DNA from: Macrostomum lignano
Lineage: Eukaryota
Direction: 5' to 3'
NCBI GenBank assembly: GCA_002269645.1
Contig: NIVC01004532.1
Coordinates: 1 to 42,958 of the forward strand
Length of the DNA stretch: 42,958 nucleotides
Shown here: piece by piece, positions 1 through 42,958 of the stretch
Position numbering within the stretch: position 1 is the stretch's first letter
How the letters are laid out: each line of letters opens with the position of its first letter
The notes under the pieces: model-generated
What the model saw: only the letters and a program-made list of their open reading frames with translations
What the model was told of the DNA's origin: nothing
Databases searched by the model: none
Translations under genes and position numbers: made by a program

Positions 1-140
1 GCTTCTATGATTGTTTACATGACGCTTCTATGCTTGTTTACATGACGCTTCTATGATGATTGTTTACATGACGCTTCTATGATTGTTTACATGACGCTTC
101 TATGATTGTTTACATGACGCTTCTATGATTGTTTACATGA
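1..140. repeat. 23-bp satellite (GCTTCTATGATTGTTTACATGAC), end of the copy 1 array
   Basis: Direct tandem repeat visible in the sequence. Confidence 0.95.
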
Positions 141-724
141 CACAATATGGTTACGTAATATAAATTCAGTACTGCACTATGCTTTCACACTCAAAGCTGT
201 GATGCAATTCAATTGAGTGTCAAATTCAGCCAGTACACAGACGATAAATAAAGTGTATCGTGATGCAATCTATTTCAGAATCAGAATTCAACCAGTCAGT
301 TTTTTCTGCTAGCATTCCTTACAATGCATTTCAAGTCGAAAGAGCTGCTTGACCTTTGCAAAAAGCATGTTTTTCGAATATTTAATCCCTTTAGCATCGA
401 GCAATTTCTAGCCACGATGCATGTACCGTCACGGAAAAATTTCTGATCGAATGGTGCAAGTTGAAGAAAATCGGTTGAGCCATTTTTGCTAAAATCGATC
501 ACACACACACACACCGTTAGGAAGCCAAAGAAATTCAATACACGTTTTTTTTAATAAGCTACATGTATCTTGAAATCTTAAAAAATCTCCTGTCAAACCT
601 TGTAAGCCTTGACATGTCAGTAATTCCGCCCCCCCCCACAAGCTTTAACATATCAACTTCCCCCCTTGACATCTCAGCAATGCCCCAATAAGCCTTGGAA
701 ATCTAAAAATATCTGTCAACCTTC

Positions 725-784
725 TAACCCTAACCCTAGCCTAACCCTAACCCTAACCTAATCCTAACCTAACCCTAACCCTAA
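725..784. repeat. Interstitial telomere-like (TAACCC)n tract, degenerate
   Basis: TAACCC/TAGCC/TAATCC units; reverse complement is TTAGGG-like. Confidence 0.85.
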
Positions 785-1539
785 AGCATTGAAATTTCAG
801 TAATTCTCTCTAAGAGTCATTATAGCACTACACAGCATTATAGCGATTCCCTGCAAGCCTCGACATCGTAGGGATTCCCAAATGAATCTCTTAACTTCGA
901 CATGAAGCTTCTTGTAGCCTTGACATGTCAGCAATGGCCCCCATTAACCTTGAAGTCTAAAAAATCCCCTGTTAACTTGAACCCGATAAAATATAACCCT
1001 CAACCCAAACCTGACCAAACCTAACTTTAACCCAACCTAAAGCCTTGAAATCTCAGCAATTCTTCTCCCCTAAGCCTTGACATTTTAGTGATTCCTTCTT
1101 TAAGAATCACAGCACTATAACGATTTCCACCAAGCTTTGACATCGTAGCAATTCCCAAATGAATCTTTTAACTTCGACATGACTTTTCTATTATGTATAC
1201 ATAGTGCTACTTTTATTTTTTACATGACTCTTCTTCTATCAGCGCCCCCCGTGGCGAGCCAACAAAGAATGCAATAAAAAAAATTGAGTAAAGTACATGA
1301 ACTTTGAAGTAGCTTCTGACTGTTGCTTTGACATCTCAGAAACCCCCCTCCGTAATCTCAGTTATTCTCTGATCAGTTATTCTCTGAGAGCCTTTACGTC
1401 TCAGTTTTTCTCCCCAGCACAGCATTATAGCTGCATTTAATTTTTACATGACACCCTTCATGTCTGACATGACGCTTCTTTTATTCTACCATGATGCTTC
1501 TTAATTTTTTAAATGACACATTCATTAGTTTTTAAATGA

Positions 1540-3850
1540 GGCTTCTATGATTTTTTCATGACGCTCCTATGATTTTTTTACATGACGCTTCTATGATTGT
1601 TTACATGACGCTTCTATGATTGTTTACATGACGCTTCTATGATTGTTTACATGACGCTTCTATGATTGTTTACATGACGCTTCTATGCTTTTTATATGAC
1701 GCTTCTATGATTTTTACATGACGCTTTTATGATTTTTACATGACGCTTCCATGATTTTTTACATGACGCTTCTATGATTGTTTACATGACGCTTCTATGA
1801 TTTTTTTACATGACGCTTCTATGATTGTTTACATGACGCTCCTATGATTTTTTTACATGACGCTTCTATGATTGTTTACATGACGCTTCTATGCTTTTTA
1901 TATGACGCTTCTATGATTTTTACATGACGCTTTTATGATTTTTACATGACGCTTCTATGATTTTTTACATGACGCTTCTATGATTGTTTACATGACGCTT
2001 CTATGATTTTTTACATGACGCTTCTATGATTGTTTACATGACGCTTCTATGATTTTCTAAATGACGCTTCAATAATTTTTTCATGACACTCCTATGATTT
2101 TTTCATGACGCTTCTATGATTTTTAGATGACGCTTCGATGATTGTTTACATGACGCTTCTATGATTTTTCATGACGCTTCTATGATTGTTTACAGGACGC
2201 TTCTATGATTGTTTACATGACGCTTCTATGATTGTTTACATGACGCTTCTATGACTTTTTAGATGACGCTTCGATGATTGTTTACATGACGCTTCTATGA
2301 TTTTTCATGACGCTTCTATGATTGTTTACATGACGCTTCTATGATTTTTTACATTACGCTTCTATGATTGTTTACATGACGCTTCTATGATTTTTTTAAA
2401 TGACGCTTCTATGAGTTTTATATGACGCTTCTATGCTTTCTACATGACGCTTCTATGCTTTTTACATGACGCTTCTATGATTGTTTACATGACGCTTCTA
2501 TGATTTTTCATGACGCTTCTATGATTGTTTACATGACACTTCTATGATTTTTTACATGACGCTTCTATGATTGTTTACATGACACTTCTATGATTGTTTA
2601 CATGACGCTTCTATGATTTTTCATGACGCTTCTATGATTTTTTAAATGACGCTTCTATGATTGTTTACATGACGCTTCTATGATTTTTACATGACGCTTC
2701 TATGATTGTTTACATGACGCTTCTATGATTGTTTACATAGCGCTTCTATGATTTTTTAAATGACGCTTCTATGATTGTTTACATGGCGCTTCTATGATTG
2801 TTTACATGACGCTTCTATGATTTTTTAAATTACGCTTCTATGATTGTTTACATGACGCTTCTATGATTGTTTACATGACGCTTCTATTATTGTTTACATG
2901 ACGCTTCTATGATTTTTTACATGACGCTTCTATGATTTTTACATGACGCTTCTATGATTGTTTACATGACGCTTCTATGATTGTTTACATGACGCTTCTA
3001 TGATTTTTTACATGACGCTTCTATGATTTTTACATGACGCTTCTATGATTGTTTACATGACGCTTCTATGATTTTTATATGACGCTTCTACGATTTTTTA
3101 CATGACGCTTTTATGATTTTTTACATGACGCTTCTATGATTCATTACATGACGCTTCTATGATTCTTAGATGACGCTTCTACGATTTTTTACATGACGCT
3201 TCTATGATTGTTTACATGACGCTTCTATGATTGTTTACATGACGCTTCTATGATTGTTTACATGACGCTTTTATGATTTTTACATGACGCTTCTATGATT
3301 GTTTACATGACGCTTCTATGATTTTTATATGACGCTTCTACGATTTTTTACATGACGCTTTTATGATTTTTTACATGACGCTTCTATGATTCATTACATG
3401 ACGCTTCTATGATTTTTAGATGACGCTTCTATGATTTTTTACATGACGCTTCTATGATTGTTTACATGACGCTTCTATGATTGTTTATATGACGCTTCTA
3501 TGATTTTTTAAATGACGCTTCTATGATTGTTTACATGACGCTTCTATGATTGTTTACATGACGCTTCTATGATTTTTACATGACGCTTCTATGATTGTTT
3601 ACATGACGCTTCTATGATTCATTAGATGACGCTTCTATCATTTTTTAAAATGACGCTTTTATGATTTTTTACATGACGCTTCTATGACTGTTTACATGAC
3701 GCTTCTATGATTGTTTACATGACGCTTCTATGATTTTTTAAATGACGCTTCTACGATTTTTATATGACGCTTCTACGATTTTTTACATGACGCTTTTATG
3801 ATTGTTTACATGACGTCATGACGTACATGACGTCATTACATGACGCTTCT
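1540..3850. repeat. ~23-bp satellite array (~100 units) in copy 2
   Basis: Tandem ACATGACGCTTCTATGATT(G/T)TTT with variable T-run length. Confidence 0.97.
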
Positions 3851-4707
3851 TTTTAAAAAGTCTTTTAGTTTTCCTGACGTTGAAAAGCTTTAATTAAAAA
3901 ATTATACTCTATGAAAATTCGAATCATCGTCGCTGCATTTAGCAGTTCAGTTTGTTCACCTCTAGGCTAGCTCTCGTCGTTTTGATAACATCAAATTTTG
4001 CACTTATATAATTCAACACTTTAAAATCCAAGCATAGAGTAAATCACACGAAGCAGTTATGACATAATCAGTTTCTCAGTCAGTCAGTATCAGTTAACAA
4101 TATGGTTACGCAATTTAAATCAAGTCTGGTGCTACGCTTCCACACTGCATTTTCAATTCAAGTCGGAGTTACAATTCAGTGATGATGCAATCTATTTCAG
4201 AACCAGAATTCAACCAGTCAGTTTTTTCTCTAGCATTCTTACAATGCATTTCAAGTCGAAAAGTTTGCTTGACCTTTGCAAAAAAGCATGTTTTTCGAAT
4301 ATTTAATGCCTCTAGCATTGAGCAATTTCTTAGCCACGATGCATGTACCGTCACGGGAAAATTTCTGATCGAACAGTGCAAGTTCGAACAAAATCGGTCC
4401 AGCCATTTTTTCTCTAATCGATCACATAGATAGATAGATAGATAGATAGATAGACACAGACAGACCATTTTTAGTATATAGGACTAGCAATCTACGCCCC
4501 CCGTTGGGGAGCCAAAGAAATGCAATACACGTTTTTTTAATAAGCTACATGTATCCTTGAAATCTTAAAAAATCTCCTGTCAAACCTTGTAAACCTTGAC
4601 ATGTCAGTAATTCCCCCCACAAGCTTTAACATATCAACTTCCCCCCCCTGACATCTCAGCAATGCCCCCAATAAGCCTTGAAAATCTAAAAATATCTGTC
4701 AACCTTC

Positions 4708-4832
4708 TAACCCTAATCCTAACCTAACCCTAACCCTAACCCTAGCCTAACCCTAACGCTAACCCTAACCCTAACCCTAACCCTAACCCTAACCTAACCC
4801 TAACCCTAACCCTAACCCTAACCTAACCCTAA
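4708..4832. repeat. Interstitial telomere-like (TAACCC)n tract in copy 3
   Basis: About 20 TAACCC-type units at the position homologous to 725-784. Confidence 0.9.
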
Positions 4833-5739
4833 AGCATTGAAATTTCAGTAATTCTCTCTAAGAGTCATTATAGCACTACTACAGCATTATAGCGATTCCC
4901 TGCAAGCCTCGACATCGTAGGGATTCCCAAATGAATCTCTTAACTTCGACATGAAGCTTCTTTTATTTTTTACTTTACGCTTTTTTTATCAGCGATCCCT
5001 CCCCTGAGGAGGCATCAAATAATGTAATAAAAAGTTTTCAATAAACTACATGTAGCTTCTGGCTTTAGCCTTGAAATCTCATTTATACCCCAGTGAGCCT
5101 TGACATCTCAGCTACTCCCCCCGTAAGCCTTGACATGTCAGCGATGGCCCCCATAAACCTTGAAATCTAAAAAATCCCCTGTTAACCTTAAAACCCGATA
5201 AAATATAACCCTCAACCCACACCTGACCTAAACCTAACTTTAACCCAACCTAAAGCCTTGAAATCTCAGCAATTCTTCTCCCCTAAGCCTTGACATTTTA
5301 GTGATTCCTTCTTTAAGAATCACAGCACTATAACGATTTCCACCAAGCTTTGACATCCTAGCAATTCCCAAATGAATCTTTTAACTTCGACATGACTTTT
5401 CTTTTATGTATACATAGTGCTACTTTTATTTTTTACATGACTTTTCTTCTATCAGCGCCTCCCCCGTGGCGAGCCAACAAAAAATGCAATAAAAAATTGA
5501 GTAAAGTACATGAACTTTGAAGTAGCTTCTGACTTTTGCTTTGACATCTCAGAAACGCCCCCATAATCTCAGTTATTCTCTGTGAGCCTTGACGTCTCAG
5601 TTTTTCTCCCCAGCACAGCATTATAGCTGCATTTAATTTTTACATGACACCTTCATGTCTGACATGACGCTTCTTTTATTCTACCATGATGCTTCTTGAT
5701 TTTTTAAATGACACTTTCATTAGTTTTTAAATGAGGCTC

Positions 5740-8366
5740 CTATGATTTTTCATGACGCTTCTATGATTTTTTATATGACGCTTCTATGATTGTTTACATG
5801 ACGCTTCTATGCTTTTTACATGACGCTTCTATGATTTTTTTACATGACGCTTCCATGATTGTTTACATGACGCTTCTATGATTTTTACATGACGCTTCTA
5901 TGATTTTTTACATGACGCTTCTATGATTGTCTACATGACGCTTCTATGATTTTTATATGACGCTTCTATGATTTTTTACATGACGCTTCTATGATTGTTT
6001 ACATGACGCTTCTATGCTTTTTAGATGACGCTTCTATGATTGTTTATATGACGCTTCTATGATTTTTACATGACGCTTCTATGATTTTTTACATGACGCT
6101 ACTATGATTTTTACATGACGCTTCTATGATTTTTTATATGACGCTTCTATGATTGTTTATATGACGTTTCTATGCTTTTTATATGACGCTTCTTCGATTT
6201 TTAACATGACGCTTCTATGATTGTTTACATGACGCTTCTATGATTTTTTTACATGACGCTTCCATGATTTTTTACATGACGCTTCTATGATTGTTTACAT
6301 GACGCTTCTATGATTTTTTACATGACGCTTCTATGATTGTCTACATGACGCTTCTATGCTTTTTAGATGACGCTTCTATGATTGTTTATATGACGCTACT
6401 ATGATTTTTACATGACGCTTCTATGATTTTTACATGACGCTTCTATGATTGTTTACATGACGCTTCTATGATTTTTTACATGACGCTTCTATGGTTTTTT
6501 TATGACGCTTCTATGATTGTTTACATGACGCTTCTATGATTGTTTACATGACGCTTCTATGATTTTTACATGGCGCTTCTATGATTGTTTACATGACGCT
6601 TCTATGGTCTTTACATGACGCTTCTATGATTTTTTATATGACGCTTCTATGATTTTTTTACATGACGCTTCTATGATGGTTTCATGGATGAATGAATAGA
6701 ATGGATTGCTATTCTGGCTCTGGCTATTTTCGTTTTTGACTCTTTTGCATCCGGTTCCCCCGTGCCTTTTCATTGGTTGATGATTGCCATAGACAATTTT
6801 CGGCCTTCGCCCCTTTCTTTCGATGCACAAGCGCAAAGAACTGAGAATTTCAGTTACTTGCAGAGAATATCGAGCGCTCGTAAGTCTTCCCCTTTATTTC
6901 AAAACACGAGCGAAAGCGCTTGTGCATCGAAAGAAAGGGGCGAAGGCCGAAAATTGTCTATGGCAATCATCAACCAATGAAAAGGCACGGGGGGGGGGAA
7001 CCGGATGCAAAAGAGTCAAAAACGAAAATAGCCAGAGCCAGAATAGCAATCCATTCTATTCATTCATCCATGGATGGTTTACATGACGCTTCTATGATTT
7101 TTTACATGACGCTTCTATGATTGTTTACATGACGCTTCTATGATTTTTATATGACGCTTCTATGATTGTTTACATGACTCTTCAATGATTTTTTACATGA
7201 CGCTTCTATAATTGTTTACATGACGCTTCTATGATTTTTTTAAATGACGCTTCTATGAGTTTTATATGACGCTTCTATGCTTTTTACATGACGCTTCTAT
7301 GATTTTTTATATGACGCTTCTATGATTGTTTACATGACGCTTCTATGATGGTTTACATGACGCTTCTATGATTTTTTACATGACGTTTCTATGATTGTTT
7401 ACATGACGCTTCTATGATTTTTTTAAATGACGCTTCTATAATTGTTTACATGACGCTTCTGTGATTTTTTCATGACACTCCTATGATTTTTTCATGACGC
7501 TTCTATGATTGTTTACATGACGCTTCTATGATTTTTTTAAATGACCCTTTTATGATTTTTAACATGACGCTTCTATGATAGTTTACGTGACGCTTCTATG
7601 ATTTTTTACATGACGCTTCTATGATTGTTTACATGACGCTTCTATGGTTTTTATATGACGCTTCTATGATTTTTTACATGACGCTTCTATGATTGTTTAC
7701 ATGACGCTTCTATGATTTTTATATGACGCTTCTATGATTGTTTACATGACTCTTCAATGATTTTTTACATGGCGCTTCTATGATTTTTACATGACGCTTC
7801 TATGATTTTTTACATGACGCTTCTATGATTGTCTACATGACGCTTCTATGCTTTTTCCATGACGCTTCGATGATTGTTTACATGACGCTTCTATGATTTT
7901 TTCATGACGATTCTATGATTTTTTACATGACGCTTCTATGCTTTATACATGAGGCTTCTATGATTTTTTACATGACGCTTCTATGATTGTTTACATGACG
8001 CTTCTATGATTTTTTACATGACGCTTCTATGATTGTTTACATGACGCTTCTATGATTTTTTACATGACGCTTCTATGATTTTTTACATGACGCTTCTATG
8101 ATTTTAGATGACGCTTCTATGATTGTTTACATGACGCTTCTATGATTGTTTACATGACACTTCTATGATGGTTTACATGACGCTTCTATGATAGCTTACA
8201 TGTCGCTTCTATGATGGTTTACATGACGCTTCTATGATTTTTTTAAATGACGCTTCTATGATTTTTATATGACGCTTCTATGATTTTTTACATGACGCTT
8301 CAATGATTTTTTACATGACGCTTCTATAATTGTTTACATGACGCTTCTATGATTTTTTACATGACG
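5740..8366. repeat. ~23-bp satellite array in copy 3, interrupted by a MITE
   Basis: Same unit as 1540-3850. Confidence 0.97.
6683..7072. mobile_element. 390-bp MITE with ~152-157-bp TIRs and 8-bp TSD (hAT- or P-like)
   Basis: 6683-6834 (CATGGATGAATGAATAGAATGG...CAAGCGC) is the near-perfect reverse complement of 6916-7072, differing by a C/G-run indel. GATGGTTT is duplicated at 6675-6682 and 7073-7080. Confidence 0.93.
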
Positions 8367-8426
8367 CCTTTTGTCCTTTATTTGACCTTGAATAAAAGCT
8401 TTTAATAAAAAACTTTTCATTACTAA

Positions 8427-8484
8427 GATTCGAACCCAGGTCGCTGCATTTGCAGTCCAGTCTGTTCACATCTAGGCTAGCTCT
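8427..8484 (-). other. tRNA-derived segment (degenerate A box, GGTTCGAATC B box) inside the composite unit
   Basis: Minus strand reads AGAGCTAGCCTAGATGTGAACAGACTGGACTGCAAATGCAGCGACCTGGGTTCGAATC. A more decayed copy lies at ~3918-3975. No intact cloverleaf. Confidence 0.5.
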
Positions 8485-9339
8485 TATCGAATTTTATAAA
8501 TGAAATTGTAGCACTTATATAATTCAACACTCACTCACGAAGCAGTTATGACATAATCAATTTCCCAGGCAAGTCAGTATCAGTCTCTATTAAAGTTGAC
8601 AATATGGTTACGCAATCTAAATCAAGTCTGGTGCTACGCTTCCACACTGCATTTTCAATACTGTGACGCAATTCAAGTTGGAGTTACAATTCAGTTATGA
8701 TGCAATCTATTTCAGAATCAGAATTCAACCAGTCAGTTTTTTCTCTAGCATTCTTACAATGCATTTCAAGTCGAAAAGTTTGCTTGACCTTTGCAAAATA
8801 GCATGTTTTTCGAATATTTAATCGCTTTAACATGGAGCAATTTCTTAGCCAAGATGCATGTACCGTCACGGGAAAATTTCTGATCGAACAGTGCAAGTTC
8901 GAACAAAATCGGTCCAGCCATTTTTTCTCTAATCGATCACATAGATAGATAGATAGATAGATAGATAGACACAGACAGACCATTTTTAGTATATAGGATT
9001 TGTATATAAAACTGAACTTCTGCTTTCATTTAATATAATTTGCTAAACTATGTCTGTGATATAAAACTATAAATTCTATAATTAACTAGAATGGGCCTTG
9101 GAGATTTGGTGATTCTGTGGATTTTTTAAGACCTAAAAAACCTAATCTCAAACCTGAATTTTTATAGATGAAAATAGCAAGGATCTTATTATTATTTTTC
9201 ATATAAGTATATATAACATAAGCTTCTAAGAAGTCAACAAATAAATTTGAAAAAAGATTAATTTGATCCTATTCTGCTACTTTTTAAACTTTACAACAAT
9301 TACAAATTTTGATTTAGACTGGTTTTTATAATATAATAT

Positions 9340-10000
9340 TTTAATATATATTATAAATAGGCATTTTTCTTGAATTGTTTGGTAAACTATTCTTTCAATG
9401 TTTTCGCATTTTTCCACTTGAAAAGCTGGTTTTAGCATGTTTGGACATCCCCCAAGCTATTAAAACAGTAAAATTAACAATTTTGTTTTTAAGCACTTTT
9501 TCTATCTTTAGCTATTCCTAAAGATTCCTAACAATTCAAAGTTTCAAAGTTTTTTATTTCAGATTGGTGCAAAAATGTGGGAATCATGTTGTCAAAGTTG
9601 AAAATTTAACTAATAACTAATAAATTAACAGTTGGGATTGTCTGTGGGGAAGAGCATGGTAGACAAATGGAGTTGGCTAATTAAAAAGTACAACGCTGAA
9701 TTGTAAAACAAAAAGTAAAAATTTTTGAAGGATAGAAATCTAACACGTTGTCTGATGTAGCACTGATGCCTATTGGGAATGTCTATGGCCCAAAGGGATC
9801 GGTTGGTTTACTTGGTTAAGAGGAGAAGTATGAGCACTCAGACTTGTTCTTGCTACTAAGCTCTTACTAAGATCATTTAATCATTAAGTCCAAACATGCT
9901 AAAATCAGCTTCTCAAGACAAGACTCAAGTGAAGAAATGCAAAAAAAACATGGAAAAATAGTTTAATAAATGATTTGAGAAGAATGCCATATAATATATA
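9340..10000. mobile_element. Old fold-back/MITE-like element with degenerate ~110-bp inverted arms
   Basis: ~9340-9446 (...CCACTTGAAAAGCTGGTTTTAGCATGTTTGGAC) is an imperfect reverse complement of 9888-~10000 (GTCCAAACATGCTAAAATCAGCTTCTCAAG...). Confidence 0.6.
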
Positions 10001-11190
10001 ATAAAAATACATTTAAAAATCAATTTCAAAATCTATATGTGAAATAGTTAAGCATTAAATTCATTAAGTCTTTATTTACTTTTTTGAAACTATTTTCAAC
10101 TTTCTAATACCTTTCATTTAGTGTCTATATATATATATATATGGCCTAGAGCTATACTTGATATGTATTGGCATAAAATTCATACTCTGGATCATGTAGT
10201 AAATGCTCCAAAATTTGGGCATACTACATGGAGGCATGCACAGTTGGCATGCATCACTCTTAAGAAAATAGTGTATCTACAACACCTGGCATGCAATTTA
10301 TAGAATCTTACAAATTCTTACAAAAATGCAAAAATTACTGATGGGTGATGACTAGGCCTATGACCTATGACCTATGTTACTATGATTTATAGTATAATCT
10401 AAGCAAGCATATATGAATATAATCAAGTTATTTTTTAAACATCCTACTAATTAGTAATTTAGAATTCCTAGAAACGTATTTTTGCAAACCTTATTTTACT
10501 TAGCACAGGTCTGACAGTAATAAGGGTACTGGGATGGACCTTATTCAAAAGCTACAACCTTAACGAGTAACGACAAAGCTGAGCTGAGGTTCATTGCAAA
10601 AAATGAAAACTTTTACAGTGTTAAATTTTTACTGTAAACTTACTTAAATGTTAACAAAAACGAAAGGTATATTGCAATATCAGCAAAACATGAATAATAA
10701 ATAGTACATTTTACCTATAAATATTCTTTTAAAAAAGTACAAATCGGTAAATAATAAGTACTATATTTTTCTTATTCGAATAAAGTTACGGCAGAAAATC
10801 TCGGTTTGGAATTGTCTTTTGAGTGAATACATGAAAATAGGCCTATCCTATTCGGTGTGCAGACTCCATATGTAGACGTAAAGTAATCGAAATTTGAGAG
10901 AATATCTTTTAGAATTTTGTCTGATAAAGATCCAGCTCCTTGATATATGAACTATAGACTCTATAGATCTACAATACATAAATTGCGGACGAATCCTTCT
11001 TCGTTTTTGCGGACGATTTTTTCATATACAGGGCGGATTCAGGTCCTCAGGCACATGCATTGTGCGTTTAAATTAATATTGGGGCTATAGCTTTTATGTG
11101 GATTTTAAATAAATTAATTGCACCGCGGCCGCAACTGGGCGGCTAAGCAAGTGGCCAACACAGTGCTAAAAGCGGCGAAAATTAAATCAA

Positions 11191-11196
11191 TTTATT
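11191..11196 (-). terminator. Candidate polyadenylation signal AATAAA of the tubulin-like gene
   Basis: AATAAA on the minus strand ~80 nt downstream of the stop at 11276. Confidence 0.45.
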
Positions 11197-11275
11197 TTAA
11201 ACTTAAATTCATAAAATACAGCGGTTTTAACCCTTTATGACGAGAGATGGCATAGCATCATGTTATTTTTTTAAA

Positions 11276-13034
11276 TCAGCCTTCTTTCGCAAACATCTCA
11301 TTGTACTTTTGCACCATTCTCTTGACGCTGGTCAGAACAGGCATTGGTCCGGGCACGCAGTCGCGTATGATCTCGTCCAGATCAGTTGCGCTATCCGTAG
11401 CTGCGCCACTCGACCCAACAGACTCGTAGTCGAGGGCCTCGTCAAGCTCGGATTTCGCGTCGCTCTCGACCTGAGAGTTGACCACGTTTGCGGGCAGGAA
11501 GCTGAAACTGTGAGTGGCACTCGAATGATAGGTCAGATACGAATAGCCGTCCCTGGTGCCAACCAGCATGTCGTCTTGGCTGCTACTGCTGTCGCTGTAC
11601 AGGAAGAACCTGCTGGATTTGGCACCCCACGAGTTGGCGTGATTCTGCGATCGCGACCGTTGATGGGCGGCGGACCGTTTCGACGGCTGTTTATTGCGCT
11701 TTCGGCAGCAGCCGCCGCCGCCGCCACCGCCGCCGCCCCGCTTCTGCTGCCGCCTCGATATAAATTCGTTATAATCCTGCCGCGGAGCGCTGGCCAGCGG
11801 AGTGGCGCCTTCGCTGTCAGCGGTCGGCGTGGAAAATGATTGAGTGTGCGTGAGCGTCACCGGCTGGCCTTGCGTGACCGCGCTATCTTGCGGCGACGCC
11901 GCTCCCTCCGGCATATTGTCGGACACATCGGATCTCTCAATTGTCAGTGTCTCTTTTTCGCTGAACGCTGTCGCACCGTACTCCTGTGACGGTTGCATAG
12001 CAACCGGCGAGTACTGGCTTTCTGGCTTCATTTCTGAAGAGCCCACTGCCTCTTCGCCCGGCGAGTCCAGTTCCTGCATCTGCGATGGTCCGAATCGTTC
12101 GTCGGTGCCGCTTCCCGTTGACTGTTGCTGCACAGAGGCGACTTTGCCCGGCGAGTCCAGTTCCTGCGTCTGCGAAGGACCGAATCGTTCGTCGGTGCCG
12201 CTTCCCTTTGAGTGCTGCTGCACAGAGGCGACTTTGCCCGGGGTTGCTGACTCCTCGTCCGCTTGCACTCGGCCGGATCGACTTGGCCCGATGGGGAACA
12301 GCGCCTCCCGACCCAGCGAGGCCCGGCGCGGCTTGGCGGCTGTCGCCCTCGACATTGGTGACGCCACGATCCGCTTGGGACCGCCGGAGTCTTCGCTGTT
12401 CGCCTGCTGGCCAGTGGGGGTCGGCGGAAGCTCGCTGCTGTACACCTGCGCCAGGCCCTCCAAATGGTCGGAGGCCTCCTTGAGCAGGCCGACGATGTTG
12501 CCACCGCGGCCGCCGACGTTGTGACCAGCCGATTGCGAAGAGCCGCTGTCTTCAAACCCGCCACCGGCCTCGGAACCATTGGCGGCGCTCGTCTCGTAGC
12601 TGCGCAGGAAGCAGCTGCCGGCTTCGACCAGCTTCCTGACTGCGGTCGATTGGCCGCGGAAAAGGGATGCCACGGCCGAGTGATTGCTGACCAGCGTCAC
12701 CGACAGGGGCAGCCCGGCGATGCCGCTGTCCGGTACGGCTAGCGGCGGCAGCTCGGACAGGCCGGTCTTGAAGCTGGACGGCGCCCAGTCAACGAACTGA
12801 ACTCGGCCGCGCTCGCGCAGCGACAGCAGCGCCTGCTCGATGTCGGCTGTCTTGGCCGCGCCTCGGTAGATGAGCGCCCCGGCCATGTGCTTGCCCTGGC
12901 GCAGGTCCACATCCGCTAGCTGACCATCGGGCTCCATCAAAGCCGAAGTGATGCCGATGGCGCTCGAGCGCTCCTTGCCGACTGCCGAGGCTGCAGTAAA
13001 CGGCGCGCAGGCCACGATGGGGTGCTTCAGCTGC
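11276..13034 (-). CDS. Tubulin-like gene, last exon (C-terminal half of the fold plus ~380-aa tail)
   Basis: Acceptor CCCGCAG|G at 13035; QLKHPIVACAPF aligns to alpha-tubulin RIHFPLATYAPV; open to the stop at 11276. Confidence 0.9.
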
Positions 13035-15701
13035 CTGCGGGTTGGTTGGGAAGCCTCGGAATACCATTTGATCCTGAAACTGATGACTGTCCTGACATTC
13101 CTGACCATCCTGACCATCCTGACCATCCTGACCATCCTGAACATCCTGACCATCCTGAACATCCTGACCATCCTGACCATCCTGACCATCCTGACCATCC
13201 TGACCATCCTGACCATCCTGACCATCCTGACCATCCTGACCATCTTGACTATCCTGACCATCCTGACCATCCTGACCATCTTGACTATCCTGACCATCCT
13301 GACCATCCTGACCATCCTGACCATCCTGAACATCCTGACCATCCTGACCATCCTGACCATCCTGACCATCCTGACCATCCTGACCATCCTGACCATCCTG
13401 ACCATCCTGACCATCCTGACCATCCTGACCATCCTGACCATCTTGACTATCCTGACCATCCTGACCATCCTGACCATCCTGACCATCCTGACCATCCTGA
13501 CCATCCTGACCATCCTGACCATCCTGAACATCCTGACCATCCTGACCATCCTGACCATCCTGACCATCCTGACCATCCTGACCATCCTGACCATCCTGAC
13601 CATCCTGACCATCCTGACCATCCTGACCATCCTGAACATCCTGACCATCCTGACCATCCTGACCATCCTGACCATCCTGACCATCCTGACCATCCTGACC
13701 ATCCTGACTATCCTGACCATCCTGACCATCCTGACCATCTTGACTATCCTGACCATCCTGACCATCCTGACCATCCTGACCATCCTGACCATCCTGACCA
13801 TCCTGACCATCTTGACTATCCTGACCATCCTGACCATCCTGAACATCCTGACCATCCTGAACATCCTGAACATCCTGAACATCCTGACCATCCTGACCAT
13901 CCTGACCGTCCTAACCATCCTGACTATCCTGACCATCTTGACTATCCTGACCATCCTGACCATCCTGACCATCCTGACCGTCCTGACCATCCTGACTATC
14001 CTGACCAATTCTGACCATCCCATTCTGACCAATTCTGACCATCCTGACCATCCTGACCATCCTGACCATCCTGACCATCCTGACCATCCTGACCATCCTG
14101 ACCATCCTGACCATCCTGACTATCCTGACTGTCCTGACCATCCTGACCATCCTGACCATCCTGACCATCCTGACCGTCCTGACCATCCTGACCATCCTGA
14201 CCATCCTGACCATCCTGACCGTCCTGACCATCCTGACCATCCCATCCTGACCATCCTGACCATTGACTGACCATAACCATCCTGACCATCCTGACCATCC
14301 TCCTGACCATCCCATCCTGACCATCTTGACAGTCCTGACCATATTGACCATCCTGACCATCCTGACCATCCTGACCATCCTGACCATCCTGACCATCCTG
14401 ACCCATATTGACCATTCTGACCATCCTGAAAAGCCATCCTGAATTCCCTATTTGTCAAGTGACTGTCGCAGTACTTACTTAAACGGCAGTACATTGCTGC
14501 AAATGTTGGCAATGTTGCACATCATGGTGCCTGGAAATCTCTCCATCACGGTCAGGTTGCTGAAGCACATGGCGAGCATGCGATTCAGATGGGCAAAGGT
14601 GGCGCCACCGTACAGGCTGAGGCCGGACCTGCACAAATTGAACATGGCCGAGTTGGTGACGGAGAAGGACAACGAAGTGTAGTCCTTAGACTCGTATGAG
14701 TATAGCATCGAGTTGACAAGTTCGCAGGTGCTCTGCAGGCCGCTGTTGCCCGAGCTGACGCTCAGCTCAAGTACCTGCAGACGGGAATCGAACTCGGACC
14801 TTAGCTCCTCCAGGTAGGACACCGACAGGCCGCTGCCAGTGCCGCCGCCGGTGCTGTGAACAAGAAATGCGGTCGGCGTCACATCCGACTTCTCAGAGAG
14901 CCAGCGAAACCTTTCAACTGCTTCCGGCAGGAGGTTGCGGCGGAAGTCGCGCCGGCCGCGCATGTAGTTGAACCCAGAGTCCGCGCTGTCGCTGAGCAGC
15001 TGCCGGGTGCTGAACAACTCCCTGTAGGGCCCGACTCGAATCTCGTCTGCGGAAAAACAGGTCAGACTAATCAAGACATCAAAATCCGTTACTCAAATTC
15101 TGATTGGCTGTTTTTTAACTGGTCTGTCTGCCCTGTTGACACCCACCTCACTCCGCAAGCTACCCTCCGATTCTGATTGGCTGCCTTTTAACTGGTCTGT
15201 CTGCCCTGTTGACACCCACCTCACTCCGCAAGCTACCCCTCCGATTCTGATTGGCTGCCTTTTAACTGGTCTGTCTGCCCTGTTGACACCCACCTCACTC
15301 CGCAAACTACTTCTTCGATTCGGATTGGCCGCTTCCAAATTAGAGTTTCAACGATGAAGGAGAGACAGAAGCAGCTAACCTATAAAGCGTATGCTTACCA
15401 ATACACGTTGGATCCGTATCTAAAAAGATCGACCTGGGCATGAAATGGCCGTTCTGATTGCGTAGAAACATTGCGTCATAGAAACCGTTGCTAGGGCAGT
15501 CGGGCTTGGCTAGGCCGCTTTTTTGAACATTGTGCTCAAGACAGAGCAGCTCCCAAATCGCGTTGCCGATCTGTACTCCAGCCTGACCCACGTGGAGAGT
15601 CAGGAATGGCCGGGCCTGGGCGAACAGAACAAAACGAGTATACGAGCTATATGGTTTGTCTTATCTTAATTGACTGATTTTGCCTGAACTACCCTAAGCA
15701 T
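11276..15701 (-). CDS. Divergent alpha-tubulin-like protein with long C-terminal extension, ~850 aa; exons 15701-15693 (tentative), 15615-15399, 15046-14479, 13034-11276
   Basis: HVGQAGVQIGNAIWELLCLEH, PRSIFLDTDP, GGGTGSG signature (14829-14849), GKHMAGALIYRG, alpha-type QFVDWAP. GT-AG junctions join in frame (217+568+1759 nt). The start exon is uncertain. Confidence 0.9.
12058..12241 (-). repeat. Coding 90-bp (30-aa) tandem duplication in the tubulin tail
   Basis: PGKVASVQQ(H/Q)S(K/T)GSGTDERFGPSQ(T/M)QELDS occurs twice. Confidence 0.9.
13091..14430. repeat. 9-bp microsatellite (TCCTGACCA)n filling tubulin intron 3
   Basis: About 145 tandem units; source of the MVR/ILT/DHP/GQD/WSG pseudo-ORFs. 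Confidence 0.97.
14479..15046 (-). CDS. Tubulin-like gene, exon 3
   Basis: Acceptor TTTTTCCGCAG, donor AA|GTAAGT; DEIRVGPYRELF...HSTGGGTGSG...SNVLPFK. Confidence 0.92.
15098..15325. repeat. ~73-bp minisatellite, ~3 copies, in tubulin intron 2
   Basis: TTCTGATTGGCTG...recurs at 15098, 15171 and 15245. Confidence 0.9.
15399..15615 (-). CDS. Tubulin-like gene, exon 2
   Basis: Acceptor GCCCAG, donor G|GTAAGC; ARPFLTLHVGQAGVQIGNAIWELLCLEH...DPTCI. Confidence 0.88.
15693..15701 (-). CDS. Tentative start micro-exon (Met-Leu-Arg) of the tubulin-like gene
   Basis: ATG CTT AGG|GTAGTT gives a 77-nt phase-0 intron. Alpha-tubulin genes often have a tiny first coding exon. Not unique. Confidence 0.4.
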
Positions 15702-16124
15702 GTCTCCCGTTTTTGTATTACAGATCAGGGAACGATGGGCAATGCTTGTACGTTTTGCTGACTCTTCATGACAGGAACAAATGTAAACTTACATTCTCGT
15801 TGAAGGACATTTCCTTGTTGTTCCAATCTTCTGTTAGCTCAAGCAAACTTGGCCGACTTATGCTGTTTCTCCTAACAGCAGAATCAATGAGCAACGCAGA
15901 ACTGCTGCGCAGACCCTGGTAGAGAATTGCTGAAATTTCGCTCTGCCTTTGAGGCCATAGACATATCGTATGCCTGTCTTTTAATAAACAAAACAATTGT
16001 GCGATGCTTTCTAGTGACACATTTTTTAGAAATGCACTCTTAAGTACGCGAGCACAGAGCAGCACTCACTATATATACGTTTGGAAAGATTTGCTACGAG
16101 AAATCTGACGAGACAAAGGATTAG

Positions 16125-16750
16125 TTAAACAGTCAGAAAGACACTCAGGTAGCCAGGCAGACTGACAGGTTTAACAGTCATAGAGACACTCAGGTAGCCA
16201 GGCAGACTGACAGGTCTAACAGTCATAGAGACACTCAGGTAGCCAGGCAGACTGACAGGTCTAACAGTCATAGAGACACTCAGGTAGCCAGGCAGACTCA
16301 CAGGTTTAACAGTCATAGACACTCAGATGGACAGGCAGACTGACAGGTTTAACAGTCATAGACACTCAGATGGACAGGCAGACTGACAGGTTTAACAGTC
16401 ATAGAGACACTCAGGTAGCCAGGCAGACTGACAGGCTTAACAGTCATAGAGACACTCAGGTGGACAGGCAGACTGACAGGCTTAACAGTCATAGAGACAC
16501 TCAGGTGGACAGGCAGACTGACAGGTTTAACAGTCATAGAGACACTCAGGTAGCCAGGCAGACTGACAGGCTTAACAGTCATAGAGACACTCAGGTGGAC
16601 AGGCAGACTGACAGGCTTAACAGTCATAGAGACACTCAGGTGGACAGGCAGACTGACAGGTTTAACAGTCATAGAGACACTCAGGTAGCCAGGCAGACTG
16701 ACAGGCTTAACAGTCATAGAGGCACTCAGGTGCACAGGCAGACTGACAGC
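16125..16750. repeat. 45-bp minisatellite upstream of the tubulin gene
   Basis: AACAGTCATAGAGACACTCAGGT(A/G)G(C/A)CAGGCAGACTGACAGG units, ~14 copies. Confidence 0.95.
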
Positions 16751-17747
16751 TGGTCAAACAATCTGAAAGACAGTCGGTGAGCGATAATCGAGCGTTTTTT
16801 AGTATGAGCATTTCCCAATATTCACATAGCAGAAAGAATATTCAATACCTGTTTAGAAATTTTCAAATCACAAGCACCTATCGGAACTCAGAGACAGCAG
16901 ACAATATTGAAAAAATGTAGCAATTAGCACATAGGTCATAGGCCTAGTCATCACCCATCAGTATTTTTGCATTTTTGTAAGAATACCATACTGGCATACT
17001 TATCATTTAAGTATAAATCTTGCGTATACCATTTGCAAGTTACTCGGTAACGGAAGTGCCCAACACTGATTAGCAGTCATGTATTAATTAGCCGACTACA
17101 TAATTATTAGCTCGTTAAAAATTGCATTTATTTAAGTTAAATAATTTAATTTAAATCTGGCCAGAGAAACGGTAGCTGTGGGTAGAACAATTTTGCCAGA
17201 TACTTTATAGATAAATTTAATTACTAATGCAACTTTTGAAAACTTTTACGGTACCTCAGGGCGCAGAGCTTTCTATTTAAAAAAAATTCTGTTGCATTTC
17301 TGAGTTACTGCTGACTGCATGCAGACATTGGCAAGCGCTAAACTACAGTAAAACAATCTGAAACTAAAATTGTTACAGGTACAGTTGAATAAGAGTATTT
17401 GGGTTTGCAGTTTCAGGAGGCTTGGAAAAGCGGAAGCAGAGTCGAGCGCCATTATTACTTAATTATAAATGTATACGCGTGCATACTAGTACGGTCATTG
17501 AGATTGCTGTAGTGGCTACTTGTAGTAGTAGTGTTATTATTAAAAAGTAGACTGGTGCAAGGAGGCACGCGACCGCAGCTCCTGTTGCCCAGAGGTGAGA
17601 GAAATTGAGAAAGTTAAAAAAGGAGTGAAACAGAGCGACAGAGAAATTGATAAATTGAAAAAAAAGAAAACTGCTTGTAGTTTCGGATTGTCCTCGTTGC
17701 GAAGGTCATGCGCAGGATTTGAACCCGCGACCACCAGGCGGGGCTGC

Positions 17748-17830
17748 TTAATAGCCAGTGAGCTCGGCGAAGGTCTGGTCCAGCTCCTCGCTGATGCCTT
17801 TGTAGCGGTCCTTCTCCGAAAGCAGCTCGT
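17748..17830 (-). CDS. TPM: Tropomyosin terminal exon 9B ([27 protein letters not shown])
   Basis: 83 nt, acceptor CCGCAG, canonical invertebrate muscle C-terminus. Confidence 0.95.
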
Positions 17831-20800
17831 CTGCGGATTTGTCAACGAATTGAAATCCCATGCTGCTACTGTCAGTGCACTTACGAGTGCACTTACTGTG
17901 TACTTTTGTGACCACAATGTACTTTTCTAACCCACTGAATATAGATTTGTCCATACAGCACTGTACATTTTCAAAGCAATGTACATGCCTAGCCAAAATA
18001 GATATGTGAATTTCTAATGACTGTACATAATGTTACAGCAGTATACTTCTGCATTTGTGACACTCCTTGTAACTTTACATTGAAACGAACCGGATTTGCC
18101 AGCCCAGGGAAAGCCAAAAAACTGTGTAAAAACATGCAGGCCACGCTGTCAAAGGCGGCATGCAGAACAAAGCAAAGTCACTGAACGGCAGGGAGACAAA
18201 CACAAACATTTTCAGCATGCCAAACTCCTTTCACTGTTGAAAAACAAGCAGATTGCAGATTGACAATATTTTTAATATTTGAAATTGTTTATTTATTATA
18301 AACAGTTAGTAACGCGGAAAGGTTATAAGTAGTAATAATAATAATAATAATATTAATACGCAGGAATACAAACAGAGCGTGCAGCTGGCCGTTCTTGATT
18401 TTCCTAAAATTAAAATATTTCCTAACCGCTACTGACAGTAGCGAAAAGCGATAGAAACTGCGAAATTGTTTATAACTATAATAATAACTATAGCATAGGC
18501 TAATAACTAAAACTTATAACAAAAAGCTGGCTGATGAAGCTTAGCGGATCTGGAGGGGGTGGGGCAAACTTCCGAACTGAACATTTCGTTCAGCACTACT
18601 CAGAGACCGGCGACAGTAGTAAGATGAATACGTTGCTATTTTTATATTCATTCATTCATGTAAAAATTTATCAGTGCAGTTTTTTAGACTAGCAAGCAAA
18701 AAGCCTAGTTGCAAGAGAAAAAGCGCTCACTTGATCTATCTGGCATTAAATAGATGGCTAAGGTAATTAAATTGGATAGTATTGGTAGCACGGGCTAACA
18801 GCATAAACACCAGGCAGTTTTAGTAGACAAAAAAGGCAGAAGGCAGAAGCTAGCTATGCAATCAGAAATTTTATTAATAAACAATTCCAAACACGCTACT
18901 GCCAAAGCTATTATTACCTTAGGTAGTAGCAAAACAAGCGCGTATTGATTATGGGTTCGATTAATGAAAAAAACTTACTGCCTCGGAGAGACCGTAAAGA
19001 AACAATCCGTAACTAAGGTAAACACTCTCTGTTGCTAAGCGCCGTATCAGCGAAGCTCGAGCAGACCAAAAGTTCAAACTCGGTTGCAACAGGCCGTGCA
19101 ACAACAGCAAACTAACGAAAACCCGTGCAATGTTAATAAATATATAAATAAACTTGGGTGCCCAAGCAGCTGGGTCCACGGTTTCAGTGTTCTGTAACAG
19201 TAAACTCATTCTATTGCTACGGAGCTCTCTGGGTCTCCCATTCTCTTTTAGATCTTCTGGAACTCGCCAAGCATGCTGTCCATCTCCTGCTTGAGGCTGG
19301 CGTTGCGCTGCTTCTCCTCCAGGAGGCGCTCTGCGGAGCGAATGGGGGAAACGTTGACGCCACTCGGTCTGTGTCCCCTTCTCCTGTCTGTGTCCCCTTC
19401 TCCTGTCTGTCTCCCTTCTCCTGTCTGTGTCCCCCTTCTCCTGTCTGTGCCTCCTTCTCCTGTCTGTCTCCCTTCTCCTGTCTGTGTCCCCTTCTCCTGT
19501 CTGTGCCTCCTTCTCCCCCTGTCTCCCTTCTCCTCTGTGTCCCCCTTCTCCCCTCTGTGACCCCCTTCTCCCCTATGTGCCCCCCTTCTACACTGTGCCT
19601 TCTTCTACAACTGAATCTCAAATCTCTCCCTTGCATCTCACTTGTACTCCATCATCCCTACTGCAAACACAAACTGAGAATCAATAAGCAGTTGCTCACC
19701 CTCAGCCTTGTCGAGCTCCTTCTGGTGCTTAACAGACTCGCGCTCCGCTTTCTCAGCTCGGTCCTCAGCCTTACAAAAAGCGAGAACTTATTCATAAAAT
19801 TCACATGCGCTATTGCTAAACTCTGTTAATAGCCGGCATGCTTTGTTCTGGTCACGTCAAACTGAACTGAAAACCACACGGCAGACAAGACACGGACAGG
19901 CAAACAGATTTGGGGCTGACAAAATCAGAGCAATAGAACATCCGCGGCAAAAGGTCCGGTTCGTTTCTCGGCCGATGCTCATAGCGGAGAGGCCGCACCG
20001 CAGTGAGCAATGACAGATACTGTAACATACCCTCCAGCCTGTCCACTTCGCTTTGCAGCTTGGACACCTGCCTCTCGGCCTCCTGAGCGCGCTGCTCAGC
20101 CTGAGCTCACGATCGGGGGTGACGATTGTGTCCGGATTTAGTCAGAGAATTCAATGTACTTACTGTCTGCTCGAATTGCGTGTATTTTGCCTTAGCAACA
20201 TCCCAAAGTGCATACTTGTTAAATTATTCGTGTCCTAAGATAATATAGCTGTCTATGGGTGACTCTCAATCTGCCTATGGGTGATTCTCAATAGCTGTCT
20301 ATGGGTGATTCTCAATCTGCCTATAGGTGATTCTCAATAGCTGTCTATGGGTGATTCTCAATAGCTGTCTATGGGTGATTCTCAATCTGCCTATAGGTGA
20401 TTCTCAATAGCTGTCTATGGGTGATTCTCAATAGCTGTCTATGGGTGATTCTCAATAGCTGTCTATGAGTGATTCTCAATAGCTGTCTATGGGTGATTCT
20501 CAATAGCTGTCTATGGGTGATTCTCAATAGCTGTCTATGGGTGATTCTCAATCTGCCTATAGGTGATTCTCAATAGCTGTCTATGGGTGATTCTCAATAG
20601 CTGTCTATGGGTGATTCTCAATAGCTGTCTATGGGTGATTCTCAATAGCTGTCTATGAGTGATTCTCAATAGCTGTCTATGAGTGATTCTCAATAGCTGT
20701 CTATGGGTGATTCTCAATAGCTGTCTATGGGTGATTCTCAATAGCTGTCTATGGGTGATTCTCAATAGCTGTCTATGGGTGATTCTCAATAGCTGTCTAT

Positions 20801-23800
20801 GGGTGATTCTCAATAGCTGTCTATGGGTGATTCTCAATAGCTGTCTATGGGTGATTCTCAATAGCTGTCTATGGGTGATTCTCAATAGCTGTCTATGGGT
20901 GATTCTCAATAGCTGTCTATGGGTGATTCTCAATAGCTGTCTATGGGTGATTCTCAATAGCTGTCTATGGGTGATTCTCAATAGCTGTCTATGGGTGATT
21001 CTCAATCTGCCTATAGGTGATTCTCAATAGCTGTCTATGGGTGATTCTCAATAGCTGTCTATGGGTGATTCTCAATCTGTCTATGGGTGATTCTCAATCT
21101 GTCTATGGGTGATTCTCAATAGCTGTCTATGGGCGATTCTCAATCTACCTATAGGTGATTCTCAATAGCTGTCTATGGGCGATTCTCAATCTACCTATAG
21201 GTGATTCTCAATAGCTGTCTATGGGTGACTCTCAATCTGCCTATGGGTGACTCAATCTGCCTATGGGTGACTTTCAATCTGCCCATACATGCGCAACCTT
21301 GGGAATCACCCGGCCGTTTCTATTGGCAACACACACATGTAAGTCGCTATTGGCTGAGAGCAGTCACGTGACTACTATTCTGTCCAATAGCGACATACGT
21401 GTGTGTTGCCAATAGAAACGGCCGAGTGAATCCAAAGGTTGCGCCCAAGCATGAATCTGCCTATGGGTGATTCTCAATCTGCCTATGGGTGATTCTGATT
21501 TTGTCTGAGCGTAATTCTTAAGCTTTCTATGGATAATTCTTGATCTATCTATGGGTGATTCTAGATCTGTCAATGGGCAATTCTTGATCCATCTATGGGT
21601 GACTGTTTGCGATGCAGTTTGGGAGCTGCTGGACAGAATGCACGCAATTTAACAGCCTACCTAAAGTCATATTTATCTCTGTATTTAAAAAAAACCAGGT
21701 AAAGCTTTAAATTGGAATAGAACTACTCTTCTTAGTAGAGTGAATTGAATAACACTATCATTTTTAGAAGCAAATATAAAAGAGGCGATCCAGCGAAACT
21801 CCCATTGAAAAACCAAATTCGATTTGGCCGCTACTCCACCGTTGCTTCCTCAACTTCAGCCAGTCGTGTCGTCACATGTTATTAGGTTAAAAAAATTGTT
21901 GGGCAAGCAGGAGCAACAGGAGCAACAGTCACAGCAAGCATACTCGTGCACTAATCTGGACTCAGAACAAAGCATGCGGCCCAGTTAAAACAAGTATTTC
22001 ACGGAGATATAAATTAATATTTACCTCGGCAAGCCGGCGGGTCAGGCTCTTAATCTGAGTCTCGTACGACTCCTCTCTGGATGCAGACTGCAAAGATGGG
22101 CAGGCAGTTAGTTGAACTAATGGGCGACTGTTCGCGATCAAGGGCATGCAGACTAAGATAGAAATGATGCGGCAAGAGGGATGGGGTAGAGACTAGAGAG
22201 AATGGAGAATAGGAGATGGAGCTGGTTTGAAGATTGGTTGGTAGGGATGGAGTCAGTCACCAGAATGTCTGAACAGCAAACTGGCATGCACAAGAGATTA
22301 CAATATTTAAAAGATGTTAACAATTACAAAAAATCATAATGAAAATCATAAAGTTTGTAAATATAAAGTAATGAAAAACGCCATGCTTCAAACTACTCTT
22401 ACTCAATACCCCTCCCCCCCCTAAGTGAACGCATAAAACGCAGGCATAGTTCAAACTGAACTGAACTTTGGTCTTCAAGTTTCAAAGAAGCAATGCTTGG
22501 ATTTTTGCAAATTATACAAGAGGGCACGGCACTCGGTGTGTTAATTACAGTAATATGCGATGCAAGTCGACGAAGAACGACACGACGAGGCTTTGGAGAC
22601 TGTTTCTTCTAAAATACTGGTTTTGCTTACGACTGCTTTGGCGGCTATGAAAATATGCGACATAAGTTTCGTATTACTGAGCGAAATCGCCTCCTTGTAG
22701 CATAAACTATAATCTAGAACCTAACCCGTTCGACACCCACCTCAATCCAGAGCCACTCTAGCTAAACCACTCACTCTAGCCTGCCAATATAAAAAATTCA
22801 GCCAGCCAGCTAAACTTTCCTACCCCTCCGACACCCACCCCATTCTAGCTTAGTCAACCGAGATAAAAGCAGGAGCCCTCTAAACTTTTCTACCCCCCCC
22901 TGACACCCACCCCATTCTAGCTAGTCAATCTAGATAAGAGCCAGAGCCCGCTAAACTTTCCTACCCCTCCGACACCCACCCCGTTCTAGCTAGTCAATCT
23001 AGATAAGAGCCAGAGCCCGCTAAACTTTCCTACCCCTCCGACACCCACCCCGTTCTAGCTAGTCAATCTAGATAAGAGCCAGAGCCCGCTAAACTTTCCT
23101 ACCCCTCCAACACCCACCCCGTTCTAGCTAGTCAATCTAGATAAGAGCCAGAGCCCGCTAAACTTTTCTACGTACTCACACCTGCCCCTCCAGCACATTT
23201 TACAGTCTAGACACACCGTTAATTTCCTCCAATATTAATTTAAAATGCTTTGAACTAATTGACTTATCTTTTTATTGTAGTTCAACTATGGCATACTGCA
23301 ATCTAATTGCAAATCCAATTCAATCTAAGCCCTTACAGCCTTGAGACGCTCGGAGAGATCTCGGATAGTTTCCTCGTAAGACTCCTCGCGCTGGGCCGCC
23401 TCCTGCTCGGAGATCTCCAACGATTTCATGTTGCTGCCAACAACGCGCAGCTCCTCTTCCAGTTCCAGGATTTTGCTGCATTTTCAGTGCACAGTTTCTT
23501 TATCGTTGATTTCAATTGCAACTTTATAGTAATTGTTCATACAAATAGACAGATTAATTTATTCGCTTGAACCATGCCATGCGCAAGCGTGCAAACACAG
23601 ACTTTTCCTATTGTACAATAATTAGCTACTTGTGAGTAGTGAATACTGACTAAACCTCCATAAATTCTTTATGGCGTTAAAAACATAAAATTATAAAATA
23701 ATCGAATCGTTAACGTGAATAATGAATATGATGGGCGCTTAAAAATAACCAAAAAGGTAAACTAAGAACCTTGGCATCCCTCTGCTCAAGCGATTTTAGA

Positions 23801-25165
23801 CTGTTAGCGACAGAGTGCAGCTCGTCCGACAGATCCTTGACTTTGCGCTCAGCGGCCTCGGCCCTCTGTTCCGCCCTGTCCAGCTGGGCTTCGGTCAGAA
23901 GCAGCTTCCGGTTGACCTGATGACGACATGGCCCCCAGGTAGGCGGTTAGTAACAACAAATAAATATATACCCTGCCAGCTATATTTAAAACTATTTATG
24001 TGCCAGTACTGGGAAGTAAAACTCCCATCTAAGCCGGAGTTAGAGGATAACGCTAGAATAAGGATTACACTCCTAATAATTACAATTTTTAAACCAACTC
24101 AAATTCACTGGCACTATAGTTCTTGGCACCCGAACAGCTTCATGCTTCTACTTAGTTCTATCTTCTAGCTCTCTAAAAAACACAGCAATTCCCGACAAGC
24201 AAAAGCAAGACTCTTGTTTAAAAAACGTTAATGCCAAAAAACTCGAAAAGCATTTCGAAAAACTTTAAAAAACGTTTCTGACTTCATACTGGGATTTTAG
24301 TTGTCAGATTGGGATTTTAGCCGCCAGGTTGGGATTTTAGCTGTCAGATTGGGATTTTAGCTGTCAGATTGGGATTTTAGCTGTCAGATTGGGATTTTAG
24401 CCGCCAGGTTGGGATTTTAGCTGTCAGATTGGGATTTTAGCTGTCAGATTGGGATTTTAGCTGTCAGATTGGGATTTTAGCCGCCAGGTTGGGATTTTAG
24501 CTGTCAGATTGGGATTTTAGCTGTCAGATTGGGATTTTAGCCGCCACGTTTGGATTTTAGCTGTCAGATTGGGATTTTAGCTGACAGGTTGGGATTTTAG
24601 CTGACAGGTTGGGATAATTGTTGTCACATTAGGATTTCAGCCGCCAGGTTGGGATTTTAACTTTCAAATCGGGATCACAAGTGTCAGTTTAGGATTTATA
24701 TTCGCACTGGGATCATAACAGTTTAAATCTGCAGTTCATAAATAGAAATCGAGCATGAAAATACAAGCAAGACGGGCAATTAGTAAATAGTTATTATAAA
24801 TTCTCTAATTTGTTTTTGAGAACTCAAAATATCCTGGAACAGGTCTCTGGACAAAAACATTCACAACAGGACGAAGATTTAAATGCAGTCATAAAAAAAA
24901 ACTGAAAACACTTCAATGGGACACGCAGGGCATGCCAAGGGCACCTTTCAGCCGCCTCCAGGCGGGACTCGGCCCGCTCGAGGTCCACCTCGGTGATGGC
25001 CAGCTTCCTGGCTGCCTCATCATATTTGCGGTCCGCGTCCTCTGCGATGAACTTCGCCTCCTTGAGCTGCTCCTCCAGTGTGTTGACGCGCTCCTCGTCA
25101 GCGATGGAGCGGGTCTCCAGCACCTTGCGGCCTCTGCGGCAGCGACAGCGGTTCCGTCAGTGTGT

Positions 25166-25224
<59 letters not shown>

Positions 25225-25251
25225 TTGTGTCTGTCTGTCTGTCTGTCTTTG

Positions 25252-25296
<45 letters not shown>

Positions 25297-25326
25297 GCCT
25301 GTCTGTCTGTCTGTCTGTCTGTCTGC

Positions 25327-25358
<32 letters not shown>

Positions 25359-25383
25359 TTGTCTGCCTATCTGTCTGTCTGCC

Positions 25384-25420
<37 letters not shown>

Positions 25421-28400
25421 TTGTGTCTGTCTGCCTATCTGTCTGTCTGTCTGTCTTTGTGTCTGTCGACTCTGTCTGTCTGTCTGTCTGCCTATCTGTC
25501 TGTCTGTCTGCCTATCTGTCTTAGTGTCTGTCTGTCTTAGTGTCTGTTTGTCAGTCTGTCTTGTTTATTGCTATCAATCTATTTATCTATCAAGCATGTT
25601 TAACTAAACATACTGAATATTCGATAGCATACGAGTATATCGGATATAAAAGCGAATGAATGTTTAAAGGAAAAAATGGTCAATAGTAGCACCGGACAAA
25701 CGCGAATGACCCAAATAATTTAGCAAGTTGATAAACGTTCCAAAAAATGAACAAGTTTACAGAAATTTGGTTATCAGAATGACTTCATCTACAAAATAAA
25801 AACAACATGAAGTTAAGCGTTTTACCAACAACACTGATGAATTGCTGTGTTTCCTGCTGGCAAAAACAACTCCCACAGACTAGGCCCACAAAATCCGGAG
25901 CCTAAATAAAAAGCATCTTACGGATACCATCAAGCCCTCTCTGTACCTCTTCGTATCTTTTCTCAGCTTCTTTGGCCGCATCCGTGGCCTCCTTGACCAT
26001 CTGGTCCAGCGAGCTCAGCCTGGCTTCGTCCTCGTTCTGGCGACTCTCCAGCACTTTGCGGGATCTAATAGAGAGCAGAAATCAATTATTTAAATAAAAG
26101 TACAACGGGAACTTTGAATTCTGTCATCCTCTGAAATCGAAAAGCACGGCACGCGATGGGCATGCGAATATAAAATAGTCATGAAAAGCTAAAAAATACT
26201 ACTTATTCCTGTTCAGTAGTGTAGTAAGGACATAACGACTGGCAAGTATTGATTAACTAATCAGCTCACCGCTCGCTCTCGTCAGCTGCCTTGCTGGCCT
26301 CCTCCAGCTTCTGCGTGGCCTCCTGCAGGCGGCCCTCAGTCTGCTCCAGGTCCTCCTCAATCAGGCGGATGCGCCGGGTCAGGGCCTGCACCTCCGCCTC
26401 GGCCTTGAGACAGGGAAAAATGAGCAAGATTATAAGATGCTAGTTACATTATACCCAGCAAAATTCCATTCAGATTAATAATAAGGGCATTGAATAAAAG
26501 TTCATACTGTATCGGAATAAAATTCAGTAAAAATATCTTATATATCTTATACACATCTTAATCTCTAAGTAAATCTTAGATATTCACAGCTTTGACAAAG
26601 ACAAAAAATCATTGAATTGAAGTCTTGATTTCATAGACTTATAGAAGCAATAAAGCATTCTAGATCAGTTTTTAAATAAGAGAACAAATATGACTAGAGT
26701 GGATTGAAATTTGGAAAGCTAATTTACAACATATGTATGGTAAGACTGCATTTTTTACACAATAGTATTTAAATCAAAATTTGCAGTTGCTTCAATGATT
26801 GGCATGGAAACTGGCTTATTTGTGAGCTTTATAAAATGTGTCAAGTCTTTACAAATGAACTGATCCTACTATGCCAACTCCCTGGCCTAAAGTATATAAA
26901 TATGAAATCACAAATACATTAAATTTAATGGAAATGCATTAATTTTTAGGCAAAATGTTACAATTAAGCTGTTTCAAACATTGCATAGTAAGTGAGGTTT
27001 CCACCATTAACAGTAGGATTTTTCTGCCTATCAAACTACCAATAGGGGGGGGGGGATTCCCCCCTTTTTGACAATTTTTTGCTGCACCAGAATGGAGCAA
27101 CGCAGGCACACAAAATTCAAGAACATAGGCTAAATTTTTGTTGCACACCTTCTCAAACAAGAATCAAGTCGCCAGCCCTCCAGACTGTTGAGATATTCAA
27201 CTATTCTGCCAGAAGGTTGGATTATCCCATAAGCACCAGTGTATTCAGTACACCCCTGTGTGCCAAAGTGCAGCTTTTTTAAGTCTCCAAATTTTATCAG
27301 CACATTGACCACATGTGTCTGCATCAGCTCTGACTTTGTTGGTCACTGGCCTTCACCGAGACAAAGCTTCTAGACCTTCAACAGGTGGCACCAGGTGACT
27401 ATGAACATCCTGATACTAATTTCTCTAGTTTTGCTGATCAAACCTTGACAGTGGGTAAGCCTCAACTACTAGGTATCCTCAGCTGGTCTCTCAAGTAGTT
27501 AGTCTTCACCTGGATGCCGTTGGCACCTTCAACAGATGACACTAGGTGACTATGAACACCCTGATGCAAATTTCTAGAGTTTCACCAATCAAGACTTGAC
27601 AGTGGGCAAGCCTTAATTTCTGGACACTTTCAGCTAGTCTCACGAGCATTTAGCCATCACTTGGACCCCATTGGCGCCTTCAATAGGTGACTATGGACAT
27701 CCTTTTGCAACTATGTCAGGTTTTTCTTATCAAGCTTCAATAATGATAAGATTGAGAAGGTGTGCGACAAAAAGTTAGCCCATGTTCTTGAATTTTGTGT
27801 GCCTATATTGCTCTGTTCCAGTGTAGCAAAAAATTGACAGGTGGGGGGGGGAATTTTCTTCCTAGTTTTACTGTTAAGATATTTAATTCATCTAAAGGCA
27901 GGTGGCAGCTAAGCTGCCTAGCCAAAACTGGACTTGTATTGCCACTTGCCTATCACATTAAGTCAGCTATGGCAAGGAGGCACATTTTCTATTTTAAGCT
28001 GCATTTTCTAGGAACTTAATAAGCACCCCTCATAAAACAACAAAAGTAAACTATTTGCATTTTTGTTTTAAAAAATCACAACTTTTAATTCATAAAAACA
28101 GATTTTTTATGGTATATCATTTTTTTCAAAAAAATGATTATATCTCTTAATATAGGTAGCACTAAAATGAGTTGAATTTTTGGCACCAATTTTTAATCAG
28201 TTTGAATTCAATATATTTATATTGATGTCTAGATATCTATGCAGTAGTGAGCCAGGGGGGATATAAGAATATATCACCCCATCTTGATGAGTTATAAGAA
28301 ACAAAAATGAGGTTTTTTGATAAAAAAATGCAAAATACAGTGGCTTAGACTTAGCAAAATTCCCAAAAATTGGCCCATTTCACTTGTAAATTACTAATAA

Positions 28401-31327
28401 AATGTTTTAAATGATATTTCAGCAAATCCCTACCCTAGTTTTTAAAGGCTAAAATACCTTAGTCAAGACAGATATCTGCTGGCTTTATTTTGATTTCAAC
28501 AAAGTAAAGTTTTTTAGCCTAAAAACATGGTTTTTGTACCTTCTTAAATGTATATTTTAAGCATAAATTGCAAAAAAACTATTGAATCAGTCTAAAACTT
28601 TGTCCCTTAAAGTAACCCCCCTTTTCAAAATCCTAGCTTTGCCACTATATCTGTTATATTTAGAATATTGGTATCCAACCTAGGGCACTTTATTATATAC
28701 TAAGAGTAAGATGCTAGCTAAATAGTGACCAACTCATTGAATAGTACCAGCGAGCTTATTTGACCAGCGTAAGCACTGCCACATTAAAATATTGCTATCT
28801 AATAAATGTAAAATGTCTTGTTATCAGCAATTAGGCATACTTGCTAATTGCTGTTTTAGAATTTAGTTAAATTTTAAAACAAAAAAATTGCAGAATTGGT
28901 ACTAGAAAATTCTGCAGTAAATATTAAATATTTAGAGTACCTGAGTGCGCAGATTCTTTTCGTTTTCTAGCTCAGCACCTTTGGTAGAAAGTTCATCCTG
29001 AACAGAATCCAGATCATTTTTCAGTGCCTGCATTCTCTGCTTCAGTGAAGCTAGAACAGATTCCTTATTGTTTGTCGTCATTGTAACTGATATAGCTAAA
29101 ATAAGCACAAAGCTATATAACTATATAAAGAAAGTTTTAGAAGGATAATTATTTAGGAAAGAACGTTCTTTACTACTTTTTTATTGCTGATTCTTGTTCC
29201 GCAGTTTCTAGGAATATTTTAATGCTTGAAAATTTTTTAGTGCCTTTAAAACAAAAAAACAACCTTTAGTGGCTTTTAAAGCCATTAAGTAGCAGTTAGA
29301 ATGACATGAATCGACCAAGTTATATTATTCGTTTTAAGAATTTTTGAAAGATTTTTTAAATGTGCATACAAGCACCTTTATAAATATTGGTTTGTTAATT
29401 CAAATTTCAAAGCGTAAAACTAAATGGATGGAACTTGCACCCAATATCGCTCATCTGAACTCCGTAGCAGATTTTTATATTTCCGTCCTATTACTTCCCC
29501 GTAAAAAAATTGGACTTCCACCGACGTACCCGACGTCGATGGATGTCTATTAGCAATGGGTACTTCTTTAATACGCCTTACGCGAGATGCCAGGGTACAG
29601 TTACTAGCAATTTCATTATTTTGCATTTTGTTCACTTTTTGCCGTCTTGAATGCATATGTACACCTCAGTAATTTCTGATATAATATTGATGAACGTCTG
29701 GTAAACTACTTAACTCATTTAGAATTGTCGAACTCTGATTCTTGTATTACATTTTCATTCTGGGCCATCCCCCCATAAGCCCTAAAGACACAAATTTTAA
29801 CGTAGGGAAACAATATTTCTTGATGACTAAATTATATGTCCCGATTCGAACGTCTGGTTAAGCCTATAAAAATCCGGATCATTTTGCATGTACATGCATC
29901 AAGGACCTCTGAAGTCACTTCGTTACACAGGACGTAACTCTCCGGAATAGTGGATAATTTTTGATGGGTAAATTCACGATGCTATGCTTAGCGATTTTTT
30001 TCATATGATAGCAACTCCACATGTATATAAGTGAATAATAGAGGATGAATTTGACAGGAAAACATTATTTTTTACTATATAAATGACTTTTCTGGTGTTT
30101 TATAACGTCTATTTATTGCGTTGAATTGAGTTTCTTGAGTGCAAACTGAGTATTACTATACGTTTAGTGTTACGAGGAGTTCCACTCGTTGAGACTAAAA
30201 TTTAAGGTGGGATGGGATTATGGTGGCCCAGTCCCAGTTGTGACAGAATCCCTGAATAGGTAAATATATTCTTCAAAGCAGTCTGTTCTTTAAGTTTTGT
30301 AATCTGCCTAATCAGTGTACGTACGATACTGCATTTTATGCTTCTGTGTATTCATTTTCGTTCGAATTCGTTGTGTTTTGATGTTTTTTTCAAGCAATAT
30401 TATTTTTACTGATCTATGAAATGCAATTGTTTCCGGTTATGTTTACAATGAGTTTATGTTCTTTGTTTTTACATTTTTCAACATTCATTTGTTTCCAATT
30501 GCCTTCCATAAATATACTACTTTTTGTTCCCTTCTTTGTCACAAAAACTGACCTTAAAATCATCTTGTTTCTTACACTGACTCGAAGTCAGAGGTCAAAA
30601 GGTTAGCTAATTGAACTGACTATGAGCATTACTTCTTTACTGGTTAATAAACGTGGTGTGTGTTGCTTTCCACTGCCAAAAAGAAGTCAAGATTTTGCAT
30701 TGAAAGGCATGCAATCTACGGGGTACTGTACTAAAAAGTCAATTCTTTCGTATTCTGAGGGGAATAAATAGAAGACCATGCAGCAATCGAAAGAGCACAG
30801 AAATCTGCCCGATTCATCAATCCGTTCAAGACATGACACAATTGCAAAATTTGGCCTTCAAAAAATTTTCCACGATTTTGGAGTGTTCAGTCCTTCTAAG
30901 TAGTCCTTGACATGCATGAGCTAATTAGTTTTGGTTTTGCCACTGGTAAAAGGCTTTAACATCACAAAAAATGATTATACATATAATGGACTTACATCGC
31001 TGGCTCGCTTCTCTGTTCCCTCCAAATTGGTGTTGGTGGTGGTGAGGGACTCCTGGGCGGTGTCGAGATCCTGCTGCAGCTGCTGGAACTTCTTCTGCAT
31101 CTCGCCCATCTCCTCTTCCTTCTTGGCCATCTCAGCCTCCTTCTCCTTCAGCTTGGTCTCCAGCTGGTCGGCCCTGGAATGATTTTGTAAATAAAATACA
31201 GTTGTTCATCATAGCGTCTTGGTGGAAACGATTCAAAAGCAAAACATAATATTCAAACCACGTACGCGTCAACGGCATTCTCCTTCTCTAGCTTCATCAC
31301 CAGCATCTTCTTCTTGATGGCGTCCAT
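17748..31327 (-). CDS. TPM: Tropomyosin gene: long 284-aa isoform (exons 1a,2,3,4B5B,6B7B,8B,9B) and short 251-aa isoform (1b,3,4A,5A6A,7A,8A,9A)
   Basis: MDAIKKKM start, [44 protein letters not shown] end. Exon sums are 855 nt (284 aa, canonical) and 756 nt. All junctions are GT-AG. Pairing of exon 8/9 variants to paths is inferred from similarity. Confidence 0.96.
19248..19330 (-). CDS. TPM: Tropomyosin alternative terminal exon 9A ([27 protein letters not shown])
   Basis: 83 nt, same phase and length as 9B, acceptor CCGCAG. Confidence 0.88.
19370..19585. repeat. CT-rich ~20-bp minisatellite in a tropomyosin intron
   Basis: CCCCTTCTCCTGTCTGTGT-type units. Confidence 0.85.
19700..19769 (-). 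CDS. TPM: Tropomyosin exon 8A ([23 protein letters not shown])
   Basis: 70 nt, GTAAG|GCT acceptor, G|GTGAGC donor. Confidence 0.88.
20031..20100 (-). CDS. TPM: Tropomyosin exon 8B ([23 protein letters not shown])
   Basis: 70 nt, CTCAG acceptor, G|GTATGT donor. Confidence 0.92.
20240..21270. repeat. 24-bp minisatellite (AGCTGTCTATGGGTGATTCTCAAT) with degenerate tail to ~21600
   Basis: About 40 tandem units; source of the LLRITHRQ pseudo-ORF. Confidence 0.96.
22025..22087 (-). CDS. TPM: Tropomyosin exon 7A ([21 protein letters not shown])
   Basis: 63 nt, phase 0-0, TTTGCAG / GTAAAT. Confidence 0.9.
22760..23170. repeat. ~69-bp minisatellite
   Basis: GCTAAACTTTCCTACCCCTCC...AGAGCCAGAGCCC period ~69, 5-6 copies. 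Confidence 0.9.
23337..23475 (-). CDS. TPM: Tropomyosin fused exon 6B+7B ([47 protein letters not shown])
   Basis: 139 nt = 76+63, phase 2 in and phase 0 out. Confidence 0.94.
23770..23916 (-). CDS. TPM: Tropomyosin fused exon 5A+6A ([49 protein letters not shown])
   Basis: 147 nt = 71+76, phase 0-0. Confidence 0.9.
24290..24680. repeat. 20-bp minisatellite (GGGATTTTAGCTGTCAGATT)
   Basis: Tandem units with a CCGCCAGGTT variant. Confidence 0.93.
24945..25133 (-). CDS. TPM: Tropomyosin fused exon 4B+5B ([17 protein letters not shown]...[12 protein letters not shown])
   Basis: 189 nt = 118+71, phase 2-2, CCGCAG / GTGCCC. Confidence 0.94.
25165..25560. repeat. (GTCT)n microsatellite
   Basis: Tetranucleotide array just upstream of the exon 4B acceptor. 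Confidence 0.97.
25947..26064 (-). CDS. TPM: Tropomyosin exon 4A ([40 protein letters not shown])
   Basis: 118 nt, phase 2 in and phase 0 out, TATTAG / GTACAG. Confidence 0.9.
26270..26403 (-). CDS. TPM: Tropomyosin constitutive exon 3 ([19 protein letters not shown]...SKAADESE)
   Basis: 134 nt (canonical exon 3 size), CTCAAG / GTGAGC. Confidence 0.96.
27007..27877. mobile_element. Degenerate MITE/fold-back element (~870 bp) with internal ~160-bp direct repeats
   Basis: 27007-27156 versus 27752-27877 are imperfect inverted arms (e.g. AGGCACACAAAATTCAAGAACATAGGCTAAATTTTTGTTGCACACC). TTAA at both outer boundaries. Internal GGTGACTATGAACA block is repeated. Confidence 0.6.
28941..29081 (-). 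CDS. TPM: Tropomyosin alternative first exon 1b ([47 protein letters not shown])
   Basis: 141 nt, ATG to CAG|GTACTC, phase 0 into exon 3; position and heptad pattern of the short-isoform exon 1b. Confidence 0.88.
30996..31173 (-). CDS. TPM: Tropomyosin exon 2
   Basis: 178 nt, TTCCAG / GTAAGT; with exon 1a gives exactly 80 codons. Confidence 0.95.
31266..31327 (-). CDS. TPM: Tropomyosin exon 1a ([20 protein letters not shown])
   Basis: Canonical MDAIKKKM, donor GC|GTACGT. Confidence 0.96.
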
Positions 31328-31482
31328 CTCTTGTTAAACTTTTTCAATTAGTCGAATAAATTAAAACAAAAACGAGTTGATTCTCGAAGACCCGAACCGA
31401 AAATGCTGAAATGCAATCCGAAGGCTGAGATGAACAGACGGGCTTCAGGAGCGACTGCAGGAGACTGAGAGGTAGAGAGGGC

Positions 31483-31515
31483 CAACTGCCGTTCCTGTGG
31501 ATGCAGCATTTTATA
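31483..31515 (-). promoter_or_regulatory. Candidate TATA box (TATAAAA, 31515-31509) and Inr-like GCAGTT for the long tropomyosin isoform
   Basis: TATAAAA ~25 nt upstream of an initiator-like CAGTT, ~160-190 nt upstream of the ATG. Confidence 0.45.
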
Positions 31516-32229
31516 ACGGCCGATCCTCCGCAATGGGAAGCAGAGGGGGCTGAAAGGAAGGTCGGGAGTACCAAAGGAGGGGGTTGGGCGCGTTCACCAA
31601 AATGTTGGACCTGAAGCAGGCTTTAGCGAATGCCATCCATTCAAGCAGTCCCAGAATTCCGCTTTGACCCCCGGGAGGCCTGCAGCCTCTCTCTGCCTTG
31701 CACCACCGGCAAGGAGCAAAACTTTCGCTTAGGAACGTTCGAAACTCTCCCTCTGCAGCCCACGCACCTCCTGAAAGCCAGCAATCGATAGTCGCTGATA
31801 GCGCCTCTACCCCCTCTTTCTCTCTGACTGGATTTGATCTGCTTCATGGCATTTAAGCCACAGATTCAAGCAACGAATAGATTGGGACGCAGCTTGCATT
31901 GCGCCAATGAACATTCAGTCGTACAGGGACCTCCTAGCCAGACTGAAGACTCCAGCATCTGCGCAGCTACCGCATTTTGGGTTGCAGCACTCTTGTCAGG
32001 CCTTCCCCGCTGCATGGGTCCGTTGTAGCTGCACACTGTCGTCCTGTCCTGCATGTCCTTCGCCTCGACTGCTGGGGAAGGAAACTGCAGTGGAAACGGC
32101 GCCGGTTGCAGTCAAAATCGAAGCTCTTTTTGCTTAAGCATTCAGCGGAATCTTATAGCAACAACTGTTTTACAATGTCTTTACTTTAGACGGCGGTGCC
32201 TGGCTGGCATGAAAAAATATTGTTTAAGA

Positions 32230-32770
32230 ACAGGACGAGCTCGAAGAGTGTCACAAAATGGTTGAAGGACGAGCTCGAAGAGTGTCAGAGAACGGTTGAA
32301 GGACGAGCTCAAACAGTGTCAGAGAACGGTTGAAGGACGAGCTCGAAGAGTGTCAGTGAATGGTTGAAGGACGAGCTCAAAGAGTGTCAGAGAACGGTTG
32401 TAGGACGAGCTCAAAGAGTGTCAGAGAACGGTTGTAGGACGAGCTCAAAGAGTGTCAGAGAACGGTTGTAGAACGAGCTCAAAGAGTATTAGGGAATGGT
32501 TGTAGGACGAGCTCAAAGGGTGTCAGAGAATGGTTGTAGGACGAGCTCAAAGAGTATTAGGGAATGGTTGTAGGACGAGCTCAAAGAGTATTAGGGAATG
32601 GTTGTAGGACGAGCTCAAAGAGTATTAGGGAATGGTTGTAGGACGAGCTCAAAGGGTGTCAGAGAATGGTTGTAGAACGATCTCAAAGAGTATTAGGGAA
32701 TGGTTGTAGGACGAGCTCAAAGGGTGTCAGAGAATGGTTGTAGGACGAGCTCAAAGAGTGTCAGAGAACT
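32230..32770. repeat. 34-bp minisatellite (GGTTGTAGGACGAGCTCAAAGAGTGTCAGAGAAC)
   Basis: About 16 tandem units, intergenic. Confidence 0.94.
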
Positions 32771-33124
32771 GTCAAGTTAAGCCTTACAGGCCACTTCATC
32801 AATAGAGATTTGCTGTAGCAATGTTATGTAGCAGAAAACGAGTTCTGATGAGGTGCAAATAATTAATTGACCCTAGGACTCAATTACTCAAAGTCGCCGA
32901 ATTTGTAATTATATTATAACAAACAATTAACCGATCAATCAATAGTTGACTTGCAATACAGACTCCTTTCTATTTATTTAAATTAAAATTTATTCAGATA
33001 AAACACAGATTTACGAATAAGCGGCGTGGGGGACAGCAAGCGAATGAACTGACAAAACAGGTCTGGTGAGCGCAGCAGGTGCCGAGCTTGCTGCTGGCAA
33101 AAAAGATAGCTGCTTTCTTGGAGG

Positions 33125-33470
33125 TGGACACAGATGGGAAGAGGCGAACAGAAATGGTGAGAGGTGGACAGAGATGCTGAAAGGTGGGCAGAGATGCTGA
33201 GAGGTGGGCAGAGATGCTGAGAGGCGGACAGAGATGCTGAGAGGTGGACAGAGATGCTGAGAGGTGGACAGAGATGCTGAGAGGTGGACAGAGATGCTGA
33301 GAGGTGGACAGAGATGCTGAGAGGTGGACAGAGATGCTGAGAGGTGGACAGAGATGCTGAGAGGTGGACAGAGATGCTGAGAGGTGGACAGAGATGCTGA
33401 GAGGTGGACAGAGATGCTGAGAGGTGGACAGAGATGCTGAGAGGTGGGCAGAGATGGGGAGAGGCGGACA
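33125..33470. repeat. 20-bp minisatellite (GAGAGGTGGACAGAGATGCT)
   Basis: Tandem units, intergenic. Confidence 0.94.
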
Positions 33471-34151
33471 GAAGTGCAATCAAAATCCCAAAACCAATAA
33501 GGTTAGCTGAAATTAGAAGCTGCAATCAAACGAGATGAGATTAGCGATAAAAATATTCGTCTAACGCAAAAGTGCAATTGAAACGAACAAATTAAAAGAC
33601 AAAAGTACAAATAAAAAAATAAAATAAAGACCTTTCTCACGCATAAATAATATGTGATAAATATTAACTATCACTGTTTCTATAATAATAAAAACGAATC
33701 CAAATTTGAAACAAAGAGCCACTATAAATAATCAAGTATTGAATAGCGGTGGTTTAACAGAATGAGTAAAAATGAGAAGAGCTATAGAACTTTGAGTACA
33801 CACACACAGAGAGAGTCTGCAAGCTGTTGTCAGCCAGGGACAGCTTGAGATGCGGATCGAACAGGTGTTTTATCGAGTACATGCAGTCCGCACGGCCCAG
33901 GAAGCACAGGGAGGGACCAGAGATGGGTCAAAATGAAACCCGAATAGAGCCCGAACTTGCACACGGACAGGAGTGTCGCACAGGATAGCAGGCGGGGTAA
34001 TGATGATAGTATATTTATATAAACTATAATTAAACAATAGTATTAAAGACCTAGCCTAGCACGAGACTTCGAATCTGTGAGAGTTACTAAGGGGGGGGGG
34101 GTTAACCAGCTGCTGGAGGATTTATGAGCAGCTCCGCGGGTTGTCCGTCCG

Positions 34152-34314
34152 TCACTCATCGTCTGGCACCAGGCGGGACTCGAAGATGGTCGCGTCGCAG
34201 CGTTGCACCTCGCCGCTGCTCAGCTTCTGGCCGATGATTCGCCAGTTACTGACGTTGCGGTCAATCTGGCTGGTGAGCACCGAGCACTGGGCTGGCCACA
34301 CCTTCACCATGGCT
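34152..34314 (-). CDS. PDE2A: PDE2-like last exon
   Basis: CCCGCAG acceptor; [14 protein letters not shown]...PDDE*. Confidence 0.8.
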
Positions 34315-37300
34315 CTGCGGGACGCGAGTTGAGAGACGCACAGGTGAGCAATCGCACTGACTACTCTACTAACAGTAAGCAAGTTAGGAAAATTATGAAA
34401 TAATTCCTATAAAGATGTTCGGACACTCTTCAGATATTCTTGTACATCTGTCAGGAAAATAAAAGCTCACCAACATATTACTAAAATCTGTTGTCATTAC
34501 TAAATTAAACCAGAGTGGTTGCAGGTAACACAGTGTAAAATAGAAAAGAAGTGACTCTAGACGACTCGAAAATGACAAGCTGTCACGGTACAGGTCGCCA
34601 CAAAGTCGTCAAAAAGTCGCCAAAGAGTGAATTTGAGACGTTTTATCGTCTGCGACTCTGAACCGGCTCTGGGGCCGTGGAGTCGGACTCCAGCATGGAG
34701 TCGGCGTGCTGGAGTCGCTGCAGAATCGCTGAGTTGCGTCTAAAGCGCATCTGAGTCACTTTATGGATTAGAATCGCATTTCGAATTTAGAACAACTCTG
34801 TTAGCCTACTTAAGTTTTTGTGTGCACCCTGGCGCACTTTAAGCGACATAGGCACACAACCGGCGAGAGGCATTGCTGCCCATTCCGCCGACTCCCCTGA
34901 GCAGGCATACAAGCGCGCGGATACGTACGCAGGCACACACTCACACAGGAGTGTACAGCGGCCCTAACTTTATTTTATCGTTAGGCATGTACACTCACTG
35001 CGCCTTGGGGGGTTGGCTCTCAAGGCCGTTAACGGCACGAGCAGAGCCAAGCCGAGATTCCAATTCAGCCCCAAATTAATGTGACTGCACTTGGAATCGA
35101 GCCTGGGTCGCTGGCACACCAGAGCAGCTGCACTACCGCTGGGCTACGGCCCCCCCGCCTACTTAAGTTAGTAGAAAGCTAAGCACACGACTCTTGGAAC
35201 GACTTTTTTTGCGAATTTTCGACCCATGCCATGCGTTCGTGACCCAACAGTCACCTCTCCATCGCATTGCAGTCGTTTGAGTCGTTAAAAAGTCACAAGA
35301 GTCACTAGAGAGTTTGCAAGGACTATTTTGGCGATTCTTCAACGAGTTTCATTCATCCAAAATGTGTCTAGTCTTTACAAATAGGACCTTAGAAAATGTT
35401 TTTAAGCAACAATTGTTTTACCTGGTATGATACCTACTACTTACAGTAGACTTGATTGGAAACGCGAGCATTGGTGCAAAAATTCTATTCAGCTACTGAT
35501 GTAGCATTTTTACAAAAATTTAGCCACTCACTTGTAGACCGGAGCCGCGATGATGTTCAGGAAGTTGACCTGCAGCTGCGGGATGTCCGCCTTGTCCCTG
35601 TCCATGCCCTCCGCCGGCTGCTTGCCCAGCGATTTCTCTTTGTCACCAAGGCTGAAGAACTCCTGATAGATGAGCTTGGCAACCTGCCTGGTGTTCTTCC
35701 ACACCTTGGTCTGGTCGCTGAGGTCCGAGGCGGTCATGAGCAGGCAGAGCATGAGGTAGCGGTGCTGCTGCTTGGACCAGTCCGGGCCCGACTCAGCCAC
35801 CGCGTCAATTTCAGACTTGATTTTCAAGTGGTGCGCCAGGTCCGTGGCCAGGATGATGTCCCGGATGATGTCCAGCACGGCTGAGTACTCCTGAGGGGAG
35901 GGGTGGCACTCCAGCTGATCACTGCCAACTGAGCAATCTTGAAGCTGGACTTCAGTAAGCCAAGCTGGACTTCAGTAAGTTAAGCTGGACTTCAGTAAGC
36001 CAAGCTGGACTTCAGTAAGGCAAGCTGGACTTCAGTAAGACAAGCTGGACTTCAGTAAGACAAGCTGGACTTCAGTAAGCCAAGCTGAACTTCAGTAAGG
36101 CAAGCTGGACTTCAGTAAGCCAAGCTGAACTTCAGTAAGCCAAGCTGGGCTTCAGTAAGCCAACCTGGACTTCAGTAAGCCAACCTGGACTTCAGTAAGC
36201 CAAGCTGGACTTCAGTAAGCCAAGCTGGACTTCAGTAAGCCAAGCTGGACTTCAGTAAGGCAAGCTGGACTTCAGTAAGCCAAGCTGAACTTCAGTAAGC
36301 CAAGCTGGGCTTCAGTAAGCCAACCTGGACTTCAGTAAGCCAAGCTGGACTTCAGGACACTAAACTGGATTTCAGGACACTAAACTGGATTTCAGGACAC
36401 TAAGCTGGATTTCAGGACACTAAACTGGATTTCAGGACACTAAGCTGGATTTTAGGACACTAAGCTGGATTTCAGGACACTAAGCTGGACTTCAGGACAC
36501 TAAGCTGGATTTCAGGACACTAAGCTGGATTTCAGGACACTAAGCTGGATTTCAGGACACTAAGCTGGACTTCAGGACACTAAGCTGGATTTCAGGACAC
36601 TAAGCTGGATTTCAGGACACTAAGCTGGATTTCAGGACACTAAGCTGGATTTCAGGACACTAAGCTGGATTTCAGGACACTAAGCTGGATTTCAGGACAC
36701 TAAGCTGGACTTCAGGACACTAAGCTGGATTTCAGAACACTAAGCTGGAGTAGTCAAGTAAACAGATAGCAAGAGAATCGCTCACCTTTTCAGACAGATT
36801 CTCGAACACATTGCAGCCCTCCCGGTTGAGGATGCAGACAGTCTGGGAGAAGTGGTGGCGCTCCAGCACCGAGCCCTCGGAGCTGTACAGGCCCGATAGA
36901 GCCGAGCCGCTCGAGTTCTCAAAGGAGTTGTTGGTGCCGCGGTGGTCAATGTCGTGACAGAGCGAGGCCACCAGAAAAGAGAAGTACTCCAGCGGGGTCA
37001 GGCACTTGTCCAGTCGCAGGTTCTTCAGGCACAGGTAGGTGAAGTGTGCCACGGAGAAAGCGTGAGACCAGTTGTGGTAGGGCGGGTCCCTGCGGTGTGC
37101 GGTTCGGGTGCAGGATCACCAGAGACATTGGCAGTCCAAATCCCATGCACCTATGATCCCACAATCAAATCCCGAACCCCACAATCAAATCCCAAATCCC
37201 ACAATCAAATCCCAAATCCCACAATGAAATCCCAAATCCCACAATCAAATCCGAAATCCCACAATGAAATCCCAAATCCCACAATCAAATCCGAAATCCC

Positions 37301-40300
37301 ACAATCAAATCCCAAATCCCACAATCAAATCCGAAATCCCACAATCAAATCCCAAATCCCACAATCAAATCCGAAATCCCACAATGAAATCCCAAATCCC
37401 ACAATCAAATCCGAAATCCCACAATCAAATCCCAAATCCCAAAATCAAATCCGAAATCCCACAATGAAATCCCAAATCCCAAAATCAAATCCGAAATCCC
37501 ACAATCAAATCCCAAATCCTACAATCAAATCCCAAATCCCACAATCAAATCCGAAATCCCAAAATTAAATCGCAAATCCCACAATAAAATCTCGAATCCT
37601 ACAATGAAATCCGAAATCCCAAACATAAAATATCCCAAAATGAATTCCCAAATCCCATATATCAAAGATCCCAAAATGAAATCGCAAATCCCATTCAGCA
37701 AAGATCCCACAATGAAATCCCAAATCCCATGCATCAAAGATCCCATAATAGAATCCCAAATCCCAGCCCACTTCCCCAACCTGTATCCCTTCCTGGCCAG
37801 CAGCACAAAGCGAGCCAGGGTGGTGCGGCGGATGCGCCAGATTTTGGTGAGCTTGAGGTCGTCAAACATCTGCACGACCGCTGAGCAGCTGTCGGCCTCC
37901 ACAATGTCCCGGGGCACCGACACGAACTGGTCGAAGTGCGGGCAGAATTCGTCAAGCCGTCGCACGGGAGCGTTCGCCAGGTCGTACACCGCGCGCTCGG
38001 GCACATGCATGTGGTAGGTCATCAGCTCGGTGGCCAGCTGGTGCCGGGCCTGGGCCGCCTGCACCCTCTTGTACATCAGCGACTGCGGAGAGCGGGCGGC
38101 AGTTCAGCACCCGTTTAATCTGCGCCGCTGCTGTCACACGTGAATGTTTAGCATTCACACACCTAGCATTCACGTGCCTAGCTTAGCGTTCACACACCTA
38201 GCCTAGCATTCACACACCTAGCTTAGCATTCACACACCTAGGTTAGCATTCACACACCTAGCTTAGCATTCACACACCTAGCTTAGCATTCACACACCTA
38301 GCTTAGCATTCACACACCTAGCTTAGCATTCACACACCTAGCCTAGCATTCACGCCTCTGCTTAGCATTCACGCATCTAGCTTAGAATTCACACCCTTGA
38401 TTAGAATTCACACCCCTGCTTAGCATTCACGCTCCTAGATTAGCATTCACGCTCCTAGATTAGCATTCACGCTCCTAGCTTAGCATTCACATCTCTAGCT
38501 CAGCATTCACGCCACTAGATTTGCATTCACGCTCCTAGCTTAGCATTCACATCTCTAGCTTAGCATTCACGCCCCTAGATTAGCATTCACGCCCCAAGCT
38601 TAAAATTCGCACCCCTAGATTCACGCAGCTAGCTTGGATTTCACATGCGTTCCTCTGCACTCACGACTGCCATTCTGCAATCACTCAGTATTCACACCGC
38701 TTTTCCAGCCGCAGTCCAGACTCACGTGAATGATGGCGATGCAGCAGTACACGGAGAAGGCCCGGGCCAAATCTTCGTCAAATGTAGAGAAATGCGCGGC
38801 TTTGATTTTATTGCACAGCTGGGCCACACCGACTATGGTGCCGTGCTCGTCTTGGATGGGGAAGCAGAGAATGTTCCTGGAAAGAGGGGGGTTGCACTGT
38901 GTGCGTCATTGGTGGGTGAATGGGGTGGTGGTTGAATGGGGTGGTGGTTGAATGGGGTAGTGGTTAAATGGGGTGGTGGTTGAATGGGGTGGTGGTTGAA
39001 TGGGGTGGTGGTTAAATGGAGTGGTGGTTGAATGGAGTGGTGGTTGAATGGGGTGGTGGTTGAATGGGGTGTTAGTTGAATGGGGTGGTGGTTGAATGGG
39101 GTGGTGGTTAAATGGAGTGGTGGTTGAATGGGGTGGTGGTTAAATGGAGTGGTGGTTGAATGGGGTGGTTGAATGGGGTGGTTGAATGGGGTGGTTGAAT
39201 GGGGTGGTGGTTGAATGGAGTGGTGGTTGAATAGGGTGTTAGTTGAATGGGGTGGTGGTTGAATGGAGTGGTGGTTGAATGGGGTGGTGGTTGAATGGAG
39301 TGGTGGTTGAATGGGGTGGTGGTTAAATGGGGTGGTGGTTGAATGGGGTGGTGGTTGAATGGGGTGGTGGTTGAATGGAGTGGTGGTTGAACGGGGTGGT
39401 GGTTGAATGGAGTGGTGGTTGAATGGAGTGGTGGTTGAATGGGGTGGTGGTTGAATAGGGTGTTAGTTGAATGGGGTGGTGGTTGAATGGGGTGGTGGTT
39501 AAGTGGGGTGGTGGTTAAATGGGGTGGTGGCTGAATGGGGTGGTGGTTAAGTGGGGTGGTGGTTAAGTGGGGTGGTGGTTAAATGGGGTGGTGGTGAATG
39601 GGGTGGTGGGTGAATGGGGTGGTGGGTGAATGAAGGGTGTGTGCATTGTGTGGTGGGTGAAAATGAAAACAGAATGCTGAGAAAGACTGTCGCAATTGCC
39701 CAGTCAGATCAAAGCAGTGACTCGCAGCGGCGCTCTCACCGAGTCCTAAAGCCGGTGTCCTCGTCCACCTTGCTGTAGAACAACGGATGCGAGTAAGCGT
39801 CTTTGATGTTGAGTAGTTCGCCTGCGGATTTGTTTGAATTGGTGGCAATATTTTCAAAGATTTGAATGCCTAGAGTTATAGAAGTATACAAGAGAAATGT
39901 CAGTCAAAGGAGTTTTCAGTTTGGGTCAAGGGAAATTTGGGTCAAGGGCAGTTTGGATCAAAGGCAGTTTGGGTCAAGGGCAGTTTGGGTCAAAGGCACT
40001 TTGGGTCAAAGTTTCTGAGTTTTAATCAGGTTTAAGAGTTTCTGTATTGCATTATTAAAGCAAAAATGTTTATTAACAGACAAGAAATTGCTCACCTTTG
40101 GTGGCCACGTAGCCAGCAACTCCGTGGGTTGCGGGATTCGAATCTCCACTGGTTGCTGGGGAAGAGAGGAAATGGAGAGCACAGATATTGTAATTAGCTG
40201 TGTGAACTGTTCGTAGCAGCTTAATGTTTTTTTTCAGAATTCTTCCGAGAAAATGGCTAAAATCGAATAATTTCGTTCAGCTAAAGCTATTTTATACCGT

Positions 40301-41988
40301 ATACATATAGCTAAAGGCATCTATCCACCAGCATATATCCACCAACATCTATCCACCAACATCTATCCACCAGCATCTATCCACCAACATCTATCCACCA
40401 ACATCTATCCACCAGCATCTATCCACCAACATCTATCCACCAGCATCTATCCACCAACATCTATCCACCAACATCTACCCAACAGCATCCATCCACCAGC
40501 ATCCATCCACCAGCATCCATCCACCAGCATCCATCCACCAGCATCCATCCACCAGCATCTATCCACCAACATCTATCCACCAACATCTATCCAACAGCAT
40601 CCATCCAACAGCATCTATCTAACAGCATCTATCCACCAGCATCTATCCAACAGCATCTATCCACCAGCATCTATCCACCAGCATCTTTCCACCAGCATCT
40701 ATTCACCAGCATCTATCTATCCACAACAACCCACAAACCGCAGGACAAAGAAGTGAGCACCCAAATCGGTCCTCACTCGAACTCATACACAACAGTACAA
40801 GGAATTCAAGCACAAAGCGGAGCAAATTCGAAGCGCACAACGTCAAAATATAAATATGGTTACAAGTTGTTTACTAACTCAGCTACTGTTAGTAGAAGAG
40901 TTGCAAAGCCAGCGTAAAGTTTTGTTATTTCGAGAATAAATAGATTTTCAAAAGCTAAAGTATATATTGGTGACAACGGTAAGATTTGGATTTATTAGAC
41001 CAGGTCAGCAAGCCGATGCGACCAACATTTGGAATCCAAATGAAATCAACAGACAGACATTAAATTACTACTTAACTATGATCTACGAGAAATAAGCAAT
41101 CGTTGGGCATAAATATAATTGGGAGCACAAAAATGGAAACTGAGACAGCGCAGCGGGTGCACCTCGATTTCTGTTCCATCCGATAAGAGAATTTTTCTCT
41201 GAACAACCTGAGCAGAAGAGGAAGGCGCGGATTGTTATAGTAAAACAGAAACAAAAAATAAATAACTCCAGAGATCAGGTAGATTAAAAACTAGATTAAT
41301 AAATCCGCCATAAAAACTTTTGTCCGTCGTACGAGCTGGATAAATGCCCTGTGCGTGTGTACTACTTAAAGTAGTTTAATTTCTTACCAGTGCATCATTA
41401 CTGAATCTGTTGCAAGTGCCCAGGAACTAAAAAATGGAGTCTAGCGGCACAGCGTTTAGTCCTGGCGCAGCTGATAAGGGCAGCGTGGGAGGGTGTGGCG
41501 GCTCATCAAAGATTGTGTGGGAGGGTGTGGCGGCTCATCAAAGACTGTGTGGGAGGGTGTGGCGGCTCATCAAAGACTGTGTGGGAGGGTGTGGCGGCTC
41601 ATCAAAGATTGTGTGGGAGGGTGTGGCGGCTCATCAAAGATTGTGTGGGGGTGTGGCGGCTCATCAAAGATTGTGTGGGAGGGTGGCGGCTCATCAAAGA
41701 CTGTTAAACATACTTCACTCTGAAGTTAAGAGTTCGAGCGCAAAGTGCTTTAGTTCAAGTTGGTAAATGGTGCAATAAAGTAATGGTCTATTTTTTAAAC
41801 ACGCGTTTGAGTGCGTGAAGTTAATTTTAAGATTAACTGCACTATGCGATCAACTGAACTGCAGGCAAGCAGGTTAAGAAGGAGCTGCAAAAGCAACTCA
41901 CCTCCTTCTCGTTAGATGTGGTTGGCAGTCCATCGAACACCTTGGCAACAGTTCGTTGGTCTCGCGGTCAAGTAGGAAGACTGAGCAC
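34152..41988 (-). CDS. PDE2A: PDE2-like cyclic-nucleotide phosphodiesterase (GAF-B + catalytic domain), 5' part outside window; exons 41988-41902, 40155-40096, 39821-39740, 38876-38726, 38082-37781, 37089-36786, 35890-35532, 34314-34152; two 1-bp frameshifts in the first two
   Basis: GAF-B: [30 protein letters not shown]...DE. Catalytic: [32 protein letters not shown]. The [14 protein letters not shown] and TDLAHH motifs are PDE2-type. Splice phases are consistent. Confidence 0.92.
34817..35156 (-). mobile_element. tRNA-derived SINE (~340 bp) with 13-bp TSD
   Basis: Minus-strand 5' end GGGGGGGCCGTAGCCCAGCGGTAG (A box) ... GGCTCGATTCC (B box); 3' end CACACAAAAA. GCCTACTTAAGTT is duplicated at 34804-34816 and 35157-35169. 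Confidence 0.88.
35532..35890 (-). CDS. PDE2A: PDE2-like catalytic exon (ATDLAHH...SDLSDQTK...IPQLQ)
   Basis: 359 nt, CCCCTCAG / GTGAGT. Confidence 0.95.
35944..36750. repeat. Two abutting 20-bp minisatellites (CAAGCTGGACTTCAGTAAGC then TAAGCTGGATTTCAGGACAC)
   Basis: Tandem units switching at ~36350. Confidence 0.96.
36786..37089 (-). CDS. PDE2A: PDE2-like catalytic exon (YHNWSH...HDIDH)
   Basis: 304 nt, ACCGCAG / GTGAGC. Confidence 0.95.
37140..37765. repeat. ~20-bp minisatellite (CACAATCAAATCC(C/G)AAATCC)
   Basis: Tandem units degenerating toward 37765. Confidence 0.93.
37781..38082 (-). CDS. PDE2A: PDE2-like exon (GAF-B end / linker / catalytic start)
   Basis: 302 nt; [25 protein letters not shown]. 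Confidence 0.94.
38140..38640. repeat. 20-bp minisatellite (CTTAGCATTCACACACCTAG)
   Basis: Tandem units. Confidence 0.93.
38726..38876 (-). CDS. PDE2A: PDE2-like GAF-B exon (RNILCFPI...[19 protein letters not shown])
   Basis: 151 nt, TTTCCAG / GTGAGT. Confidence 0.95.
38915..39640. repeat. 16-bp G-rich minisatellite (GTGGTGGTTGAATGGG)
   Basis: Tandem units. Confidence 0.96.
39740..39821 (-). CDS. PDE2A: PDE2-like GAF-B exon ([28 protein letters not shown])
   Basis: 82 nt, TCCGCAG / GTGAGA. Confidence 0.95.
40096..40155 (-). CDS. PDE2A: PDE2-like GAF-B exon ([20 protein letters not shown]), 1-bp deletion
   Basis: 60 nt where 61 are needed; frame breaks at ATC CC GCA. Confidence 0.88.
40320..40720. 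repeat. 14-bp minisatellite (CATCTATCCACCA(A/G))
   Basis: Tandem units. Confidence 0.93.
41485..41705. repeat. 32-bp minisatellite (GTGTGGGAGGGTGTGGCGGCTCATCAAAGATT)
   Basis: About 7 units. Confidence 0.92.
41902..41988 (-). CDS. PDE2A: PDE2-like GAF-B exon ([29 protein letters not shown]), 1-bp deletion
   Basis: 87 nt where 88 are needed; frame breaks at GAA CT GTT GCC. Confidence 0.88.
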
Positions 41989-42049
41989 CTGTTATTTAGC
42001 GGTTGAACGATTTTTTTTTCATTCCGATCCGTATTCTTTCTGCGTTTTC

Positions 42050-42958
42050 AAGCCTCACCTGTTCCTCCCCTCCTCTGTTCCTCCCTCCCCTGTTCCTCCA
42101 TCCCCTGTTCCTTCCTCCCTGTTCCTCCCTCCTCTGTTCCTCCCTCCCCTGTTCCTCCCATCCCTGTTCCTTCCTCCCCTGTTCCTCCTCCCCTGTTCCT
42201 CCCCTCCCCTGTTCCTCCCCTCCCCTGTTCCTCCCTCCCCTGTTCCTCCCCTCCCTGATCCTCCCTCCCCTGTTCTCCCCTCCCTGTTCCTCCCTACTGT
42301 TCCTCCCATCCCCTGTTCCTCCCCTCTGTTCCTCCCTCGCCCCTGTTCCTTCCCTCCCTGTTCCTCTCATCCCCTTTCCTCCCCTCTCTGTTCCTCCCTC
42401 TCTGTTCCTCCCCTCTCTGTTCCTCCCCTCTCTGTTCCTCCCCTCTCTGTTCCTCCTCCCCTGTTCCTCCCTCCCCTGTTCCTCCCCTCCCCTGTTCTTC
42501 CCCTCTCTGTTCTCCCCTCTCTGTTCTCCCTCCCTGTTCTTCCCCCTCTCTGTTCTTCCCCTCTCTGTTCCTCCCTCTCTGTTCCTCCCATCCCCTGTTC
42601 CTCCCTCGCTGTTCCTCCCCTCTCTGTTCCTCCTTCTCTGTTCTTCCCCTCTCTGTTCCTCCCCTCTCTGTTCCTCCCTTCTCTGTTCTTCCCTCTCTGT
42701 TCCTCCCCTCTCTGTTCCTCCTCTCTGTTCCTCCCCTCTCTCTGTTCCTCCCCTCTCTGTTCCTCCCTCTCTGTTCTTCCCCTCTCTGTTCCTCCCATCC
42801 CCTGTTCTTCCCCTCTCTGTTCCTCCCTCTATGTTCCTCCCCTCCCTGTTTCTTCCCCTCTCTGTTCTTCCCCTCTGTTCCCCCCTCTCTGTTCCTCCCA
42901 TCCCCTGTTTCCTCCCTCTGTTCCTCCCCTCTCTGTTCCTCTCCTTCTCTGTTCTTCC
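42050..42958. repeat. Pyrimidine-rich low-complexity repeat (CTGTTCCTCCCCTCT)n, runs off the window
   Basis: Degenerate ~15-bp units. Confidence 0.95.

Follow-up and report, generated by a model that had tools for sequence, protein, structure and literature searches.

Structure of the locus

The gene Mlig018576 of Macrostomum lignano lies on the minus strand of contig NIVC01004532.1, the whole of which (42,958 nucleotides) is the window analysed here. Its product of 853 aa comprises a tubulin core followed by a low-complexity tail of about 390 residues, and is encoded by four coding exons whose junctions are all GT-AG and whose introns are identical to those of the GenBank protein P0001. Exon 1 (15793..15810) encodes MSFNEN and abuts a GTAAGT donor; the homeologue g4 (P0265) is annotated with an identical start, and the P0001 model, which is marked as partial, runs in frame further upstream. 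Strand S1, the T1 loop (GQAGVQIG, 15588-15565), the H1-S2 loop and T2 are encoded by exon 2 (15399..15615, 217 nt), and the region from T3 to H8, with the GGGTGSG loop and the T7/H8 segment, by exon 3 (14479..15046). A 9-bp minisatellite (13090-14429) takes up almost all of intron 3 (13035..14478, phase 2). Exon 4 (11276..13034) completes the core from S7 to H12 (to about 12428), continues into the tail and ends at a stop codon (11278-11276). Tandem repeats surround the locus.

A non-canonical gap of 10 nt is present in the GenBank CDS, whose frame switch after ...VASVQQ, giving a 641-aa model, was rejected in favour of the long frame. In exon 4 this frame remains open for 250 codons and the substitutions between homeologues are biased towards third positions, including those in the distal tail. 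Three copies carry the 853-codon frame intact, and the only indel between the homeologues measures 9 nt and is in frame. The tail is rich in Ser, Gly, Ala and Gln, includes two tandem 30-aa coding repeats (12062..12241, minus strand; PGKVASVQQ.S.GSGTDERFGPSQ.QELDS) and terminates in ...MFAKEG, the acidic EEY tail having been lost. The N-terminus, MSFNENARPFLT, has no MREC/MREI tetrapeptide.

The T7/H8 segment

The T7 loop and helix H8 are encoded at 14481..14543 on the minus strand, which translates to ERFPGTMMCNIANICSNVLPF; the span singled out in the earlier note, 14479-14545, adds to it the last two bases of the exon, which belong to a split Lys codon. HMMER aligns the segment without gaps to solved alpha-tubulins, inside a match of 386 residues (E 7e-78), and MAFFT concurs, with N249, D251 and E254 of alpha-tubulin matched by M254, N256 and N259 in the numbering of the Mlig018576 product. 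Translation and both alignments therefore bear out what had been claimed from the letters alone, namely a gap-free T7/H8 carrying N249M, D251N and E254N, and the other features named at that time are also present: the GTP-binding loop GGGTGSG is intact (14849-14829), as are the alpha-like motifs GKHMAG (12895-12878) and QFVDWAP (12799-12779). The triple replacement goes beyond chance: among 40 alpha-type tubulins aligned with Mlig018576, N249 and D251 are each found in 37 and E254 in 39.

The residues implicated in catalysis are D251 and E254 (PMC10319017). In human alpha-tubulin both E254N and E254A abolish GTP hydrolysis and yield stable microtubules without catastrophe (PMC8764682), in agreement with the hyperstability that the earlier note had given for E254 mutants; because of these results, GAP-dead is a reasonable label for the Mlig018576 protein. 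E254N is exactly the change found here at that position. However, the engineered mutants are otherwise wild type and assembly-competent, whereas the flatworm protein also lacks D251, N249 and most of the conserved lattice-contact residues. Beta- and gamma-tubulin likewise have a T7/H8 without the catalytic Glu, so the nucleotide which they face is not hydrolysed. In our alignment this position is occupied by Lys in human beta and by Gly in human gamma; both, together with human epsilon, keep N249 and D251, neither of which is present in Mlig018576.

Affinity to alpha-tubulin

The protein is recognised by Pfam as Tubulin (PF00091, 103 bits, cut-off 33) and Tubulin_C (PF03953, 85 bits, cut-off 26.6), and its best matches in the PDB were all alpha-tubulins, at about 265 bits; the PDB copy searched contains no solved delta- or epsilon-tubulin structure. 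With human alpha, beta, gamma, delta and epsilon as phmmer references, each verified as an exact database entry, the scores were 261 bits to alpha, 160 to beta, 124 to gamma, 119 to epsilon and 30 to delta; over all phmmer comparisons they ranged from 261 to 274 for alpha and from 155 to 160 for beta. Gamma-tubulin, at 124 bits against 261 to alpha, is not its best match. An epsilon-like protein in the database reached only 71-84 bits. A distance-based tree (neighbour-joining, Kimura distances) covering the same five families, zeta-tubulin not being among them, joined the M. lignano protein and its paralogue described below in 100% of 200 bootstraps, and in 99.5% set this clade with alpha and apart from beta, gamma, delta and epsilon.

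Two features of the alignment agree with this placement. The T1 loop contains GQAG (GQAGVQIG, and GQAGIQIG in the paralogue), which differs from the GQCG of human beta, gamma, delta and epsilon, and the alpha-specific insertion of eight residues between S9 and S10 is present (12704..12727, minus strand) as SGIAGLPL, aligned to GDLAKVQR. None of the references for beta, gamma and epsilon has the insertion, and in the paralogue it reads SGFADVPI. On the strength of these comparisons the Mlig018576 family is of alpha-tubulin origin. Placement among delta- or epsilon-tubulins, which the earlier note had named as one outcome that would refute its proposal, was seen neither with phmmer nor in the tree.

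Whether judged by sequence, by profile or by predicted fold, the protein comes closest to canonical alpha-tubulin (for example human TUBA1B or M. lignano Mlig006955), with which it shares GQAGVQIG, GGGTGSG, the equivalents of N206 and N228, QFVDW.P..FK, the S9-S10 insertion, H11 and H12. However, the overall identity to human alpha-tubulin is only 31%. K40 has no clear counterpart in the H1-S2 loop, which is shortened; divergence is also seen in the M-loop, H3, T5, H8 and H10; and about 21-25 aa have been inserted ahead of H12, in addition to the C-terminal extension. M. lignano also keeps a normal alpha-tubulin in which NVDITE is intact.

A second family and the distribution of relatives

A second family in M. 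lignano, Mlig033756 (group B), is 46% identical to Mlig018576 (group A), and each is present in several homeologous copies. The canonical T7/H8 residues are absent from both, being replaced by M, N and N in A and by S, G and G in B. The exon of group B that matches exon 2 in position has precisely the same length, 217 nt, but there is no counterpart of intron 3. The T3 and T5 loops differ from those of alpha-tubulin in ways that are partly common to A and B (for example the motifs CEL(V/L)N and SNSAMF). No C-terminal motif shared by the two was found by BLASTP.

In a set of about 15 billion proteins Mlig018576 has one close relative only, Mlig033756: when the 1.84 billion representatives were searched exhaustively, no protein beyond the M. 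lignano paralogue rose above the generic alpha-tubulin level, and a profile built from both groups brought up no further members. The family so far appears to be specific to the Macrostomum lineage. An alpha-like protein of Opisthorchis felineus (P0152), Toxoplasma alpha3 and the long alpha-like proteins of Paragonimus were rejected as orthologues because each is closer to canonical alpha-tubulin than to the Mlig018576 protein. The long trematode proteins (P0114 of Paragonimus, and P0115) are also flatworm proteins derived from alpha, with C-terminal extensions of about 590 aa and a modified T4 loop (SGGTGSG). However, D251 and E254 are kept in them, their identity to human alpha is 47.5%, and at 200 bits they have no special affinity to the Macrostomum clade.

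A published precedent is found in the Coccidia, whose alpha3-tubulins naturally lack D251 and E254 and end in long tails; for that of Toxoplasma it has been proposed that GAP activity is slow or absent and that polymers are stabilised (PMC10056924). Toxoplasma gondii alpha3 (TGME49_231400 family; P0197) resembles Mlig018576 in its derivation from alpha, its altered N-terminal regulatory motif and its long tail. Differences remain: N249 is present in alpha3, there is a Glu one position earlier, the identity to human alpha reaches 38%, and the tail measures 48 aa where that of the flatworm protein has about 390. The scores of P0197, 351 bits to human alpha and only 167 to the Mlig018576 protein, do not support orthology; judged by sequence, the loss of D251 and E254 and the long tail are convergent in the two proteins and their origins independent. 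Several other lineages hold independent alpha-like proteins with such losses. The natural loss of GAP residues in relatives of alpha-tubulin has therefore already been described, in Toxoplasma alpha3, and the idea is less new than the earlier note assumed.

Nucleotide site, contact surfaces and predicted fold

Among the nucleotide-binding elements, T1 (GQAG), T4 (GGGTGSG), D69 and the equivalents of N206 and N228 are kept. E71 is changed to D and Y224 to F, the T5 loop is rewritten, and Asn101 of T3 is F in A and S in B, a loss that had previously been missed. Because Asn101 is lost, E71 is replaced and T5 is altered, GTP binding by the protein is something that we infer rather than observe. 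The identity to alpha and that between A and B are both highest in T1, T2, T4, H7 and the H10-S9 loop, and lowest in H3, H4, T5, T7, H8, H10, H11 and H12. Eight canonical alpha-tubulins agree without exception at 226 positions, of which, by per-segment counts, only about 40% are kept, and the M-loop residues Y282/H283 are G/K in A and R/T in B. R2 and K352, which in alpha-tubulin line the interdimer nucleotide site (PMC10319017), are retained in A (R, K) and conservatively exchanged in B (K, R), a hint that a nucleotide may still be contacted by the T7 face.

An AlphaFold2 model (pLDDT 83.9, pTM 0.87) contains every tubulin element, including H12 (12428..12496, minus strand; IVGLLKEASDHLEGLAQVYSSEL), which is predicted as a helix at residues 448-467 with a pLDDT of about 93. 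The insert that precedes it is predicted to be disordered (residues 423-443, pLDDT <50). The top Foldseek matches were chains of alpha/beta-tubulin entries, with a TM score of 0.93 and an identity of about 30-31%, which is the level seen to alpha. According to this model the protein keeps the complete tubulin fold; the model leans to the alpha fold because its alignment is dominated by alpha-tubulins.

Selection and transcription

Since synonymous sites are saturated between A and B at 46% amino acid identity, dN/dS was taken between copies within each group. For group A (copy g1 against g4, dS 0.043) omega was 0.12 in the core (p 2e-5) and 0.26 in the tail; for group B it was 0.067 in the core (p 4e-7) and 0.18 in the tail. 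Exons are conserved above introns (p 5e-4). Both families are under purifying selection, and the tail is itself under constraint. The core value lies far from the ratio of 1 that would have counted against a functional protein, and transcription is supported by the gene model itself, the GenBank models of M. lignano having been built by genome-guided RNA-seq assembly (PMC5730564). Mlig018576 is thus a functional, transcribed gene. Full-text literature searches gave no mention of Mlig018576, Mlig033756 or their UniProt accessions, and the gene identifiers were not found in the supplements of M. lignano transcriptome papers. No evidence of sperm or ciliary expression was found; searches of the literature on Macrostomum sperm microtubules gave nothing usable.

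Discussion

The reading which we favour, and to which we give somewhat better than an even chance, is that Mlig018576 encodes a GTP-binding, GAP-dead, alpha-like tubulin that serves not as a bulk subunit of the lattice but as a non-dynamic module with a tubulin fold. Such a protein would bind GTP as a structural nucleotide and, to judge from its sequence, would be unable to activate hydrolysis on a tubulin bound to its T7 face; it could act as a terminal or minor subunit, or as a scaffold that does not polymerise, with the long tail perhaps supplying specific interactions. A stable, terminal or non-lattice role appears likelier than incorporation into bulk microtubules because the lateral and longitudinal contact surfaces have drifted, also between A and B. 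The picture of an otherwise normal alpha-tubulin with a dead catalytic loop is, by the same token, opposed by the 31% identity and by the poor conservation of H3, the M-loop, T5, H8 and H10-H12, even between the paralogues.

A role within the lattice is nonetheless the alternative with the most in its favour, although we regard it as unlikely. Here the protein would be an alpha isotype which pairs with beta-tubulin and blocks hydrolysis beneath it, creating hyperstable, GTP-like microtubules in a specialised structure; this was the first option of the earlier note and is also the role proposed for Toxoplasma alpha3. Human E254N and E254A do polymerise and never undergo catastrophe, the long-tailed alpha3 supplies a published natural precedent, the interdimer-site residues R2 and K352 are retained or conservatively replaced, H12 and the S9-S10 insertion are kept, and purifying selection is strong. 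However, only about 40% of the invariant alpha positions survive, N249 and D251 are lost here but kept even in human beta, gamma and epsilon, and the M-loop, H3 and H10-H12 have drifted, which counts against this reading because co-assembly with canonical tubulin should constrain them. Divergence alone does not exclude assembly, since gamma-tubulin, at 32% identity to alpha, is as divergent as the Mlig018576 protein and yet makes tubulin-tubulin contacts.

A more speculative and rather improbable extension is that Mlig018576 and Mlig033756 together form a private non-hydrolysing tubulin system, which in a single specialised cell type either caps canonical microtubules or locks them into a GTP-like state, or else builds a static A-B filament, the disordered tails serving as MAP-like linkers. 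Were it true, the engineered E254N tubulin would have a natural equivalent in an animal. To the narrower proposal that A and B pair or self-associate in a separate non-hydrolysing dimer or filament, independent of canonical alpha/beta, we give a slim chance. The two groups are ancient, each retained in several homeologous copies under purifying selection, both lack the T7 residues and their T3 and T5 loops share departures from alpha; against this, the proposal is pure inference, conservation between A and B is lacking in H8, H10 and H11, and both are alpha-derived with no beta-like feature in either.

That the gene is instead a duplicate in decay or under neutral evolution, or that the locus is repeat-rich and misannotated, is very improbable. 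The position of the locus in tandem repeats, the partial GenBank CDS with its non-canonical gap and the high redundancy of the M. lignano assembly (PMC5730564) would all fit such a pseudogene, but the intact frame in three copies with its sole 9-nt indel, the low omega in core and tail with significant Fisher tests, the third-position bias, the RNA-seq-based model and the confident predicted fold refute it as far as the sequence evidence reaches. There is scarcely any chance that the protein is a delta-, epsilon- or zeta-type centriolar tubulin, in which the loss of T7 residues would be unremarkable (human delta-tubulin is likewise without the canonical NxDxxE motif), as membership of the delta and epsilon families is refuted by the phmmer scores and by the tree covering both, with the GQAG loop and the alpha-only insertion adding to the case.

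The hydrolysis of GTP triggered by E254 and D251 of alpha-tubulin drives the dynamic instability of microtubules, and to our knowledge hydrolysis-dead tubulins are at present studied only as engineered mutants. RNAi is available in M. lignano. Transgenesis has been established in the species (PMC5730564). Mlig018576 offers an animal, genetically tractable case of E254N combined with D251N and N249M, in a family kept under purifying selection as two ancient paralogue groups, and would reveal what purpose a GAP-dead tubulin serves in cells. As the gene arose independently of Toxoplasma alpha3, a recurrent evolution of GAP-dead alpha-tubulins is suggested. If the protein does not polymerise, it would represent an alpha-tubulin fold that has been recruited as a GTP-binding scaffold and fused to a long disordered tail.

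Classification of the Mlig018576 product

The product of Mlig018576, encoded on the minus strand of the window, is an alpha-derived tubulin-fold protein which lacks all three T7/H8 residues of alpha-tubulin, N249, D251 and E254. Translation of window positions 14543-14481 (minus strand) gives ERFPGTMMCNIANICSNVLPF, which aligns to solved alpha-tubulins free of gaps within a 386-residue HMMER alignment (E 7e-78), confirming the replacement of N249 by M, D251 by N and E254 by N claimed in the earlier note (M254, N256 and N259 in the Mlig018576 protein). Of the 40 alpha-type tubulins aligned with the protein, 37 have the N, 37 the D and 39 the E at these columns, and the N and D are also kept in human beta, gamma and epsilon. 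The GGGTGSG, GKHMAG and QFVDWAP motifs are present, as the earlier note had reported.

The only Pfam matches in the product were Tubulin and Tubulin_C, and the best 60 PDB sequence matches were all alpha-tubulins (60/60, ~252-266 bits). When the tubulin domain, or core, was scored against human TUBA1B, TUBB, TUBG1, TUBD1 and TUBE1, each of which matched a database entry of the same name exactly, alpha gave 261 bits, beta 160, gamma 124, epsilon 119 and delta 30; the paralogue, Mlig033756, ranked these references identically. A distance-based neighbour-joining tree of 32 tubulins, constructed without zeta-tubulin, placed the Macrostomum sequences in a single clade in 100% of 200 bootstraps and grouped this clade with alpha, excluding beta, gamma, delta and epsilon, in 99.5%. 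Two alpha-specific characters were also found: the T1 loop reads GQAG, where the other four human references have GQCG, and the S9-S10 insertion of eight residues is present. The scores, tree and characters together bear out the proposed alpha-like classification; as for placement among the delta-, epsilon- or zeta-tubulins, the first two are excluded by tree and scores, in a comparison that covered alpha, beta, gamma, delta and epsilon.

Divergence and distribution of the family

The Mlig018576 core is 31% identical to human alpha-tubulin, compared with 41.5% for human beta and 32% for gamma over the same columns; the Macrostomum family and gamma-tubulin are equally distant from alpha. When 1.84 billion representatives of ~15 billion proteins were scanned exhaustively with HMMER, the only relative scoring above generic alpha-tubulins (~260 bits) was P0008, the M. 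lignano Mlig033756 protein (46% identity, 411 bits), and neither a word-indexed search (5.8 billion sequences) nor a profile search built from both paralogues recovered more family members. Cluster look-up identified homeologous copies g1 (on two contigs), g2 and g4 of Mlig018576, and g1 to g3 of Mlig033756. The canonical T7/H8 residues are also gone from the paralogue, where S, G and G stand in their place and one residue is deleted; its T4 reads ACGGTGSG. Introns 1 and 2 are common to both genes, exon 2 being 217 nt in each, whereas intron 3 is found only in Mlig018576. A normal alpha-tubulin, with NVDITE intact, is also encoded by M. lignano.

Gene structure, transcription and selection

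Four coding exons with GT-AG junctions were reconstructed on the minus strand of contig NIVC01004532.1 (Mlig_3_7 assembly, GCA_002269645.1; all 42,958 bp form the window), at 15810-15793, 15615-15399, 15046-14479 and 13034-11276, giving a product of 853 aa. The three introns are identical to those of the GenBank model BOX15_Mlig018576g1 (P0001, 641 aa, 'partial'). The GenBank annotation was derived from a genome-guided RNA-seq transcriptome, using StringTie/TACO and de novo assembly, from which novel transcripts below 0.5 RPKM without de novo assembly overlap were dropped (PMC5730564); since this annotation covers the locus, Mlig018576 is transcribed and its introns are RNA-supported.

The assembly holds three copies of the locus, in line with what is known of the DV1 genome, its redundancy and its recent duplication. 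The copy on NIVC01002544.1 is nearly identical to that in the window (97-99% over ~17 kb), with one synonymous difference in 2,562 nt, and that on NIVC01000708.1 (L003) is the homeologue g4 (dS ~0.05). L002 and L003 have the same upstream neighbour, whose 284-aa product has no Pfam match. Between the window copy and g4, the core shows a dS of 0.043, a dN of 0.005 and an omega of 0.12, clearly away from 1, with 13 synonymous and 5 non-synonymous changes (Fisher p 2e-5); omega is 0.26 in the ~390-aa C-terminal tail, and the Mlig033756 copies give 0.067 (core) and 0.18 (tail). Conservation is far higher in exons 2-3 (5/785 mismatches) than in introns 1-2 (11/289; p 5e-4). Mlig018576 is therefore selectively maintained.

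Almost the entire third intron is occupied by a 9-bp minisatellite, TCCTGACCA (window 13090-14429, ~150 copies, 90% matches), translation of which gives long spurious ORFs on both strands. A 74-bp repeat (3.2 copies, 15097-15329) lies within intron 2 and a 45-bp array (14 copies, 16124-16749) ~300 bp upstream of the start codon, and G+C is ~60% in the 3' exon and intron 3 (12001-14000) against 31-41% in flanking 2-kb bins.

The GenBank CDS (P0001; P0265 in the homeologue) exits the long frame after ...VASVQQ through a 10-nt non-GT/AG gap at ~12205-12214 and stops at 12028, whilst the long frame runs to 11276. This frame switch was rejected, as downstream g1/g4 substitutions favour third positions of the long frame (2, 5, 12; p 0.016), stops in 250 codons number 0 in that frame and 4 and 10 in the others, the sole indel is of 9 nt and in frame, and the sequence beyond the long-frame stop is much more divergent. 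An independent model, UniProt A0A1I8HZ98, has the same C-terminus, and the coding frame is the long one, with its end at 11276. Ser, Gly, Ala and Gln are abundant in the tail, which contains two 30-aa repeats; at 11675-11755 a Gly9 run lies between basic clusters (RRQQKR ... CCRKRNKQPSKR). Near its C-terminal end the paralogue has a Cys-plus-basic patch, WCLRRRSKSRRPG, whose resemblance to these clusters is unsupported; BLASTP of the last ~65 residues of the two proteins, including the Mlig033756 patch and with that of Mlig018576 lying outside, gave no alignment.

Other unusual alpha-like tubulins

D251 and E254 are already known to be missing from some natural alpha-tubulin isotypes. In the alpha3-tubulins of Toxoplasma and other coccidia they are replaced by T and H/Q, the N-terminal motif is altered and the tails are unusually long; slow or no GAP activity has been proposed for these proteins (PMC10056924). 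Toxoplasma alpha3 (P0197) was rejected as an orthologue, scoring 351 bits to human alpha and 167 to the Mlig018576 protein. Independent alpha-like proteins with T7 losses also occur in Opisthorchis felineus, a water bug, Tetrahymena and metagenomes; non-canonical residues at 249, 251 and 254 are carried by P0152 (CRM22_002247 of the liver fluke O. felineus; T, S, Q), P0200 (Ranatra chinensis) and the metagenomic P0186 and P0231. P0152 and P0197, the two scored, are nearer to canonical alpha than they are to the Macrostomum clade. Two alpha-derived trematode proteins of ~1,035 aa, P0114 (Paragonimus) and P0115, have C-terminal extensions of ~590 aa with His-rich runs but, unlike Mlig018576, keep D251 and E254. 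Novelty is moderate given the coccidian precedent, from which the Macrostomum family differs in its triple loss, N249 included, and ~390-aa tail; it is a new, unusually extreme case rather than a new category.

Predicted structure and possible function

The AlphaFold2 model (mean pLDDT 83.9, pTM 0.87) has the full series of tubulin secondary structure; after H11 and H11' come a disordered insert at 423-443 and, predicted with confidence, H12 at 448-467. Because its input alignment of 42 sequences was mostly alpha-tubulins, this model is not independent evidence of class. The best Foldseek matches were chains of alpha/beta-tubulin entries (TM 0.93 normalised to target) at ~30-31% identity, the same level as to alpha. 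Identity to alpha, and between the two paralogues, is highest in T1/H1 (71% and 60%), T2 (55% and 66%), T4 (42% and 61%), H7 (30% and 70%) and the H10-S9 loop (50% and 78%), and lowest in H3, H4, T5, T7, H8, H10, H11 and H12. T3 N101 is F in Mlig018576 and S in the paralogue, the M-loop Y282 and H283 are G and K, and R and T, respectively, and E71 is replaced by D and Y224 by F. R2 and K352, which in alpha line the interdimer nucleotide site (PMC10319017), are retained in Mlig018576 and conservatively replaced in the paralogue.

The catalytic residues implicated in hydrolysing the GTP bound to beta in the neighbouring dimer are alpha E254 and D251 (PMC10319017), and human tubulins carrying E254N or E254A polymerise to stable microtubules but fail to hydrolyse GTP (PMC8764682). 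The Mlig018576 protein would be unable to act as a GAP. The earlier suggestion of a hydrolysis-blocking or capping tubulin, or a scaffold, is plausible, although partly undercut because the divergence extends well beyond T7/H8. Surfaces for lateral and longitudinal lattice contacts and for motor and MAP binding appear to have drifted, even between the two paralogues, and for this reason a role as a bulk lattice subunit seems rather unlikely, and less likely than a static one. The sequences would instead favour such a static role, either as a terminal or minor subunit or as a non-polymerising GTP-binding scaffold, the specificity of which would sit in the constrained disordered tail.

Follow-up and report, generated by a model that had tools for sequence, protein, structure and literature searches.

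Contig NIVC01004532.1 of Macrostomum lignano, analyzed here as a single window of 42,958 nt, carries a flatworm-type tropomyosin gene on its minus strand (Table 1). The intron that follows exon 1a, past codon 20/21, is flatworm specific and is common to Echinococcus, Schistosoma, and Hymenolepis. Homologues of the short-form exon 1b are found at an identical position in Schistosoma and Hymenolepis. Exon 3 is 71 to 78% identical to exon 3 of other flatworms, and no second copy of it was found within the window, so both splice paths described below must use it. Exon 9y resembles the Hymenolepis 9y exon and the C terminus of S. mansoni TpmII.3, and an AATAAA motif lies beyond it at position 18875.

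Residues 126 to 234 are encoded twice, by five exons lying between 26064 (start of 4A) and 22025 (end of 7A), all of which (5/5) are bounded by GT-AG splice sites. Path A comprises exons 4A, 5A6A, and 7A, and path B comprises 4B5B and 6B7B; each totals 328 nt. The exon order and phases given in the original prediction agree with this map, as does its placement of introns (4/5 and 6/7 in path A and only 5/6 in path B). Conceptual splicing through either path completes a tropomyosin of 284 aa with exon 1a or 251 aa with exon 1b. Ghost splice sites lie at the fused junctions (e.g., GAG/GCA in exon 4B5B).

Table 1. Exons of the M. lignano tropomyosin gene on contig NIVC01004532.1, in transcript order
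Exon	Position	Strand	Length (nt)	Phase (in/out)	Remarks
1a	31266..31327	-	62	out 2	Has start codon; long muscle-type N terminus
1-2	30996..31173	-	178		Exon 2 joined with what remains of ancestral exon 1
1b	28941..29081	-	141	out 0	Short-form alternative first coding exon; ends NEKNLRTQ; spliced to exon 3
3	26270..26403	-	134	out 2
4A	25947..26064	-	118	2/0	Path A, residues 126-164
4B5B	24945..25133	-	189 (118+71)	2/2	Path B, residues 126-188
5A6A	23770..23916	-	147 (71+76)	0/0	Path A, residues 165-213
6B7B	23337..23475	-	139 (76+63)	2/0	Path B, residues 189-234
7A	22025..22087	-	63	0/0	Path A, residues 214-234
8x	20031..20100	-	70		Muscle type; 91% identity to Echinococcus 8x
8y	19700..19769	-	70		Divergent alternative; position equals that of 8y in Echinococcus and Hymenolepis
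9y	19248..19330	-			Alternative last coding exon; 27 residues, then stop
9x	17748..17830	-			Muscle-type last coding exon; 27 residues, then stop

Coding character of the two paths

The A and B units are homologous copies for one protein segment, aligning without gaps over 109 residues with 47% identity. Identity, as derived from the strings of residues at coiled-coil positions a and d, is ~71% at these positions versus ~37% elsewhere. Hydrophobic residues occupy 77% of a/d positions in path A and 81% in path B (15% and 19%, respectively, of other positions), and the heptad core is unbroken in both. Against Pfam Tropomyosin (PF00261; cutoff, 38.6 bits), the long form with path B scores 294.6 bits, the short form with path A scores 195.3 bits, and the 109-aa path A segment by itself scores 95.6 bits, collinear at profile positions 85 to 192, which puts the second path far outside what chance would produce. 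Exons 4B5B and 6B7B are ~80 to 85% identical to muscle tropomyosins of other flatworms and annelids. In a database of 5.8 billion proteins, none exceeded 61% identity to either path.

Path A is far more divergent than path B and has no close protein in databases, as it might if exons 4A, 5A6A, and 7A were a relic, decaying or no longer expressed, with the gene effectively restricted to path B. Such a reading is highly improbable given 109 stop-free codons, canonical splice sites, exact ancestral exon lengths, the Pfam score, and a coding-like GC3 of 0.71 to 0.74 (intron GC, 0.32 to 0.44). In addition, divergence is concentrated on the surface and spares the a/d core, and the precise removal of an intron inside path A is what recombination with a spliced transcript of that path would produce. 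A homologous A path is also expressed in two schistosomes. The S. japonicum mRNA clone Q86DU9 runs 1b-3-4A-5A-6A-7A-8A, i.e., an all-A isoform with a 1b-type start. In S. mansoni, exon pairs of TpmII undergo mutually exclusive splicing, and the short TpmII.3 isoform, in which many exons are substituted, was obtained by cDNA cloning with primers that match 1b and 9y sequences and was found in all life stages (PMC4026961). Path A is probably expressed in M. lignano as well.

Exon order and probable intron loss

Exon-intron maps were compared with those of cestode and trematode genes (E. granulosus, S. margrebowiei TpmII, and H. diminuta Tpm2). In all three, the eight units are individual exons arranged as 4A 4B 5B 5A 6A 6B 7B 7A, with lengths of 118/118/71/71/76/76/63/63 nt and with equal length and phase within each pair. 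In 3/3 genes, the 118-nt exon 4A directly follows exon 3 and the 63-nt exon 7A follows 7B, and the neighbors 4B/5B, 5A/6A, and 6B/7B are separate. Evolution of the M. lignano layout therefore began from four pairs of one-for-one exons. The comparators split into two paralogue groups, and the exon order must be older than that gene duplication. Identity among A exons across flatworms is 29 to 37%, with long branches, and it is chiefly the conservation of order, lengths, and phases that supports their putative homology. Duplicates in the annelid Dimorphilus are different ones, indicating that spiralians do not share the A set generally.

The fused exons of M. lignano are exact sums of the ancestral lengths (Table 1), which are also those of exons 4 to 7 of vertebrate TPM genes (118/71/76/63 nt). 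Introns 4/5, 5/6, and 6/7 are cleanly missing from 4B5B, 5A6A, and 6B7B, respectively, with continuous junctions and no indel. Each intron retained in the region from exon 4 to 7 lies between neighbors of unlike kind, the kinds being exon 3, A exons, B exons, and exon 8. Probably, the middle third of the protein (residues 126 to 234) is encoded by two internal paralogues whose order was inherited from a flatworm ancestor and from which three same-path introns were deleted. The ancestral gene would have had four successive, tandemly duplicated, mutually exclusive pairs (4A 4B, 5B 5A, 6A 6B, and 7B 7A), an order placing 4B next to 5B, 5A next to 6A, and 6B next to 7B. Precisely those three introns would have been deleted in the M. 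lignano lineage, without gain or loss of a codon. The timing and direction of these losses are suggested by parsimony and by the vertebrate exon lengths.

Judged against the cestode, trematode, and annelid genes, the reverse direction, i.e., a fused ancestral layout with intron gain producing the separate exons of cestodes and trematodes, is scarcely credible. Six gains would be needed, exactly recreating 118/71/76/63 nt in the copies of both paths and in each of two paralogue groups. Furthermore, Dimorphilus has the 4/5 intron at the same position, and intron positions match those of vertebrate TPM genes.

The gene as a whole fits the known pattern of two internal paralogues, in which 1a, B, 8x, and 9x would form the muscle set and 1b, A, 8y, and 9y the short-form set, exon 3 alone being common to both. 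That a transcript carries one set or the other has indirect support from the S. japonicum clone and from S. mansoni, and the 1b start of that all-A clone and the 1b and 9y primers of TpmII.3 fit the pairing of ends with paths. Path B would pair with the promoter and exon 1a and with 8x/9x to give the muscle form, and path A would pair with 1b and 8y/9y to give the short cytoskeletal form. Trans-acting regulators would pick the path, and nonsense-mediated decay (NMD) would clear mis-spliced products as a backstop, while the choice of exon 7 (63 nt) would depend on splicing regulation alone.

Reading frame and exon combinations

Full enumeration of exon subsets gave 8/32 in frame, compared with ~10.7 expected if one-third were in frame by chance, and six noncanonical in-frame products are possible. 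The in-frame noncanonical joins are 6B7B to 7A (+21 aa), 4A to 7A (−49 aa), 3 to 6B7B (−63 aa), 5A6A to 8 (−21 aa), and 4A to 8. Misjoins touching unit 4, 5, or 6 shift the frame, with unit 7 (63 nt) being exempt. Of the 24 out-of-frame subsets, 22 have a premature stop that precedes the last junction by 65 to 572 nt, a distance greater than ~50 nt from the last exon junction being taken to predict NMD. The five crossovers named in the original prediction (4A to 4B5B, 4A to 6B7B, 4B5B to 5A6A, 4B5B to 7A, and 5A6A to 6B7B) all shift the frame in this enumeration, but its list omitted the in-frame joins, e.g., 6B7B to 7A. Its description of the paths as frame-locked is an overstatement: A/B misjoins do shift the frame and carry premature stops, but the lock is incomplete.

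The lock is due mainly to the staggered boundaries. The two paths share no internal boundary, making hybrids with one copy per segment impossible and reducing the 16 one-of-each combinations to 2. Frameshifts arise because the ancestral exon lengths of 118, 71, and 76 nt are not multiples of three, and they merely reflect those lengths. It is because three introns were lost that only the two pure versions yield a full-length protein.

The layout was originally attributed to reciprocal loss of introns once an internal duplication had occurred, allowing reading frame and NMD to impose a coordinated choice of exons. Spelled out, this account has the exon 4-7 block duplicated in a single step, introns lost reciprocally in the two copies, and the stagger favored by selection for that control. 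Equal path lengths, the frameshifts of the listed crossovers with stops far ahead of the final junction, and the established policing of mutually exclusive exons by frameshift and NMD in other genes (PMC5740500) are consistent with this account. Comparison of exon-intron maps in flatworms and one annelid upholds intron loss as the source of the offset boundaries, but the eight unfused comparator exons, in four adjacent pairs with all introns present, argue against a block duplication, since a tandem block would give 4-5-6-7-4'-5'-6'-7' rather than interleaving. Frame relations come from the ancestral exon lengths and already held in unfused genes. The in-frame share is not below chance, so nothing shows selection on frame relations, and the exon 7 position is unprotected. 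As a whole, the block-duplication account is very unlikely.

Two readings of the inherited pairs and the subsequent deletions differ only on whether the outcome was selected. Under neutral compaction, to which we give somewhat less than an even chance, the three losses were fixed by drift, e.g., through recombination with isoform cDNAs, and hard-wiring was a by-product. Losses would persist only where no isoform was destroyed and would have a small physiological effect, as regulators already coordinated the exons. Within the exon 4-7 region, only same-path introns are missing, the sole class that can be lost harmlessly, and tropomyosin introns are readily lost elsewhere (exons 5 to 9 are fused in Dimorphilus, and Haliotis has an intronless copy). 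The same-path intron 8y/9y is retained, which argues against a sweep of every removable intron. No observation speaks directly against drift; the absence of every removable intron from the 4-7 region is suggestive of selection, but the sample is three introns. It is doubtful, although conceivable, that intron loss between same-isoform neighbors was selected for hard-wiring the long-range coordination of alternative exon choice. If it was, staggered boundaries, inherited frame relations, and NMD would replace part of the machinery linking four splicing decisions, and intron loss would be a general way, not described before, of turning combinatorial mutually exclusive splicing into a fixed pair of internal paralogues.

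Relation to other alternatively spliced genes

The closest counterpart is S. mansoni TpmII (Smp_031770), with tandem pairs F/G, H/I, J/K, L/M, N/O, and P/Q (Silas et al. 2014, PMC4026961). S. mansoni TpmII and the homologous Echinococcus and Hymenolepis genes share with M. lignano the order 1a, 1-2, 1b, 3, 4A 4B 5B 5A 6A 6B 7B 7A, 8x 8y 9y 9x. As in M. lignano, these genes have one shared exon 3 (“exon E” of S. mansoni) and encode a 284-aa muscle isoform and a short nonmuscle isoform with many substituted exons. All their alternative exons are separate and one-for-one, with equal length and phase within a pair, whereas the alternatives of M. lignano are 118 versus 189 nt and 147 versus 139 nt, plus 63 nt. 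As the original prediction noted, the layout differs from one-for-one mutually exclusive exons, which classically are adjacent and have equal length and the same entry and exit phase (compare Table 1).

Tropomyosin MATEs, or “internal paralogy,” were reportedly described by Irimia, Maeso, Gunning, Garcia-Fernandez, and Roy in 2010 (Mol Biol Evol 27:1504). A summary of the concept is available (PMC3342872). The M. lignano gene resembles MATEs in its recurrent tandem exon duplication, in the assignment of copies to a long muscle or a short cytoskeletal transcript by promoter, and in the duplication of most of the coding sequence. To our knowledge, the concept covers one-for-one exon sets, and the fusion of same-set neighbors with staggered boundaries has not been described. 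No description of the staggered layout was found in the literature searched. Alternative muscle and nonmuscle isoforms from one gene are known; the staggered boundaries are a tidy variation on that theme.

Frameshift leading to NMD is a recognized mechanism enforcing mutually exclusive splicing (Hatje et al. 2017, PMC5740500). In FGFR2 IIIb/IIIc, for example, when a unit is not a multiple of three, including its two copies together or skipping both causes a frameshift and an early stop. In M. lignano this property is inherited, since the unfused flatworm genes have it too; the novelty there is that, with no shared boundaries left, in-frame A/B hybrids are eliminated. The interleaved clusters of human CUX1 (PMC5740500) likewise involve mutually exclusive multiexon sets, but these are contiguous blocks (3a+4a versus 3b-e+4b) rather than alternating single units with intron loss offsets. 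Intron loss has also fused former alternative exons to their neighbors in arthropod Mhc genes (Odronitz and Kollmar 2008, PMC2257972), where the alternative copies were lost and the exon became constitutive, whereas both alternatives survive in M. lignano. Exon choice through competing RNA structures (docking site and selector) would predict long-range pairings of unusual stability or conservation around the alternative exons. Three inverted repeats in the M. lignano gene each flank one alternative exon, with duplexes of −17 to −24 kcal/mol that are ordinary among all pairs of 40-nt windows (best, −43 kcal/mol).

Tropomyosin is a classic case of the coordination of several distant splicing decisions in one transcript. 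The M. lignano gene and its cestode and trematode relatives provide a natural before-and-after pair, with eight alternative units arranged either as separate exons with 16 in-frame combinations or as five fused exons with only two full-length products. The pair also clearly illustrates that, where splicing is alternative, the introns open to loss are those with exons of a single isoform on both sides. In annotation, programs that recognize mutually exclusive exons from their matching lengths and phases would miss the layout, and gene predictors may join A and B exons as chimeras; such A/B chimeras are present in several database gene models.

Exon map and coding status of the two paths

The tropomyosin gene of Macrostomum lignano extends from approximately position 31327 to 17748 of the window on the minus strand, and its exon boundaries were defined by reading that strand in three frames and setting edges at AG/GT sites. 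Path A (4A-5A6A-7A) and path B (4B5B-6B7B) each comprise 328 nt, and either one completes a 284-amino-acid protein. The interval originally proposed for these paths runs exactly from the start of 4A (26064) to the end of 7A (22025), and the exon phases proposed with it match the map. No second copy of exon 3 was found within the window; exon 3 apart, all coding exons found have an A-type or B-type counterpart (counting 1b, 8y, and 9y).

Features of the tropomyosin gene and its surroundings (window positions)
Feature	Position	Strand	Length or unit	Remark
Exon 1a	31327-31266	minus	62 nt	
Exon 1-2	31173-30996	minus	178 nt	
Exon 1b	29081-28941	minus	141 nt	short-form first exon, alternative
Exon 3	26403-26270	minus	134 nt	
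Exon 4A	26064-25947	minus	118 nt	
Exon 4B5B	25133-24945	minus	189 nt	
Exon 5A6A	23916-23770	minus	147 nt	
Exon 6B7B	23475-23337	minus	139 nt	
Exon 7A	22087-22025	minus	63 nt	
Exon 8x	20100-20031	minus	70 nt	
Exon 8y	19769-19700	minus	70 nt	alternative
Exon 9y	19330-19248	minus		stop-terminated; AATAAA at 18875; alternative
Exon 9x	17830-17748	minus		stop-terminated
Inverted repeat I1	23231-23269 / 21983-22021			brackets 7A
Inverted repeat I3	24828-24843 / 23459-23474			brackets 5A6A
Inverted repeat I4	25839-25852 / 24178-24191			brackets 4B5B
Microsatellite	25166-25561		(TCTG)n, ~99 copies	pre-mRNA reads (CAGA)n
Satellite array	24290-24675		20-mer x19	
Satellite array	22804-23171		69-mer x5	
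Satellite array	20245-21278		24-mer x44	
Satellite array	19367-19599		19-mer x12	just upstream of 9y acceptor
Tubulin-family gene, divergent	~11276-15074	minus		Pfam Tubulin 44 bits, Tubulin_C 80 bits
Phosphodiesterase exon	35528-35878	minus		PDEase_I 103 bits

Path B shares 80 to 85% identity with muscle tropomyosins of flatworms and annelids, and the identity between paths A and B is only 47%. The path A segment alone matches Pfam Tropomyosin with 95.6 bits, collinear at profile positions 85 to 192, and its GC3 is 0.71 to 0.74, versus an intron GC of 0.32 to 0.44. Its coiled-coil core is kept, hydrophobic residues amounting to 77% at a/d positions and 15% elsewhere, and identity between the paths is ~71% at a/d positions and ~37% elsewhere. 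Such a pattern fits a functional, surface-diverged coiled coil rather than a decaying copy. The gene is flatworm-like in its N-terminal sequence, the intron after codon 20/21, and exon order. Searches of the protein databases recovered no protein with >61% identity to either path. For the 109-amino-acid path A segment, a word-indexed search gave one weak match and an exhaustive HMMER search nothing above ~50% identity. The best look-alikes of the short form were the database matches P0212 and P0224, transcript-like contigs. The window was also searched for the long N-terminal exon (RPEPEG...LFSDYG) that database models carry for tropomyosins from schistosomes, cestodes, one annelid, one nemertean, and one oyster, with a negative result; an Rfam search of the window gave 0 matches.

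Origin of the staggered layout

Three flatworm comparison loci were mapped: Echinococcus granulosus (L001), Schistosoma margrebowiei TpmII (L002), and Hymenolepis diminuta Tpm2 (L004). In all three, exon 3 precedes eight unfused exons arranged as 4A, 4B, 5B, 5A, 6A, 6B, 7B, and 7A (118, 118, 71, 71, 76, 76, 63, and 63 nt, respectively), with canonical splice sites except for GC donors at Echinococcus 4B and in weaker alternative calls. Hymenolepis also shares the window order 8x, 8y, 9y, 9x. As the three genes split into two paralogue groups, this exon order is older than that gene duplication. The pairs 4B-5B, 5A-6A, and 6B-7B are physical neighbors in the comparator order, and the fused exons of the window are the exact sums of these neighbors (189, 147, and 139 nt) with uninterrupted junction sequence. 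In the simplest history, four exons would each have been duplicated in tandem, one for one, and the window lineage would then have lost three introns precisely. The original prediction invoked reciprocal intron loss after an internal duplication; the three losses are supported, whereas duplication of a block as the source of the layout is very unlikely given the paired eight-exon order.

Each retained intron of the exon 4 to 7 region borders on one side either exon 3 or 8 or a member of the other path, and the three lost introns are the only ones in this region that could be removed without destroying an isoform. The same-path intron between 8y and 9y (369 nt) is still present.

Intron loss is evidently common in the tropomyosin gene family. 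The compact gene of the annelid Dimorphilus gyrociliatus (locus L003, positions 4001 to 6816) has exons 5 to 9 fused into one and tandem duplicates of exons 3 and 4. The comparison of exon-intron maps proposed at the outset recovered the unfused order in the three flatworm loci and different duplicates in this annelid. The A set thus looks flatworm specific as judged from these gene structures. A 284-amino-acid tropomyosin of Haliotis cracherodii (P0020; locus L005, positions 2001 to 2855, JAJLRC010000006.1) is fully intronless and is therefore probably a retrocopy.

Reading frame, exon choice, and isoforms

Because the A and B copies of the unfused genes match in length and phase, all 16 one-of-each combinations stay in frame there. 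Fusion leaves path A with two internal boundaries (4|5 and 6|7) and path B with one (5|6); the paths have no common switch point, and just two full-length products are left. Coordination of exon choice would come mainly from these offset boundaries, with nonsense-mediated decay (NMD) as a possible back-stop.

The five middle exons allow 32 subsets, each of which was enumerated in the long/8x/9x and short/8y/9y contexts. The five crossovers predicted to shift the frame (4A to 4B5B, 4A to 6B7B, 4B5B to 5A6A, 4B5B to 7A, and 5A6A to 6B7B) all do so, and 22 of the 24 out-of-frame subsets carry a premature stop 65 to 572 nt upstream of the last junction. The description of the paths as frame-locked holds for these crossovers but not overall, as eight of the 32 subsets are in frame, with no depletion relative to the one third expected by chance, and the 63-nt exon 7 unit is without frame protection. 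Besides the two canonical paths, the in-frame subsets are 4A alone, 6B7B alone, 4A-5A6A, 4A-7A, 6B7B-7A, and 4B5B-6B7B-7A. Frameshifts upon misjoining are not new, being inherited from the unit lengths of 118, 71, and 76 nt, and the lock is therefore mainly architectural. Vertebrate TPM exons have these same three lengths. Frame and NMD are at most a back-stop, one that cannot extend to the choice at exon 7. Enforcement of mutually exclusive splicing by a frameshift that triggers NMD is an already recognized class (PMC5740500).

The Schistosoma japonicum mRNA clone Q86DU9 has the structure 1b-3-4A-5A-6A-7A-8A. Silas et al. cloned Schistosoma mansoni TpmII.3 and describe it as a short nonmuscle form that shows extensive exon substitution and is expressed at every life stage (PMC4026961); its published primers match 1b and 9y sequence. 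By analogy with these transcripts, we infer a muscle form 1a/B/8x/9x and a short cytoskeletal form 1b/A/8y/9y. Paired TpmII exons never occur together in transcripts according to Silas et al., and the TpmII.3 primers also yielded a second 699-bp isoform, TpmII.16 (PMC4026961); the unfused S. mansoni gene therefore has isoforms that agree in their ends and length and differ in sequence.

Tropomyosin exon duplication, isoform-specific exon sets, interleaved multiexon exclusive sets (as in CUX1), policing by NMD, and intron loss that fuses alternative exons (as in arthropod Mhc) are each singly known already. The proposed assignment of the two paths to a muscle and a short form corresponds to the "internal paralogue" picture of tropomyosin genes, which is reportedly that of Irimia et al. 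in 2010. This picture is also covered by a review (PMC3342872). A literature search found no account of two surviving alternative paths offset by same-path intron loss, in line with the original view that the staggered layout had not been described. The window and the unfused genes provide a natural before-and-after comparison for splicing coordination.

Intron repeats, annotation, and neighboring genes

Steric hindrance between adjacent alternative exons is ruled out, as every intron in the region is at least 205 nt. Exactly one alternative exon lies between the arms of each of three inverted repeats, whose pairing in the RNA would loop out 7A, 5A6A, and 4B5B, respectively; their energies are unexceptional among all window pairs and ordinary for this GC-rich transcript, and looping is therefore unproven and not supported by the comparison. 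The (TCTG)n microsatellite stops 33 nt short of the 4B5B acceptor, at the expected site of the branch point and pyrimidine tract, and supplies numerous CAG sites as decoys; its presence could influence 4B5B use or be neutral. The long introns between alternative exons each contain their own satellite array.

The staggered layout is also a trap for annotation tools. Four deposited flatworm models (P0008, P0045, P0123, and P0124, from Echinococcus, Schistosoma bovis, and Hymenolepis) chain A and B exons or read through introns, and the resulting chimeras of 371 to 437 amino acids are annotation artifacts due to the tropomyosin exon layout.

Elsewhere in the window, a large hexamer-type satellite at ~13.0 to 14.4 kb, with long MVRMVR/PDHPDH open frames, interrupts or is read through by the divergent tubulin-family gene, and the phosphodiesterase exon on the other side of the tropomyosin gene encodes part of the catalytic domain of a 3',5'-cyclic nucleotide phosphodiesterase.
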